From NCBI GenBank assembly GCA_963422735.1, contig OY730476.1, positions 3,488,001-3,552,000 on the forward strand: DNA of 64,000 nt, written 5' to 3'. This stretch comes from Candidatus Latescibacterota bacterium (GTDB lineage Bacteria; Latescibacterota; UBA2968; UBA8231). A model generated the notes under the pieces. The model made no database searches. It saw only the letters and a list, made by a program, of their open reading frames with translations, and was not told the DNA's origin. Positions 1 through 64,000 of the stretch are shown here, one piece after another (the first letter of the stretch is position 1; each line of letters begins with the position of its first letter). Made by a program: the position numbers and the translations under genes.

Positions 1-327
1 CCCTATCCCACCCAGAGCTACTGCTTTGATAGTCGGACTAGATACCGCGTGGCGGACTACCGCTGCTCGGGCGGCACGGATTGGCTCCGCTCGCTCAGTG
101 CGGATCTGGCCTATATTGTCCTTGACGAAGTGTGGATTGCCGGCCGACCGGGCAAGCTGTTCACTGGGTTGGGCTACCGCCACCTAGACCCACTGACGAC
201 GTATGGAACCTTAGGGTTGTTTTTCGATGCTCCGGGCCGGACCGTTGGTGGTTTCAAGGTCCTAGTCGGCAAAGGCTACGTCACCTTGGGTCTGCTGTGG
301 GGCTTTGATTTGCGCCGCGTTTTTTAG
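1..327 (+). CDS. 5'-truncated hypothetical protein, possibly outer-membrane beta-barrel C-terminus
   Basis: Frame 1 is open from base 1 to TAG at 325-327; amphipathic strands and a terminal Phe (..LGLLWGFDLRRVF). Confidence 0.5.
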   Translation, partial: PYPTQSYCFDSRTRYRVADYRCSGGTDWLRSLSADLAYIVLDEVWIAGRPGKLFTGLGYRHLDPLTTYGTLGLFFDAPGRTVGGFKVLVGKGYVTLGLLWGFDLRRVF

Positions 328-334
328 AGGACGT

Positions 335-2896
335 ATGATCGCCTTGGCCCTTTGCGCCGCCTTGGCCCTCGCTCCGGTGGGTGCTGCCGCGCAGACGCTG
401 CCCGCCGAAGAGCATCCAAGCCTGCTCTTTTCTGCCGAAGACATTCCCCTACTCAAAGAGCGCATCCAGCGCGAACCCTATGCCACGTGGTGGCAGACCG
501 TGTTGCAGCGGGCGCGAAGTGCTCCGGCGACCTTTGCCGATGAGCGCGCCGAGGTACGCTACGCCAAGTCCCTCGCTTTCGCTTGGCTGATGACCGACGA
601 TGCCGCGTTTGCCGAGCGCGCGTTGGACGTGATGCAGGGGGTCGCGTTCCCGCCGCGAGGAGGCGATTTGGGCGAGCCGCACAACGAGGGCGAGGTCGTG
701 GCCCAGTACGCCGTGGCCTACGACATCCTGCACTCCTATGCTGCGGCCAACGACCCCGAGGCCCTGCAGGAGATGCGGTCAATCCTCAGCGAGGAAGCCG
801 ACCGCCTGTGGAAGGGCATCGTGATTGGCAAGGTGGGATTGGGGCTGTTCCCGGTCAAAATCCGTTTGCACGAGACCCCGCATCTCGACAACTGGCACAT
901 CCGCGCGTACGGCGGCCTCGGGCTGGCGGCCATGGCCTTGAGCGAGTACACCAGCGGCGCAGGTGCGCCGCAGGAATGGGCTGACCGCGCCTTTGAGATG
1001 GTCACCAGCAGCCTCGATTTCCAGATCGAAGGAAGGGACGGGGGATACGCGGAGGGGCCGTTCTACAGCCGCTACGCCGCGGATGTCTATTTGCCCTACT
1101 TGTTCGCGCTCAAGAACCGCACCGGCTTGGACTTGTTTGTCGGCCCCAAGATAGAAAAGATGCACGAATGGTCCCTGAACCTGCGGCTGCCCAATGGCCG
1201 GCGGCCCAACATCGACGACGGCCACTTAGACGATTTCTACGGGCATTACCTAGCGGCCGTGCAAGCCAACGGCGGGGTCCATCGCTGGGACTGGGAAAAC
1301 AACGAGCGCGGCCTGTACGTGCGCCGGTTTGCCGAGATGGACGCCATCGCTCTGTACGATGACAGTGTGCCCGCGCAAGAGCCGACGCACGGCCCGTCGG
1401 TTTTCATGCCAGGGGCTGGAGACGCCGTGTTCCGCAGCGACTGGTCGGCCACAGCCACCTACATGCTCTTGCGCGGCGAAAACGGCATCGCACGCGAGCA
1501 CGGGTTTGCGCACGAGCACCCCGACGGGACCAGCTTTGTGCTCTACGCCGGCGGCGAGATGCTGGCCGTAGATGCGGGTTATATCAATTTTGACAACCAC
1601 GACAAGGTCAACAAAGGCCGCAATCACAACGTGGTGCTAGTCGATGGCAAGGGGCCGCCGCGCCGGACCTTGCCCTTGGTGGGGAGTATCGGCGACCGCA
1701 ACGACGCTTTTATTAAGGCATTCTTCACGAGTGCTGCTGGTGACTACGCGGAAGTCCGCGCCGCCTACCGAGGGGTTGAGCTAAGGCGGCGGGTGTTTTT
1801 TGCCGACCATAGGTACTTCCTCGTGGCCGATGAGATCGACGACCCGGGCCGTCGCCGCAACCACGTCTACGAGTGGCGGCTGCACGGCAACGGCGGCGGT
1901 ACCAGCGGGGGCGCATATTCCCGTGCGGGCAACTTGGCGTTGGCGCGTTGGACGAGGGAAAAGGCCGAGTTGCTGGCGTTTTTGCCCGACCAGCCCGGCC
2001 GGATCGCCCTTGAGAGCGATGCGATCCATTCCTTTGACTATCGCCAAGAGCAGACCCACACGGTGTTGCGGGTACAGCAAGAGGGCGTTGCTGGGCGGTA
2101 CTTGGCGGTGCTGTATCCGCGGGCGATTGGGAGTGCCGAGCCGGCGTTTGAGACCGCATCCGCGCAAGGAGCCGAGGCGGCCGTAATGGCGTTGGCCGGG
2201 GTGCGGGATTTGGCTTGGCTCCGCAACGGCAATGCGTCCGAGGTCGCTGTATCCGGACCGGACGCGCGCTTGGTCAGCGACGCCCGCTTCGGCTATGTCC
2301 GCTATGTCGATGGTCAGCTCACCCGCTTTGTAGCCCAAGACGCGACCTACCTTTTGGCCGATGGAGAGACGGTCTTCCGCGCCAGCGAAATGATAGACGC
2401 GAGCATGGAGCGAGACGACTATACGGGTTTCGTGCGCGGCCCCGGCACGGGCTACCAGTTAAAAGTGCCCCACGCGGGAAACGAGTGGACCGCAGCTCGC
2501 TTCCTCGGCGGCGCATGGTTGGGCACGGCCGTAGAAGGCGACCTGCTCGTGCTGGAGCTAGCGGGCGAGGGGACGCTAGAACTGCGATCGGGCCAGCACG
2601 TCGAAGCGCAAAAGGAGGCGCAGCCGCACCCCGAGCGCTACGCCCTGCACCCCAACGCACCCAACCCGTTCAATCCGACGACCAAAATCCGCTTCGATTT
2701 GCCCACTTCCAGCTTGGTGCAACTGACAGTATACAACATCTTGGGGCAGGAGGTCGAGCGGCTGGTGGAAAGGCCGATGCCGCCGGGGCAACACGAGGTG
2801 GAATGGGACGCGGCCGGCTATCGGAGCGGCCTCTACTTCTACGCGCTCAAAGCCGATTCCTACCGAGCGCAGCACAAGATGATTTTGCTGCGCTGA
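335..2896 (+). CDS. Secreted heparinase II/III-family polysaccharide lyase with T9SS type-A/FlgD-like C-terminal domain
   Basis: GAGG RBS before ATG 335; signal peptide; HPSLLF, DNWH, EGPFY, VFRSDW, HEHPDGTSF and HNVVLVDG motifs; C-terminal PNAPNPFNPTTKI...KMILLR. Confidence 0.85.
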   Translation: MIALALCAALALAPVGAAAQTLPAEEHPSLLFSAEDIPLLKERIQREPYATWWQTVLQRARSAPATFADERAEVRYAKSLAFAWLMTDDAAFAERALDVMQGVAFPPRGGDLGEPHNEGEVVAQYAVAYDILHSYAAANDPEALQEMRSILSEEADRLWKGIVIGKVGLGLFPVKIRLHETPHLDNWHIRAYGGLGLAAMALSEYTSGAGAPQEWADRAFEMVTSSLDFQIEGRDGGYAEGPFYSRYAADVYLPYLFALKNRTGLDLFVGPKIEKMHEWSLNLRLPNGRRPNIDDGHLDDFYGHYLAAVQANGGVHRWDWENNERGLYVRRFAEMDAIALYDDSVPAQEPTHGPSVFMPGAGDAVFRSDWSATATYMLLRGENGIAREHGFAHEHPDGTSFVLYAGGEMLAVDAGYINFDNHDKVNKGRNHNVVLVDGKGPPRRTLPLVGSIGDRNDAFIKAFFTSAAGDYAEVRAAYRGVELRRRVFFADHRYFLVADEIDDPGRRRNHVYEWRLHGNGGGTSGGAYSRAGNLALARWTREKAELLAFLPDQPGRIALESDAIHSFDYRQEQTHTVLRVQQEGVAGRYLAVLYPRAIGSAEPAFETASAQGAEAAVMALAGVRDLAWLRNGNASEVAVSGPDARLVSDARFGYVRYVDGQLTRFVAQDATYLLADGETVFRASEMIDASMERDDYTGFVRGPGTGYQLKVPHAGNEWTAARFLGGAWLGTAVEGDLLVLELAGEGTLELRSGQHVEAQKEAQPHPERYALHPNAPNPFNPTTKIRFDLPTSSLVQLTVYNILGQEVERLVERPMPPGQHEVEWDAAGYRSGLYFYALKADSYRAQHKMILLR

Positions 2897-2902
2897 GTTG
2901 TT

Positions 2903-3346
2903 TTACTTTTCTATGACATAGCGCAGTACGGCCGCGACTTGCTCGGGTGCATGCGCCACGGCGAGTGCGGCCGCATCCACCTCCTTGAGGGCGTGTTGCA
3001 ACTCGGGCGGGTGGAGGACGATCAGCGGCTTGTTGCAGGCGGCGGCAAACCCCGCGTCAAAGGCCGCGTTCCACTGGCGGTACTGGTCGCCGAAGCGCAC
3101 CACCACCAAGTGGGAGTCGCGGATTAGGGAGCGGGTACGGATGGCGTTGAGCTGAGCACCTTTGCGATCCTTCCAAAAGCTGCTTTCCTCCGGCCCGAGA
3201 ATATCGACGCCGCAATTGTCGCTAGCCGCGTGGTCGGCGACCGGAGCGGTGAACTCGACCGGCAGGTCGCTGGCCGCTTGGACGATGCGCTCTCGCCAGT
3301 CGCTGTGAATCTCGCCGGATAGATAGACCTTCCACTGTTTGGACAT
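2903..3346 (-). CDS. YtoQ-family (nucleoside 2-deoxyribosyltransferase-like) protein
   Basis: MSKQWKVYLSGEIHSDWR...VVVRFGDQYRQWNAAFDAG...LKEVDAAA. True start is ATG 3346; the longer ORF extension overlaps a + strand gene. Confidence 0.85.
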   Translation of the reverse strand: MSKQWKVYLSGEIHSDWRERIVQAASDLPVEFTAPVADHAASDNCGVDILGPEESSFWKDRKGAQLNAIRTRSLIRDSHLVVVRFGDQYRQWNAAFDAGFAAACNKPLIVLHPPELQHALKEVDAAALAVAHAPEQVAAVLRYVIEK

Positions 3347-3500
3347 GGGGTCCCTTTTGGCGTGGTGAGTTGGAGCGGCAGGTCGCTGCCTGCCGATAGT
3401 AGAGGGTAGATAACGCAATTTGTCCCGATTGCGGCCAACCTCTATCTTTTTTGCGATGTTAAGTCCGTTGTCAGGCGATGTCAACACAGGAGAGTTTGTC

Positions 3501-3794
3501 ATGAAATCGGCACTTGAGCTGGCCATGGAAAAGGCCAACGCGGCGGTTGGGGGTGCAGAGGGGGTCAAGCTGACAGACGAGCAGAAAGAGGCTATAGACC
3601 AAGTGCGCAAGCAGTACGAGGCCAAATGGGCCGAGCAAGAGATCGCGCTCAAAGGGCAGCTAGAACAGGCCACGGGCGCAGACCCGCAGGCCCTAGTCGA
3701 AGCGCGTCGCCAAGTGCAGGAGCAAATGAGCAAGGTCCGCAACGAGCTCTTTGCCGAGCGCGACGCCAAAATCGAGGCACTTCGCAACCAGTAG
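3501..3794 (+). CDS. Small conserved helical hypothetical protein (MKSALELAMEK...)
   Basis: AGGAG RBS, coiled-coil composition, recognisable conserved N-terminus. Confidence 0.7.
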   Translation: MKSALELAMEKANAAVGGAEGVKLTDEQKEAIDQVRKQYEAKWAEQEIALKGQLEQATGADPQALVEARRQVQEQMSKVRNELFAERDAKIEALRNQ

Positions 3795-3828
3795 GGCGAG
3801 GCTACTCTGCAATCCATCGGAGCCAGCT

Positions 3829-5508
3829 ATGCAGCCAAACTACGAAGTCGATATGAGATTGAACATCCGAACGCCTATGCGGGACGGCGTCGATCTTTCT
3901 TCCGACCTCTATTTGCCGAGGGCATCGGGTAGGTTCCCGACCGCGTTGATGCGCACGCCGTACGACAACAACGCGCCGCCCATGATCGAGAAGGCCATGC
4001 GACTCGCCAATAACGGCTATGCCTGCGTCATCCAAGACGTGCGGGGGCGCTGGGACTCCGACGGCGTTCACTACGCGCTGTTCGACCACGGCCCGGACGG
4101 TTTTGATACGCAGGGATGGATTGGCCAGCAGGAGTGGAGCGACGGCAGAATCGGCATGGCCGGAGGCTCCTACCTCGGGTGGGTGCAGTGGCAGAGCGCG
4201 CCTCACCGCAGCCAGCACCTGACGTGCATGGCACCAAGGGTCATGTGCTGCGATCTGTACTCGGGCCTAATACACCCCGGCGGGGCGTTCCAACTCAACG
4301 TCGCCCTCACGTGGGGGATGCGGACCAATGGCCGGACCGCTCAGAGCATCGAGTACCACAACTGGACGGAGGCCTTTCGCGCTATCCCACTCATCGACAT
4401 GGATCAACAGGCAGGCAGAACCCTACAGTTTTGGCAGGATTGGGTGACGCACACCGAATACGATTCCTACTGGGACTCGGTCAACGTCGAAAACAAGTGG
4501 GGCGAAATCGCGGCTCCCGCCCTGATAATGGGAGGCTGGTACGACCTCTACTCTCACAATACCTTTATCAACTTCAATGGTCTAAGGCTGCATGGGCGGA
4601 CGCCCGAAGCGAGGCAAAGTCAGCTCATCGTCGGTCCTTGGCCTCACGCGCTCAGTGTTTCTACCAAGACCGGTGACATCGACTTCGGCGCGAACTCGTT
4701 GTACGATTTGGAGGCGTTGGAGTTGCGTTGGTTTGATTATTGGCTCAAGGGCATCGACAACGGCATCGTCGGCGAGGCCCCGCTGCGGCTCTTCATAATG
4801 GGCGTCAATGAATGGAGAGACGAGTGCGAATGGCCGCTGGCTAGGACCGACTGGCAAAAGTGGTATCTGCACTCTTCGGGTAATGCCAACACGCTGTTGG
4901 GGGACGGCGGTCTGTCGCCGGCTGAGCCGGGCGACGAGCCTGCGGATCACTTTGCGTACGATCCCGATTTTCCCGTGCAGACCGCGGGAGGAAACAACTG
5001 TTGCTCGCCCCACATTGTGCCTTGGGGGCCGTACGATCAGCGCGATGTGGAGATGAGAGCCGACGTGCTCTGTTATACCAGCGAGCCTTTGGAAGCCGAC
5101 CTTGAGGTGACCGGGCCGATCAAGGTGGTTCTATACGCGGCTACAGACGGGCTGGATACCGACTGGACCGCCAAGCTGGTGGACGTATCAATCAGCGGGT
5201 ACGCCAAGAACCTCTGCGATGGCATCGTCCGGGCCCGCTATCGCGAGGGCTTTTCCTCACCTAAGTTGCTCCAGCCCGATCGAACGTACCAGTACGAGAT
5301 TGATCTCGCCGTCACCGGCAATGTCTTCAAGAAGGGGCACCGGATCAGGGTCGAAGTGTCCTCATCCAATTTCCCGCGCTTCGACAGAAACCACAACACC
5401 GGCAATGACCTCGGCACGGACACCGAAATGCGCCGCGCGCAACAGACGGTCCAACACTCCAGAATGCATCCGTCTCACGTACTTTTGCCGGTGATTCCGC
5501 ACCAGTAG
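3829..5508 (+). CDS. CocE/NonD-family hydrolase (peptidase S15-like)
   Basis: PMRDGVDL, RTPY, QDVRGR, GGSYLG nucleophile elbow, GGWYD, GPWPH, SSSNFPRFDRN. Confidence 0.92.
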   Translation: MQPNYEVDMRLNIRTPMRDGVDLSSDLYLPRASGRFPTALMRTPYDNNAPPMIEKAMRLANNGYACVIQDVRGRWDSDGVHYALFDHGPDGFDTQGWIGQQEWSDGRIGMAGGSYLGWVQWQSAPHRSQHLTCMAPRVMCCDLYSGLIHPGGAFQLNVALTWGMRTNGRTAQSIEYHNWTEAFRAIPLIDMDQQAGRTLQFWQDWVTHTEYDSYWDSVNVENKWGEIAAPALIMGGWYDLYSHNTFINFNGLRLHGRTPEARQSQLIVGPWPHALSVSTKTGDIDFGANSLYDLEALELRWFDYWLKGIDNGIVGEAPLRLFIMGVNEWRDECEWPLARTDWQKWYLHSSGNANTLLGDGGLSPAEPGDEPADHFAYDPDFPVQTAGGNNCCSPHIVPWGPYDQRDVEMRADVLCYTSEPLEADLEVTGPIKVVLYAATDGLDTDWTAKLVDVSISGYAKNLCDGIVRARYREGFSSPKLLQPDRTYQYEIDLAVTGNVFKKGHRIRVEVSSSNFPRFDRNHNTGNDLGTDTEMRRAQQTVQHSRMHPSHVLLPVIPHQ

Positions 5509-5573
5509 TCAGCTATTCGTCGCCGTTCAATTTTCACGGGAATCAAGCACCTGTCAGCGAGTATCGGCGACAA

Positions 5574-5602
5574 TTGACAGTGCAAATTTTAGGGCCTACT
5601 AT
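5574..5602 (+). promoter_or_regulatory. Sigma70-type promoter of gltA
   Basis: TTGACA-N17-TACTAT about 80 bp upstream of the ATG. Confidence 0.7.
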
Positions 5603-5683
5603 CTGACTAAAACAGCACCTCCATCTCGCTTGGGGCACGGCTCAGCGCACTCGGATCCCGATTTACATTAAGGAGAGCAAGAC

Positions 5684-6967
5684 ATGGCGGAAACTGCCCG
5701 CTTGCAGGTCGAGGGCCAGATCGTCGAACTACCCATCGTCATCGGCAGCGAGAGCGAAAAGGCGCTCGATATTGCCAAATTGCGCGCCGAGATCGGGTAT
5801 ATCGCCTTAGATCCTGGCTACGGCAATACGGGCTCTTGCCAGAGCGATATCACCTTTATCGACGGCGATGCGGGCATCCTGCGCTACCGAGGCTACGCGA
5901 TCGAGGACTTGGCCGAGTACAGTCGCTTCATTGAGGTCGCCTATTTGCTGATCTGGGGCGAATTGCCCAACGCCGCGCGGCTAGACGAGTTCAGTGCGCT
6001 GCTGACCAAACACCAGATGCTGCGCGAGGGACTAAAGCAACACTTCGGCCTCTTCCCGCCCAACTCGCCGCCAATGGCCGTCTTGTCCTCGGTACTCAAC
6101 GCCTTGAGTTGCTACTACCCCGAGCTGTTGGAGATTCAGGACGAGGAGACCTTCATCGAAGCGGCCGCGCGCATCATGTCCAAGGTCCGCACCATTGCCG
6201 CCTATTCCTACCGCCAGCAGCAGGGTCACCACATCGAGTACCCACATCCCAAGAAACGGTACGCAGAGAATTTCCTGCACATGATGTTCAGCCAGCCGTA
6301 CAACGAGTTTGAGGCGGACCCGGTGCTGGTTGACGCGCTGGATTTGATCTTTCTCCTCCACGCCGACCACGAGCAGAATTGCAGCACCTCTACGGTGCGG
6401 ATGGTCGGCAGCAGCGAAGCCAATCTCTTCGCCTCGGTGGCGGCGGGCGTCTCCGCCCTGTGGGGGCCGCTGCACGGCGGGGCTAATGTGGCGGTGGTGG
6501 ACATGCTAGAGAAAATCCGCGACGAAAATATCTCGGTCGGCGACTACGTTGCTCAGATCAAGGACAAGAAGGCCGGGATCCGCTTGATGGGGTTTGGGCA
6601 TCGGGTGTATAAGAACTTTGACCCGCGCGCCAAGATCATCAAAAGGGGCTGCGAGAAAGTTTTGGCCAAGCGCCACATCAACGACCCCCTGCTCGACATA
6701 GCTAAAGAGCTGGAAGCCGTAGCGCTGGGGGACGAGTACTTCATCCAGCGCAAGCTTTATCCCAACGTGGATTTCTACAGTGGCGTCATTCTCCGCGCCC
6801 TCGGCATTCCCAAGGAGATGTTCACCGTGATCTTCGCCATCGGCCGCATGCCGGGCTGGATCGCGCATTGGTACGAGGAGAGCAAAGCCACCAAAATCAG
6901 CCGCCCGCGTCAGGTTTACACCGGCTCGGTTCAGCGCACCTATCAGCCTCTCGCAGAGCGGCCCTAA
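5684..6967 (+). CDS. gltA: Citrate synthase
   Basis: LHADHEQNCSTS, GPLHGGAN, GFGHRVYK, YPNVDFYSG motifs; AAGGAG RBS. Confidence 0.97.
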   Translation: MAETARLQVEGQIVELPIVIGSESEKALDIAKLRAEIGYIALDPGYGNTGSCQSDITFIDGDAGILRYRGYAIEDLAEYSRFIEVAYLLIWGELPNAARLDEFSALLTKHQMLREGLKQHFGLFPPNSPPMAVLSSVLNALSCYYPELLEIQDEETFIEAAARIMSKVRTIAAYSYRQQQGHHIEYPHPKKRYAENFLHMMFSQPYNEFEADPVLVDALDLIFLLHADHEQNCSTSTVRMVGSSEANLFASVAAGVSALWGPLHGGANVAVVDMLEKIRDENISVGDYVAQIKDKKAGIRLMGFGHRVYKNFDPRAKIIKRGCEKVLAKRHINDPLLDIAKELEAVALGDEYFIQRKLYPNVDFYSGVILRALGIPKEMFTVIFAIGRMPGWIAHWYEESKATKISRPRQVYTGSVQRTYQPLAERP

Positions 6968-7018
6968 GCGCGGGTCGGCGATTAAAGTTTGTCTAAATAA
7001 TTGAGAAAGGATTAGGGG

Positions 7019-7309
7019 ATGCAGCCTAGAATCAGTATGCGCCACGGCAGGATTTCAGAAGAAACCAAAGCACACATTACTAATTCTTGTATTAAGCTCG
7101 AAAACTACTTCGACCGCATCGTGGATTGCGAAGTCATCCTCGACAAGGAAAAGCACAACGACAAAGTAGAAATTATCGTCAAGGTGCCGCACCGCACGTT
7201 TGCGGCTACAGGGACGGCAGACAATCTCTACAAAGCCCTCGCCGAAGCCGAGTCCAAAATCGAGAGTCAGCTTAAAAAACACCACGACAAGCTGGTGTCC
7301 CACCACTGA
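7019..7309 (+). CDS. hpf: Ribosome hibernation promoting factor / RaiA
   Basis: 96 aa; KLENYFDRI...NLYKALAEAESKIESQLKKHHDK. Confidence 0.85.
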   Translation: MQPRISMRHGRISEETKAHITNSCIKLENYFDRIVDCEVILDKEKHNDKVEIIVKVPHRTFAATGTADNLYKALAEAESKIESQLKKHHDKLVSHH

Positions 7310-7312
7310 TAA

Positions 7313-8461
7313 ATGATCGTTGGTATCGCACGAGAGACCTTCGCTGGTGAGCATCGGGTCGCCTTGGTCCCGGAGGCTGTGTCCGGGTTGTCGGCCTGCA
7401 ACGCGGACATCCTAATAGAGCCGGGCGCGGGTGACGCAGCCGGCTATGCCGATGCGGCCTATGCCGACCGCGACGCCGAGATCGCCGCCAACCGCGCCGA
7501 GGTATTTGCCCGCGCCGACGTGGTGCTACAGGTGCGTACGCTCGGCGCGAACCCAGAAGCCGGCCGCGCCGACTTGGCCCGGATCCGCTCCGGCCAAGTC
7601 CTCATCGGGGCCTCGGATCCGCTGACCGCTGGCCCGCAGCTAGCTGCGCTGGCCGATGCCGGAGTGACCCTGTTCGCCATGGAACTGATTCCGCGCATTA
7701 CCCGCGCCCAGAGCATGGATGTGCTCTCGTCTATGGCCACGATTGCCGGCTACAAAGCGGTGCTCTTGGCCGCTGCGGCCCTGCCGCGCATGTTTCCGCT
7801 GTTGATGACGGCCGCTGGCACGTTGACCCCGGCCCGGGTGCTAGTTATCGGCGCAGGGGTCGCCGGTCTCCAGGCCATTGCCACGGCCCGTCGCCTAGGA
7901 GCGGTCATCCGGGCGTACGATGTGCGGCCAGCGGTTAAAGAACAGGTCGAGAGCCTCGGGGCCGAGTTCGTGGAGCTGGACATTGACGCTGGCGACTCCG
8001 AGGACGCGGGCGGGTACGCCCGGGCGCAGGACGAGGTGTTCTACCACCGCCAGCGCGAGGAATTGGCCAAAGTCGCTGGCCAGAGCGACGTGGTAATTAC
8101 CACGGCCGCCATACCGGGGCAGCCAGCACCTCTGTTGATTACAGCCGCGGCCGTGCAGAGCATGGGGCCGGGGTCGGTCATCGTCGATTTGGCGGCTGAG
8201 CGCGGTGGCAACTGCGAGCTGACGCGCTCCGGGGAGACGGTCGTAGAGGGCGGAGTGCAGATCATGGGGCCGCTCAATCTGCCGGCGACCGTGCCGCACC
8301 ACGCCAGCCAAATGTACTCGCACAATATCGCGACCTTCTTCCGGCATTTAGCGGGCGAGGGTGAGTTGCAATTCGACATGGAAGACGAAATCACGCGCGA
8401 GACCTTGGTGCTGCGCAACGGTGAGATCGTCCATCCGCGCATTCGCAAAGGAACCTCATAG
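7313..8461 (+). CDS. pntAA: NAD(P) transhydrogenase alpha subunit part 1
   Basis: EHRVALVP, PRITRAQSMDVLSS, GAGVAGLQA, DLAAERGGNC. Confidence 0.95.
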   Translation: MIVGIARETFAGEHRVALVPEAVSGLSACNADILIEPGAGDAAGYADAAYADRDAEIAANRAEVFARADVVLQVRTLGANPEAGRADLARIRSGQVLIGASDPLTAGPQLAALADAGVTLFAMELIPRITRAQSMDVLSSMATIAGYKAVLLAAAALPRMFPLLMTAAGTLTPARVLVIGAGVAGLQAIATARRLGAVIRAYDVRPAVKEQVESLGAEFVELDIDAGDSEDAGGYARAQDEVFYHRQREELAKVAGQSDVVITTAAIPGQPAPLLITAAAVQSMGPGSVIVDLAAERGGNCELTRSGETVVEGGVQIMGPLNLPATVPHHASQMYSHNIATFFRHLAGEGELQFDMEDEITRETLVLRNGEIVHPRIRKGTS

Positions 8462-8743
8462 ATGGACGTCCTCGTGACCGCGCTGACGGTGTTTGCCCTA
8501 GCCGTCTTCGTCGGCTTTGAAATCATCACCAAGATCCCGCCGACCCTGCACACGCCGCTGATGTCCGGCTCCAACGCCATCTCCGGCATCACCCTGATCG
8601 GCGCGCTGCTCTCGGCTGGTTCCGAGCACTCGGCCTTGGCGACCTATTTGGGGTTGGCGGCCGTCGTCTTCGCCACCATCAACGTGGTAGGTGGGTTCAT
8701 GGTGACGCACCGCATGTTGGGGATGTTCAGGAGGCGGGACTAG
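8462..8743 (+). CDS. pntAB: NAD(P) transhydrogenase alpha subunit part 2
   Basis: PPTLHTPLMSGSNAISG, NVVGGFMVTHRML. Confidence 0.95.
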   Translation: MDVLVTALTVFALAVFVGFEIITKIPPTLHTPLMSGSNAISGITLIGALLSAGSEHSALATYLGLAAVVFATINVVGGFMVTHRMLGMFRRRD

Positions 8744-8746
8744 CGC

Positions 8747-10120
8747 ATGAGCGCGACCCTGATTAACTTCGCCTACCTGGTCGCCTCGGTTCTCTTCATC
8801 CTCGGCCTCAAGGGGCTGACGCACCCGCGCACAGCCGTCCGCGGCAACTTGCTGGGGGCCTTGGGGATGTTGTTGGCCGTCGTCGCCACCCTTTTGGATC
8901 AGCGAATTCTCTCCGGCGAATACATTTTGCTCGGCGTAGTCGTTGGCGCGCTAGTTGGCATGGTCCTCGCGGTAAAAATTTCCCTAACCTCCATGCCCGA
9001 GTTGGTAGCGGCTTTTAACGGCTTGGGCGGCGGTGCCTCCGCGCTGGTGGCTGGCGCGGCGCTGATCGAGGCGCAGGCTCCTTCCTACCAATTCACGGCT
9101 GCCACGGCCGCCTCTGGGATCATCGGCGCGGTGACCTTCTGGGGTAGTATCGTGGCCTTCCTCAAGCTGATGGAAGTGCTCAAAGGCTTGGTCCGGTTTC
9201 CCGGCCAGCAGTTTTTCAACGGAGTGCTGGCCCTCGGAAGCGCGGGCTTGGCTGCTTGGCTGGTGCTGGGCGAGCCGGACGCCTTCTGGGCCATGGTCTG
9301 CGCGGCCTCGCTGTTGGGCGTATTGCTCGTGGTGCCCATAGGCGGAGCCGATATGCCGGTGGTGATTGCCTTGCTCAATTCGTGCTCGGGTCTGGCCGCG
9401 GCCGCCACCGGCTTTGTGCTCGACAACAACGTGCTGATTACCGCGGGATCGCTGGTGGGTGCCTCGGGGCTGATTTTGACGCAAATCATGTGCCGGGCCA
9501 TGAACCGCTCGCTGGGCAATGTACTCTTCGGCGGCGTTGGTGCCGAGGTCGCAAGCGGCACCAGCGACGACGAGGTCTATGCCGGCAAGATCAAATCAAC
9601 CTCGGCCGAGGAAGTCGCGCTGCTGTTTGACACGGCCCGGCGCGTGGTGGTGGTCCCCGGCTACGGCATGGCCGTGGGCCAAGCACAACACGCCGTGCGG
9701 GACTTGGCCAATTTGCTCGAAGAGCGCGGCGTCGAGGTGGCGTATGCGATTCACCCGGTGGCGGGTCGGATGCCGGGCCACATGAACGTGCTACTGGCCG
9801 AGGCCGAAGTGCCCTACGACAAGCTGGTGGAGATGGATCGGATCAACCCGACCTTCCAGCAGACCGATGTGGCGCTGATCATCGGTGCCAATGATGTGGT
9901 CAATCCCCTCGCCCGCGATGCGGATTCTGGGCCGATTGCCGGGATGCCCATCCTCGACGTGGATAATGCACGCACGGTGGTAGTAATTAAGCGGAGCCTG
10001 AGTCCGGGGTTTGCCGGGCTGCCCAATCCGCTGTTTGCCGCGGAAAATGCGCTGATGTTTTTCGGCAATGCCCGGGAGGCTGTGTTGGATTTAGTGGCCG
10101 CGGTAAAGGAGAGCGGATAG
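8747..10120 (+). CDS. pntB: NAD(P) transhydrogenase beta subunit
   Basis: IGGADMPVVI, VPGYGMAV, HPVAGRMPGHMNV, GANDVVNP. Confidence 0.96.
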   Translation: MSATLINFAYLVASVLFILGLKGLTHPRTAVRGNLLGALGMLLAVVATLLDQRILSGEYILLGVVVGALVGMVLAVKISLTSMPELVAAFNGLGGGASALVAGAALIEAQAPSYQFTAATAASGIIGAVTFWGSIVAFLKLMEVLKGLVRFPGQQFFNGVLALGSAGLAAWLVLGEPDAFWAMVCAASLLGVLLVVPIGGADMPVVIALLNSCSGLAAAATGFVLDNNVLITAGSLVGASGLILTQIMCRAMNRSLGNVLFGGVGAEVASGTSDDEVYAGKIKSTSAEEVALLFDTARRVVVVPGYGMAVGQAQHAVRDLANLLEERGVEVAYAIHPVAGRMPGHMNVLLAEAEVPYDKLVEMDRINPTFQQTDVALIIGANDVVNPLARDADSGPIAGMPILDVDNARTVVVIKRSLSPGFAGLPNPLFAAENALMFFGNAREAVLDLVAAVKESG

Positions 10121-10137
10121 GTGCTGTTTCTCCGCAG

Positions 10138-10713
10138 TCAATCGATAAAAATGGCATCGTCGGGCCAAGATTCGACGATGAAACCCGCCTTCGTATTTAC
10201 CATTGACAAATAGTTGTGCATCCGCCTGATAGGGTCCAACAGGCGGATGGTTTGCATCTGTTGGATCGAGTCCTCGCCGTGGTTTTTTTGCAGCGAAGGG
10301 ATGATCTTGCCTTGGACACTTTCGGCCACATCGCTGTCGGACTCGCCTTCGACGATCATAACCAAAGCGATGTGCCCATCTACTTCGGCGATATAGCTGT
10401 CGCGAATTAGCTCGCTGAAGACGTTGGCGACATTGGGTTCAGAGCGGATTTCCTGCACGATCTGGCTGCGGGTGATGCCCAATTTGAACTTGATGGTTAG
10501 CATGTGCTGGGTCGAGAAGCGGCCCGTGCCTTGGGCCTGCATATCGACCGCCGCGTAGTAAAAGAGGATATCTTCCTCTTCGAGGCGGGCGCGCTTGCGG
10601 CTGACGGTGCGCACCGGTACGCCGGTCAAGGTGCTGATGCGATTGTCCGAGCAGCGGGGGTTTCGGATGAGAGTGCGGACGATCTGCCGCTCTTGTTCGT
10701 CAAAACGTCTCAT
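10138..10713 (-). CDS. Lrp/AsnC-family transcriptional regulator
   Basis: N-terminal wHTH (FDEQERQIVRTLIRNPRCSDNRIS...RTVSRKRARLEEE) plus a RAM-like C-terminus; divergent from gltBD. Confidence 0.8.
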   Translation of the reverse strand: MRRFDEQERQIVRTLIRNPRCSDNRISTLTGVPVRTVSRKRARLEEEDILFYYAAVDMQAQGTGRFSTQHMLTIKFKLGITRSQIVQEIRSEPNVANVFSELIRDSYIAEVDGHIALVMIVEGESDSDVAESVQGKIIPSLQKNHGEDSIQQMQTIRLLDPIRRMHNYLSMVNTKAGFIVESWPDDAIFID

Positions 10714-10749
10714 GGCCTGAATTGTCCCTTTTGGAGTGAAAATTAGCAC

Positions 10750-10779
10750 AATTTAGGCCATATACGATAGTACTGTCAA
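10750..10779 (-). promoter_or_regulatory. Putative sigma70 promoter of the Lrp-type gene
   Basis: Minus strand TTGACA-N18-TAAATT. Confidence 0.4.
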
Positions 10780-10820
10780 GAGATGTTTCAAGAAAGTTGT
10801 GGAAACTGGCGTAAGGGTGT

Positions 10821-10848
10821 TTGACAACGTAGCCGTAATTCATATATT
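10821..10848 (+). promoter_or_regulatory. Sigma70-type promoter of gltBD
   Basis: TTGACA-N16-TATATT. Confidence 0.6.
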
Positions 10849-11051
10849 AAGTCCTCTTATACAATTTGGAAGAACAGACCGAGACGGCGGTCCTGTCCAT
10901 TAGCCTGGGCGCGTATTTCTACTACCGGTGCGCCCGGCGTTTCTTCAGTAAACAATGGCAACCTTTGAGCGCGAAGTCGTCCCTTTGGTCGGCGCGACCT
11001 TCTTATGCTCCGCTGTTACCTCGACGAGACCTCGAGCAAGGAAAAATTGAA

Positions 11052-14000
11052 ATGACCCGTATTCCTGGATACCCAGAAAAGCAGGGTCTTTACGACCCAG
11101 CCCGCGAAAGCGACGCCTGCGGGATCGGTTTTGTCGTAAATATCAAGGGCCACAAGTCGCACAAATTGGTGCTTCAAGCCTTAGAGGTCTTGGAACATCT
11201 CAAGCACCGCGGTGCCTGCGGCTGCGAAGCCAACACGGGCGACGGTGCCGGCATGTTGGTGCAGTTGCCCCACAAGTTCTTTAGAGCCGTTTGCGATTTT
11301 GAGTTGCCCTCATTAGGCGAGTACGGAGTGGGCATGTTGTTTTTGCCGCCCGATCCCGCCCATCGCCAAATCTGCGAGGAGCATTTCACCCGCATCGTCG
11401 AAGAAGAGGGCCAGCACCTCCTCAGCTGGCGGGATGTGCCCACTCACAACGCCGCCTTGGGCCGTACCGCCAAGCTGCGCGAGCCGTTTCAGCGCCAAGT
11501 CTTTATCGGCCGCGGCGAGGTGCAAGGCGACGACGCGCTAGCCTTTGAGCGCAAGCTCTACGTCATCCGTAAGCGCGCCGAAAACGCGATTCGCTACAGC
11601 GGCGAAGTCCCCGATGGCGACTTCTTTTACCCGGCCAGCCTCTCTTGCCGGACCATCGTCTATAAGGGCATGCTAATCTCCGACCAAGTCGTGGGCTATT
11701 TCCCCGACTTGAGCGACGAGCGCTTTGAAGTGGCCATCGCGTTGGTGCATTCGCGCTTTAGCACTAACACCTTCCCGAGTTGGGAGCGGGCGCATCCCTA
11801 TCGCTATATCATCCACAACGGCGAGATAAACACCGTGCGCGGCAACGGCAACTGGATGCACGCGCGCGAGGGGATGCTTGCCTCCGAGTACTTCGGCGAT
11901 GATATCGACAAGCTCTTCCCCATCATCCACGAAGACGGTTCTGATTCAGCCAAGTTCGACAATGCGCTCGAGCTGCTGACCTTGGGGGGGCGCTCGTTGG
12001 CACACGTGGTGATGATGATGATTCCCGAGCCGTGGGAAAACCACGAGACCATGAGTGCCAAGAAGCGGGCCTTTTACGAGTACCATAGCTGTCTGATGGA
12101 GCCGTGGGACGGGCCGGCCTCGGTGGCCTTTACCGACGGTGTCGTCGTAGGCGGCATGCTAGACCGCAACGGCTTTAGGCCCTCGCGCTACTACATTGCG
12201 AAAGACGACACTCTGGTACTCTCCTCGGAAACGGGGGTGCTGAGTATTCCGCCGGAAGACGTCGTCCTCAAAGGCCGGCTGCAACCGGGCCGGATGCTCT
12301 TGATCGATACCGAGGAGGGCCGGATCATCAGCGACGAGGAGATCAAGCACCAGATCGCCACCGAGCATCCCTATCAAGCGTGGCTCGACGCCAACCTAGT
12401 TGCGCTCGAGGACTTGCCCGAGGCCCAGGGGGCGCCTCTGCTAGCAAGCCACGAGGAAGTGCTTCACTGGCAGCAGGCCTTCGGCTATACGTTTGAGGAC
12501 CTGCGCGTCTTCCTCAAGCCGATGGTCCAAGTGCTCAAGGACCCGGTCGGCTCGATGGGCAACGACGCGGCGCTGGCGGTGCTCTCGGAGCGGCCGCAGC
12601 TTCTCTACAACTACTTCAAGCAGCACTTCGCCCAGGTTACCAATCCCCCGCTCGACCCGCTGCGCGAGGAATTGATTACCTCAGCCGAGACCAAAATCGG
12701 CCCCGAGCGCAATTTGCTGGTGCCCGAGCCGGCAAGCTGCTGCCAGATCACCTTGCAGCGGCCGATTCTCAAAAACGACGAGCTGGAAAAGCTCCGGCAG
12801 GTCGATCGCTTTGGCCACAAGGGGGAGACGATTCCGATCCTGTTCAAGCGCGAGGACGGCGAGGCTGGCCTTGCCAAGGCCATGGACGCGCTGTGCGCCA
12901 AAGTCGAGGCGGCCATCGCCCAAGGGCACAACCTGATTATCCTCTCGGACCGGGAGATAGATGCCGACAACGTGCCGATCCCTGCGCTGTTGGCCGTGTC
13001 CGGGGTGCATCGCCACTTGGTGCGGCTGGAGACCCGCACGCGCGTCGGCTTGGCACTCGAATCGGGCGAGCCGCGCGAGGTACATCACTTCTGCCTGCTT
13101 TTGGGCTACGGCGCTCAGGCGATCAATCCCTACATGGCCTTTGAAAGCCTCAACGACATGATCCGCGAAAACATGCTCGAAGGCTATGCGTACGCGGAGG
13201 CCGAGGAGCGCTACATTTACGCGGCGATCAAGGGCACGGTCAAGGTGATGGCCAAGATGGGCATCTCGACGATCAAGTCGTATCGGGGCGCGCAGATCTT
13301 CGAGACTGTGGGGCTCAACCAAGATGTAGTCGATCAGTACTTCACTTGGACCACGACTCAAGTCGAGGGCATGGGCATTGAGGACATTGCCCGCGAAGCC
13401 TTAGCGCGCCACGAGGCGGCCTTCCCCCAGATCCCTACCAACGGCCGCACCCTTGACGTGGGCGGGCACTATCAATGGCGCAAGGGTGGCGAGCATCACC
13501 TCTTCAACCCCAAGACGATTCACCTGCTGCAGCGGGCGTCGCGCACCAACGATTACGCGATGTACAAGGAGTACGCCGAGCTAATCAACGACCAGTCCGA
13601 GCGCTTGGCGACCTTGAGAAGCCTGTTGGAGTTCAAAAGCGAGGCCGAGCCGGTGTCCATTGAGGAAGTCGAACCGGTCGAGGCAATCACCCGGCGCTTC
13701 AAGAGCGGGGCAATGTCCTACGGATCGATTAGCAAGGAGGCGCACGAAGGCTTGGCCATTGCCATGAATCGCCTCGGTGGCAAGAGCAATACCGGCGAGG
13801 GCGGCGAAGACCCGGCTCGCTATGTGATCGAGCCCAACGGCGACTCCAAAAACAGTGCCATTAAGCAGGTGGCCTCCGGGCGGTTCGGCGTGACGAGCTA
13901 CTATCTGACCCAAGCCAAAGAGCTGCAAATCAAGATGGCCCAAGGTGCCAAGCCGGGCGAGGGCGGCGAGCTACCCGGCCCCAAGGTATATCCTTGGATC

Positions 14001-15638
14001 GCCAAGGTGCGCCACTCGACCCCAGGCGTGGAGCTGATCTCGCCGCCGCCGCACCACGACATCTATTCGATTGAGGATTTGGCGCAGCTAATCCACGATC
14101 TCAAAAATTCAAACGTCGATGCGCGGATCAACGTCAAGCTGGTCTCCGAGTTCGGGGTCGGGACCGTCGCCGCTGGGGTAGCCAAGGGCCACGCAGACGT
14201 GGTGCTGATTTCGGGCCACGACGGCGGCACCGGAGCCTCGCCGCAGACCTCGATCAAGCACGCCGGCTTGCCTTGGGAGCTGGGCCTAGCCGAGACGCAT
14301 CAGACACTGGTGCTCAACGACCTGCGCAGCCGCATCGTCGTCGAGACCGACGGCCAACTCAAGACCGGGCGCGACGTGGTCATCGCCGCGTTGCTAGGTG
14401 CTGAGGAATTCGGCTTCGCCACCACGGCGCTAGTTGCGATGGGCTGCATTATGATGCGGGTCTGCCACCTCGATACCTGTCCGGTGGGCGTGGCGACCCA
14501 AAACCCGGAGCTGCGTGCCAAATTCATGGGCAGCCCCGATCATGTGGTCAACTTCTTGCGCTTTGTCGCCGAGGACATGCGCGAGATCATGGCCGCGCTC
14601 GGTTTCCGCACCGTCAATGAGATGATCGGCCGCACCGACCGGCTCGAGCCCAAGAAGGCTATCGCGTTGTGGAAGGCCGCCGGCATCGACTTGACGTCGA
14701 TTTTGCACCAGCCCGAGGTCGATCCCCAAGTCGGGCGCTACTGCCAGATTCCGCAGGATCACGGGCTGGACGATGTCCTCGACAACACCACCTTGTTAGA
14801 GCTGTGCAAACCGGTGCTTGAAAGCGGCGAGCCGGTCGAGGCGGTGTTGCCGATCGAGAATACCAACCGAGTCGTAGGCACCATCCTTGGCAGCGAGGTG
14901 ACTAGGCGCTACGGTCCCGAGGGGCTGCCCGAGGACTCGATTCGCCTCAAGTTCGAGGGCGTCGCTGGCCAGAGCTTTGCCGCCTTCACCCCTAAGGGCC
15001 TGACCATGGAAGTCGAAGGCGACGCCAACGACTACTTTGGCAAGGGGCTTTCGGGTGCCAAGCTGGTGCTCTATCCGCCCAAAGGTTCTACCTTCGTGCC
15101 GTGGGAGAACATCATTTGCGGCAACGTCGCCTTCTATGGTGCCACCTCTGGCGAAGCCTATATCCACGGCATTGCCGGTGAGCGCTTCTGCGTACGCAAC
15201 AGCGGAGTCTGCGCCGTAGTAGAGGGCGTCGGCGATCACGGTTGCGAGTACATGACCGGCGGGCGGGTCGTGGTGCTGGGCTGCACGGGCCGCAATTTCG
15301 GTGCCGGGATGTCGGGCGGCATTGCCTACGTGCTCGACGAAGAGGGCGACTTTGCAATCCGCTTCAACGACGAGATGGCCGATATGGGGCCGGTAGAAGA
15401 TGCCGAGGATATCGCCGAGTTGCGGTCCATGATCGAGCGCCACGTGCAGCACACCAACAGCGCGCTCGGCCAGCGGGTTTTGGACCAATGGGACGCGGTG
15501 CTGCCCCGGTTCGTCAAGGTCATGCCGCGCGACTATCGCAAGATGCTCAACGCCTTCAAGCGCGTCGAGGAACGCGGGTTGACCGGCGACGAGGCCGCGC
15601 TAGTCGCCTTCCGCGAGGCCATGGCCGAAGCGTCCTGA
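11052..15638 (+). CDS. gltB: Glutamate synthase large subunit
   Basis: DACGIGF (catalytic Cys), [42 protein letters not shown]; AAGGA RBS before ATG 11052. Confidence 0.98.
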
Positions 15639-15657
15639 ACTGAACAGGAAAAAAACA

Positions 15658-17151
15658 ATGGGTAAACCCACCGGATTCATCGAATTTGTACGCGAGTTAC
15701 CGCAAGACCGCGACCCGTTAGAGCGCGTTGCGGACTGGGACGAGTTCCACGAGCACTTTCCCGACGAGTGCCTGCGCGATCAGGGCGCGCGCTGCATGGA
15801 CTGCGGCATTCCCTTCTGCCACTTGGGCGATGTCGTCAGCCAGGGCGACAAAGGCTCTGGCTGCCCGATCAACAACCTAATCCCCGAATGGAACGACTTG
15901 GTCTATCGTGGGTTGTGGCAGGAAGCGCTGGAGCGGCTGCACAAGACCAACAACTTCCCGGAGTTTACCGGCCGGGTCTGCCCGGCACCCTGCGAGGGGG
16001 CCTGCGTGGTAGGGATCAACGCCCCGCCGGTGACGATCAAGAGCGTCGAGTGCGCCATTGTCGATAAAGGCTTTGAGATGGGCTGGGTTGTGCCCGAGCC
16101 GCCCGACAAGCGCACTGGCAAAAAGGTCGCCATCGTCGGCTCAGGTCCTGCGGGCTTGGCCTGTGCCGCCCAGCTCAATCGCGCCGGCCACTGGGTGACC
16201 GTGTACGAACGGGCGGATCGCATCGGCGGCCTGCTTATGTATGGGATACCCAATATGAAGCTCGACAAGAAAAAGGTGGTGCAGCGCCGGGTCGATCTGA
16301 TGGAGGCCGAGGGCGTCAAGTTCGTCACCCGCACCGAAATCGGCGTGGATCTCCCGGCGATGCCGCTAGTGAAAGAAAACGACGCGCTAGTGCTCTGCGG
16401 CGGGGCCACCAAGCCCAACGATCTGCCGATTGAGGGGCGGGACTTAAAGGGCATCTACTTTGCGATGGACTTTTTGCACACCAACACCAAGAGCCTGCTC
16501 GACTCCAATCACGCGGACGGCAGCTACATCTCGGCCAAGGACAAACACGTGATCGTCATCGGCGGCGGCGACACCGGCACCGACTGCGTCGGTACGTCGA
16601 TGCGCCATGGCTGCAAGACGCTCTCGCAATTCGAGATCATGCCTCGGCCACCGGACGAGCGTGCGCCCAACAACCCTTGGCCACAGTGGCCCAATGTGTA
16701 CAAACTCGACTACGGCCAGGAGGAGGCCAAAGCCCGCTTCGGCGACGACCCGCGCACGTATCTGATTATGACCCAGCGGTTCGTCGCCGACGACGAGGGC
16801 CGCGTCAAGGCGCTACACACGGTCAATATCGAGTGGGACCAAGATGAGAACGGCCGCTTCACGCCCGTGCCGATCGATGGCACCGAGAAGGTCTGGCCGG
16901 CCGACTTGGTGCTGTTGGCGATGGGGTTCCGCGGGCCAGAGGACGCGATGCTCAAACAGCTAGGCGTCGAGCGCGATGAGCGCTCCAACGCCCGTGCTGT
17001 GCACGAGGAATACGCCACCAGCGTTGAGGGCGTTTTCGCGGCTGGCGACATGCGGCGCGGCCAGAGCTTGGTCGTATGGGCCATCAACGAGGGCCGGGGT
17101 GCCGCCCGCGAGGTGGACCGCTATTTGATGGGCAATACGCTGCTGCCCTGA
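15658..17151 (+). CDS. gltD: Glutamate synthase small subunit
   Basis: [52 protein letters not shown]. Confidence 0.98.
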
Positions 17152-17185
17152 GCGGCGACAGGTTGCACGAAAACCCTCACTTCCT

Positions 17186-17407
17186 ATGACGACGACGGAG
17201 CAAATTGTTCATCATCTGCACCCTTTCCGGGACGAAACGGTTGGAAGTACTGGATTTTATTGAATTTATCAAGTCGCAGAGCCGCGAAGAAAATGCCGTC
17301 TGGTCCGAATTGTCGCTAGCTTCTGCTATGTGCGGGATAGAAGAAGAAAGCCTTTATACATTGGAAGATATCAAAGAGCCGTCGTGACGGTGCAGGAGGG
17401 ACAGGTT
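17186..17407 (+). pseudogene. Frameshifted DUF2281-like antitoxin plus N-terminal stub of a PemK/MazF-like toxin
   Basis: MTTTEQIVHHL continues in another frame as TLSGTKRLEVLDFIEFIK...WSELSLASAM...YTLEDIKE. A GTGA-coupled stub MTVQEGQV follows and runs into the opposite gene. Confidence 0.55.
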
Positions 17408-17836
17408 ACTCGCCGTTTTCCCGCTGTACTTTCGTCCGTCCCCAGATAAAAGTACCGGCCAAGCTAACCACCACAGCGGCAATGACTCCGCAGCCTTCCT
17501 TGGCGTGGCCCAGTTTTATCGCGTATGCCCCGACGCCGCAAATCACTAGCACAAATAGAAAGGCTAAGCCGAGTCCGACGAATCGAGCTCTAGTACTTCC
17601 TTTGGGGTGGTACCTTTCCTGCTGGCGATGGGCCGATTGGGCTTCCCCCATCGCCAAAATGCGCTTTGGTATTCTTGGAGGGTTTGCGGACCGGGGATCG
17701 GGCCTTGGAAAAACCGCGCCTCAGCACTGATAAGCTTCTCACGAGTGCGCGGCTACATCGGCTTGCTAATAGCAAAACGAGGGGTTAGACCCCGATGGCG
17801 GGAGGGTTTAGACGGTTTCTTCTTTCGCCGGGCCAT
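17406..17836 (-). pseudogene. Frameshifted DUF2335-like membrane protein
   Basis: FQGPIPGPQTLQEYQ and RILAMGEAQSAHRQQE lie in different frames; two C-terminal TM helices. Confidence 0.6.
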
Positions 17837-17989
17837 CCGCCACCGTTTGAAAAGCATCCTGTATATCTCCAAAGACGGCTAGCCAATCGGAGTACATAGC
17901 TTCGGCATCGGAGCATTGCGGCAGCGCGTTGCGCTGCCAGCGAGGTTAAAGAGCGTGGCAAAGCCTGACAGGAGGTAGAGGAATTTCAT
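17808..17989 (-). pseudogene. Frameshifted small protein of the kind often found upstream of DUF2335 genes
   Basis: MKFLYLLSGFATLFNLAGS and SDAEAMYSDWLAVFGDIQDAF lie in different frames. Confidence 0.45.
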
Positions 17990-18124
17990 GGGGAGATAGC
18001 TCCTGTTGAACAGGGTTCAATGGTCCATTGATATAAGTTCCAATAGCCAAGTCAAGCACCGCACATGACCATTACCACGTAGTGGCGGGGCATCTTTTTC
18101 CAAGGCTTCGCTGCTTCTCAATGC

Positions 18125-19060
18125 TCACACATTGATGAGAATAACCCCCGAGTCCATCAGCGTTCTGAGGGTTATGGCACAGCCGACGACGATGATGACC
18201 ACTGCACTCGCAATGGGCAGCCGCTGAATCCAGCGGCTGTCGCCCGAGAAGCGCTCCACGAGCGGTCGCGCCTTGACGATGAGCACGCCGATGGCGATGA
18301 GGATTGCGGCCAGCCCGACGCTGAAGACCACCAAAAGTAGCAGACCAAAGGCGATGCGATGCACGGCCACGGCCAACAACAGGATCACCAAAGCCCCTGG
18401 ACAAGGCACGATACCGCCGGAAATCCCCAGCGTTAGCAAATTGCCGAGGGTCACTTTGCTGGGAGTCTCATGGCTGTGGCCGTGTCCGTGGGTATGTTCC
18501 CCATGAGAGTGATCGTGGTGGCTATGGCCATGGCCTCGTCCCCCGAGGTGATTGGTCAAGAGCCATACGCCCAAGCCCATAATCAGGAGACCGGAGGCCG
18601 TGCCGAGATAGGGGAAAATTTGTTCAGGAAGGACGTACTGGGAGGCAAAGAGTGCCACCAAGCCCAACAGAATGACGCTGAAGGTATGCGTGAGGGTGAC
18701 TATCCCGCCGAGAAAAAGGGCGTTGCCCACCGTGCCACGTGCGCCGACGAGATAAGCGGCGACGATGGTCTTGCCATGCCCCGGCTCTAGCCCGTGCGCC
18801 GCGCCGAGAAAAAGAGCCAGCGCCAACGCCCCCGCGATCAGACCTAGGCTCAGCTCTTCAGAGCGCAGCATATCGCTGAGGGCGTCCGTTTCTCCGTCGT
18901 CAGCGCTCGCCGTCCCGACGACGCCGACCTCCGACAGCCGTCCTGCTTCGCCAATCTCATCCCCCCAAGCCGGGATCTCCATCGCCAGTGCTGTTAGTAC
19001 TAGTAGTATTCGCGGCATCGCTCGTTCCAGGGCATTGCTTTTCTCCATGGCAGCGGCCAT
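18125..19060 (-). CDS. RcnA/NiCoT-like nickel/cobalt transporter
   Basis: HGLEPGHGKT motif, His-rich loop (HGHSHHDHSHGEHTHGHGHSH), GIVPCPGA; start may be 19018. Confidence 0.85.
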   Translation of the reverse strand: MAAAMEKSNALERAMPRILLVLTALAMEIPAWGDEIGEAGRLSEVGVVGTASADDGETDALSDMLRSEELSLGLIAGALALALFLGAAHGLEPGHGKTIVAAYLVGARGTVGNALFLGGIVTLTHTFSVILLGLVALFASQYVLPEQIFPYLGTASGLLIMGLGVWLLTNHLGGRGHGHSHHDHSHGEHTHGHGHSHETPSKVTLGNLLTLGISGGIVPCPGALVILLLAVAVHRIAFGLLLLVVFSVGLAAILIAIGVLIVKARPLVERFSGDSRWIQRLPIASAVVIIVVGCAITLRTLMDSGVILINV

Positions 19061-19063
19061 GCG

Positions 19064-19194
19064 TCAGGCCGGCTGCGATGACACTCCACTCTGCACAGGT
19101 CTTACTCGGGGTTTTGGCAGTGGACGACCCTTAGACTCGAAGGATCTTCTTCGCTCCACTCGACCCATATACGGTATCGATCAATGGCTTTCAT
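19064..19194 (-). pseudogene. Internally deleted HicB-like antitoxin
   Basis: MKAIDRYRIWVEWSEED is joined out of frame to FESKGRPLPKPRVRP; the central part is missing. Not in the ORF track. Confidence 0.6.
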
Positions 19195-19370
19195 TTTTAA
19201 CTTTCTACCATGATCCGGCGAGTGATTTCGGCGCAGATAATGTCTTGGATTTGGAACTGTGGTTGAGTACGATTGCAGGCAATTAATAAACGGCGTTTCT
19301 GATAGGGGTCAAGCTGCGCTCGATCCTGCGCCTACTCGTGCAGAATTTGGCGCGCTAGGGCCTCCGCTTC

Positions 19371-19412
19371 TCACTCCTTCGGCACCACCAAGGCACGGTC
19401 GCCGTAGGGGAT
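19371..19412 (-). repeat. Orphan copy of the ABC ATPase 3' end (direct repeat of 22799-22840)
   Basis: 36/42 nt identical; encodes IPYGDRALVVPKE* versus IPYGNRALVVPKG*. Confidence 0.85.
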
Positions 19413-19613
19413 CCTTTTATTGACATCACGCTCTAAGAGAGATACTCTCTTGTATCCTTCACAGAAGAAGCGTTCGATGCTTGCCAAAAGCCGTGGTTTC
19501 CGCCTTATAGAACCCAAATATTTCGCTGCGCCTAGGAGACGCGACTGCACCGTGCTGATATTCGTGCTCTTCACGCGAGCCAATGCCGCACTCGACCTTC
19601 TTTCTCGCCGACC

Positions 19614-20519
19614 ATGACAATCGCGGTCCGACCCTACCTTCCGGACGACCTGTCCGGCATCCTCGACCTTTACAACGGACTGCTCGTCGGTCGCGTCCCC
19701 CACTGTTGGCCGGTGACGCCATCCTCTCTACACCGGACACTGCAGGCAGGTGAGGTAGAGTGCGAGGGGGCGCGGCTTCTCGAGCAAGCTGTCCTCGTGG
19801 CAGGCTCAGGTCGCTACGGGTTCGTCCATGTCGGCCGCCAAGCGACGAACAAGCGGCAGGAAAACGAGATCGGCGTGATTCGCTTCCTTGCCTACCGCCG
19901 CGGCGAGCGCGCCGTGGGCGATGCGCTGCTGGCAGCGGCCGAATCTTGGATGCGCGAACGGGATCTGCGACACAGCGTCGTTATGCCGCAACCTTGGCGT
20001 TATCCGTTTTACGCCTTCCCCCACGCCTACCTGTCCGATCACCTCGATCACGTGCAGGCCCTGCTGCGCTTCCGCGGCTACACCAAGACCGGCGGCGAGG
20101 TATTTCTCGATTGGCTAGACATGCATCCGAAGCTGGTTGGCGATTCCAGCGGCCTCGACTGCGAGCTTCGCGTCGAGGATTGTCCGGGGGCCGGTCCCCG
20201 ACCGGGATTGCGGCTCCAGGCCGTGCAGGACGGCGACGGTATCGGCGCGTGCGTACTGGTCAGCGGTGCCGAATCCTCCGCCGCCGACGAGGCCCACGAT
20301 TTCGCATTCTGCGACTGGCTCGGCGTGAACGAGAAGCACCAAGGCCGCGGCCTCGGACGCTTCCTGCTGTCATACGCCATGTACTTGGCGCGCGAGCGCG
20401 GCTATCGCCACGGTGCCATCAGCACCGCTTTTGACAACGACCGCGCCTTCCTGTTCTACACCAACCACGGTTTCCAGGTCGTCGATTGGACCTACGAGTT
20501 TGCGCGGGAGCTTTCTTGA
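19614..20519 (+). CDS. Tandem-domain GNAT acetyltransferase
   Basis: LGVNEKHQGRGLGRFLL acetyl-CoA motif, NDRAFLFYTNHGF. Confidence 0.85.
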   Translation: MTIAVRPYLPDDLSGILDLYNGLLVGRVPHCWPVTPSSLHRTLQAGEVECEGARLLEQAVLVAGSGRYGFVHVGRQATNKRQENEIGVIRFLAYRRGERAVGDALLAAAESWMRERDLRHSVVMPQPWRYPFYAFPHAYLSDHLDHVQALLRFRGYTKTGGEVFLDWLDMHPKLVGDSSGLDCELRVEDCPGAGPRPGLRLQAVQDGDGIGACVLVSGAESSAADEAHDFAFCDWLGVNEKHQGRGLGRFLLSYAMYLARERGYRHGAISTAFDNDRAFLFYTNHGFQVVDWTYEFARELS

Positions 20520-20549
20520 CCTCCGGCCGCTACTGTCAAGGTACTGCCC

Positions 20550-21698
20550 ATGATCATCGACTCCCACGCCTACTGCTTCCCCCCCGCCGACTCCCCCGCC
20601 GGTCACCCCACCGCCGCCGACCACCTGCGCTGGGTCCAGGGCGGTCAGGCCTCCCACCACCAGCCCGCTTGGCGCATCCGCGACCGCGCACCGGCCTCTT
20701 CCGCGGTGCTGACAGCACCCGGTGGGGCCATGGACTTCGACAATCTGCCCAACGTCAACTTCCGCGTTGACCACGACAAGGGCCGGGTGGTGTGGACGAT
20801 TGACGGCGAGGACCTCACCAAGCAGTTCTACCCGCCTAACTTGCCCCACTTGGAGTACACGCCTCACAACCTGCTCGCCGAGATGGACTACGCCGGCGTT
20901 GATAAGGTTTTGTTGCACGTCGATGCCATGCTGGGCCGCGATCCCGCTTTCCAAGCGGAGTCGGTCGCTGTTGACCCGGAGCGCATCTATTCGATGGCTC
21001 CCGTTGATGAGTGGCGCTTGGCCGGCGAACTCGATGCCGTCATCGCCGAGACTGTCGCCGCCGTCGAGAAGCACGGCCTGCACGCCATCAAGTTCAACCC
21101 GCCCCACGCCTACTACTACCGCTCCGACCCGTGGGATGGGGAGCACCTGCGTCCGTTCTGGGAGGCGGTGGCCGCGCTTGGCGTGCCCGTGTTCTTTACG
21201 CTCGGCACCGGGCCGGGCGAAGCGTCGGTGTTGCAGACTGTGGAGAGCCAGCGTTGCGGCTACTTGGCCGAACTCGACATCTTGGTGCGCTGGATGGAGC
21301 GCTACCCGGACGCGCTGTGCAGCCTCACGCACGGTTTCCCGTGGCGTCTCTTCCTCGACGACGAGCCTTCCGGTTCCCCGAGCCGGATCGAGTTGCCCGA
21401 CGAGATATGGCCCCCCTTCGACAATCCGAACCTGAGCCTAGAGGTCTGCTTCCCAGTGCGCCTCGGAGACTTGTTCGACTACCCGTACCGCGAGCTGTGG
21501 CAGACGCTCGAGCAGATGGTCGAGCGCATCGGTGCCGAGCGGCTGCTGTGGGGTACTGACATGCCCTTCCAGAACCGCTTCTGCACCTATCGCCAGTCGC
21601 GCCGCTGGATTGAGGACTACTGCGAGTTCCTCTCTGCCGAGGAGCTGACTGCAATCATGGGTGGGACCTGTGCGCGCCTGCTCGGTCTCAAGGTCTGA
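20550..21698 (+). CDS. Amidohydrolase family protein (Amidohydro_2)
   Basis: MIIDSHAY, LTHG, RLLWGTDMPF, IMGGTCARLL. Confidence 0.85.
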   Translation: MIIDSHAYCFPPADSPAGHPTAADHLRWVQGGQASHHQPAWRIRDRAPASSAVLTAPGGAMDFDNLPNVNFRVDHDKGRVVWTIDGEDLTKQFYPPNLPHLEYTPHNLLAEMDYAGVDKVLLHVDAMLGRDPAFQAESVAVDPERIYSMAPVDEWRLAGELDAVIAETVAAVEKHGLHAIKFNPPHAYYYRSDPWDGEHLRPFWEAVAALGVPVFFTLGTGPGEASVLQTVESQRCGYLAELDILVRWMERYPDALCSLTHGFPWRLFLDDEPSGSPSRIELPDEIWPPFDNPNLSLEVCFPVRLGDLFDYPYRELWQTLEQMVERIGAERLLWGTDMPFQNRFCTYRQSRRWIEDYCEFLSAEELTAIMGGTCARLLGLKV

Positions 21699-21714
21699 TG
21701 ACAGGAGGAATATC

Positions 21715-22791
21715 ATGGCAGGAGAAACGAGATACCGTGCGGCGATCGTGGGATTGGGTTTTATCGGGGGAGCGGACCAGGTCTCGGGCGATGCTCTTGG
21801 CCAGCGCGTCGAGGATCTCGATGGTACGCACGTGGACGCACTGCACAACCACGACCGGGTCGATCTAGTCGCTGGTAGCAGCCGCGACAACGGGCGGCGC
21901 GAGCGCTTCCACGTGCGCTATGGAGTGCCCGCGTTCGCCGACTGGCGCGAGATGCTCGGCGCAACCGTGCCCCTCGACATCGTCTCGGTCGCCACGTACA
22001 CCCCCGTCCACGCCGAGATTGCCCAAGCGGCAGTAGAAGCCGGTGCCCGCGCCATCTACTGCGAAAAGCCCGTTGCGGCGACGGTCGCCGAGGCCGAGGG
22101 GATGTTGTCTGCCTGCAACAAGGCCGGTGCCCTGCTCGTCATCAACCACAACCTGCGCTTCCACCCCGGCTATCGGGGGCTGCGCGACCGCATCGCCGCC
22201 GGTGCCCTCGGTACCTTGACCTCGGCCTCGCTCCAGTGGACCTCTGGTCGCCTAGGCAACGTCGGCACGCACATGATCGACGCCGTGCAGATGATCACCG
22301 GCCTGCCAGTGACCGCTGTCTCCGGCACCCTCGATCTGTCGGGGAAACCCGATTGCCGAGGCGAAGCCTTCACCGATCCCGGTGGGTGGGGTCTGCTGCG
22401 CCTCGGACGCGACTTGCCCGCGGCCGATGGTGCGCCGCGGGGCGACTTGATCTGCACGGTTGATGCTGCCGACTACGGCACTGCACCACCGCGCCACCGC
22501 TTCCACGGCACCGAGGGCTACGCCATCTGCCGCAACCGCGACATCGAGATCGTGCGCGGCGACGACCGCGAGTTTTTGCCCGACGATTCTCCGGACAGCG
22601 GCATGGACCGGGCCGTTGCCGAGATCGTCAATTGGCTCGACGGGGAGGATCCCTTTTCCTACGACGCGAAGGAAGCCATGCGTACCTTGGAGGCGATCAT
22701 CGCCTTTCACGCCTCCCATCGCGCCGGCGGTGCTTGGGTTGAGCTGCCTCTGCGCGGCGACGACCGCGATGTAGTTCTTCACAGCGGCTGA
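21715..22791 (+). CDS. Gfo/Idh/MocA oxidoreductase
   Basis: IVGLGFIG, YCEKP, GTHMID; AGGAGG RBS. Confidence 0.9.
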   Translation: MAGETRYRAAIVGLGFIGGADQVSGDALGQRVEDLDGTHVDALHNHDRVDLVAGSSRDNGRRERFHVRYGVPAFADWREMLGATVPLDIVSVATYTPVHAEIAQAAVEAGARAIYCEKPVAATVAEAEGMLSACNKAGALLVINHNLRFHPGYRGLRDRIAAGALGTLTSASLQWTSGRLGNVGTHMIDAVQMITGLPVTAVSGTLDLSGKPDCRGEAFTDPGGWGLLRLGRDLPAADGAPRGDLICTVDAADYGTAPPRHRFHGTEGYAICRNRDIEIVRGDDREFLPDDSPDSGMDRAVAEIVNWLDGEDPFSYDAKEAMRTLEAIIAFHASHRAGGAWVELPLRGDDRDVVLHSG

Positions 22792-22798
22792 CGGTCGT

Positions 22799-23572
22799 TC
22801 ACCCCTTCGGCACCACGAGGGCGCGATTGCCGTAGGGGATTGAATCCATTTCAGTGTCGTAGATCCGCTCCAGAAAATCTCGGTCCCACGGCCGCTCGGC
22901 CGCCGGTAGCCGCTCTACCACACCATCCTTGAGAAAGACGAAGTGATCCCCATACAGGAAGGCGCTGTTGGGGTCGTGCAGGACGGCGAGGACGGTGAGA
23001 TCGGCATCGACCAACTCGCGAATCAGGCGCAGCAGGTGCGCTTGGTTGAGAAAGTCGAGGTGCGAACTCGGCTCGTCGAGGAGGATGAGACGGGGCTGTT
23101 GGGCCAGAACTCGAGCGATGCGGACGAGCTGTTGCTCCCCCCCCGACAGTTCGGTATAGGGACGCTCCTTCAGGTGAATAACGCCGACCCGCTCCAGCGC
23201 GGCGATGCCGATCTCCACGTCCTCCTGTTTGGGGACATAGGTGACGTAGCTGGCGCGGCCGGTTAGTACCACGTCCTGCACCGAAAAGGGGAAAACTGGC
23301 CGGTGATGCTGGGGCAGGTAGCCGAGGACGCGGGCCCGCCGCCGGGACGAGAAGGAACGGACTTCCTCCCCCATGATACGCACTTTGCCGCGCTCGAAGT
23401 CGAGGAAACCGCCGAGAATGCGCATGAGCGTTGATTTGCCGCTGCCGTTCTTGCCGAGCAGGACGGTGAATTGCCCCGCCGGGATCTCCAGCGAGATCTC
23501 GTTGAGAATCGGCCTCCCTTCGTAGGCAAAGGAGAGCTTCTCGACTTGGATGGCTGGCGCTAGGTCTCCCAT
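22799..23572 (-). CDS. Fe-siderophore/cobalamin-type ABC transporter ATP-binding protein
   Basis: GKNGSGKST, LSGGEQQ, LLDEPSSHLD. Confidence 0.92.
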   Translation of the reverse strand: MGDLAPAIQVEKLSFAYEGRPILNEISLEIPAGQFTVLLGKNGSGKSTLMRILGGFLDFERGKVRIMGEEVRSFSSRRRARVLGYLPQHHRPVFPFSVQDVVLTGRASYVTYVPKQEDVEIGIAALERVGVIHLKERPYTELSGGEQQLVRIARVLAQQPRLILLDEPSSHLDFLNQAHLLRLIRELVDADLTVLAVLHDPNSAFLYGDHFVFLKDGVVERLPAAERPWDRDFLERIYDTEMDSIPYGNRALVVPKG

Positions 23573-24570
23573 CCGATCCGCGCCTTTTTGAGGAGGAAGA
23601 TGAAGAACGGTCCGCCGAGCAGGGTGGTGAAGACTCCGACCGGAATTTCAAAGGAGGCCAACGTGCGCGAGCAAGTATCGACCAGCAGTAGAAAGGCCCC
23701 GCCAAAGGCAAAGGAGGCCGGCAGGGTGTGGCGGTTGTCCGGCCCTAGCATCATGCGCACCATATGCGGCACGGCGAGTCCGATCATGCCAATGACGCCG
23801 GCCACGGCAATCGCCGCCGAGGCGGCCAAGGTCGCCGGAATGAGAATCAGCACCCGCTCCCGCTCCGGGTTCAGGCCCACTGCGCGAGCTTCTTCGTCGC
23901 CCTGAGCTAGCACGTTCATGCGCCAGCGAAAGAGGAAGAGCCAGACCACGCCGATGCCCACTCCCGGAGCTGCGGAGCGCAGCTTGGCCCAACTCGAATT
24001 GTGCAGGTTGCCCATAGTCCAGTGGACGATGGTTTGCAGCTTGTACGGGTCGGTAAGAAACTGGACGATAGTCAGCAGAGCGGTGAAGATCCCGGTGACG
24101 ATCACTCCCGAGAGAATGAGGGAGACCACCGACACGGTCTTGCGGGTGCGGGCCAAGAAGTAGGCCAAGCCCACGGCGAGCAGGCCAAAGCCAAAGGCCG
24201 TCGGCTGGAGCGGAAGGAACGGTAGGACCAGCGCGATAGCTGCGCCAAAGGCAGCACCGGAGGAAAGCCCGAGAATATAGGGGGCCACGAGGGGATTGCG
24301 AAACAGGGCCTGTAGGGCGTTGCCGGCCGCGGCCAAGGCGCCGCCCACCAGAAAGGTGAGGAGGATGCGCGGCAGCCGCACCTCCCACACGATCGTGCTG
24401 ATCAGAGCCTCTTCTTCGGTGCTAGCGGCCGTCTCGCGAAAGAGCAAGCCATAGAGCCAGACGAGAATTTTCCCCGCCTCGGCACTGGCAGAGGGGCCGA
24501 GCAGCAGGGAGCCTAACAGGATCGGCAGCGGCAGGGCATAGATGAGGCGGCGGCGGAACGCGCTATTCAC
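23560..24570 (-). CDS. FecCD/BtuC-family ABC permease
   Basis: VRLPRI, FRNPLVAPYILGLSSGA, GDEEARAVG, EIPVG; GTG start overlaps the SBP stop. Confidence 0.92.
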   Translation of the reverse strand: MNSAFRRRLIYALPLPILLGSLLLGPSASAEAGKILVWLYGLLFRETAASTEEEALISTIVWEVRLPRILLTFLVGGALAAAGNALQALFRNPLVAPYILGLSSGAAFGAAIALVLPFLPLQPTAFGFGLLAVGLAYFLARTRKTVSVVSLILSGVIVTGIFTALLTIVQFLTDPYKLQTIVHWTMGNLHNSSWAKLRSAAPGVGIGVVWLFLFRWRMNVLAQGDEEARAVGLNPERERVLILIPATLAASAAIAVAGVIGMIGLAVPHMVRMMLGPDNRHTLPASFAFGGAFLLLVDTCSRTLASFEIPVGVFTTLLGGPFFIFLLKKARIGWET

Positions 24571-25589
24571 GGGCCGTCTCCCGTTCCGAGAGAAAGGGGC
24601 GGCGGTTCCCCGAGCCGCCCCCCGTACAGCTTGTTCAGCAGGCCGGCTCGCAACTCTTCTAGATCCTTGGCGGAAAAACGGTCTGGATGGCACCAGCGGG
24701 CGACCAGATCGACGGTGAAGATGTACTTGAGGGTCCAGAAGTCGCACGAGAATGGGTCGGACAACTCGTGTACTCGCCCGTTGCGCACCGCCGAGAGCGA
24801 GCGCCAGCCAGACAGCTCGCCTAGGTCCTCGGCATTGAGTCGGTCGTTGCACCACATGACGATCAGCTCAGGGTTCCAGACGAGGACATTTTCGAGATTG
24901 ACGATGAGGTGCTCTAGTGCGCTGTCGGCCGCCACGTTGGTTCCCCCGGCCAGATCAATCAGTTCCTGCACGGTGCTGTTGCGGCCAGCCGTCTCCAGAG
25001 GCCCTTGATCCCACATGAAATATACGCGCGGCTTGGCTTCCCCTGCGCCGAGGGCGGTCTTGTGCTGCACTGCCTCCAACTCCTCCCGGGCAATGGCGAG
25101 GAGCTCGGCGGCCCGCTCCCGGGTGCCGGTCAGCTCGCCGAGGGCGGCGATCTCGCGGTGAATGTCCTCAAAGTGCTCGATGAAGACCCCAAAGACCGGG
25201 ATGCCCTTCTCTTCGAGAGCGGCGATGGACTCCTCCTGACCCGACCAGAGGATGACTAGGTCCGGCTGCAACGCTACCATGCTCTCGATGTTGACGAAGT
25301 CCCAGTTCCCCGGCGTCGGCAAGGTGCGCTCGCGGATGCGCTCGTCCATGGCCGCGTAGTACGGGAAGACGCTTTCCTGATAGATATTGGTCGAGATGCC
25401 GACGAGACGCGCTTCGGCCCCGAGCATGTACAGGCCGCTGAGGGCGCTTTCGAGGAGGCAGACGATGCGCTCGGCCGGCTTGTCCAGCTCGATGCGGCGA
25501 CCGCGGAAATCAGTGGCCGACACGCCCTCTGCGATTACTGGATCACCGGCGAGGAATAAGGAGAGAAGCAGGAAGAAGAATACAGTCAT
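24567..25589 (-). CDS. Periplasmic binding protein (Peripla_BP_2/BtuF-like)
   Basis: TDFRGRRI..PAERIV, NIESMVALQPDLV, LAGGTNV, AVRNGRV. Confidence 0.9.
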   Translation of the reverse strand: MTVFFFLLLSLFLAGDPVIAEGVSATDFRGRRIELDKPAERIVCLLESALSGLYMLGAEARLVGISTNIYQESVFPYYAAMDERIRERTLPTPGNWDFVNIESMVALQPDLVILWSGQEESIAALEEKGIPVFGVFIEHFEDIHREIAALGELTGTRERAAELLAIAREELEAVQHKTALGAGEAKPRVYFMWDQGPLETAGRNSTVQELIDLAGGTNVAADSALEHLIVNLENVLVWNPELIVMWCNDRLNAEDLGELSGWRSLSAVRNGRVHELSDPFSCDFWTLKYIFTVDLVARWCHPDRFSAKDLEELRAGLLNKLYGGRLGEPPPLSLGTGDGP

Positions 25590-25657
25590 CTCGAATGATT
25601 TGAAAGACAAGGGCAACCACAAAGATTTCCCCTATGATGGATGTTCAAAATGTCCAC

Positions 25658-25724
25658 GTAGGGGCGCCCCTTGTGGCCGCCCAAAATGCTGGCCCGCCAA
25701 CGGGGCACCCACAATTGCCCCTAT
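25658..25724. repeat. GTAG-family REP-like palindromic element
   Basis: GTAGGGGCGCCCCTTGTGGCCGCCC ... GGGCACCCACAATTGCCCCTA inverted pair immediately after the TonB receptor stop. Confidence 0.7.
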
Positions 25725-27781
25725 TAAAACGAGACCATTAGGCCCCCGTTGACCGAGAAGCCGGGGTCCTGAAACTGCCACGGCATCTCGAAGGTTTGGT
25801 TGGTGATGTTGTATGGTTCGAGATAGAGGTGGAGGTCGTACCCGTCTTGGGTACGGACGCGCTGCTCAAGGCGTGCGTTCACCAGAATGTACCCGTCAAG
25901 GGCTTTGGCATCCTTGTTGATATCTCCGAAGATACCGCTATAGGACTGCACGGTGACCGTCGCCCGCAAACCCTGCGGAAAAGCGAGATGAACCCCGGCG
26001 CCAATCGCACTCTCTGGCACGAAGTTGATCTTGGCGCCGACCTTGCTCGTATCCGGGTTCTCCGTCACTTCGGCGTTGGTATAGGTGTAGTTGACGAACC
26101 ACTCCACCATCTCGCTGAGGCGGTGGGTAGCCTCCAACTCCGCACCTCTAGTCGTGGTCGTGCCGGCGTTGATGTCCTGCGACTGCGCGGGATCATCCGG
26201 ATCCACTGGCACCACCCGCTGCACGATCTGGTCGTCGATTTCGATGTTGAAGCCGCGCACGCCGACCTGCAATCCCTCCGTCGGCCGGTAGTTCGCCCCC
26301 AAGTCGATGCTTATCCCCGATTCCGGTTTGATGTCTGGATTCGGGAGATGGCCGCTCTCTTTGCTGCCTAGAGGAACAGTACCGCCCACCGACTTGAGGG
26401 AGGGAGCCTTAAAGCTGCTCCCCGCATTGGTGTAGATAGAGAGGTCGTCGCTGTGGTTATAGCGTAGCCCGGTGCTCCAGAGAGGCTTGTTCCAAGAGTT
26501 GCTGTCGTCTCCCGGGGGGGCACCCTGCAACAGGTCAATGTCGTGCGATATGATGTTGTAGCGCGCTCCAGCGCGGAGGATAACCCTACTTAAATGCATC
26601 TCTTCTTGGGCGTAGAGGCCAAAGGCCGTGGCCGTGGCATCGTTGCCAGTCTTCATAATGTCGGCCTCGGACGAGGTCTCGTACGAGGCGAGCTGATAGT
26701 CGGCACCCACGGTGAGCACGTCCGTCTCCCGGGTGACGAAGGAGAGGGAGAGATCGGCCGGCACAACCGTTTGGTTGACCCCGTCCTCCGAGCGCAGAGA
26801 AAGACTTTCGGGAATGACCATTCCCTCATCGTCGCGCGCGAAGTTGTCCTCTTCCCAGCGGCGCACGTAGTCGCGGTACCCGACCTTGGCCCGGCCAATG
26901 ATCCGGTCCGAGACTGGGTGGGTGTACCCGGCGTTCAGCGTGGTGTAGGCGTGGCCGAAGTCCCGGTTCGGGCGGCCGCTGTCGCCAATGTGCCAGGTGC
27001 GGTGCGCGTACAGGGAAGCCCGCTGGCCGCGGTCGTTGAGGAAGTAGGTTCCCCGCATGTACATCTTGGTCTTCTCGTAGTTTGGAGAATCACCCTCGAG
27101 CATGTTCAGCCAAGAGTTTCTGTTGCCGTCCTTGTCGAAGGTGCCGTAGTAGGTATAGTCCGAGTCCTCGTGGTGCCCCCCGAAGAAGAGATGCAGGTTG
27201 CCGGCTGCCCGCTGGTGAAAGAAGCGCCCGCCCATAGTGTTGTAGGATCCGTAGTACGCCGAGGCGCTGGTGCGGGTGCTCCTGACGCGCTCCTTGAGGA
27301 TGAAGTTGGCCGTGCCGGCTAGCGGCGACTGATTGCCGGCAAAGTCCATGGCCAGATAGGTCGGATAGAGCACCGAGGCGGAGCCGCGCTGGTCTTCGAC
27401 CCGCTCGAAGGCCCACGGATCGAGGCTTTGGAGATCGACAAAGGCGTCAATTGGCAGGCCGTCGAGCATGTAGCCTTTGTACGTATGGGCTAAGCCACCG
27501 GAGGATCCCCAGTTAGCGTCGTTGCGGGACAGCACGTTGGCGAAGTTGCCCGGGCTGTACGAGAGCATCTCGGCCAAGTTGCCGTTGCCGAGGACCAACG
27601 AGCCTATTTCGTCGGCGGTGATGATGGAGATTTTCTGGGTCACATTCCCCGGCGTCTGCGGCAGCTTGGAGCCAGTGACGATGACCTCCTCCATCTCGTG
27701 AACATCTGCCTCGTCGTCAGCCGCGAAGGCGGAGCCGACGATGAGGAAGATGGGCAATGCACTGGCGAGTAGCTGTTTCAT
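25724..27781 (-). CDS. TonB-dependent receptor
   Basis: Signal peptide, EEVIVTGS TonB box, plug domain, NPDIKPESG, terminal Phe; AGGAG RBS. Confidence 0.93.
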   Translation of the reverse strand: MKQLLASALPIFLIVGSAFAADDEADVHEMEEVIVTGSKLPQTPGNVTQKISIITADEIGSLVLGNGNLAEMLSYSPGNFANVLSRNDANWGSSGGLAHTYKGYMLDGLPIDAFVDLQSLDPWAFERVEDQRGSASVLYPTYLAMDFAGNQSPLAGTANFILKERVRSTRTSASAYYGSYNTMGGRFFHQRAAGNLHLFFGGHHEDSDYTYYGTFDKDGNRNSWLNMLEGDSPNYEKTKMYMRGTYFLNDRGQRASLYAHRTWHIGDSGRPNRDFGHAYTTLNAGYTHPVSDRIIGRAKVGYRDYVRRWEEDNFARDDEGMVIPESLSLRSEDGVNQTVVPADLSLSFVTRETDVLTVGADYQLASYETSSEADIMKTGNDATATAFGLYAQEEMHLSRVILRAGARYNIISHDIDLLQGAPPGDDSNSWNKPLWSTGLRYNHSDDLSIYTNAGSSFKAPSLKSVGGTVPLGSKESGHLPNPDIKPESGISIDLGANYRPTEGLQVGVRGFNIEIDDQIVQRVVPVDPDDPAQSQDINAGTTTTRGAELEATHRLSEMVEWFVNYTYTNAEVTENPDTSKVGAKINFVPESAIGAGVHLAFPQGLRATVTVQSYSGIFGDINKDAKALDGYILVNARLEQRVRTQDGYDLHLYLEPYNITNQTFEMPWQFQDPGFSVNGGLMVSF

Positions 27782-27850
27782 GGTGCGACTCCTGTAGGAA
27801 GGGGTGAGTAATGCACTCAATTCAGGGAAAGAGAGGAACAGACGTAAGCG

Positions 27851-28696
27851 TTACAGTCTTAAAGTGCCAAGACTGTCGCGGTGGATCAAGGCGTGGATCT
27901 CGCGCTCGTCTAAGCGCGGCAAGGCCGTGCCATCAAGCATTTTGTTCAATCCGTACAGACCCTCAATGGAGGCGTCAATCGTCGTAAAGGGATAGTCGCT
28001 GCCAAAGAGGAGCTTGTGCCAAACTCCGTATTCCTGCACCAGCATCAGGCTGTGGTAGAGCTGGAAAGGCCGATAGTGGAGGGCGCTGACGTCGGCGTAC
28101 ACATTGGGGTGTTTGCGGATGACTGCTAAGCACTCGCCCTCGTAGGGATGCGCTAGGTGGGCCATGATGATTTTGACCTCCGGGAAGCGGATGGCCACCG
28201 GGTCGAGATGGCGCGGCAAGGTGCAGTCGAGCGGGGCTTGGGCGACGAAGGTTGTGCCGGTGTGCAGCAGCACGGGCAGGTCGTGCTCAGCGGCGTAGTG
28301 CCACAGCGGATCGAGGCTTTGGTCGTGTGGGTAGAAGCCGGCGTACATAGAGAGCAGCTTGATGCCCCTGAGGCCGAGGTCTTGATGCCCGTAGGCCATT
28401 TCTTGCTCCCAGCCGTCTTGGGTGGGGTCGAGCGAGAGGAAGCCGATCAGTGCTTCCGGGTGAGCGGCGACATAATCGGCGACATAGCGGTCATCAACCC
28501 ACAAACCAGAGCGTCGAGCCTTGCCGCCAAAGACGATGGTTTTATCGCAGTTTTGTGCGCCCGCACGATAGGCTGCATAGCTCGCGGTTAGGTAGAGGGA
28601 CTCGTCGGCTTTGGCCACTTGGGCCGCTTGTTGGCGAAATTGGTCGGTGAAATGCTCGGGGTACTTCCAAGCATGGCTGTGGACATCGATGATCAT
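27851..28696 (-). CDS. Amidohydrolase family protein
   Basis: MIIDVHSH, LLHTG, MAHLAHP, NVYADVSA, LFGSDYP. Confidence 0.9.
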   Translation of the reverse strand: MIIDVHSHAWKYPEHFTDQFRQQAAQVAKADESLYLTASYAAYRAGAQNCDKTIVFGGKARRSGLWVDDRYVADYVAAHPEALIGFLSLDPTQDGWEQEMAYGHQDLGLRGIKLLSMYAGFYPHDQSLDPLWHYAAEHDLPVLLHTGTTFVAQAPLDCTLPRHLDPVAIRFPEVKIIMAHLAHPYEGECLAVIRKHPNVYADVSALHYRPFQLYHSLMLVQEYGVWHKLLFGSDYPFTTIDASIEGLYGLNKMLDGTALPRLDEREIHALIHRDSLGTLRL

Positions 28697-28703
28697 GCGG
28701 TTG

Positions 28704-28759
28704 TCAGATTGCGAAAATTACTTTTATATCTCAAAATCTCAGATTGCGAAAAATTACTT
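28704..28759 (+). promoter_or_regulatory. Tandem direct repeat TCAGATTGCGAAAA(A)TTACTT in an AT-rich divergent promoter region
   Basis: Copies at 28704-28723 and 28739-28759. Confidence 0.6.
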
Positions 28760-28907
28760 GTTATTATTATATTTAATCTTGCTTGATTAATTAAATAAAT
28801 AAGATTCAACAGAGAACATGCCGAGGCAGTCAGAGAAGAGCCAGCTACTTACCGCCGGTGCTCTAAACAAGTGTTCGCTAAATTACATTATCTGCAAGGA
28901 GAAAACA

Positions 28908-31067
28908 ATGAGACGATCCTTTTTGACTGTTGTCTTGCTAACTTTTTTTGGGGCAAGTGGTCTTTTTTTCGGTGCTAATCCCGCCTTGGCTGATGAACAC
29001 GAGGCTGCGATCCCCTTCGTCGTTGGCGAGCCGGTCAGCCTGACGCTGCCGGAAGTGTCGGGCGGGACTCCCCCTCTGAGCTACAGCGTGTCGGGGTTGC
29101 CGGCGGGGTTGTCTTTTGATCCGTCCACCCGTACGGTGTCGGGTACGCCCACCCAAGTCAGCGATGTGGTGGTGGTTACGTACACGGTCGCGGATGGGAG
29201 CGGTGCGTCCAAATCGCTGCCGATCTCGGTGGTGGTGGTTGCGCCTTCGTTGGATGCGCCCGATGCGCTGGTGGCCGTGGACTACAAAGGGGCCGACGGC
29301 GCGGGCGATCAAGGCGGCTTTGTGCTGCTGACGTGGGATCTGTCGGACGATCACGATACGCTGGACGGCTATCGCATTTTCCGCGAGTTGCCGGTGCTGA
29401 ACAGTGAAATGGTTCCTTGGGCTATGGTAGATGCCGTGCCGGGGGTGGAGATGGGTCGTGCTATCGTTGCCACGCTGGACAATGTGGCGACCAACTGGGG
29501 CATAGCGGCCGAGCGCGGAGGTCAGACCACGCACGGCGCGGCTAAGGCCGTGTTCGTCTCGTCGGAGTCGTTGAGTCATCCTTATGCGGTGATGGCTCAG
29601 ACGCTGGCGGCTAGCAAAGAGGCGGCTCACGTCGGTGATGCACCGGTGTTCGCCTCGCTGCTGCCGGAAGCCCTGGCGTATGCTCAAGGGGTGACACCTA
29701 AGCTGAATGTGGTAGCAGGGGAGTTGGAGCGTTCGGCACTTACGGTGACGGCGGAGCCGGCGCGTGGGATTGACGATATCGCGCCTTTGGCCGTGTCTTC
29801 GCTGGAGGCCTTGGATGCGCCCAACGATCAGGGTAGTCGCATTGAGTTGACGTGGACGCTTTCGCCATCGGACCAGTTGTTGCAGGGCGTTGTTGCTGGT
29901 GCGGTGGGTCCGGCGGCTTCTGCTCCGGTGTTCGGCGTACATGGCTACGGCATCTATCGCCGTGTGGCGGGTGAAGGCGAATGGGTCCGTATCGGTCAGG
30001 TCGATGCTGGGGTAAGTTCGTTTGTCGATGCGATGGCGCTCAACGGGGTGCGCTACACCTATCAGGTGCGTGCTTTTGACTTGGACAACGAGACGGGCTC
30101 TGCTGACGCGCTGGCACTGGCGGTGCGCAACCGGGTGTTGGATAGCGAAGGGCGCGCGCTGTTGGGTCTGTTCGGCGCGGACAACCAAGTTGGCTTCGAC
30201 GATTTCTTCATCTTAGCTGATTTCTTCGGTTTGACGTCGTCGGACGCGGGGTTTGACCCTGCGTATGACCTGGCTCCGAATGCGGTGATCGACTTCGACG
30301 ATTTCTTCGTGTTTGCCGATCACTTTGGTCGCCGGACTCCTTCTGCTGGCAAGCGGGTTCCGCAGTTGGCGGGTCTAAATGGGGACGCTCGGTTGTATTT
30401 GGATGCGCCGACGGAGCTGCCTTCGGTGGGCGAGAAGTTTGTCCTCTCCGTACGGGTAGCGGACTTCGCGTCGGTCAAGGGCTATGGCTTGGAGGTGTCG
30501 TATGACGCCGAGAAGCTGTCCTTTGTGGAGGTATTGACTGATCAGCCGCTAGGCGGCAGTGCGTTGTCTTCTCCGCAGGTGTTGACCGATGAAGGCGGGG
30601 CGTTGGCCGTGGCAGCCTATGGCTCGGCGGTTTCCGAGGGGGAGTTGGGCTTGCGCTTGGTGTTCCGGGCGCAGACGGAGATCGAAAGCACGCAGATCGA
30701 GGTCACCGACAGCCAGACGTATGACGGATCGTTTGGGGTCAATCGTTTGGGTCTGCCAGCGCCGGTATCTTTGCAGACGCGTCCGGAGACGTTTGCGTTG
30801 GCCAACAACTATCCGAATCCGTTCAACCCCTCGACGACGATCAAGTATGCGTTGCCGCAGGCGTCGGACGTGGAACTGACGGTGTATAACGTGGTAGGTC
30901 AGGCGGTTCGGACGTTGGTGTCTGAGCATCAGAGCGCCGGTCGGTATGTAGTCGAGTGGGATGCGACTAACGACAGTGGACATAGCTTGTCGTCGGGGCT
31001 GTATTTCTACCACCTGCAGGCGGGCGGAGAGTTCCGCGAAGTCAAGAAGATGCTGCTGCTCAAGTAG
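28908..31067 (+). CDS. Secreted modular protein P1: putative Ig (He_PIG), Fn3-like, dockerin/EF-hand-like, cohesin-like, T9SS-type CTD
   Basis: AAGGAG RBS, signal peptide, GLPAGLSFDPSTRTVSGTP, DNQVGFDDFF..ADFFG and VIDFDDFF..ADHFG, VKGYGLEVSYDAEKLSFV, NNYPNPFNP...KKMLLLK. Confidence 0.85.
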   Translation: MRRSFLTVVLLTFFGASGLFFGANPALADEHEAAIPFVVGEPVSLTLPEVSGGTPPLSYSVSGLPAGLSFDPSTRTVSGTPTQVSDVVVVTYTVADGSGASKSLPISVVVVAPSLDAPDALVAVDYKGADGAGDQGGFVLLTWDLSDDHDTLDGYRIFRELPVLNSEMVPWAMVDAVPGVEMGRAIVATLDNVATNWGIAAERGGQTTHGAAKAVFVSSESLSHPYAVMAQTLAASKEAAHVGDAPVFASLLPEALAYAQGVTPKLNVVAGELERSALTVTAEPARGIDDIAPLAVSSLEALDAPNDQGSRIELTWTLSPSDQLLQGVVAGAVGPAASAPVFGVHGYGIYRRVAGEGEWVRIGQVDAGVSSFVDAMALNGVRYTYQVRAFDLDNETGSADALALAVRNRVLDSEGRALLGLFGADNQVGFDDFFILADFFGLTSSDAGFDPAYDLAPNAVIDFDDFFVFADHFGRRTPSAGKRVPQLAGLNGDARLYLDAPTELPSVGEKFVLSVRVADFASVKGYGLEVSYDAEKLSFVEVLTDQPLGGSALSSPQVLTDEGGALAVAAYGSAVSEGELGLRLVFRAQTEIESTQIEVTDSQTYDGSFGVNRLGLPAPVSLQTRPETFALANNYPNPFNPSTTIKYALPQASDVELTVYNVVGQAVRTLVSEHQSAGRYVVEWDATNDSGHSLSSGLYFYHLQAGGEFREVKKMLLLK

Positions 31068-31113
31068 CACCCACCGTACAGCGCGTTCGTGAAATTCTAA
31101 GGCAAGGAGTTGA

Positions 31114-34100
31114 GTGATGCTACATGTAAAGCTGTTCATGCGGTGCTTGGCTTGGGGGCGTTGGCTGCTGGCCGCTGGTTTGGTGTTGGGGTGGAGCGGG
31201 GAGGCTGTGGCTGATAAGAACGATGCAAAAGGCCATAACCGTAACAGTACGGCAGATCATACTCATGCTACCGATCCCAAATTGGTTTTGAAGTATGACC
31301 TGCCCGTGGGCTCTTCGAAGAACCGTTCGATTATTGTGGAGTGGAGTACGTCTAAGTCGATGAATTTCGGCGATGAAAGTGATAATGGGGACCCTGCCAC
31401 CGCTTACAAGGTGCGTTTATACTCGGGTAGCATTCCTAAGGTTTTTACTAAATTTACTGGTCAAGTCGGCTCTGCTACTCAAGTCGGCTCTGATGGAAGG
31501 TATGCGGACGCCACCGACGACCCTAACATACGCACCCACTCCTTTACTCACGCCGATATCCATTATAGGGGTCAGGAGGATGGTGATACTGGCGAATATT
31601 GGGTATGGATGGAGGTGAAAGTCCGCGGTGACTCTCGGACTGAGATCTCCACGTATTTTGCTAAGCAGATAGTGGTGCAGCCTCACTATATACTGTCGGT
31701 GAATCCTAATAGTGTGCGCGAAGACGCCGGTCCGACCAATGTCAATGTGAAAGTCAGAGTTGGTGATGATACTGCCGTGGATGCGGATACGGATGTGCTC
31801 TTGGGTGCATCCAGTGAGGGTTTTAATAGTCGCTTCCGCATAACGATGCCCTCGCTCAAAATTCTGAAGGGCAAGAAAGAGGAGACGGCGGCCATGATCT
31901 TCACCCCCATCCGCACAAATGAGGATGATGACTCAATCCCTGACGAAGATCTTAAGATCACGATTAAGGGTGATGCCGGCTCGTCGAAGATCGTTGCTAC
32001 TACAACCATCACTCTGGTTGACGCCGACAAGCCAAGTACGGAGATCAATCTCTCGTTCTCTGATACCGATATAAGCAAGAGGGATGGTGCGACCGATATT
32101 GTCGTGACGGCTACCTTGAATGGAAAGAAGCTAAAAAAAGACGTGAGTTTTCAATTGATTATTCCTCCTGGAGAAAGTAGCGATACTGGGACGGCGAAGC
32201 GCGATATAGACTACTCGGATACGATGGCCAAGATAACCATTCCAGACCGCAAGGTGTCGGGAAAAGCGACGATAACCATCCGTCCTAAGAACGCAGGAAC
32301 CGGTCTTATCTGGGTGGGAGCTCCTTCTGACGCCAAGCTAACTAATGACGAAAACAACCCCATAAAGGTTAATTCTAATAAAATCGAGATAACTGGCGAT
32401 CCCGCTAAAGAAATTACCGGGCTGACACCGACTCCTTTCTCGATACGCGAGGATGCTGGGGAGAAGAAGATTACGCTGAAAATTTCCTTGCAGAACGCCT
32501 TGTTGACTGACGAGACGGTGCAGTTCACTATTGAGGACGACAGCGACGGCCTGTGTGAGGATTCGGATTCCGATTGCCCGTTCTATGGCGCAGTGAATGC
32601 ACAGCGCGATGTAGATTATCGTGCGGACGTGAAGCCGCTGATCATTCCGAGGGGCGAGACAGAAGGGACGACGACGATTACCGTCACTCCCATCTCCAAC
32701 AAAAAGGAGGATTCTCCGCGGGCCTTCACAGTGAATGCGAGGGTTGGAAGCAACAAACCCTTAAGTGCAGGAATCTTGATTACCGACGACGATACACCAA
32801 GCGATTCGATCACGCTAGAGGTGAGTCCGGACGAGATAAACGAGGAAGCGGGGGCGACCGAGGTTACGGTGACCGGCACCTTGAACGGGAAGGAGTTCGA
32901 CAACGACGTGGTCGTGTTATTGGTTATCAATGACGATATTAACCGCGATGGGACGGTGGATGACAAGGATAAGGCGGCGACGCGCGATGCAGATTACACT
33001 GCCGACCTTCACCCTTTGGTGATTAAGGGCGGCTCGGTGTCGGGGACGACGAAGATCACCATCACCCCCATTGACGACGACGACGAGGAAGACGACGAGA
33101 AGATCGGCTTGCGGACTCTGGAGTCTAGACCTCCCATAGGCAAAGATGATGACGACCTCGAAGATCTGGAGGTCACCCCCGTGACGATAACGCTGAAAGA
33201 CACCGACGACGAAGATCAACGGCCACAGCCGAAGGATCCGAAGCTCCCGGCCTTCGCCGACAGCGCTGCAGTCGCCAACCAGAAGTACGCGGTTGGAACG
33301 GCGATTGCCGCTCTTGTACTGCCGGAAGCTACGGGCGGCGATGGCGACCTGAGGTACAGCGTCTCGACCCTGCCGAAGGGCCTATCGTTTGACGCGGCCA
33401 CGCGGACGATTTCAGGCACCCCTTCGGAAGCGACGAAAGGCGCGGTCAACATCATCTACACGGTGATCGACGACGAAAAAGACGCCGCCGCATTAACTTT
33501 CTCCATCACAGTCAACGCTGATGAGACGCCGCCGCCCTCCCCAACTGCAGACGCTCAGCTAACGGCGGTTCCTTCGTCGATCCGCGAGGACGCCGAGGAG
33601 ATACAAATCTCGTTGACTGTGGCCTTGGCGGCTCCCAAGAAAATTGCCGAGATAGTGAGGTTTACGCTTGTCGATCCAAGCGAAGGCACGAAGGCCGTGC
33701 GCGATGTGGACTACAAAGCGACATTGGGGAAAGTCGTCTCCATCCCGGTCGGTGATACCGTAGGGAAGACGACCTTCACCATCCGCCCCCAAAACAACGG
33801 TGATAAGGATGGCCCGAGAATGTTAGGTGTGCAGGCTGCGTTCGCATCCGGTGGGACGCTATCGACGAACATCGAGATAGCCGACGACGAAACGTCTAGT
33901 ACATCCATTGCGCTGTCGGTAAGTCCTACGGTGATCGCGGAAGGCGATACGAGCACTGTTAAGGTGACAGCTACGTTGAACGGGAAGCCATTGCAAGAAG
34001 AAGCAATTGTTACTGTATCTATTGATAATGCGTCGACAGCGACGCGCGATGTGGATTACTCCTCCAAGGATTTCAATCCACGGCTTGTGATTCCGGCCGG

Positions 34101-35151
34101 AAAGACAACGGGCGCGACGACCTTTACAATCATCTGCTCACCCGACGATATAGCGGAGGGCAACGAGACCATCAAGCTGACCGGTGATTCAGGTCTGGAG
34201 GTTGACGCGGTAGAGATCACGCTGAGCGACCGAGCAGCGGAGGCGGAGGAGCCGGAGGCGGAGGAGGCGTCCCTTGCCTTCCCCGATGACGCTCCAGTTG
34301 ACGACCAAGTGTACACCGCTGGATGGGTGATAGCCGATCTCGTGCTACCGGCTGCTACGGGCGGCGATGGCGACCTGACGTACAGCGTCTCGGCCCTGCC
34401 GAAGGGCCTGTCGTTTGACGCGGCCACGCGGACGATTTCGGGCACCCCTTCGGAAGCGACGGACGGCGCGGTCAACATCATCTACATGGTGATCGACTAC
34501 GAAAAAGACGCCGCCGCGTTAACTTTCTCCATCACGGTCAACACGCCGTTGGAGTTTGATCTGAAAGACTTTTTCGATTTTTTTAGCGGGATGGGCAAGG
34601 CCAACCCAACGTCTGATCCCACGATGTTGGCTGCAATCGACGGCTTCGTCGTTGGCCAGCGCGTGGCGGGTCTCGTGCTGCCGGTGGGTACCGGCGGCAC
34701 CGCCCCGCTGACGTATAGCCTCTCGCCGGGGTTGCCGGCGGGTCTGTCGTTTGACCCGGTCACGCGGACGGTGTCGGGCATACCCACGGCTGAGGGCCAA
34801 CCCGTATATACCTACACAGTTACGGACGCCCACGGCGCGCAGGCGTCGCTTTCGTTGCAGACGCGGCCGACCGCCTTCGCCTTAGCAGATAATTATCCGA
34901 ACCCGTTCAACCCCTCGACGACGATCCGGTATGCGTTGCCGCAGGCGTCGGATGTGGAACTGCGGGTGTATAACGTGGTGGGTCAGGCAGTTCGGACGTT
35001 GGTATCCGAGCATCAGAGCGCCGGTCGGTATGTAATCGCGTGGGACGCGACCAACGACAGCGGACAGCACTTGTCGTCCGGGCTGTATTTCTACCACCTG
35101 CAGGTGGGCGGACAGTTTCACGACGTCAAGAAGATGCTGCTGCTCAAGTAA
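31114..35151 (+). CDS. Large secreted adhesin-like protein P2: unique N-domain, Calx-beta-like repeats, 3 He_PIG, T9SS-type CTD
   Basis: Signal peptide; repeats L.V.P..I.E.....A.RD.DY....IP.G; LPKGLSFDAATRTISGTP x2 plus one more; NYPNPFNP CTD. Confidence 0.85.
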   Translation: MMLHVKLFMRCLAWGRWLLAAGLVLGWSGEAVADKNDAKGHNRNSTADHTHATDPKLVLKYDLPVGSSKNRSIIVEWSTSKSMNFGDESDNGDPATAYKVRLYSGSIPKVFTKFTGQVGSATQVGSDGRYADATDDPNIRTHSFTHADIHYRGQEDGDTGEYWVWMEVKVRGDSRTEISTYFAKQIVVQPHYILSVNPNSVREDAGPTNVNVKVRVGDDTAVDADTDVLLGASSEGFNSRFRITMPSLKILKGKKEETAAMIFTPIRTNEDDDSIPDEDLKITIKGDAGSSKIVATTTITLVDADKPSTEINLSFSDTDISKRDGATDIVVTATLNGKKLKKDVSFQLIIPPGESSDTGTAKRDIDYSDTMAKITIPDRKVSGKATITIRPKNAGTGLIWVGAPSDAKLTNDENNPIKVNSNKIEITGDPAKEITGLTPTPFSIREDAGEKKITLKISLQNALLTDETVQFTIEDDSDGLCEDSDSDCPFYGAVNAQRDVDYRADVKPLIIPRGETEGTTTITVTPISNKKEDSPRAFTVNARVGSNKPLSAGILITDDDTPSDSITLEVSPDEINEEAGATEVTVTGTLNGKEFDNDVVVLLVINDDINRDGTVDDKDKAATRDADYTADLHPLVIKGGSVSGTTKITITPIDDDDEEDDEKIGLRTLESRPPIGKDDDDLEDLEVTPVTITLKDTDDEDQRPQPKDPKLPAFADSAAVANQKYAVGTAIAALVLPEATGGDGDLRYSVSTLPKGLSFDAATRTISGTPSEATKGAVNIIYTVIDDEKDAAALTFSITVNADETPPPSPTADAQLTAVPSSIREDAEEIQISLTVALAAPKKIAEIVRFTLVDPSEGTKAVRDVDYKATLGKVVSIPVGDTVGKTTFTIRPQNNGDKDGPRMLGVQAAFASGGTLSTNIEIADDETSSTSIALSVSPTVIAEGDTSTVKVTATLNGKPLQEEAIVTVSIDNASTATRDVDYSSKDFNPRLVIPAGKTTGATTFTIICSPDDIAEGNETIKLTGDSGLEVDAVEITLSDRAAEAEEPEAEEASLAFPDDAPVDDQVYTAGWVIADLVLPAATGGDGDLTYSVSALPKGLSFDAATRTISGTPSEATDGAVNIIYMVIDYEKDAAALTFSITVNTPLEFDLKDFFDFFSGMGKANPTSDPTMLAAIDGFVVGQRVAGLVLPVGTGGTAPLTYSLSPGLPAGLSFDPVTRTVSGIPTAEGQPVYTYTVTDAHGAQASLSLQTRPTAFALADNYPNPFNPSTTIRYALPQASDVELRVYNVVGQAVRTLVSEHQSAGRYVIAWDATNDSGQHLSSGLYFYHLQVGGQFHDVKKMLLLK
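33328..34542 (+). repeat. Near-identical internal DNA repeat (about 190 bp) encoding two He_PIG domains of P2
   Basis: About 33328-33516 versus 34353-34542. Confidence 0.85.
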
Positions 35152-35178
35152 GCATCCATCCATGCACAGCGCGTTCGT

Positions 35179-35216
35179 GAAATAGGGCCTCAGTTTGATA
35201 TTTGAGGCCCTATTTC
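35179..35216 (+). terminator. Intrinsic terminator after P2
   Basis: 14-bp stem GAAATAGGGCCTCA/TGAGGCCCTATTTC with a T-rich 3' side. Confidence 0.8.
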
Positions 35217-35277
35217 TTATCTATTCTATAAATAGCGAGTAATTATCGGGATGCTATTTCTACAAGTAAGGAGTTGA

Positions 35278-38200
35278 GTGATGCTACATGCAAAGTTGTT
35301 CATGCGGTGCTTGGCTTGGGGGCCTTGGCTGCTGGCCGTCGGTTTGGTGTTGGGATGGAGCGGGGAAGCTGAAGCACAGACAGACTTGAAGTTGTCGGTG
35401 AATCCTAATAGTGTGCGCGAAGACGCCGGTGCGACCGCTATCACTGTAACTGTTGAAGTTACTGATGATACCGCGGTGGATGCGGATACGTATGTGCTCT
35501 TGAGTGTATCCAGTCAGGGTCTTAATAGTCGCTTCAACATCAGGCTGACCGATCTCGTGATTCCGGCTGGCAAGAAAAAGGCAACCGGGACATTCACTAT
35601 CATCCCCATTGACGATGAGTCCGCCGACGAGGATCTCTCTATTGAGATCAGCGGCAATGCTGGCAGTAAAACAGTGAAGCCGACGACGATTACGCTGATT
35701 GACAACGACAAAGCTAGCAAAAAAATCTCGCTGTCGGCGGATATTGTCGAGCTGAACAGGTTCGATGGTGCGACCAAGATCGCCGTGACGGCTACCTTGG
35801 ACGGTAAGGCGCTAAACAGCGCGACGAGTTTTGCCTTGACGATTGGCGATCATCCCGACTTGGATAGCCCGATCGACGATGCCGGTGCGACGGCGGACAA
35901 TCGCGAGGCGCAGCGCGACTTGGACTACACGGTAACACTGGCGACGATCACGATTCCGAGAAATGCAGTGTCGGGGACCGCGACGATTACCGTTACTCCC
36001 AGCCGCCGCGGCTTGCCGGGTACGATCCGGTTGGGGGTGCCTGATAGGGATGCGGATACCGAAGGGATCCAGCTTGCAGTGGGTGGGCTAACGGTCAGTC
36101 CGGTGGACATAAAAATAAAAAAAGAGGCCGCTGCTACAGCCGATACCGTTACGCTTAGTCAAGAGAGCATACGCGAGAGCGCTGGTGAGACGACAATCGA
36201 GCTAAAAGTCACCTTGACGAGTGCCTTGATAAAGGACGAGGTGATGCGGCTCGTCCTTTTGTCGGACGGCGCGGCTTTGCCGTCTGGTGGCACGGTGTCG
36301 GGCACTCCGACCCGCGATATACATTACACGCTGGCCTTTGGTCCGCCGGTCACCATTCCGGCCGGTGCGACCGAGGCGACGACGAAGTTTACCCTGACCC
36401 CGAGGAACGACACCGAGGCGGTCACGCGCGGGTCGATATATATACAGGTCATGATCGGCAGCGTCTCGGTGGTTAAAACGATAGCCATTGCCGACGACGA
36501 CGCGAATAGCACGAAGATCTCGCTGGAGGTGGCTCCGACCGCGATCAGCGAAGGGTCGGGTAGTACCGATGTGGTGGTGACCGGAACGTTGAACGGGAGA
36601 GCCCTCGGTGATGACTTGGTCGTGCTCTTGACCATTGACCCCGATCCCAAGGATACAGACGCAAAGGGCAAGGTCGTTGATGTTGTTGAGGCGACGCGCG
36701 ATATAGACTACAGGGCCGTCTTGCGTTCGCTGCGGATTCCGGCTGGCGCATTGTCGGGGACGGCGACGATTACCATCACTCCTGTTGATGACAATGTAGT
36801 GGATTCCGGCGAGAAGATCAGGCTGACCGTGCCAAACAAGCAAATCTCCGCCAGAAGTGCTGAAGGGGACGTTCTCCAGTTGACGGTTGGCACCGTGGAT
36901 ATAACGCTGAAAGACGGCGAGGACAGTGCGTCAGACGGCGGCGAGGACAGTGCGCCTTCCTTTGCCTTGGGTGCCTCCATCGCCGACCAGGCGTACACAG
37001 TTGGGGTGGCGATTGCCAGTTTGGTGCTGCCGGCCGCTACGGGTGGCGACGGTTCCCCGACGTATAGCGTTTCGGCTCTGCCGGCGGGTTTGGTTTTTGA
37101 CCCGTCCACGCGGACGCTTTCGGGTGCGCCCACGGCTGCGACCAACGGTGCAGTCGTTGTTACCTACACGGCGACCGACAGCGATGGCGACGCGGCCGAG
37201 CTGACCTTCACCGTTGCTGCAACGGCTGCAACGGCTGCAACGGCTGAAGACGGTGCGATGCTGGCCTTTGCCTCGGGTGCATCCATCGCTGACCAGGCGT
37301 ACACAGTTGGGGTGGCGATTGCCAGTTTGGTGCTGCCGGCCCCTACGGGTGCTGACTGCGCCTTGACGTATAGCGTTTCGGCTCTGCCGGCGGGTTTGGT
37401 TTTTGACCCGTCCACGCGGACGCTTTCGGGTACGCCCACGGCTGCGACCGACGGTGCGGTCGTTGTTACCTACACGGCGACCGACAATGATGAAGAAAAA
37501 GAAAGCGTGGAGTTGGCTTTCACCATCACGGTCAACTCGGCACTGTCTTTCGGGGAGATATCTAGGGTGATGGCTGCTGGGCTGACGGCGGAGCCAGCGG
37601 TGGTGCTCGAAAATGCTGGGGCGACGGCAATCTCGCTGACGTTTACCTTGGCGTCCGCCTCGCTGACGAACGAGGCCGTGCTGTTCTCTATTGTGGAGCC
37701 AAGCAACGGCCCTGCGGCGGTGCGCGATGTGGACTACACTGCGGAACTGGAGGCGCTCATCATCATTCCGGCTGGTACTACTGAGACGACGACAACGCTG
37801 ACTCTCACTCCCACCAACGATAATAACGAGGGCCCGAAGGCTTTGGGTGTGCAGGCCTTGCTCGTATCAACGGGCGAGATATTAGTGAAGGACATTGAGA
37901 TCGCCGCCGCCGCCGCGTCTAGTAAGTCCATCACGCTGTCGGCGAGTCCGAGCACGTTGAGCGAGCAGGACGATTTGACCGCTATTAGGGTGACCGCCAC
38001 GTTGAACGAGGCATTGGGATCAGACGCGACCGTGCATTTGGCCATTGACGACGCGTCCACGGCAACGCGCAATTTGGACTACGTCACGCTGTTTACTCCT
38101 AGCCTGGAGATTCCGGCCGGCTCGATAACTGGGACGATGAGACTTTACGTCGATCCAGTTGCCGATGACTTGGAGGAAGGCGACGAAGTCATCAGGCTGA

Positions 38201-38571
38201 TCGGTACGATTGACGGGCTAACAGGGGACGAAGTAGAAATCACGATAAGTGAATCAGCAGCGGCGAAGGCAGTGATTCAGACGCGGCCGGCCGCCTTTGA
38301 GTTAGCGAATAATTATCCGAACCCGTTCAACCCAACGACGACGATCCGGTATGCGCTGCCTTTGTCTTCGGATGTGGAACTGACGGTGTATAACATGGTC
38401 GGTCAGGCGGTTCGGACGTTAGTGTCCGAGCATCAGAGCGCCGGTCGCTACTCGGTGGAGTGGGACGCGACCAACGATAGCGGACATCGCTTGTCGTCGG
38501 GGTTGTATTTCTACCACCTGCAGGTGGGTGGACAGTTCCACGATATCAAAAGGATGCTGTTGCTCAAGTAA
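35278..38571 (+). CDS. Large secreted adhesin-like protein P3: Calx-beta-like repeats, 2 He_PIG, T9SS-type CTD
   Basis: Paralogue of P2 with a near-identical leader; RD.DY repeats; LPAGLVFDPSTRTLSG x2; NYPNPFNP CTD. Confidence 0.85.
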   Translation: MMLHAKLFMRCLAWGPWLLAVGLVLGWSGEAEAQTDLKLSVNPNSVREDAGATAITVTVEVTDDTAVDADTYVLLSVSSQGLNSRFNIRLTDLVIPAGKKKATGTFTIIPIDDESADEDLSIEISGNAGSKTVKPTTITLIDNDKASKKISLSADIVELNRFDGATKIAVTATLDGKALNSATSFALTIGDHPDLDSPIDDAGATADNREAQRDLDYTVTLATITIPRNAVSGTATITVTPSRRGLPGTIRLGVPDRDADTEGIQLAVGGLTVSPVDIKIKKEAAATADTVTLSQESIRESAGETTIELKVTLTSALIKDEVMRLVLLSDGAALPSGGTVSGTPTRDIHYTLAFGPPVTIPAGATEATTKFTLTPRNDTEAVTRGSIYIQVMIGSVSVVKTIAIADDDANSTKISLEVAPTAISEGSGSTDVVVTGTLNGRALGDDLVVLLTIDPDPKDTDAKGKVVDVVEATRDIDYRAVLRSLRIPAGALSGTATITITPVDDNVVDSGEKIRLTVPNKQISARSAEGDVLQLTVGTVDITLKDGEDSASDGGEDSAPSFALGASIADQAYTVGVAIASLVLPAATGGDGSPTYSVSALPAGLVFDPSTRTLSGAPTAATNGAVVVTYTATDSDGDAAELTFTVAATAATAATAEDGAMLAFASGASIADQAYTVGVAIASLVLPAPTGADCALTYSVSALPAGLVFDPSTRTLSGTPTAATDGAVVVTYTATDNDEEKESVELAFTITVNSALSFGEISRVMAAGLTAEPAVVLENAGATAISLTFTLASASLTNEAVLFSIVEPSNGPAAVRDVDYTAELEALIIIPAGTTETTTTLTLTPTNDNNEGPKALGVQALLVSTGEILVKDIEIAAAAASSKSITLSASPSTLSEQDDLTAIRVTATLNEALGSDATVHLAIDDASTATRNLDYVTLFTPSLEIPAGSITGTMRLYVDPVADDLEEGDEVIRLIGTIDGLTGDEVEITISESAAAKAVIQTRPAAFELANNYPNPFNPTTTIRYALPLSSDVELTVYNMVGQAVRTLVSEHQSAGRYSVEWDATNDSGHRLSSGLYFYHLQVGGQFHDIKRMLLLK
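36960..37486 (+). repeat. Near-identical tandem DNA repeat encoding two He_PIG domains of P3, with (GCTGCAACG)x3 in the linker
   Basis: About 36960-37180 versus 37265-37486. Confidence 0.85.
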
Positions 38572-38595
38572 GCATCCATCCATGTACAACGCGTT

Positions 38596-38692
38596 AGCAA
38601 AATGGGCCTCGATTTGAGGCCCATTTTGCTGTTTAGCGGTGAGGTCGCACCGCTGATGGGGCGGGGTTTTGCACTCCGCCCCTTTTTATTTT
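38596..38692. terminator. Two hairpins between convergent genes
   Basis: 15-bp stem AGCAAAATGGGCCTC/GAGGCCCATTTTGCT (38596-38630), then GGGGCGGGGT..ACTCCGCCCC plus a T-run (38658-38692). Confidence 0.8.
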
Positions 38693-38703
38693 CTCGCGCC
38701 CGT

Positions 38704-39708
38704 CTAACGCTCGGCTTGGTGGTAAGGCGGGGGTTGAGGGAGCGTGTCGAGGAGGGCGGATCGAGTGGGGAAGAGGAGCCGGGCTTTTGCGGGCGTTATG
38801 GAGAAGACGTGGCCGGTGGTGTGGAGGCGGAGGTAGCGGCCTTGGTCGTCGGCTGCGCCAATGGCGAGCGTGTCTATTGTGCCCTCTTCGTCTTCAAGAT
38901 AAAGGTAGCGGGCCTGAGCAAAGGCATCGGTCTGGCCCGGATCGTGCAAAGCCGACCACGTCAAGCGTTTGAGAAAGTCGGTGTAGGCCTCTGCATTCGC
39001 GGAGAGGCAGATCTCCGCGCCAGCCGCAGAGAAGGCAACCCACTCGTAGGTCGGCATCATAGGGGTCGGAGTTGTCATGGCTTTTAGCTGGTGGCTGAGG
39101 GATTGCACCGGGTAGGAAGGGTCGCTGGCGAAAGCGATTCGCCGGAGGCCCTTGCGCTGTAAGGCTTGGGGCAGGACTCGATGGTCGAGCATAGGAACCG
39201 GCGGCGCGGTGTCGAGGGCATGGGCAGGATGAGCGTGGAGATGGAAGATGCTGTCGGCACCAACGCGCTGGACATACGATTCCCCAGCGCGTGCCCCGGG
39301 GGCACCGCGCCCTTGGCGCACTTCCAGCAAAGGACGGCCCTGTTGGTCGAGCAGGTGGATGCGGACACTACCCGGGCCGAGGCCATAGCGGGCCAAGTCC
39401 CCAAGCTCGGCCGAGACGAAGGTCGCCGGCGTAGCGAGCAGACTCTGGAGCAGGTGCTCGACGCGGCGATTGAGGACAATAGCGCGGTGATACGCTGGGA
39501 AATACCAAGTGTTCCCGCGCCGGACATAGTGCCAGCGCCGTCCGGCGGCGCGGATTTCAATCTGAGCGACGGCTGAAGCCGGCTCAGGTGCCAAGAGGCG
39601 CAAAGTCCCGGCGGTGCGGCGCACAGTGCGCTGGTGCTCGCGCAGCGTACTCTCCCCGAGGACGAGCAGGACCAGCAAGGCCCCCAGTGTGCAGAGCAAG
39701 CGGATCAC
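38704..39708 (-). CDS. DUF4340-domain protein
   Basis: N-terminal TM, ..V..LL..L...LARYGL motif; GTGA-coupled to the GldG-like gene, a typical context for this family. Confidence 0.75.
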   Translation of the reverse strand: MIRLLCTLGALLVLLVLGESTLREHQRTVRRTAGTLRLLAPEPASAVAQIEIRAAGRRWHYVRRGNTWYFPAYHRAIVLNRRVEHLLQSLLATPATFVSAELGDLARYGLGPGSVRIHLLDQQGRPLLEVRQGRGAPGARAGESYVQRVGADSIFHLHAHPAHALDTAPPVPMLDHRVLPQALQRKGLRRIAFASDPSYPVQSLSHQLKAMTTPTPMMPTYEWVAFSAAGAEICLSANAEAYTDFLKRLTWSALHDPGQTDAFAQARYLYLEDEEGTIDTLAIGAADDQGRYLRLHTTGHVFSITPAKARLLFPTRSALLDTLPQPPPYHQAER

Positions 39709-42700
39709 GCTCGCCTCGTGCGGCGATAGAGGGCATAGCCCAAAAACAGCAGCGGCCCCGCGCCCACCACCAACACTCGCCACAGGCGCTTGGCCTCGGT
39801 GCTCTGGAAGGGAAAGCCGCGCGGAGTTGGCCGCCGCGCCTGTAAGGTGCTTAGCTCTGCGCCATAAGCGTTGTACGCCACAGCATTGAGCAAGAATTGA
39901 TCGTGATGAAAGCCCGGGACCAACAGGTGCTCGTTTTTGAACATCTCCGAAGAGCCAATCAGGAGTAGAGCACCCGGTTGCCGCGGGTGCTCGCCCACGC
40001 GCTGGAGCACGGCGCGACCATCCTCGTCTTCAGTAAAGGCGACCTCGGGAAAAGGCCCGGTAAGCAACGCGACTAGGGGTTGGGGGCCGGACAGGTATGT
40101 CTGCGGGGCGAAGACCTCCGGTGGTAGCCAACCACCCTGCCATGGGTACGCCCAGGCTTGGGACGAGGTGGAGATTAGGGTTTGGGCCGTTATGCCCGCA
40201 CTGCTTAGCTCTGCTGGGTGCAGGGCAAGTCGGTTCCCCCAGATAAAGAGCAGGTCGCCGAGGTGTCGGGTGATGGGAGAGGTGCGGTCGTAGTACTGGC
40301 CGACAGCGCGAATCAAGAAAGGCAAGGCGACCTTTTGCGGGTCGTACTCGCGCACGGCGGTGCGATTGACTTGGGTCTCTAGGTCGAGGTGGGACTGGGT
40401 GCGATCGAAGAGCACTTCGCGGAGCTGTTCGACGCCAAAGAGCTGGAGGTAGCGGTCGAGGTCTTGGAATTGGGGCTGGGGCCAGTACACCGTCTGAAAC
40501 CCCGCGCCGCGGTACTGGCGTTGCTGGATGTTGAAGTGCTGCATGGCGACAATGGCCTTGCCCCCCTGCGCGAGATACTGGCTCAGCAACAGCAGGATCG
40601 GACCCGAGTCGCGGCGCGGCTGCATCCACAACAAGACATCTATGTCTGAGGGCATGCTCGGCGTGCGGGGGTTGATGTAGTGGACGTCGTAGAGATAGTC
40701 GGCGAGTAGGGCTTTCAAGTCGCTGTACACGTCGGTGCCGCCCGGAGCGATGAGGCCTTTCTTTTGGTAGTCTTCGAGGGCTTCGGCCGGCGAGAGGCGC
40801 GGCAAGTCGGAGATGACAGCCACGCGCATTTTGCGCCCCTGTTGCAGGCTGTGGGCGGCTGCAGCCAAGAGGAATTCGAGATGGCGCAGTGTGCGCTGGT
40901 CGAGTCGCGGCACGGCAATGCTGTGCCCATTGCCCCGCAGGTACAGGCCGCTCCATACGTATTGGGTGGCGAGGGTGTCGTTGAGGACCCTTTCAGTTGG
41001 GAAGGGCAACAGCCCCTCGGCGGCGAACGCCTGCCGCTGGTCGGGGGTCAGCACATCGGGTCGGATCACGCGCAGAGGAATGTTGCAGTCGGCGAGCAAG
41101 GTGCGGATGCGGTCTTCGGCGTCTTTGAGTTGTCGGGGCATGGAAGCCCGGTGCGTGGCGATCAGCTCGGCGGATAGGGACGTGCCCTGCAACAAGCGGC
41201 CCAAAAGCGGCGAGGGTGTGTTGAGCTGGTCTGCCGTCAGGTCGAGATAGGGGCCGCGTCCGCGCCAGACGAGTGCGCCAACGAGGAGCACCAAGCCGGC
41301 GAGGCCGAGCTGTCGGCCCCAACGGCCGATCGGCCAGCTCGGGCGGCCGTAGCGCAGATAGTGCCTAACACCGAGGCTGACAAACGCCAGCGGAACCAAA
41401 AAGATGGCAAAGAACCGCCAGAAAAAACGGGCGAGTGCGCCGGGCGGAACGAGCCGCTGCGGCCCGCCCTTTTCCACGCGTCCCCGCAATATGCGCTCCG
41501 GTTCGCCGTAGGTGCGGGTGAGGTTTTGTAGGAAGACGCGGTGGGCGTAGCCGGGCTGGTTGATGATGCCGTCTTGAAAGGGCGACGCGCTGGCCAAGAC
41601 GAATAGTTGCCCTTGCCAAGGGTCGTCCGGCTTGAGCAGGACCAGCAAATTCTGTTTGGGCACGGGCAAGCCACCGGTTAAATCGGCGTCGGTGAAGGAG
41701 TCTGCCGGCAGGGGCAGGACGCGGGGGCTTTCGGTGGTGGTGCCGACAATTTCCGCGTGGAAGCCCTTGGCTTTTGCGATCTGCGGATTCACTTCGAGCG
41801 CGCTGGCGGCGACGAAATTAAGCCCACCTCGGCCTGGTGCCGCAAAACTCTTCATATTGTAAAAAGCAGGTAGCACCCGCAGGTGAAAAGGCGCGACGAC
41901 CTCGCCCGAGTCGAGGGCGATCGGCCCGGTGTTTTTATCGACGAGCAGGTCCGGCACCGGCCGGATGCCAAAGGGCTGGAGCAGTTGTCCCCAAGCAGGC
42001 GGCGTGTGATGTACCCAATAGGAAATCGCGTCCTCTGCTGGGGAATAGCCGATCTGATAGGTGCTGCCGGCGAGCACGGCACTGCGGCCGGATGCTAGAA
42101 AGGCAAGCAACTGCCGCACGTGCTCGGGCGTGGCGACCTCAGGCTGGATCCAAAACAGCACGTCAATTTTCGGGGGAATGGTGGGGTCGCTGTTGAGGTC
42201 TAGCTCGATGACCGGCCCAGCCTCGTTGAGAAAGGCCGCCAAAAGCTGAAAGGGCGGCGGTGCCGAGACGCCAAAGGTCGATTGCGGCGGTGCTCGTCCG
42301 GTCTGCAGTTGGGCGATGACGTACTCCTCTAGATAAAGCAGGTGCTCTGGCTCTATGCTTTGGACGAGCACTTCGGGCGCGTCGGTACGCGCAATTACCA
42401 GCGAGGACCAGATTTTCTGCTCGGAATGCTCGTCGTGCAACACCCGCCGTACGCTGAAGGAGGAGGCCCTTTTGCTAGCCGCATAGCCGATGCCCGCGCC
42501 CCCGCTCTGGTCCGGATCGATAACCCGATAGTTGATGCGGTCGGGCGCGTGGTCGCGCAGCGCCGACAGAAGCTGGCGGACTTGGGGTTCGAGTTCTTTG
42601 AGGTGCGCCGGCATATTTTCGCGGGCGGTGGCAAAGTAGGTGATGGAGAGCGGGGCGTCTAAGGAGCGGAGGTAGTGCTCGGTCGCCGGCGCGAGCGTGG

Positions 42701-42827
42701 CGATGTCGTCCCCCGCTAGATCTAGGGTCCAACTCCCCGTCAGGTGCAGGAGGCGGCAGGCGTACGCGACGATGCCCAACAGCAGCGCGAAAGCCAGCGC
42801 AGTTTGGAGCAAGAAATGCCGCTTCAA
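39705..42827 (-). CDS. GldG-like ABC auxiliary protein with two tandem GldG modules
   Basis: LDLAGDDIATLAPAT..L..LDAPLSITYF and a second LDLTADQLNTPS module; both end in N..F..N-like segments plus a TM. TTG start overlaps the GldF stop. Confidence 0.8.
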   Translation of the reverse strand: MKRHFLLQTALAFALLLGIVAYACRLLHLTGSWTLDLAGDDIATLAPATEHYLRSLDAPLSITYFATARENMPAHLKELEPQVRQLLSALRDHAPDRINYRVIDPDQSGGAGIGYAASKRASSFSVRRVLHDEHSEQKIWSSLVIARTDAPEVLVQSIEPEHLLYLEEYVIAQLQTGRAPPQSTFGVSAPPPFQLLAAFLNEAGPVIELDLNSDPTIPPKIDVLFWIQPEVATPEHVRQLLAFLASGRSAVLAGSTYQIGYSPAEDAISYWVHHTPPAWGQLLQPFGIRPVPDLLVDKNTGPIALDSGEVVAPFHLRVLPAFYNMKSFAAPGRGGLNFVAASALEVNPQIAKAKGFHAEIVGTTTESPRVLPLPADSFTDADLTGGLPVPKQNLLVLLKPDDPWQGQLFVLASASPFQDGIINQPGYAHRVFLQNLTRTYGEPERILRGRVEKGGPQRLVPPGALARFFWRFFAIFLVPLAFVSLGVRHYLRYGRPSWPIGRWGRQLGLAGLVLLVGALVWRGRGPYLDLTADQLNTPSPLLGRLLQGTSLSAELIATHRASMPRQLKDAEDRIRTLLADCNIPLRVIRPDVLTPDQRQAFAAEGLLPFPTERVLNDTLATQYVWSGLYLRGNGHSIAVPRLDQRTLRHLEFLLAAAAHSLQQGRKMRVAVISDLPRLSPAEALEDYQKKGLIAPGGTDVYSDLKALLADYLYDVHYINPRTPSMPSDIDVLLWMQPRRDSGPILLLLSQYLAQGGKAIVAMQHFNIQQRQYRGAGFQTVYWPQPQFQDLDRYLQLFGVEQLREVLFDRTQSHLDLETQVNRTAVREYDPQKVALPFLIRAVGQYYDRTSPITRHLGDLLFIWGNRLALHPAELSSAGITAQTLISTSSQAWAYPWQGGWLPPEVFAPQTYLSGPQPLVALLTGPFPEVAFTEDEDGRAVLQRVGEHPRQPGALLLIGSSEMFKNEHLLVPGFHHDQFLLNAVAYNAYGAELSTLQARRPTPRGFPFQSTEAKRLWRVLVVGAGPLLFLGYALYRRTRRA

Positions 42828-43591
42828 TACTTGGATCTCTGGAGGCTGATATAGTTCATCGAAACGAAAAAGCCGCTCATCAACGCGAAGTACAGCAGGT
42901 CGGCGAGGGCGATTACGCCGCGGCCAAAAGCCTCGTAGTGGGGCAGGACCGATATGGTCTCGTACAGCCACGTGCCCGGCTGATAGGCCGGAGCTAATCC
43001 GTCGAGGACCTCGACTACTTTCTCGTGCCCGCTGAGTACGAAGAAGAAGCCTAAGAGCGCGGCGAGCACAAAGGCCACGATTTGGTCGCGGGTCAGGCCG
43101 GAGGCAAACAGACCGAAAGACAGGAAGAAAGCACCCAACAGCAGTGCGCCGAGATAACTCGCGCATATACGCCCGAGATCGGGATCGCCGAGGAAGAGGA
43201 GCATCAGCACGATGGGCAGGCTACCGGCGAGGACGATCGCGTAGAAGCAGAGAGCCGCGAGATACTTGCCCAGCACGACCTGCAAGGAGTGCAGCGGCAG
43301 GGTCATCAGCAACTCGAAGGTGTGCTGGGCGCGTTCCTCGGCCCAGGCCCGCATGGTAATAGCTGGGACGAAGGGGATCAGCAGAAAGGGCAGGGCGGTG
43401 AAATACGGCCCCATATCGACAACCCCGTCGAGAAAAAAGGAATTCATAAAGGTGGTGCAAGACAGCACCAAAAAGACCGCCGCGTACGCATAGGCAATGG
43501 GCGAGTCGAAATACGCCACTAGCTCGCGGTCGAAGACAATGCGCGTACCGCGCAGGCACTCGGCAGCAGACAGGCGTTGCGCGTCAGACAT
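42824..43591 (-). CDS. GldF-like ABC-2 permease
   Basis: RELVAYFDSPIAY, TMRAWAEER..TFELLMTLP, VLGKY, DQIVAF. Confidence 0.9.
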   Translation of the reverse strand: MSDAQRLSAAECLRGTRIVFDRELVAYFDSPIAYAYAAVFLVLSCTTFMNSFFLDGVVDMGPYFTALPFLLIPFVPAITMRAWAEERAQHTFELLMTLPLHSLQVVLGKYLAALCFYAIVLAGSLPIVLMLLFLGDPDLGRICASYLGALLLGAFFLSFGLFASGLTRDQIVAFVLAALLGFFFVLSGHEKVVEVLDGLAPAYQPGTWLYETISVLPHYEAFGRGVIALADLLYFALMSGFFVSMNYISLQRSKY

Positions 43592-44321
43592 GGGTAGGGG
43601 TTGTGGTGCGGACTAGGTGGGCGAAGACCGCTTCGAGACCGGCCCCGGGGATGCCGGCGTCTGCGGCCAACTGTTCGACGCGGCCATCGCCGAGCAAGCG
43701 CCCTTGGTGGATGATCAACACGCGGTCGGCAATGGCTTCGACGTCGCCGATGATGTGGGTGCTAAAGAGGATCGCTCGGCCCGAGCTGAGCGTACGCAAG
43801 GTGTCGCGGAAAGCCAGTACCTGCAAGGGGTCGAAGCCGTGAGTTGGCTCGTCGAGGAGCAAGACCGGCGGATCGTGTACCATGGCGGTAGCCAGGCCGA
43901 TGCGCTGCCGGAACCCGGTGGAGCACTCCTTGACGCGCTGGGTAAGCACGTCTTCGAGCCCGCAGAGCGCGACTGCGCGCGCCAAGCTCCGCTGCAAGGC
44001 GTCGCCTTCGAGTCCGCGGGCTTGGGCGATGAAACGGAGGAACTTATCGACGCGCATCTCTTGGTAGAGCGGAGTGTCGCCCGACAGATAGCCGATGCGG
44101 CGGCGCACGGCCAGCGGGTGCTCCACCACGTCGATCCCGTCGATGGCGATTGTGCCGGCCGTAGGGTGGATAAAAGTGGAGAGCATCTTGAGCATGGTGC
44201 TCTTGCCGGCACCATTCGGGCCAACAAAGCCAACGATCTCGCCTTGATCAACGGCGAAGCTGACCTCGTCAACCGCGGTCAAAGTACCGTAGCGGCGGGT
44301 GACGGATTCTACGCGGATCAT
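43584..44321 (-). CDS. GldA-like ABC ATP-binding protein
   Basis: GPNGAGKST, CSTGFRQRIGLA, LDEPTHGFDP. Confidence 0.9.
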   Translation of the reverse strand: MIRVESVTRRYGTLTAVDEVSFAVDQGEIVGFVGPNGAGKSTMLKMLSTFIHPTAGTIAIDGIDVVEHPLAVRRRIGYLSGDTPLYQEMRVDKFLRFIAQARGLEGDALQRSLARAVALCGLEDVLTQRVKECSTGFRQRIGLATAMVHDPPVLLLDEPTHGFDPLQVLAFRDTLRTLSSGRAILFSTHIIGDVEAIADRVLIIHQGRLLGDGRVEQLAADAGIPGAGLEAVFAHLVRTTTPTHV

Positions 44322-44333
44322 CTGCGGGTACAA

Positions 44334-44747
44334 CTACTGTTTGAATACCCCGCAGCGGAGCATGGAAGCGCCGAAATAGGGATTGGCAATTTGGGACTGG
44401 TCCTTCTGGACCCAGTGCGCTCCCTTATCGCCGTCGGCCATCGGGCAGTACGCCACGACGTAGCCTTTGGGTATCTGGCCCTGCATCAATTCCTCGGATA
44501 GCGGCTTAAACGCCGTGCGCACCGAGGCAAGGTCGGCGGCGCGTGCGGCGTTTTCCGCCAGCGGCTTGAGCGTTGGGCTGGCATTTTGCACCATGCCTTG
44601 CAGTGCTTGGTGCGCCCGGTCTAGATCGTCGTCGGCCAAGGCTTCTTGGGCTGCGACGTAGTGGGTCAGCGCCGTAGGGGCCGGGTCGGGCGAATCACAA
44701 GCCGCGATTGCGAAGGCGATAAGGAACAGACGAGACGGGGAGCGCAT
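44334..44747 (-). CDS. DUF3347-domain lipoprotein
   Basis: Lipobox IAAC; YCPMA...W...IANPYFGASMLRCG. Confidence 0.85.
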   Translation of the reverse strand: MRSPSRLFLIAFAIAACDSPDPAPTALTHYVAAQEALADDDLDRAHQALQGMVQNASPTLKPLAENAARAADLASVRTAFKPLSEELMQGQIPKGYVVAYCPMADGDKGAHWVQKDQSQIANPYFGASMLRCGVFKQ

Positions 44748-44912
44748 TGGGATTTCTCGCGGAAAAGGGTAGTGGCCTGTTTTGAAAATTCAAGTTCATC
44801 ACCGTTTTAGAGAAAAATCGCGTCGGTCTTTCCGGTTTCTTTCTTGCAGCAACGTGAGCTTGCGCTGCAAAAGAACCAAGGAGTAGTCCTATTTTGTTGA
44901 GTAAACCAGTGC

Positions 44913-45140
44913 TCATCCCACTGATTTTAATAACTGAAAATATCGCTCTTTACTAATTCCAGCAGTTTTTAGATTAAATTGTATAATATCTCTCTCTACT
45001 TCTTTTCTCTTGGGAATTACTATTGATCTTCTACTAGGCTTCCTCATAATAATAGGATCGCCTTTTACACGCGAAAGAACAGAACCATCAGCTTCAAACA
45101 CCTACATTAATGTTCTCCAACTGCACGGCGTAAGTCTCAT
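44913..45140 (-). pseudogene. hicA: HicA toxin pseudogene
   Basis: MRLTPCSWRTLM*VFEADG: in-frame TAG at 45104-45102; the catalytic G-x-H appears as GDP; C-terminus AGISKERYFQLL. Confidence 0.7.
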
Positions 45141-45476
45141 TGCTATAGCTTTTTGGGATGTAGATTTCTATAAAAAGAGCGTTTTGCTTGGGCAGCTCTA
45201 TACCATTAACCTCGAACTCTCCATTGACCCCACATTCTTTGAGAAGCTCTTTTAAGGTTCCGCCATCGAAAGCATCCTCAACAAACAAATAGCTGTACGG
45301 CCTCAGAAATCACGCGATGGGCTTCGTCCTTTGTCGTTCCCTGACTGCATACGTCAAAGGTGGGACAACGAGAAACATAGCCAAGCTCACCTTGCTCTAT
45401 CTCTATAGGGGATAAATACTTAGAATATAAAATCGCACCTGTCATCGGAAGTTTCTCCACAAGGGGAACTACTCAT
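45094..45476 (-). pseudogene. hicB: HicB antitoxin pseudogene
   Basis: YVSRCPTFDVCSQGTTKDEAHRVISEAVQLF is frameshifted by a 4-nt duplication (ATTTGTTTGTTGAG) into FVEDAFDGGTLKELLKECG. Confidence 0.75.
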
Positions 45477-45494
45477 AATCTCATTTCCTTAGCG

Positions 45495-45523
45495 AATGTA
45501 ATAAGGTATATTTCCCGTGTCAA
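45495..45523 (-). promoter_or_regulatory. Sigma70 promoter of hicBA
   Basis: TTGACA-N17-TACATT on the minus strand. Confidence 0.6.
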
Positions 45524-45566
45524 AAGAGAAGCGTTGCCCTGCTTCCGTACCCTAGATGTCGCTTTA

Positions 45567-47024
45567 ATGAGGATCGTGTCAGAAGCCGACCCCTATCCCG
45601 GCCCCAACGAGGAAGTGCTGGCCGCGCAAGCACGCGTCTGTACCGGGCCGCACCAGAGCCGCCCGCTGGGCAAAAAAGAGGGCGACCCAGACCCTCGGCG
45701 CATTCTGGAGCTAGTTTTCGCTTCGCTCAAGGGGGCCTTGCCCCGTGCAGAGCAGGTTTCCCCGGCCCAGATGGGCGCATTTTTCGCGGCGATGTCCATC
45801 CGCCGCACCTTCGGTGCGCAGACCGGTTGGAGCGCAGCCGAGGTCGAGGCGTTTGACCGCTATGGGGACGCGCTGGCGCAGATGCCCGAGGATTTGCGCT
45901 TCTTGCTGGGGATGGAACCTGATTTTGCCGGCCGCGGTGCGGGTGAAGCGCGGGTGGTTGCGGCTCTACGCCCGGTTTTGCAGGGCGAGCATTTGCTTTA
46001 TGAGGAAGTGCGCGATGCGCTCGGGGCCATGCTAGCGGGCGCGGTGCGCCCCTCGCTGATGGCCGCGTTCTTGATCGGCCAGCGGATGAACATCGAAGAT
46101 GCGGAAGAAATTCGCGCTCATCTCGACGCTGTGCTTCCCTCAGAGCAGGTGTTCGCTCTGCAAGTGGAGGCACTGACGCATTTTGGCCAGCCCTTTGACG
46201 GCGCGACGCGTTTCTTCCGCCCGACGCTCTTCGTCGCTGCCGTGCGCGCGGCCTTGGGCCGGGCGACCGTGCTACACGGCGTCGCCGAAATGCCGCCCAA
46301 GCGCGGAGTCACCGAGGAAGGGATACTAGCGGCCTTGGGTGCGCGGGTCGATCTGTCGCTGGCGTCGGCGGCCCGTTGCATCGAAGACCCGGCCGTTGGG
46401 TTCGCATACGTGAGTCAGCGCGCGTACGCCCCCCGCGCGTACGCGTTGCGTCATTTGCGCACCCACATTGCCAAACGCCCGCCTTGGGCCACTACTGAGA
46501 AGGCACAGCAGTTGTTTGCCGGCGCGACTTGGAACGGCATGATTGCGGGCTTTTACCACCTTGGCTACGAAGACAAGCTGTTGGGGTTGATGCAGGAGCG
46601 TGGCTTAGACGCGGGGCTGGCGATCAAGGGTGAGGAAGGGAGTAGCCACTACGGGTTGCGCTTGGGCAAGTCCTCGGACGCTCGGCGCAAGGCCATCAAC
46701 TACGTGCAGGGATTCCGCCGCGTTGGGGGCCGGTTGGAGACGGTGGCCGGCGACGTGAACCCAAGAGCCTACGGTTTTCGCTACGAGCAAAGCCCGCGTC
46801 CTGCGGAGGTGAGTGCGCGGGCTTTTGCCGCATTGGGCGTGGCGGCACTCAAGGGCGAGCAGGGGCCTGTTCGCGACCGCATAGTACTCAACGCGGGCTT
46901 GACCGACTACTATCTGGGCCTAAGTGCGAGTGCCGAAGAGGGGTTGGTCGAGGCGCGGAGGGCTATGGATAGCGGCCGGGCACTGGCGCATCTGGAGCGT
47001 TATATCAGCCAGTCGTGCGATTAG
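45567..47024 (+). CDS. Anthranilate phosphoribosyltransferase-like (TrpD/YbiB-like) protein
   Basis: Duplicated N-terminal helical domain (AQMGAFF, MAAFLIGQRM), GQPFDG, LHGV..MPPKRG, KGEEG, LNAG...A..SGRA. Confidence 0.75.
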   Translation: MRIVSEADPYPGPNEEVLAAQARVCTGPHQSRPLGKKEGDPDPRRILELVFASLKGALPRAEQVSPAQMGAFFAAMSIRRTFGAQTGWSAAEVEAFDRYGDALAQMPEDLRFLLGMEPDFAGRGAGEARVVAALRPVLQGEHLLYEEVRDALGAMLAGAVRPSLMAAFLIGQRMNIEDAEEIRAHLDAVLPSEQVFALQVEALTHFGQPFDGATRFFRPTLFVAAVRAALGRATVLHGVAEMPPKRGVTEEGILAALGARVDLSLASAARCIEDPAVGFAYVSQRAYAPRAYALRHLRTHIAKRPPWATTEKAQQLFAGATWNGMIAGFYHLGYEDKLLGLMQERGLDAGLAIKGEEGSSHYGLRLGKSSDARRKAINYVQGFRRVGGRLETVAGDVNPRAYGFRYEQSPRPAEVSARAFAALGVAALKGEQGPVRDRIVLNAGLTDYYLGLSASAEEGLVEARRAMDSGRALAHLERYISQSCD

Positions 47025-47445
47025 GAATTGATGTTAGGCAGTCGTTGTCGTTTGCGGCTCCCGCGCACGTGGGAATCCAGCAGACAGCTTCGTGTCGGCG
47101 AGGACGCTTTGTGCGTCATTCGCTTACACTCAGTCGAGTCGTCGAGTTGCTCAGCAGTTCGACGGAACTCATCGAAGCCTAAGTCGCCGTGGGCTACTCT
47201 GGATGCTTGCTTGTCACGCCTTGTGGCGCGGTGAAGCGCAGGCATGATCCGTTAGGTAATCGGAAATCGGGATCTCGTGGCGTCTTTTGCGACAGATATC
47301 GGCCAATTCTTCGCGACATGGCACATCTTCGGCCGCTAGCCCCGCGCCGATCCACACGGCCCGATGCCACCAAATCGTGTAATAGGACGCGGCCGAACGG
47401 ATTTGGTAGGCCCTATGTGCCTCACAAGTGCTGCAACGCTGGATA

Positions 47446-49815
47446 CTACCTGCGGAAGAAGTTGCGGAAGTTGAGTCTTTTGTCTGAGAGACGGCCGGCA
47501 CCGGGCACGTACTGGCCGGTTCGAATATGGTCAATAGCGTACGCCGGGAATTCGACCCTGTACAGGCACTGGCCGCTGATTTCAAAGCCATCCCTCCAAA
47601 ATAAGAAGTCGAAGCTGTCGAAGCCGTATTTGAAGCGGTCGCCTTGGAGAACATTGGCATTGGCGGGATACACATGCACGAAGAACTGAACGTCGGGGGC
47701 TTCGCCTTTCGGTTCCTCTCCGCAGCCGTTCGTACCCTTGTTCACATACAACAGGCTATTCTGAGACCAGTACACGGTGTAGTCAGCGGAGTCTATTAGG
47801 ACGCGAGATTTTTTGCGATGGCTCATCCAATACTCCTGATATTCTGGGTTGGTGGCGGCCACCGTCTCGTACAGCTCGGCAAGTGCTCCGTGGATGAGCC
47901 AGTTTTCGGGTTCGCTCCGGACGGCTTGGGCGGCTTGGGCATCCACTAGGGCGAGCAGCTTCTTCGCCTCATTCCGGTGCATATAGATCCTTTGCCATTG
48001 CAGCACCACATTCTCGAAGAGAAGGGTGCGCGGGAGATTCGCCAGCGGCTCGAACTCGGCTGTGAGCCATTCGAAGTGTTCGACGACCTGATCGATGGTC
48101 TGATCTTCCACGCTCATAATTTCGTTCAAGCCGCTGGCCGTGGAGTGAATCGAGTGGTTGGCGTTCAGCCCTACTCCAACCAGCCCCACTGCTGCTAAGG
48201 CGAGAACAGCGCGGGCCCAGTGCCCGACGGCGACCTTTCGGCCAAGCCGGTCGATCCGAGAGGAAATCGACAGTCGAATCCAGCTCTTCTCGCGGCTATT
48301 CTGCGCTTCTAGGTTGGCGACGAAGGCGAGCAGTAGAATGTATTGCAAGGAGCCAGTGGTGGTGTCGAATAGGACCTGTTTTTGCACGAAGTATCCTGCC
48401 AGTGCCGCGCCCACAAATAAAATCAGGGTCTGGTCCTTGGATTCCGCTCCTTTGGCGGCGCGCAGCGCGGCGTAGAACAGGAATCCCCATAAGGCGAGAT
48501 ATCCGAGCAGACCAAGCGTTCCTGTCGTCGCAAGTACCTCGACGAGCTTGGCGTGTGCATAGTCGTGAATCTCTATGTCGACCTCTCCCTTGATATACCG
48601 GCCGAAGACGACAATGAAATTTTCCGGCCCCCAGCCGAGCAGAGGCCTGTCGGCGAAGCCCGCGAGGCCCGACTCCCAGGCCACTATGCGGGCACTAGCA
48701 CTCTCAGCGGCAGTTCGCTTGGGTGCATTTTCGTATGAGCCTACTCTGGACGCGACCATTTTCCCCAAGCGCTTTAGCAATACATTCGAGGATGATCTCA
48801 GATCGCCAAACGGCAGAGACAGAATCAATGCCAGCAGGATCGCGCAGCTAAGGAAACCTGTCGCACCATCAGCGACGCGCTGCACAGGTCTCGAGTGCGC
48901 TAGGTACGAGTACGCCGCTGCCAGAAACGCCAAGGCCATGCCGAGACCGGCGAGTCCCCCTAACGAGCCACTCAGGAAGAGGACCCACAGGCTGAGCAGG
49001 GCCGTGGTCCCCCAGAACAGCCTCGCGGCCCAAAGCATGTCGGGAGAATTCTTTCCGGCTGGCGGTACTTGTTGTCGGCGTCGTTTGCCGCGTTTTTCGG
49101 GCAAAGGTGCCGGCGCGGTCGGGGCCGCGGGAACGAACGACCGCGCCAAGAACCCGACGGCGACCACGAGGTGTACTAGCATGTACGCGCTGAGGTAGGT
49201 TGAATTGCCGAGGGTACCCAATGCCCGCCTATCCATATCGAAGCCGGGGGGCGGCCTCTGCGTCGCCGGGATATCCGGGTAGATCACCAAAATATCCGAG
49301 TAGAACGGCAGACGCACACCGTGGTTGAGCGCGATGACTAGCAGGGCCATGGCCAGGCCGCCGCCGAGATTGAGGTTTAGCAGCAACCGCCACTGGCTCG
49401 GCGTGCGGACCACGGATACCAGCACGACAGCAAGCGCGAACCAGTGCGCCTGATCCACCAAGCCCTGCATCCGTTCATAATTCGACCACAAGCTGCGCTG
49501 CATGCTGACGCCGAAACATGCCGCCAGCACCGAGATGCCCAGCACGACGGCGAGCAGGATCAACAGCCGGGAGCGCGGCGGTCGATACGCAGGATTGAAC
49601 AGGGCCAGTAGGGCCCAGCAGCCGACGACGATCTCGATCAGCGTGCGCGAGAACAGGGCCTTGCCGACCACAAAGGGAAAAATGGTTTCGGGCGTGACGA
49701 TAAAGGGCGTGACGAGGATCAGAGCGAAGCCCGCCCAGACGACGGCGAGCAGGACTTGCTCCGGCCGGCGAAGCGAGGCCGCCAGACCAGAGCTGTGTTT
49801 AGTCGTGGTTCCCAT
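47446..49815 (-). CDS. O-antigen ligase-family (Wzy_C) membrane protein with TPR-like and extra C-terminal domains
   Basis: About 12 TM helices; GTLGNSTYL, SARIVAW...RPLLGWGPENF...DYAH..VEVLATTG; C-terminal FFVHVYP...GFDSFDF...IRTGQY domain. Confidence 0.85.
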   Translation of the reverse strand: MGTTTKHSSGLAASLRRPEQVLLAVVWAGFALILVTPFIVTPETIFPFVVGKALFSRTLIEIVVGCWALLALFNPAYRPPRSRLLILLAVVLGISVLAACFGVSMQRSLWSNYERMQGLVDQAHWFALAVVLVSVVRTPSQWRLLLNLNLGGGLAMALLVIALNHGVRLPFYSDILVIYPDIPATQRPPPGFDMDRRALGTLGNSTYLSAYMLVHLVVAVGFLARSFVPAAPTAPAPLPEKRGKRRRQQVPPAGKNSPDMLWAARLFWGTTALLSLWVLFLSGSLGGLAGLGMALAFLAAAYSYLAHSRPVQRVADGATGFLSCAILLALILSLPFGDLRSSSNVLLKRLGKMVASRVGSYENAPKRTAAESASARIVAWESGLAGFADRPLLGWGPENFIVVFGRYIKGEVDIEIHDYAHAKLVEVLATTGTLGLLGYLALWGFLFYAALRAAKGAESKDQTLILFVGAALAGYFVQKQVLFDTTTGSLQYILLLAFVANLEAQNSREKSWIRLSISSRIDRLGRKVAVGHWARAVLALAAVGLVGVGLNANHSIHSTASGLNEIMSVEDQTIDQVVEHFEWLTAEFEPLANLPRTLLFENVVLQWQRIYMHRNEAKKLLALVDAQAAQAVRSEPENWLIHGALAELYETVAATNPEYQEYWMSHRKKSRVLIDSADYTVYWSQNSLLYVNKGTNGCGEEPKGEAPDVQFFVHVYPANANVLQGDRFKYGFDSFDFLFWRDGFEISGQCLYRVEFPAYAIDHIRTGQYVPGAGRLSDKRLNFRNFFRR

Positions 49816-50061
49816 GATTCCGTCGTGCTGGGATTACCTGTGGGACGCAGTGCTTCTTCGGCCGGATCCGCGTCGGCACCTCGTCGAGGCCCGAGCACTC
49901 CAGCGGCGGAACGCGGTAGCGGTCTGCCGGGACGAGTGGCATTCGCACCTTGCATGCCCCACACCGTGCCGTGCGGAAAGGCGGTCCGGACGAGGTCCCG
50001 ATCGCCCGCCGGCAGGGGCAGGAACGGCCTCCTTCCGGCTTTCCCCAGTTGCTTTGCGCCG

Positions 50062-51447
50062 TCATCTCTTGGCCCCGAGCCCCAGCGCGGACCGGCCTGC
50101 GGCCCACAGGAAGCTGGCGTCGTTGCGCCGCGGCAGCCAGACCGAGGACCAAGCCATTCGAGTCCCTGTGTGGAACGCGATCGCGAGAAGGAGGAAACGG
50201 CACAGCATGCCGAAGGTCATGGCCCAGGCGGCCGCTTCGACTCCGAGCCCTGGGTACAGCGCGAGAAGCGCGCAGAGATTGACGCAAAGCCCTAGGAAAA
50301 CCGCACACGAACAAACATGGGGCAGGTTGGTGCCCTTGAAGTGGGTCATGAATATCCCGGAGAGGGCGTATGCCAGTATGCCGGGCGCGATGATCCACAG
50401 CAACGGGACGGCCGGCAGGAAGGCTTCGGAAAGCGCCAGACGGACCAGCGGTGTGCTGAGCGCGAGAAAGGCGAGGAGGGGAACGACAGTTGCTACGCCG
50501 ACCAAGCGCAGGCAGAGTGCTACCAGCTCGGTGCGCTCTAGGTAGGCGACTCGGGGGAACAAGGCGCTGCCGATGGAATTGGAGACTAGGTTGAATCCTA
50601 GCATCAGCGTGCTGACTGCGGAGAACAGCCCGATTTCGGCTGTGCTCGCGAGCAGTCCCAGAACCACCACGCTGCTCTGGAACTCGACAGCGCTGCCGAC
50701 GCTGGCAGGATGATATTTCAGGCCGTAGCCGACAATACAGGTGAAATGCCGGCGGCTGGGCCACTCCAAGGTCAGCCCACAGTGCCGCCGCAGGTAGAGC
50801 AGGCAGACGGCGAACATGAGGCCGCGCGCGGCGGCGAAGGCGATGACGGCACCATTGACCCCCAAGCCTAAGTGCCAGACGAAAACCAGAATCATTAGCA
50901 CATTCGCCGCGAGGCGGAGCAGTGCCAAGAAAGACAGGCACCGGAAGCGCCGGAGCGCGACCAACTGGTGATCGAGTGCCAGGGAGAGGACCGTGAGGGG
51001 AATCAGCAGGAGGGACAGCAAGAAGGAGGGAGTCTCCGCCTGCTGGAAGAAAGCGATCTCGCTGTGGATGAGCGGGATGGCCAAGGCCGCGGCCAAGCCG
51101 CCCCCGACAAGACCGATCATCAGGGCGGAGGACACCGCTTGCGAGACGCTCATCTGCCTAGCCGCGACGAAATACTGTGCGCCCTGTAGCGCACCGGGAG
51201 TAAACAGCAGCCCGAACAAAGTCCCAAACGCGATGCAGACCGCATAGGCACCCCTCCCTTCAGGAAGGAGCATATAGGCGAGAATCCCCTGAACCAGAAG
51301 AGTCAGAGCGGCCGTGCCGACTAGGGTGGCAAACATCACGGACACGTCCTGCCCGCCGGTGGTGTCCGGGACTTTCAGCGCATCTGCCGCTCTTGGCTGC
51401 GATTCAAAGGTGCGCTTGAAAGGGGGTTCAGTTGGGGGAGCAAGCAT
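50062..51447 (-). CDS. Oligosaccharide flippase (Wzx-like)
   Basis: About 12 TM; LLPEGRGAY, EIGLFSAV, LYPGLGVEAAAWA; alternative start 51336. Confidence 0.85.
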   Translation of the reverse strand: MLAPPTEPPFKRTFESQPRAADALKVPDTTGGQDVSVMFATLVGTAALTLLVQGILAYMLLPEGRGAYAVCIAFGTLFGLLFTPGALQGAQYFVAARQMSVSQAVSSALMIGLVGGGLAAALAIPLIHSEIAFFQQAETPSFLLSLLLIPLTVLSLALDHQLVALRRFRCLSFLALLRLAANVLMILVFVWHLGLGVNGAVIAFAAARGLMFAVCLLYLRRHCGLTLEWPSRRHFTCIVGYGLKYHPASVGSAVEFQSSVVVLGLLASTAEIGLFSAVSTLMLGFNLVSNSIGSALFPRVAYLERTELVALCLRLVGVATVVPLLAFLALSTPLVRLALSEAFLPAVPLLWIIAPGILAYALSGIFMTHFKGTNLPHVCSCAVFLGLCVNLCALLALYPGLGVEAAAWAMTFGMLCRFLLLAIAFHTGTRMAWSSVWLPRRNDASFLWAAGRSALGLGAKR

Positions 51448-51455
51448 ATAAATCC

Positions 51456-52460
51456 TTACTTTGTAAGACGCCCCGGCCAGAAGAAGCCAAACCCCCAGCA
51501 CAGATGCATGACTGCCAGAACTAGCGGAAGCAGTGCGGCCGCCGAGTCACCCCGCCGACATCCCACGATCGCAGACCCAACCACGAGCATCGGAACGTAA
51601 GCAGACAGCAGTGCGGCCAGCAGCCACGGGAAGCCGACCGCCGCCAGCACCGCCCCGGCCGTTAGACCCAGCGCCAGACCGGGAGCGGCAAGCTGTCGGG
51701 GTTGAACCGACCCCGGATGCTTCATAAGCACCACCGACTTCCATCGACCATAATCGAAGTACTGCCGCGCCAGCGCCCAGAGCCTGCCTCGGGGCCTGTA
51801 ATTCACCACCAGTTCGGGGTCGAACCATATAGTCTTCCCGCGCTTTCGCAGTCGGTAGTTGAGTTCGTAGTCCTGGTTTCGGGTCAGGGTGACGTCATAG
51901 CCCCCTATCTCGTCCAGCGTCTCCCGTCGGAACGAACCGAGGAATGCAGTATCGCTGGGTCCCTCCTCTCCCCCTAGACGATGGCGAGAATTGCCCACCC
52001 CCAGCGGCGTGGTCATGGCTATTGCCACGGTCCGCTCGAAAAAGGTGATTCCCACCGCTTGCTGACGGCCGCCCACATTCGCGGCCCCGGTTCGCTCCAG
52101 CGTTTCTACAGCGCGGCCCACGTACTCGGGCGGAAACACCGTATGCGCGTCACATCGCACCACGATGTCTCCGGTCGCCACCCGAAACCCGGCGTTGCAT
52201 CCGTAGCCGAGCGTTTTTTCCGGGTTGGGAATCAACTTCACTTGCGGGTAAGAGCGGCGGATAAGATCGGACATGGCGGGGGTATCGGAGCCATCGGCGA
52301 CTATGATCTCTATCCCTCCGGCATAGTCTTGGGACAACAGCCCATCGAGCGCGGAGGCGATAGTCGCTTCCGAGTTGCGGGCTGGAATGATGACCGATAC
52401 GCTGGGGAGATGAGAGGAGGAGCCACCAGATATCGAGGTCTGTCGATTCGAAGTGCTCAT
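51456..52460 (-). CDS. GT2 glycosyltransferase (ExoA-like)
   Basis: VSVIIPARN, DGSD, RCDAH, NQDYELNYRL, QYFDYGRW. Confidence 0.92.
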   Translation of the reverse strand: MSTSNRQTSISGGSSSHLPSVSVIIPARNSEATIASALDGLLSQDYAGGIEIIVADGSDTPAMSDLIRRSYPQVKLIPNPEKTLGYGCNAGFRVATGDIVVRCDAHTVFPPEYVGRAVETLERTGAANVGGRQQAVGITFFERTVAIAMTTPLGVGNSRHRLGGEEGPSDTAFLGSFRRETLDEIGGYDVTLTRNQDYELNYRLRKRGKTIWFDPELVVNYRPRGRLWALARQYFDYGRWKSVVLMKHPGSVQPRQLAAPGLALGLTAGAVLAAVGFPWLLAALLSAYVPMLVVGSAIVGCRRGDSAAALLPLVLAVMHLCWGFGFFWPGRLTK

Positions 52461-52544
52461 GTATTATCCTATCTTATGCACCTGTTCCCGCTTGCGAAAG
52501 GACAAGTGGGGGCATGACGGGGCTGGTCGGGTTCGTTGCTCGTT

Positions 52545-55500
52545 TCATCGGCCAGGTTTACGCGGGGCTAGGGACAGACGTTGCGCGGAAGGTTCGCCAC
52601 CCGCACCCTCAGACCCCAGCGCACAGCTCAGGCCGGCCAGAAACATGAACGCCCCGAAGGTGAGCAGATCATGATAGTTTACGCCAAACAAGGCCATGAT
52701 CACCGCCCAGCCGACGGCGACATCTCGCGCTAGGGAGCGCGGCGCGGTCCAGCGCAGTCGGAGTAAAAAGAAAAGAAACAGGCAGTAGAGCACCAACGGC
52801 GCAATGCCGGCTTCGCCGAGCAGCATCAGGTACAGATTGTGGATGCCCTCCGGGGATCCCTGCGCATTCTTCAGGTTGCCGGCGAGGCTCTGAGCCGTCG
52901 CCAGACCGCTGCCGACGAAAGGCGATTCTAGCCCCTCTTCGAGGTACTCCTTCCAAATGGAAAAGCGACGAGATGTCAGCACGGCGGTCTGGAGGCTGAA
53001 GTTGTTGCCGGTGAGGCGCAGCGCGAGGTCCTCGCGTATCAGCTCGGGCGGAAAGGGGTCGGTCAGCAGGTTGCTTTCAAGTGCCAGCGTGTTCAGATTG
53101 ACCAGTCTGTCTAGCTCCGGCGGGACGGTGCCGGTGAGTTGGTTTCGGCTCAGGCGCAGCGTGACGAGCTGATCCAAACCGCCGAATTCCGGGGGAATGC
53201 GGCCGTTTAGTCCCTGCTCCGCCAAGTCCAACCTGACCACCTGCCCTGTGCCGCCCACAGTGACGCCCTGCCAGAAGCCGATGGGAACGTACACGCTCCA
53301 GTTGAGGGGCTGGTCGCCGGCTATGATGTCTCTGGCCGTTAGCAAAATCTCGCAGTCGGCCAGCAGGCCCGAGCTAATGGTCGTATGCGAGTCCAGACAC
53401 AACGTTTCGTTTGTCAGGTCTTGGCCGGCAATGCCGAACAGCGCCAACGGAGAGGGGCCAGTCAGGTCGTTGTCCGCCAGCCACAATCCTTGGAGCTTCT
53501 CCAGCTTGCCCAGCTCGGGCGGGATGGTGCCGCTCAGGGCGTTGGTAGTGAGCGACAGTACCTGCAAGTTGGCCAGCTTGCCCAGTTCGGGCGGAATCGG
53601 ACCGGTCAGCCAATTGTTAGCTAGGCGCAGTAGGACAAGCTGGTCGAGGTCGCCAAGCTGCGGGGGAATGCGGCCGTTCAAGTCCATCCCCGGCAGGTTC
53701 AGCGCGACCACCCGTTCTGATGGGCTGCCCACGATGACGCCTTGCCAAGAACCAATGGGAATATCCTCGCTCCAGTTGAGGGACTGGTCGCCAGCCAAGG
53801 CGTCTCTGGCCGCCAGCAGCACATTGCAATCGGCTAGCAAGCCCGTATTGACCTGCCCTACCTGACAGAACGTACCGCGGGCGAAGTCGGATTTGACAAA
53901 CTCCACCCCTGTCAGCGAGCTGCGATGGGGATCTCCAGTTATGAGGCCGAAGGCCTGCCCCCCGAAGGCTTCTAGCTTGGGCGGAACGGAGCCGGTCAGG
54001 CGGTTTTCCGCCAACCACAAGTCCGTGAGCTTCTCCAGCTTGTCCAGTTCGGGCGGGATGGTGCCGCTCAGGACGTTGGCACCGAGCGACAGCACCTGCA
54101 AGTTGGCCAGCTTGCCCAGTTCGGGCGGAATCGGACCGGTCAGCCGATTGGTGGCCAATAACAGCAGGGTGAGTTGGTCGAGGTCGCCAAGCTGCGGGGG
54201 AATGCGGCCATTCAAGCCCATCCCCGGCAAGCCCAGACCGACCACCCGGACCGGGGGTACATTGCCCACGATGACGCCCTGCCAGAAGCCAATAGGGATA
54301 TCCTCGCTCCAGTTGAGGGGCTGGTCGCCAGCCAAGGCGTCTCTGGCCGCCAGTAGCACATTGCAATCGGCGAGCAAGCCCGTATTGACCTGTCCTACCT
54401 GGCAAAACAGGTTTTCGGCAGAGACGACTTCGATATTAGCAGACGCGGGCAGGGGAATCCGGAGCCGCTCGGCACCAGCGGCGACATCGACTTCAGTCGG
54501 TTCCCGCAGGGGAATATAGGGCTGCTTGGCAACAACGGTGGCATCGACTAAGGGGGCAAATTTTTCCAGCGCGGGCGGGAGAGTTCCGGTCAGGTAATTG
54601 TTCGCCAGCCACAGGTTTTTGAGGTTTTTCAGGTTGGCTAACTCGGGCGGGAGAGTTCCGGTCAAGTGATTGTTGGTCAGGCGCAGCGTTGCGAGTTGGT
54701 CGAGGTCGCCAAGCTGCGGGGGAATGCGGCCGTTCAAGCCCATCCCCGGCAGGCTCAGCTCGGTCACCCGCCCCTGCGGACCGTCCACGCGAACACCCTG
54801 CCAGACGTCGATGGGAACGACTCTGCTCCAGTTGAGGGGCGCGTCGCCGGCTAGGGTGTCTCTGGCCCCCAGCAGAATCTCACAGTCGGCCAGCAGACCC
54901 GGGCTGGTCTGCGGCAGCGGCAGGCAGAACTCGAAGCGGTTCAGGTCGCGACCCAGGGTCAGATCGCGCAGCGGCCACAAGCCACTGGCTACGGTCGCGT
55001 ACCAGGCAGAGCCGACTAGGCCCATAGCAACCGAACCGAGGAAAAAGAGGTTCCATTTGCGCCCGCCATTGCACAGCGGTAGGAAAACCAGAATCCCGCA
55101 CACCACCAAGAGGGCGGTTCTGGAAAACGACACCATGGCCGCGACACAGCCCACGGCCAAGCCAAAATAGCCGAACCTGCCCTGCCTGCTGTGCGCCAGC
55201 AGTGCCAGCACCAGCACCACTGTCATGCAGCCTATGAAGCCCGCGTCATTCGGGTCGGTGAAGGCGCCGCTCAAGCGAAAGGGCAGTCTGAAGGTCAGCA
55301 GTATGTCCCAATAACGCAGCAGCGGCGTGGCCAGCACGACGAGACAGCTTGCGAGCAGGATCGCCAGCACCCCCTTGAGCAAGGACTCGGCTCCGGTTCG
55401 CGCCAGAATCATGCGGCCGCCGAGCAGGGCCGCCAGCAGCACGAGGAGGAAGAAGATTTGGCGCAGGATGTCTTTGCCCGTAGCCAGCCGCCATTGCGCG

Positions 55501-55829
55501 TCCGTGATGAATAAGGCAGCGGTGCCGATGACCAGATAGGCCGCTATCGCGGCGCAGATCAATACGCCGGGCGTTTCCAGTATCTCCTGCCATCGGGTGC
55601 CGCTCAGACCCAGCAGGATCAGACAACAGACGAGCATGAAGCCGTAGCCGACCTCCCGCATCGCCGGCATCCCCCATAGATGCAGCCAGTGCAGATTGAC
55701 CAGAACGATGGCGGTTAGCCCCCAAAAAGCGTATGGGGCTAACCGGAGCCAGGGAGGCTCGGGGTGCCGCCCCGACGATCCGGCACCCCGGATCCTGAAG
55801 CGTTTCTCTTTCGGTCGGTCGGGTGTCAT
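52545..55829 (-). CDS. O-antigen ligase/polymerase-family protein with four inserted plant-type LRR modules
   Basis: N-terminal TMs with RLSGAFTDPNDAG and SFSRTA; about 640 aa of LRRs; then RRFSIW...PFVGSG...HNLYLMLLGEAG plus TMs. Confidence 0.9.
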   Translation of the reverse strand: MTPDRPKEKRFRIRGAGSSGRHPEPPWLRLAPYAFWGLTAIVLVNLHWLHLWGMPAMREVGYGFMLVCCLILLGLSGTRWQEILETPGVLICAAIAAYLVIGTAALFITDAQWRLATGKDILRQIFFLLVLLAALLGGRMILARTGAESLLKGVLAILLASCLVVLATPLLRYWDILLTFRLPFRLSGAFTDPNDAGFIGCMTVVLVLALLAHSRQGRFGYFGLAVGCVAAMVSFSRTALLVVCGILVFLPLCNGGRKWNLFFLGSVAMGLVGSAWYATVASGLWPLRDLTLGRDLNRFEFCLPLPQTSPGLLADCEILLGARDTLAGDAPLNWSRVVPIDVWQGVRVDGPQGRVTELSLPGMGLNGRIPPQLGDLDQLATLRLTNNHLTGTLPPELANLKNLKNLWLANNYLTGTLPPALEKFAPLVDATVVAKQPYIPLREPTEVDVAAGAERLRIPLPASANIEVVSAENLFCQVGQVNTGLLADCNVLLAARDALAGDQPLNWSEDIPIGFWQGVIVGNVPPVRVVGLGLPGMGLNGRIPPQLGDLDQLTLLLLATNRLTGPIPPELGKLANLQVLSLGANVLSGTIPPELDKLEKLTDLWLAENRLTGSVPPKLEAFGGQAFGLITGDPHRSSLTGVEFVKSDFARGTFCQVGQVNTGLLADCNVLLAARDALAGDQSLNWSEDIPIGSWQGVIVGSPSERVVALNLPGMDLNGRIPPQLGDLDQLVLLRLANNWLTGPIPPELGKLANLQVLSLTTNALSGTIPPELGKLEKLQGLWLADNDLTGPSPLALFGIAGQDLTNETLCLDSHTTISSGLLADCEILLTARDIIAGDQPLNWSVYVPIGFWQGVTVGGTGQVVRLDLAEQGLNGRIPPEFGGLDQLVTLRLSRNQLTGTVPPELDRLVNLNTLALESNLLTDPFPPELIREDLALRLTGNNFSLQTAVLTSRRFSIWKEYLEEGLESPFVGSGLATAQSLAGNLKNAQGSPEGIHNLYLMLLGEAGIAPLVLYCLFLFFLLRLRWTAPRSLARDVAVGWAVIMALFGVNYHDLLTFGAFMFLAGLSCALGSEGAGGEPSAQRLSLAPRKPGR
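52995..54930 (-). repeat. Four LRR modules (C..GLLADC..LL.ARD.LAG...LNWS...W.GV cap plus 24-aa L.G.IPP.L repeats)
   Basis: Modules 2 (about 53975-54410) and 3 (about 53455-53870) are highly similar at the DNA level. Confidence 0.9.
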
Positions 55830-56005
55830 CCGGATGAACCCGGGGCGGAGATCGTCTTCACGGGGCAGCGAAGATGTTCAACAAAATTGTGCAGCGTCAG
55901 GACGAATCCTCCCATCCCCTATCTTGTAGTTAGAAGCCTTTCTTTGCTTGCATGGGCGAGCCTATTTCTCCGCAATCAGTCTGATGTTCAGAAGCATCGG
56001 ACCTA

Positions 56006-56815
56006 TTAGCAAGTGGCGCTGGCGCGCCAGCCAATGATCGAGGCGACCGGGCAAGTCCCGATAGCGTTTTCCACGCTCCGCACCAGGCCTACTCGGCAAC
56101 GAAAGTGCCATCGGGGAATCCCGACCACGGCGCGGAGGCGTCGGAAACCGATGTCGCGGAACATGGTCTCCACCTCGCCGTAGGTGTACTCTTTCAAGTG
56201 AAATCCGGTCGCAATGGTATCGAAGTATCGTGAAACGTCACAGGGACCGCGGAGCCGATTCGGCGTACTACAGAAATAGTGCCCGCCAGGCTTGAGCACC
56301 TTGTAAACATTGTGAAAGTGTTCTACGGAGTCGTCGGGATGCAAATGCTCCAGAAGCTGATCGCTGAAGGCAAGGTCGATGGTCTTCGGCGGAACCGGGA
56401 TGCTGACGCCATCCGAGAGCACGAATTTCAGATTCCCCTCCGGGGCCGCGCGTGATCTCAAAGCAAAGGTCACATCAACGGCATAGACCTGCCTGACGCG
56501 GTTCGCAACGCGCCGGCTCAGGGCACCTCCACCCGCCCCGATTTCCAAGAAGGTCATATCGGGCCCAAGCATGGGTTCGAGCCAGCGCATTTGCCCAAGC
56601 ACGTTCCGGCGCTCCACGTCCGGGTTGTCCCGCTCCAGGACCTGGGGATGATCGGGAACACGGGCAAATAGCTCATCGTACACGGCTGAATAGAGCACCC
56701 GCCGTTCCGGCTTGCTCGCGTTCTTAAGTTTGGTGGCAAGCACTTTTTCGATCTCATAGTGCTCACGGATGTGGTCCTTTGATCGTTTCTTGGTAAAATA
56801 GTTAGGGAATATCAT
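56006..56815 (-). CDS. Class I SAM-dependent methyltransferase
   Basis: LEIGAGGG, QLLEHL, VLKPGG...STPN, HLKEYT; the C-terminus may be eroded. Confidence 0.88.
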   Translation of the reverse strand: MIFPNYFTKKRSKDHIREHYEIEKVLATKLKNASKPERRVLYSAVYDELFARVPDHPQVLERDNPDVERRNVLGQMRWLEPMLGPDMTFLEIGAGGGALSRRVANRVRQVYAVDVTFALRSRAAPEGNLKFVLSDGVSIPVPPKTIDLAFSDQLLEHLHPDDSVEHFHNVYKVLKPGGHYFCSTPNRLRGPCDVSRYFDTIATGFHLKEYTYGEVETMFRDIGFRRLRAVVGIPRWHFRCRVGLVRSVENAIGTCPVASIIGWRASATC

Positions 56816-56845
56816 TTAGTCGCTCGGTGCGGAGTCCGTATTCAC

Positions 56846-57925
56846 TCACAGGCCGCGCAGGTCCTCGGCCACGCTGTCGTACCAGTGTGCGCTGCGGAAG
56901 CGATCCCCCCGCCGTTTGGCGCCCTCGCACAACCGCCGGTACAGCTCGGGGTCCGCCATCAGCCGCTCGATGGCAGACTTGAGCTCAGCGGCGGAACGGG
57001 GTTCCACAATCAGCCCGCTTTTCTCATGTTCGACCAGCTCGGGAACGCCGCCCCACCGGGCCGCGACGACGGGCAGACCGCACTGAAAGGCTTCCAGAAT
57101 GCTACCGGGATAGCCTTCCCGTCCGCGATAGCTGGGAAACAGCATCAGGTCATGTTCGCTGAGGACCCGTGGCACTTCTGTCGGCTCCAGCACGCCGCCA
57201 TAGGTCGCCCGGGGGTGGCCGTCGAATCCGGAGAGGTCCGTGTCGGACGTACAAGGGCCAAACACATTGAGATGACAATTGTCAGGCAAATGACGGCACG
57301 CCTCCAATGCTTCTGCCAGCCCCTTGTCCATGTGCAGTTGGGCGATAAAGACAAGCCTATTGACTTTCTCACGCCTGACGCAGCTAGGCCCTTCTATATC
57401 TCTCGTATTGGGGAACCAGCGAAAATTGGTCCTGTCGCCGAAGCTGCGGTGCGACTGCTGAGTTTCCACATACACCAAAGCGGAGCGCATGTAGGTCCGG
57501 TCCGCCACCCAGTGCGCCAAAGCCCCATATCCTTGGTAGGTCGCCCCAAAGCCGGACCCGGAAATCCGCAGCACCAAGGGGCGGCGCACCGTTTTGCAGA
57601 TGACCCAGAAAAACGACGCCAGCCCTATCGCCGAATAGGGCGCGATTACCAACATGACCACTTGGGAGTGGCGGAGCTTCTTAGCGGCCCTCCAGACCAC
57701 CCGTAGGAACCTAGTCAAGCGAATGGCCCGGATTTTCCAGGCGGAGAGGTTCGTCACGTGGCCCGAAGTGTCAACGATCTCCAAGTTGAAATCCCGCTGC
57801 CCTAGCTCCCGGAGGAGTTCATTGGCCATCACCTTGTTGCCCCCGATGATGTTGGTATCGGAGTGTCCAGATCTGTGCAGCGGGGCGATGAGCAGGATGG
57901 TCGGTTTTCGATTCTCTTTGGCCAT
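56846..57925 (-). CDS. GT4 glycosyltransferase
   Basis: KGLAEAL, FPS...EGYPGSILEAFQCGLPVVA..GGVPELV. Confidence 0.92.
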   Translation of the reverse strand: MAKENRKPTILLIAPLHRSGHSDTNIIGGNKVMANELLRELGQRDFNLEIVDTSGHVTNLSAWKIRAIRLTRFLRVVWRAAKKLRHSQVVMLVIAPYSAIGLASFFWVICKTVRRPLVLRISGSGFGATYQGYGALAHWVADRTYMRSALVYVETQQSHRSFGDRTNFRWFPNTRDIEGPSCVRREKVNRLVFIAQLHMDKGLAEALEACRHLPDNCHLNVFGPCTSDTDLSGFDGHPRATYGGVLEPTEVPRVLSEHDLMLFPSYRGREGYPGSILEAFQCGLPVVAARWGGVPELVEHEKSGLIVEPRSAAELKSAIERLMADPELYRRLCEGAKRRGDRFRSAHWYDSVAEDLRGL

Positions 57926-58055
57926 GCTCCAAGTTCCTAAGCTCAGTTCTTTCCTATGTGATTAACTGACGTTACAGTAGTTTGTCGCGGACGAACCAGT
58001 CCATGCGGGTGGTCCCAACCGGTGGCCCCCCGGCTGGATGTCACGCCTAAACCAA

Positions 58056-58826
58056 ATCTACCAAGCCCTGCATCCGTTCATACATTCGACTAGCTGACGC
58101 CGAACATGCCGCCAGCACGACGGCCAGCAGCACCCAGCAACCGCCAAAGTACCGGCGTCTTACGTGTGCTCCGACCGCATGGATTTTTCGGGGGGGGGTA
58201 TAAGTAATTATTTTTATTTAACTTATGGCGTTTTATTGGCTTGCCGCCGGCAGAGGCTTCATCGGCCTCGAGAATGCCGTGTAGCAACCTAGCCCCGGGC
58301 GGGGTACGGAGGCGATGCTGCATGGAAAGGGCTATCTGGTGGGGCAAATCAAGAAAGCGGGCAAGCTCGTAGCTGGAGAGACTTTTCTTGGCATTGACCA
58401 TCAACCCGATAGCCATAAGCCATTCTTGAAGGGGTGCCTTTGTTTTGCTTAGGACGGTACCAGATAGCACATTAAAACTTGACCGACAATCGCGGCAATT
58501 CCAACGGCCCACGCGGTTGCCATCTATCTTTCGCTCTACTTTCTCGCTTTCGCAATGCGGACAAGTAGTAATGCCACCCCAACGAATCTCTTCAAGATGG
58601 GCAATGCAAGCTTCTTGGCTGAGAAAGAGCGAAAAGATGGTACTCAAATTCATGGTTTAGCCCCCCCTGACTATAGGTATAAGATAACTCATAGCCTTCG
58701 GCAGTGTAAAGCCCATAAGCTGCTATTCCGACCGCCAATGATCTCGATCCGTGTGCGCGAGTACAGTGCTTTGTCGGCCACGAAGAAAAAAATGGTTTCG
58801 GGCGTGACGAGGATCGGAGCGAATGC
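58056..58826 (-). pseudogene. Decayed copy of the 5' part of the 47446-49815 ligase gene, split by the IS1595 remnant
   Basis: 58056-58147 matches about 49453-49625 with deletions; 58731-58826 matches about 49625-49730. Confidence 0.8.
58148..58730 (-). mobile_element. Truncated IS1595-family transposase (ORF starts 58653)
   Basis: EACIAHLEEIRW..CPHC...CRDC..F.V.SGT, KKSLSSYELAR, EADE..GG...KTPV; lower GC; flanked by the 8-bp direct repeat ACCGCCAA. Confidence 0.85.
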
Positions 58827-59010
58827 ATGAAGAGGGGCGTCCGAAAGCCCCTGAGCACATTCTTGCTTCAGTTCATCAAGCTCGAAACCCTGAAAACTAT
58901 CTAGTGCATATATTTTCCTCGGGATCCCGATCCTATCCACGTACCGGGCCATCATAATCGACGTTCCGCACCTCGCCGGGCCGCCGATGTCGTCTCCTTG
59001 AATCCACTAT
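58827..59010 (-). pseudogene. Fragment of a TylF/MycF-like O-methyltransferase
   Basis: GDI...RCGTSIMMARY...RKIYALDSFQGF fused to the ligase remnant. Confidence 0.5.
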
Positions 59011-59031
59011 CGACCCGTCCTTTAACCCCCA

Positions 59032-59700
59032 TCAGCTAGTCGCAGGAATCCAGACAGCCTCGTTGACCTGCCCGGTCTGCCCGGTATCCAGATAGGCGCG
59101 GATCGCGCTGGCCGAGCGGCGGATGGCGTCCATGATCGGCTCGGAGTAGGCGGCGAAGGCGGCGTGAGTAATTTCCCGCGGCCTCGTTTCGTCTGGGGCC
59201 TCCTTGTAGCGGGCTTGGCCCTCGATCGATTCGGTCCGTTTGCAGACTAAGGCGTCGAAGTCGTCGAGAGCGACTTCGACGAAGGCCCCCACTTCTTCGT
59301 TGAATACGGTTTCCCCCAGCGAGATAGGCCGCGTACAGAGGTAGAAAAACTGCATTGCGGAGTGCCCTATGTTCTGGAGCGGTTGCTGTCCGAGGAGGAC
59401 CAACTCGACGGGTGTCAGCGCGATGCCGACTTCCTCGGCGAATTCGCGCCGCGCTGCTGCTATGGGCGTTTCTCCGGCCCGTATGTGCCCGCCGGCCGGT
59501 GCGTCAAGGCTGCCGAGATAGGGGTCGCCGGGGCGCGAGCGAGCCTGGAGCAGGGTGTGGGCGGTGCCGGAGGATGTGCGCCAAGCCGCCCAGACGAAGG
59601 CCAATCCGACGCAGTTGCCATCGCGGTAGGCGGCGGTGCGTTCCTTAGTGCCTGTGGGACGGCCTTGACCATCGAAAAGCGCGATGAGTTCGTCGGGCAT
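59032..59700 (-). CDS. NUDIX hydrolase (IDI-like)
   Basis: GGHIRAGETPIAAARREFAEEVG Nudix box. Confidence 0.9.
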   Translation of the reverse strand: MPDELIALFDGQGRPTGTKERTAAYRDGNCVGLAFVWAAWRTSSGTAHTLLQARSRPGDPYLGSLDAPAGGHIRAGETPIAAARREFAEEVGIALTPVELVLLGQQPLQNIGHSAMQFFYLCTRPISLGETVFNEEVGAFVEVALDDFDALVCKRTESIEGQARYKEAPDETRPREITHAAFAAYSEPIMDAIRRSASAIRAYLDTGQTGQVNEAVWIPATS

Positions 59701-59708
59701 GAAGCAGG

Positions 59709-60509
59709 CTACAGAAACACGGCGATAAACTGCAAGGCAAACGCGCCGACCGTGGCCAGCAGGCACAAACCACCGGCCAAATAAGCCCCCAAGCCCTCGC
59801 GCTCCGAGCTGCGGCTGAAAACATACGCCGCGGCGTAGCCACCGATGAAGCCGCCGCCGTGCGCCCAGTTATCAACGCCAGGCATTACAAAGCCCATGAT
59901 GAAAAGCAAGACCGCCCACTGGAGAAATTGCCGGGTAAAGAGCTGTGCCCCAGCGCGCCGACCGTAGGCAATGGCCGCGGCTAGGAGGCCGAAGATCGAG
60001 CCGGAGGCCCCCAGCGTGAGTTCGTGGCCTGCTAGCGTCGAGGCTACAAAGCCGGCGATGCCAGCGATCGTGAAAATCGCAAAGAGGCGGAAGGGGCCGA
60101 AGAGATCTTCTACAACCGGACCAAGCTGGCGCACCCACATCATGTTGAAGAAGATGTGCAGCAGGCTGCCGTGCAAGTAGATGGCGGTGATCGGAGTCCA
60201 CCAAAATTCATAGGAGAAGACGGGCACGGTGCCGGTGACGCCGAGTTTGAAGCTGGCTTGGATGCTCGGCGAGAGAATCTGCATCAGGCCCTGCGTCTGA
60301 AAAATCGCCGATGGATCTAAGGCCAACGCGACCAGGTAGAGTACGCCGCAGAACACGGTGATTAAGTGCGGGAAATTTAGCTGTAGGCCGAGCTTGCGCA
60401 TGGTGGCCGTCGCGCCCCACAACCCGGGTTTGCGCTGGCCGCAATGGGGGCAGGTTTCGGCGTCGGCATTGACGATTTTGTGGCAGCGAGGGCAGAGGAT
60501 GGCGGCCAT
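59709..60509 (-). CDS. Rhomboid intramembrane protease with N-terminal zinc ribbon
   Basis: CPRC...CPHC; HGSLLHIFFN, GASG, DNWAHGGG. Confidence 0.92.
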   Translation of the reverse strand: MAAILCPRCHKIVNADAETCPHCGQRKPGLWGATATMRKLGLQLNFPHLITVFCGVLYLVALALDPSAIFQTQGLMQILSPSIQASFKLGVTGTVPVFSYEFWWTPITAIYLHGSLLHIFFNMMWVRQLGPVVEDLFGPFRLFAIFTIAGIAGFVASTLAGHELTLGASGSIFGLLAAAIAYGRRAGAQLFTRQFLQWAVLLFIMGFVMPGVDNWAHGGGFIGGYAAAYVFSRSSEREGLGAYLAGGLCLLATVGAFALQFIAVFL

Positions 60510-60513
60510 CGTT

Positions 60514-61785
60514 TTAGATCCCCAGATGCTCGTTGATCTCGGCTTGGTACGCGTTGATCTGGTCGTTGCAGACGGCATCGACCGAGAGCGCACAGCCGGC
60601 GACTTGGGACTCCATTAGGCTGTAAGACAGACCCACGGCGCGAGCGCCTTGATGGGCATCGACTTCGGGCTGTCGTCCCTGTTGAATACAGGTGCCAAAC
60701 TCGTGGTATTCGACGGCAATTAGCTTGCGGTCGGTCGCGGGAAAAGGCAAGTGGTACTCGAAGAGCCGGTCCCCGCCAAAGAGCGCGGCCGTGGCCTCGT
60801 CGAGGCGGTGATCGGGCACTAGGTCGAGGAGGGCTTGGTCGTCTATGGGGTCTGCGTCGTCAAGGTGGAGCGCGAGGCGGTTGCCCGAGCGGTCGCTAGG
60901 TAGTTCGAGCGAGCCGAGGCTGCCGTGGATGGACCGCCGCCACAGGTTTTGGCCATGGGCCGCGTGGTCTTCGATGTACTGGGCGACCGCGCCGCTTTTG
61001 AAGAGGATGGTGGCGTAGGCCGCGTCGTCGGCGGTAGCTGTAAACTTGGCCGGCATGTCTTTTTGCCAGCGTTCATAGACGCCCCCTGGGGAGCCGCTGC
61101 TGACGGCTGCGCGACCGGCTACGGGGTTTTTGCGGGTCGGCTCATGCAGGCGCGTTTGCGCGTAGGCCGTGTCGGCCTCCCCGAGAAAATACTCCATGAT
61201 GTCGGCAAAGTGAACGCCTACGTCGAGGAGGACGCCGCTGGCGTTTTTCTGGTGCCGCCACACTGAAATGAGCATGCCGTCGCCGCCGCCCATGGTAATT
61301 TGCTGCATCAGGCGCGGACGCCCAATGATGCCGGCTGAGAGCAGGGCTTTGGCGAGGCGGTTTACCGGGTCGCGGCGGTAGTTTTCGGCCACTGATAGGA
61401 CGCACCCAGTCTCTTGAGTTTTGGCGATCATCTGCTTGCTGGCGCGGGCTGTAAGCCCCATGGGTTTTTCGCACATCGCGTGCCAGCCGCGTTCCATGGC
61501 CTCGATGGCCACTGTGTGGTGATGGGCCGGCAGAGTGGTAATATCAACGGCTTGGACCGGGGCGACCGAAGCTAGTTCAGCGAGGTCTTTGACGGGTTGA
61601 GGTCGCGCCCCTAGCCGCTCCTCGGCTTGGTCGGCGAGCGAGTGGGCGTTGTCGAGATTGGGGTCGCAGGCACCTACCAACTCAAAGGGCGACAGGCCGG
61701 CGCATTGCAACTCGGCGAGGCCGTAAAGATGGCGGTGGCCCATGCCGCCGCAGCCGACGATGGCGAGGGGCAGTTTTTTGGACAT
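60514..61785 (-). CDS. Gfo/Idh/MocA oxidoreductase
   Basis: IVGCGGMG, CEKP, AENYR, DVGVHFAD. Confidence 0.9.
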   Translation of the reverse strand: MSKKLPLAIVGCGGMGHRHLYGLAELQCAGLSPFELVGACDPNLDNAHSLADQAEERLGARPQPVKDLAELASVAPVQAVDITTLPAHHHTVAIEAMERGWHAMCEKPMGLTARASKQMIAKTQETGCVLSVAENYRRDPVNRLAKALLSAGIIGRPRLMQQITMGGGDGMLISVWRHQKNASGVLLDVGVHFADIMEYFLGEADTAYAQTRLHEPTRKNPVAGRAAVSSGSPGGVYERWQKDMPAKFTATADDAAYATILFKSGAVAQYIEDHAAHGQNLWRRSIHGSLGSLELPSDRSGNRLALHLDDADPIDDQALLDLVPDHRLDEATAALFGGDRLFEYHLPFPATDRKLIAVEYHEFGTCIQQGRQPEVDAHQGARAVGLSYSLMESQVAGCALSVDAVCNDQINAYQAEINEHLGI

Positions 61786-61932
61786 ATCCATCCTTTCCAT
61801 ATATAAGATATAAGCTCAATATAAGGTGCTAGGGCGATGCTCTCCACTTGAGATTGTGGCGGTAAAAGGCGGCAGGTATATTACCCGTATGATATTTCGC
61901 ATCTGAAGCCGAAGGGGCGAGGACGATAGCCC

Positions 61933-62484
61933 ATGACAATTGTCGAACATATTGCCACGGCGGCGGACTTGGAGCGACTACCGGACGATGGGTTTCGCTA
62001 CGAATTAGTGTGTGGGGAGGTGCGTAAGATGACGCCAGCGGGCAATGAACACGGAAGAATCGCCGCGTTAGTAACGGCATCGCTAGTACAGCACGTGCTG
62101 GCCAACCGACTCGGATCAGTGTATGCGGCGGAAACGGGTTTCCGGCTGGCGTCGAACCCGGATACGGTGCGGGCACCGGATGCGGCTTTTGTGTGCCAAG
62201 CGCGGCTGGATGCGGTGGGCGCGGTGGCCGGCTATTGGCCGGGAGCGCCCGATTTGGCGGTGGAGGTGGTCTCGCCCGGGGATCGCTACGGGGAGGTCTC
62301 GGAAAAGGCGGCTGCTTGGCTGGCGGCTGGGACGCAAATGGTGGTGGTCGTCGAGCCGCGGCAGCGCACGGTGGCGGTGCATCGCGTTGACAGTGCCATT
62401 CGCACCTTGGGAGAAGGCGATGTGCTGGAGGGAGGGACGGTGGTACCGGGGTGGGCCGTGTCGGTCGCGGCGTTGTTTACCTAG
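61933..62484 (+). CDS. Uma2-family endonuclease
   Basis: RYELVCGE, AETGF, VRAPDAAFV, APDLAVEVVSP. Confidence 0.92.
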   Translation: MTIVEHIATAADLERLPDDGFRYELVCGEVRKMTPAGNEHGRIAALVTASLVQHVLANRLGSVYAAETGFRLASNPDTVRAPDAAFVCQARLDAVGAVAGYWPGAPDLAVEVVSPGDRYGEVSEKAAAWLAAGTQMVVVVEPRQRTVAVHRVDSAIRTLGEGDVLEGGTVVPGWAVSVAALFT

Positions 62485-62552
62485 TGCAGCAAGTCTCTGT
62501 AGAAAGGGCGAGGAGCGGCCTGTTAGTTCCCAACGGGAAATCAGCCAGCAAC

Positions 62553-63188
62553 CTACAAAGCATCATCATCTAACTCAGATTCAATTTTCTCTTTAGCATC
62601 TAGAAAGGCTTCCCAAGAGGGCCCTTCATACCCCAATTGTATAAATCCCCGACCTCGCTTAAGCCCCTTAAGTTCTAGTCCTATCATCATTCCCGACTTC
62701 TCATCTTCAAAAATAGATGCCCAAATCCCACAACCATCATACTTCAAACACTGATAAAATTCATCCCATTCGTCCCACAACTTCCTTCCCGAAGATTCGT
62801 GTTCGGCAATAGGAGAACCATACTTCTTTTTTAGACTTGTCTTAATCTTCTCATACTGTTCCTTCCCCTTTCTTCCGGACACATCATCTTCAATGTCTTT
62901 AGAAGACATACTAATCTTCTGAAGATGTTTTTCCGTAACAAATATTAAGTGATAAAACTCAGCTATGGTCAAATTCTTCGGTAAGGACGTAGCTTGAAGA
63001 ATTCCCGTAACACCCAAAGGAAGATCTGATTTAATCTCTTCTTTAATCTCTACTTCCACTAATTGAGCTACTTGTGCTTCCGTCATTCCCCACGTTAAAC
63101 CAAACGGAGCATTCCCTTCCTCTGAAAACACAGCGGACGCATACAAGAAACAAAAGCTAACAGCTAACACTCCATTTCGTCTCAGCAT
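62553..63188 (-). CDS. Low-GC secreted hypothetical protein
   Basis: Signal peptide, APFGLTWGMT motif, AGGAG RBS; markedly AT-rich. Confidence 0.75.
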   Translation of the reverse strand: MLRRNGVLAVSFCFLYASAVFSEEGNAPFGLTWGMTEAQVAQLVEVEIKEEIKSDLPLGVTGILQATSLPKNLTIAEFYHLIFVTEKHLQKISMSSKDIEDDVSGRKGKEQYEKIKTSLKKKYGSPIAEHESSGRKLWDEWDEFYQCLKYDGCGIWASIFEDEKSGMMIGLELKGLKRGRGFIQLGYEGPSWEAFLDAKEKIESELDDDAL

Positions 63189-63250
63189 ATAAAGTTCTCC
63201 TTTTTTAGACTGATTTTCGCAATTTTATGGCATCAGGTCCTCTATCTGCG

Positions 63251-64000
63251 TCAAGCTAAATGGCGCAGCGGTCCGCGATGGGGATCGACGAGCGGCACGG
63301 GTGCTGAGAGCGCAATCAAGTCGGGGATATCAAATTCGGCCAGTAGGCCAAAGCAATAAAGGGACGGGGCGGCATCGTAGGTCAACGGCCAGTCGATGAG
63401 GCGGCCTAGCGAGTCAAGCAGAGTGTTGGTCGTCAGCGAGGCGAGGGCTTGGGGTTTTAGCGCAGCAGCGATTAGCGCGACGACCGGGCAGACGCGGCCG
63501 TGGGCCGTCAGGTGTAGCGCCCGGCTCTTTTGGCCTGCTGTCGCCAGTAGCGCGAGCACTTGGCCGACTTGGATGCCGAGTGGGCGCTGGCCAGCAGTGG
63601 CGACTAGCATCTGGTGGCGCGGGTCGGTGCGGAGTTCGCCGGTAGCGAAAATGTCGGCGGCGATCACCCGGCGGCCTTGTGCGAGGGCGGCGGCTAGCGG
63701 GGCAGCAAGCGCACCGCGCCCGCCATCGGCGATGAGCAGTTCAATGCCTCGGGGGCGCGGCGGCGTGTATTCGGTCAGTGGCAGGGTCCAGGTATCGTCG
63801 AGGTGCAATAAGTAGTGTTGGATAGTACCGGTTTTGCGCTTTTGTGCGGTGCCGCCTTCTTGCAGGGATCTATTCTTCCACTGCGGCAGCTTGAGTAGTG
63901 AGGCGAGTGCTTGGCGTGCGGCGGCCGGAGGGCGCGTTTCTTTTGGGTGCTCCCGGATCTTGCGAAGAGCTGCCTGCGCGATGGAGAGCAAAGTGGCGTT
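63251..64000 (-). CDS. C-terminal part of an alpha/beta-hydrolase-like protein (truncated by the window edge)
   Basis: VIAADIFATGE, LG.QV, FGLLAEFDIPDLIAL; frame open to the window end. Confidence 0.6.
   Translation of the reverse strand, partial: NATLLSIAQAALRKIREHPKETRPPAAARQALASLLKLPQWKNRSLQEGGTAQKRKTGTIQHYLLHLDDTWTLPLTEYTPPRPRGIELLIADGGRGALAAPLAAALAQGRRVIAADIFATGELRTDPRHQMLVATAGQRPLGIQVGQVLALLATAGQKSRALHLTAHGRVCPVVALIAAALKPQALASLTTNTLLDSLGRLIDWPLTYDAAPSLYCFGLLAEFDIPDLIALSAPVPLVDPHRGPLRHLA

Follow-up and report, generated by a model that had tools for sequence, protein, structure and literature searches.

An LRR-bearing gene within a glycan locus

The gene analysed here lies on the minus strand of a 64,000-nucleotide stretch of Candidatus Latescibacterota DNA (the window), part of a host genome assembled as one contig of 4.95 Mb with an estimated completeness of 95%. 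Its reading frame opens with an ATG codon, is uninterrupted by stops over 1094 amino acids, and specifies nine transmembrane (TM) helices, about 660 residues containing four capped, plant-type leucine-rich repeat (LRR) modules, a remnant of a catalytic loop and three final TM helices (Table 1). An earlier note had placed this ORF in a GT4-methyltransferase-GT2-flippase-ligase locus, a context that holds: a GT4, a methyltransferase, the target, a GT2, a Wzx-like flippase and a second Wzy_C protein are all encoded on the minus strand, the last of these falling outside the target's subfamily. The cassette has a GC content of 0.610, the 77th percentile of the genome, and thus bears no compositional sign of recent transfer. 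A promoter and terminator scan of positions 47000-59000 gave counts that were not above those of shuffles (2 against 3.1, and 15 against 9.9, sd 3.0), so that operon boundaries cannot be drawn. Tandem Repeats Finder returned 0 rows for the target gene, the modules being too diverged or too long in period at the DNA level.

Table 1. Genes of the locus and parts of the target protein, with positions in the window.
Feature	Residues	Coordinates	Strand	Remarks
GT4 glycosyltransferase		56846..57925	(-)	beside family members in 28/46 related loci, median 67% identity
SAM-dependent methyltransferase		56006..56815	(-)	locus-specific: in 0/46 related loci at 45% identity or above
LRR-bearing WaaL-fold ORF (Wzy_C family)		52545..55829	(-)	1094 aa; stop codon 52545-52547
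N-terminal core	1-281	54987..55829	(-)	K/R-rich cytoplasmic tail, then TM1-TM9
Outward loop in N-terminal core	R181/R185/G188/F190/D192-P-N	R185 codon 55275-55277	(-)	
S236-R motif in N-terminal core	S236	codon 55122-55124	(-)	
Segment from TM9 to first cap	282-301	54927..54986	(-)	low model confidence; conserved 70-95% in four orthologues, 60% in more distant P0007
LRR module 1	302-426	54552..54926	(-)	Cys-pair cap + 3 repeats
Linker 1	427-475	54405..54551	(-)	pLDDT <50 over 427-458; conservation 22-48%
LRR module 2	476-628	53946..54404	(-)	cap + 4 repeats; 81% identity to module 3
Linker 2	629-654	53868..53945	(-)	
LRR module 3	655-794	53448..53867	(-)	cap + 4 repeats
Linker 3	795-810	53400..53447	(-)	
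LRR module 4	811-945	52995..53399	(-)	cap + 3-4 repeats; ends 9 residues before conserved Arg
C-terminal core	946-1094	52548..52994	(-)	outward helices, then TM10-12
C-terminal core residues	R955; P970/G973/G975; H997-N998; E1006	R955 codon 52965-52967; H997 codon 52839-52841	(-)	
GT2 glycosyltransferase		51456..52460	(-)	hydrophobic C-terminal tail (by eye); in 22/46 related loci
Wzx-like flippase (Polysacc_synt)		50062..51501	(-)	in 29/46 related loci
Second Wzy_C protein		47446..49815	(-)	789 aa; unsplit Wzy_C 53 bits; long C-terminal extension; weak homologues in 15/46 loci

The earlier note had raised the concern that the architecture might be chimeric; both junctions are in fact bridged by zero-difference contigs from other runs, the junction of module 4 with the C-terminal core at 52626-53589 (X1, X6) and 52814-53589 (X3), and that of the N-terminal core with module 1 by a single contig at 54875-55137 (X6). 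The repeat-rich LRR interior is broken up in short-read contigs, with short fragments and many loose ends and joints, as might be seen had an assembly chimera or frame artefact fused an LRR gene with a split ligase gene; coverage of the interior consists of short fragments only, and gaps there prove nothing. The single-contig assembly of the genome, the recurrence of the architecture in other assemblies (four modules laid out alike in P0003-P0007) and the placement of every insert in the family at one profile position also speak against such an artefact, the probability of which we consider negligible.

A WaaL-fold core with an expanded catalytic loop

On the whole target, the Pfam Wzy_C profile scores 25.0 bits, below its gathering cut-off of 31.7, and aligns residues 951-1016 with profile positions 80-149; the C-terminal piece alone reaches 31.5 bits against the same cut-off, the domain being split by the insert, and the N-terminal 310 residues alone match no Pfam family. 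A six-frame search of the genome nonetheless placed both halves of Wzy_C in the frame of the target (profile 2-64 at residues ~223-285 and 78-149 at ~949-1016). The uninserted relative P0020, which is 50% identical to the target over both core halves, carries an unbroken Wzy_C domain (56.6 bits, profile 3-148), and P0022, P0023, P0039 and P0042 score 43-52 bits. To judge from these alignments, the target is homologous to bona fide Wzy_C members across the whole domain. The intact Wzy_C scaffold described in the earlier note is borne out by a 65-sequence family alignment, in which every motif is found and is invariant or nearly so: R955, P970, G973, G975, H997, N998, L1001 and G1008 are invariant, and R185, G188, F190, P193, N194, S236 and E1006 are each present in at least 90% of sequences.

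Foldseek with the whole 1094-residue model yielded LRR ectodomains alone among the matches listed, and the core fold was tested through uninserted P0020 rather than through the target's own core. Superposition of the P0020 model (pLDDT 85.6) onto WaaL (7tpj_B) gives a Z-score of 23.2 and an rmsd of 4.3 Å over 347 of 403 residues (Foldseek E 7.8e-6), with FtsW and RodA as the next-best structural matches at Z 13-14; the target's own model has the 9 + 3 helix order of the WaaL fold. Comparison of the family profile with PDB sequences returned WaaL as its sole match (E 1.6e-8), equating R955 with the Arg of WaaL VRLKIW and H997 with the His of AHND; phmmer of P0020 against the same sequences gave chance matches to ATP synthase gamma only (E 0.15 or worse). 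These data show that the target is a glycosyltransferase of the inner membrane, that it has the WaaL/Wzy_C (GT-C_B) fold and that its catalytic-type residues are intact. Because no Wzy structure occurs among the PDB matches, fold and residues do not separate a ligase from a polymerase.

The size of the insert was estimated in two ways. BLASTP against P0020 aligns target residues 21-263 and 955-1084, with 83 residues of P0020 (250-332) giving way to 691, and the base-form HMM places 657 residues between positions 289 and 947. Pfam detects LRR_1 (E 8.5e-28), LRR_4 (9e-20) and LRR_8 (1.6e-16) in the target; four caps, beginning at residues 302, 476, 655 and 811, hold exactly two Cys each (C-x13-15-C), and 11 repeats match the strict 24-residue plant-type pattern LxxLxLxxNxLxGxIPxxLGxLxx, with a per-position conservation that fits the consensus. 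Pfam, the P0020 alignment and the cap positions agree with the four capped modules that the earlier note had read inside the catalytic loop, and the outward orientation it had proposed for them is likewise upheld by homology to the WaaL periplasmic loop, by a charge bias (the N-terminal tail is K/R-rich and the loop acidic, with 48 KR against 75 DE) and by the paired Cys of each cap. Four plant-type LRR modules, each folded independently and bearing its own Cys cap, and the flexible linkers that connect them have thus expanded the loop that leads from TM9 to the catalytic Arg/His helices.

Sequence comparison indicates that the LRR modules are under purifying selection. Among the four closest orthologues, the modules are 63-79% identical, the core 65-72% and the linkers 26-50% (values are lower for the more distant P0007); in 6 orthologues, every one of the four modules keeps the Cys pair of its cap, and the four-module layout is orthologous position-for-position in six proteins. 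These observations argue against the view that the loop is simply a permissive site in which LRR modules ride along, tolerated but without a specific function, since the modules are conserved at a level equal to or above that of the catalytic core while the linkers drift. That view draws on the many kinds and lengths of insert found at this site, which include an Ig-like domain (a SCAB-Ig match in P0046) and acidic repeats as well as LRRs; we consider it improbable. Conservation of the concave LRR face does not exceed that of the convex one (0.55 against 0.59), and hence there is no clear signature of one fixed ligand.

Family distribution and the acceptor question

The target family is small, with 126 representatives among 1.84 billion. 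LRR modules occur at the same loop site in 38 of 134 full-length family sequences, and their number varies between 1 and 10 among cores that are closely related; across the family, the site is occupied by anything from 0 to 10 LRR modules or by inserts of other kinds and lengths, and relatives labelled Dehalococcoidia and Caldilineaceae have Ig-like or other inserts there. The uninserted relatives are 459 residues long. Full-text literature searches found the architecture (LRR modules in a WaaL-fold/Wzy_C catalytic loop) in no paper. The target is no isolated case, since it belongs to a family in which such modules recur at one site. Comparison with the ESM Atlas gave a best score of 0.86, to generic Wzy_C clusters, and found no large cluster with the target architecture. 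A family member is present in just 1 of 24 same-genus genomes.

One explanation for such a protein is that it serves as a membrane anchor, displaying LRR modules in the envelope for adhesion, sensing or host interaction, with catalysis secondary or lost. LRRs and other eukaryote-like repeats have been reported as enriched in symbiont genomes; several LRR forms lie apart from any glycan cassette (L001, for example, sits among metabolic genes), and a base form and an LRR form coexist in some genomes (L008/L031, L013/L023). The catalytic-type residues, however, are equally conserved in the LRR forms and in the rest of the family (R185, 37/38 against 95/96; S236, 38/38 against 94/96; R955, 38/38 against 95/96; E1006, 36/38 against 94/96), whereas His997 served as a criterion for selecting family members. 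The target is moreover the sole member of its subfamily in the host genome and lies inside the cassette, and in the family tree all 38 LRR forms carrying a taxon label fall outside the Dehalococcoidia/Caldilineaceae-labelled clade. The host also encodes Omp85 and a TonB-dependent receptor, so an inner-membrane loop would probably be shut off from the outside. We therefore give an anchoring role very little credence.

A search for related loci, conducted with a 16-sequence alignment, provided 46 for comparison, 18 of which contain GT4, GT2 and Wzx together. The linkage is weaker for LRR forms, with GT4 present in 3 of 15 LRR-form loci against 25 of 31 base-form loci. The MAGs in which the GT4-GT2-Wzx cassette accompanies family members bear the labels of more than ten different taxa and include genomes both with and without LpxC; its proteins are 55-72% identical. 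This distribution points to an envelope glycan system that is exchanged horizontally and has an acceptor other than LPS.

The host genome offers a similar indication. LpxC, LpxB, LpxK and Kdo transferase gave 0 matches each in its single contig (estimated 95% complete), whereas control genomes gave matches; tblastn with two LpxC proteins also found nothing in the host genome, although the two find each other at E 1e-48. Among five related genomes searched for LpxC, two gave a match and three did not. These searches suggest that lipid A-core, the usual acceptor of WaaL-type enzymes, is probably missing from the host, so that the target would not be a classical O-antigen ligase and the name "O-antigen ligase", given in the earlier note, probably assigns it the wrong job. 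The nearby Ser/Thr-rich secreted proteins that the note had suggested as acceptors do exist (S+T 14-20%; by eye, the N-termini of two of the three resemble signal peptides), but they are 14-24 kb distant and have homologues in 0 of 46 related loci. They are He_PIG proteins.

The reading that we favor, tentatively and at slightly short of even chances, is that the target is a periplasmic transferase of glycans linked to undecaprenyl pyrophosphate (Und-PP), the LRRs of which would hold an acceptor protein or a partner. The earlier note had suggested that the enzyme may select protein acceptors or be gated by a ligand. In our reading, an oligosaccharide would be started by a phosphoglycosyl transferase whose gene lies elsewhere, GT4, GT2 and the methyltransferase would assemble it on Und-PP as a short methylated chain, and Wzx would flip the product across the membrane. 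The target would then transfer the glycan, at the periplasmic face, to an acceptor other than lipid A-core, as the lack of a lipid A pathway in the genome suggests. The LRR string would form a built-in binding platform that captures the acceptor or a partner protein and keeps it beside the active site, such that the enzyme would work like a PglL/PglS-type O-oligosaccharyltransferase (O-OTase) with its own targeting domain; changes in module number (1 to 10) and swaps for Ig-like or other inserts might tune what is bound. The absence of conserved Ser/Thr-rich neighbors and the looser cassette linkage of LRR forms weigh against this reading, the lipid A argument depends on searches of a genome estimated to be 95% complete, and a conserved flippase with two glycosyltransferases would fit a Wzx/Wzy polymerisation pathway just as well.

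This last point leads to the main rival, a Wzy-type polymerase that joins flipped Und-PP-linked units head to tail into a Wzx/Wzy-dependent surface polysaccharide, with the LRR string acting as a scaffold, as a point of contact with a co-polymerase or an export partner, or as a chain-length ruler set by module number, and with the 789-residue Wzy_C neighbor as the ligase. Polymerases and ligases alike fall under Pfam Wzy_C. A flippase and two glycosyltransferases are precisely the partners that are conserved (Table 1), the second Wzy_C gene, with its weak homologues elsewhere, would allow a polymerase/ligase split, and the range of module numbers on closely related cores would suit a ruler. 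Conversely, a protein-binding fold is odd for handling glycan chains, and no Wzz/PCP gene was found in the locus, the only Wzz match in the genome lying at 0.215 Mb. Mutagenesis of WaaL and PglL points to the His-Asn pair and the downstream Glu as hallmarks of ligases and O-OTases, and the invariant His-Asn of the target family, with its Glu nine residues on, corresponds to the features discussed for these enzymes (PMC12800693). A polymerase appears somewhat unlikely, though a serious candidate.

If the transferase reading is extended to the family as a whole, its members would constitute a new class of targeted periplasmic glycosyltransferases, in which a WaaL-fold core bears exchangeable loop modules of LRR, Ig-like or other kinds that select envelope or secreted proteins for glycosylation, and the device would have passed horizontally, together with the GT4-GT2-Wzx cassette, among co-habiting bacteria of many phyla. 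We regard this extension as doubtful; were it true, unrelated members of one community would share a surface glycan signature.

Comparison with known systems

The LRR modules find their closest likenesses in two groups. Plant LRR receptor-kinase ectodomains have the same 24-residue repeat and supply the top Foldseek matches (ERL1, GSO1, MIK2 and FLS2, E 1e-17 to 1e-16), whereas the best NCBIfam matches, which are partial, are the LRR parts of the bacterial effectors XopAC and XopAE. Compared with plant receptor kinases and with bacterial plant-type LRR proteins (XopAC/XopAE/XopL), the target modules are short, at 3-4 repeats, each with its own cap and two Cys before the helix, and they lack both a kinase and a secretion signal, being embedded instead in the loop of a membrane enzyme. 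The target cap shares a similar helix and a W-x-G-V motif with the plant-type cap but differs in its Cys arrangement, and LRRNT_2, which we take to be the Pfam family of the plant-type N-terminal cap, is absent from the families listed at E<=1, where weak matches may be filtered out. The "eukaryote-type" label of the earlier note is therefore overstated.

Wzy polymerases belong to the same Pfam superfamily as the target and share its genomic company of Wzx and glycosyltransferases; to our knowledge, an invariant His-Asn motif is not a described requirement of Wzy, and a literature search found no LRR-bearing Wzy. The best NCBIfam match to the core is TIGR03097 (PEP_O_lig_1, a putative exosortase A-associated O-glycosylation ligase), but the scores of the target (16.5 bits) and P0020 (24.8 bits) lie below its cut-off of 188.1, and the target is not a member.

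WaaL of Cupriavidus metallidurans (PDB 7TPG/7TPJ) has the 12-TM fold and outward catalytic loop of the target family at ~13-17% identity; the target differs in the ~660 residues of LRR modules inserted just before the conserved Arg and in a host in which the lipid A-core acceptor of WaaL appears to be missing. His and Arg form the catalytic set in WaaL and PglS, O-OTases of the PglL/PglS/PilO type are Wzy_C-containing GT-C_B enzymes that use catalytic His, Arg and Glu to move glycans from Und-PP onto Ser/Thr of proteins in the periplasm, and PglS carries an extra periplasmic domain (PMC12800693). That extra domain is C-terminal and unrelated to LRRs, whereas the LRRs of the target lie inside the loop; no OTase-specific family occurs among its Pfam and NCBIfam matches listed at E<=1, and no OTase structure among the PDB matches. 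How WaaL, Wzy and O-OTase enzymes recognize their acceptors is still poorly understood, and engineered O-OTases are used for conjugate vaccines (PMC12800693). The target family would show that the WaaL-fold catalytic loop tolerates very large grafts, and a natural family that keeps its catalytic residues while carrying 1-10 protein-binding modules or other binding domains in this loop would open acceptor targeting in the WaaL fold to direct study.

A WaaL-type core interrupted by capped leucine-rich repeats

Scanning the LRR-bearing target protein against Pfam returned LRR_1 (E 8.5e-28), LRR_4 (9e-20) and LRR_8 (1.6e-16), together with a split Wzy_C match that, at 25.0 bits, lies below the cut-off of 31.7. 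When segments were scanned alone, the C-terminal 165 residues matched Wzy_C at 31.5 bits (profile 80-149), the 619-residue middle matched LRR families only, and the N-terminal 310 residues gave no Pfam match. A six-frame search of the genome placed both Wzy_C halves (profile 2-64 and 78-149) in the one frame of the target, bearing out the proposal of the earlier note that an LRR insert splits a Wzy_C scaffold. The closest of the 420-480-residue relatives, P0020 (459 aa, a base form lacking the insert), aligns only to target residues 21-263 (50% identity) and 955-1084 (49%), so that residues 264-954 of the target replace 83 residues of P0020. Unbroken Wzy_C matches of 43-57 bits pass the Pfam cut-off in P0020 and in four further relatives (P0022, P0023, P0039 and P0042); P0025 did not pass.

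An AlphaFold model of P0020 (pLDDT 85.6, pTM 0.86) found WaaL as its sole clear PDB match (Foldseek, 7tpg_B, E 7.8e-6). Alignment to WaaL chain 7tpj_B with VIA-align gave Z 23.2 and an rmsd of 4.3 Å over 347 of 403 residues, ahead of FtsW and RodA, which are SEDS proteins and came next at Z 13-14. A profile built from 52 base-form sequences matched one PDB sequence, the same WaaL (E 1.6e-8), and no Wzy or OTase structure was among the PDB matches found. In the profile alignment, the invariant Arg and His of the family (R955 and H997 in the target) line up with those of WaaL; according to PMC12800693, this His and the Arg residues make up the catalytic set proposed for both WaaL and the O-OTase PglS. 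Judged through the base-form relative and the profile, the target core is a predicted WaaL-fold enzyme.

In the target's own model (pLDDT 81.8), residue 281 is preceded by nine helices and residue 999 is followed by three; between these sets lie four well-folded units, with low-confidence linkers at 281-299, 427-458, 630-647 and 795-807. Each unit opens with a cap that holds exactly two Cys residues spaced 13-15 residues apart, followed by three to four repeats of a 24-residue plant-type pattern that eleven repeats meet strictly; the four capped plant-type modules read earlier are thus present in both sequence and model. LRRNT_2, the plant LRR cap family, is absent among the Pfam families listed for the target. 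The N-terminus is rich in Lys and Arg and the loop is acidic (48 Lys/Arg versus 75 Asp/Glu). Because the loop is homologous to the periplasmic loop of WaaL, and given this charge bias and the conserved cap Cys pairs, it is predicted to face outward, in agreement with the periplasmic placing first suggested for the insert.

Conserved residues and a variable loop

Conservation was assessed in 134 full-length sequences, some of which are one gene with different start calls (for example L001/P0006 and L002/P0003, each a locus and a search hit); these remained from 187 after removal of 25 shorter than 400 aa, 22 that lack the HN motif, most of them truncated or frameshifted, and duplicates. R185 is present in 37 of 38 LRR forms and 95 of 96 others, S236 in 38/38 and 94/96, R955 in 38/38 and 95/96, and E1006 in 36/38 and 94/96. 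The invariance of H997 and N998 follows from the way the set was made, the HN motif having been a selection criterion; both are also invariant in a 65-sequence alignment whose rows were likewise chosen for carrying it. Residues of catalytic type are thus kept in LRR-bearing forms as well as in others, and the Arg/His site that the earlier note proposed to check is intact in the target, where R955 and H997 align with those of WaaL; across LRR forms R955 is invariant and R185 and E1006 are nearly so.

Four-module orthologues P0003-P0006, 65-69% identical to the target overall, match its modules position for position, at 63-79% identity in the modules, 65-72% in the core and 26-50% in the linkers; the same correspondence holds in the more distant P0007, with lower identity in all parts. 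By sequence comparison, the LRR modules of the target are under selection. Conservation of the concave LRR face (0.55, versus 0.59 for the convex) is not special. Modules 2 and 3 are 81% identical in the target, with identical caps, and are homogenised within each protein: in the target and P0003-P0006 they are closer within a protein than between orthologues, which suggests gene conversion or repeated duplication.

Searched exhaustively with phmmer against 1.84 billion representatives, target residues 1-310 recovered only 126 proteins at E<=1e-3, 39 of them at 1e-30 or better and most of 420-480 aa. All long members carry their extra sequence at one site, which on the base profile falls between positions ~260-272 and ~285-296. 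The number of capped LRR modules in this loop is 0, 1, 2, 4, 6, 8, 9 or 10, and protein length reaches 2214 aa; in other members the loop holds acidic repeats (P0015, P0016), an Ig-like SCAB-Ig match (P0046) or, in many Dehalococcoidia-labelled members, inserts of 100-250 aa without family assignment. A midpoint-rooted FastTree of the core alone puts the LRR forms in two subclades, one with 1- and 4-module proteins and one with 2 to 10 modules. Several LRR-bearing relatives (P0013, P0018/L004, P0029, P0031, P0043, P0051 and L010) break off within the LRR region or continue into tails that are out of frame, and are either pseudogenes or products of assembly or frameshift errors in repeats. Run X8 holds a variant of the target gene with scattered substitutions and a compensated pair of single-base indels that keeps the frame.

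Distribution and genomic neighbourhood

With each species represented by one genome, scanning yielded 46 family loci in MAGs, labelled Pseudomonadales, Binatia, Latescibacteria, Thermodesulfobacteriota, Paracoccaceae, Gammaproteobacteria, Nitrospirales, Gemmatimonadota, Entotheonella, Bryobacterales, Longimicrobiales, Dehalococcoidia, Caldilineaceae, Tepidiformaceae and Alphaproteobacteria. Such a mix is typical of marine sponge microbiomes. Clades of the core tree mix MAG labels, the target's closest relatives (66-68% identity) come from MAGs labelled Pseudomonadales and Binatia, and a family member occurs in only 2 of 40 genomes related to the window's genome (one of them among 24 genomes of the target's genus; 54-55% identity), a pattern that we tentatively read as horizontal spread.

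Homologues of the window's neighbouring genes (median identity 64-67%) were counted at distances of up to 10 kb from the family gene at the 46 loci, two of which (L019 and L020) are contigs of one MAG with the same region. GT4 was nearby in 28, GT2 in 22, Wzx in 29 and all three in 18; GT4 linkage is stronger for base forms (25/31 loci) than for LRR forms (3/15). In some genomes a base form and an LRR form occur together (L008/L031 and L013/L023). The host genome has a single subfamily member, the target inside the cassette (435 bits versus 34.6 for the next ORF), and an LRR-module HMM matched one other ORF there, outside the window.

Features of the window, the host genome (G000) and related loci
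Feature	Location	Strand	Description
Target ORF	window 52545-55829	-	single ORF, ATG start, 1094 aa, no internal stops
LRR caps	target residues 302, 476, 655, 811		cap starts
Modules 2 and 3	window 53448-54404
Run X8 variant	window 52300-56100		1-base deletion at 54059, 1-base insertion behind 54063
Por_Secre_tail proteins	window 305-2896, 28818-31067, 31114-35151, 35278-38571	+	T9SS C-terminal sorting
TonB-dependent receptor	window 25724-27820
ABC genes	window 38704-44333	-	ABC ATPase, ABC-2 permease, ABC_transp_aux protein (1153 aa) and DUF4340 protein in a row; resembles the GldA/GldF/GldG gliding-motility transporter
Glycos_trans_3N/TrpD-like protein	window 45534-47024	+	496 aa, ~140-aa N-terminal extension; between glycan locus and ABC genes
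IS1595-type transposase zinc ribbon	window 58090-58653	-	187-aa ORF directly upstream of GT4, at cassette edge
Uma2 family	window 61933-62484	+	putative restriction endonuclease, E 2.1e-35
Second LRR ORF	G000:C1:3412615-3415056	-	814-aa frame, one long solenoid, 9 overlapping matches over residues 371-799
Sulfotransferase	L002:17266-18279		between four-module orthologue and its Wzx/GT2 genes (MAG labelled Binatia)
Tandem family/LRR genes (two or three)	L006:9917-13623 and 18167-23186; L007:5509-19375; L009:502-14935		L006: two PMT_2-type GT-C glycosyltransferases downstream, double-GT2 fusion upstream

Envelope, acceptor and comparison with known systems

The host genome (one contig, 4.95 Mb, estimated 95% complete) gave no matches to LpxC, LpxB, LpxK or Kdo transferase, with control genomes positive as expected; tblastn of LpxC proteins from the genomes of two related loci, which match each other at E 1e-48, likewise gave no LpxC-part match in it. 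Six Omp85 matches, the TonB-dependent receptor and T9SS-type sorting domains in the window lead us to take the cell as diderm, possibly one that lacks lipid A. Among five other family-bearing genomes, LpxC was found in two and not in three; the genome behind locus L003 gave no LpxC match. Since the family is present in cells with and without an LpxC match, lipid A-core is an unlikely acceptor, and 'O-antigen ligase', taken strictly, is probably a misnomer for the target in a host genome where no lipid A genes matched.

The acceptors first suggested, nearby Ser/Thr-rich secreted proteins, are real, but no homologue of theirs lies beside the family gene at any of the 46 loci. The four Por_Secre_tail matches score 26.5-28.2 bits, close to the cut-off of 27 bits. 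One protein is heparinase II/III-like and three carry He_PIG/FlgD_ig Ig-repeats, with Ser plus Thr at 14-20%. The last two look like recent duplicates, their N-termini being nearly identical.

Building on the fold, topology, intact catalytic residues, module selection and cassette context shown for the target, we tentatively favor a scheme, somewhat short of an even chance, in which the cassette would build a short Und-PP-linked glycan and flip it, and the target, working at the outer face of the inner membrane, would pass it to a protein or some other non-LPS acceptor, with the LRRs as a built-in clamp for that acceptor or for a partner. Ranked second, and less likely, is a Wzy-type polymerase that would use the LRRs as scaffold or ruler; the target's locus holds no Wzz gene.

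At abstract level, literature on O-antigen ligase, Wzy_C, O-antigen polymerase or PglL with LRRs, and on sponge eukaryote-like proteins, did not yield this architecture, and five relatives looked up bear no source-given protein names. We rate the protein as a recurrent arrangement, apparently undescribed in the literature, of a fold and a repeat that are each known. Likeness to plant receptor-kinase ectodomains is one of LRR fold: the top Foldseek matches shown for the whole target model were all of this kind (among them ERL1, GSO1, MIK2 and FLS2). Likeness to the Xanthomonas proteins XopAC and XopAE, the best NCBIfam matches, is limited to their LRR parts, at scores far under the cut-offs.
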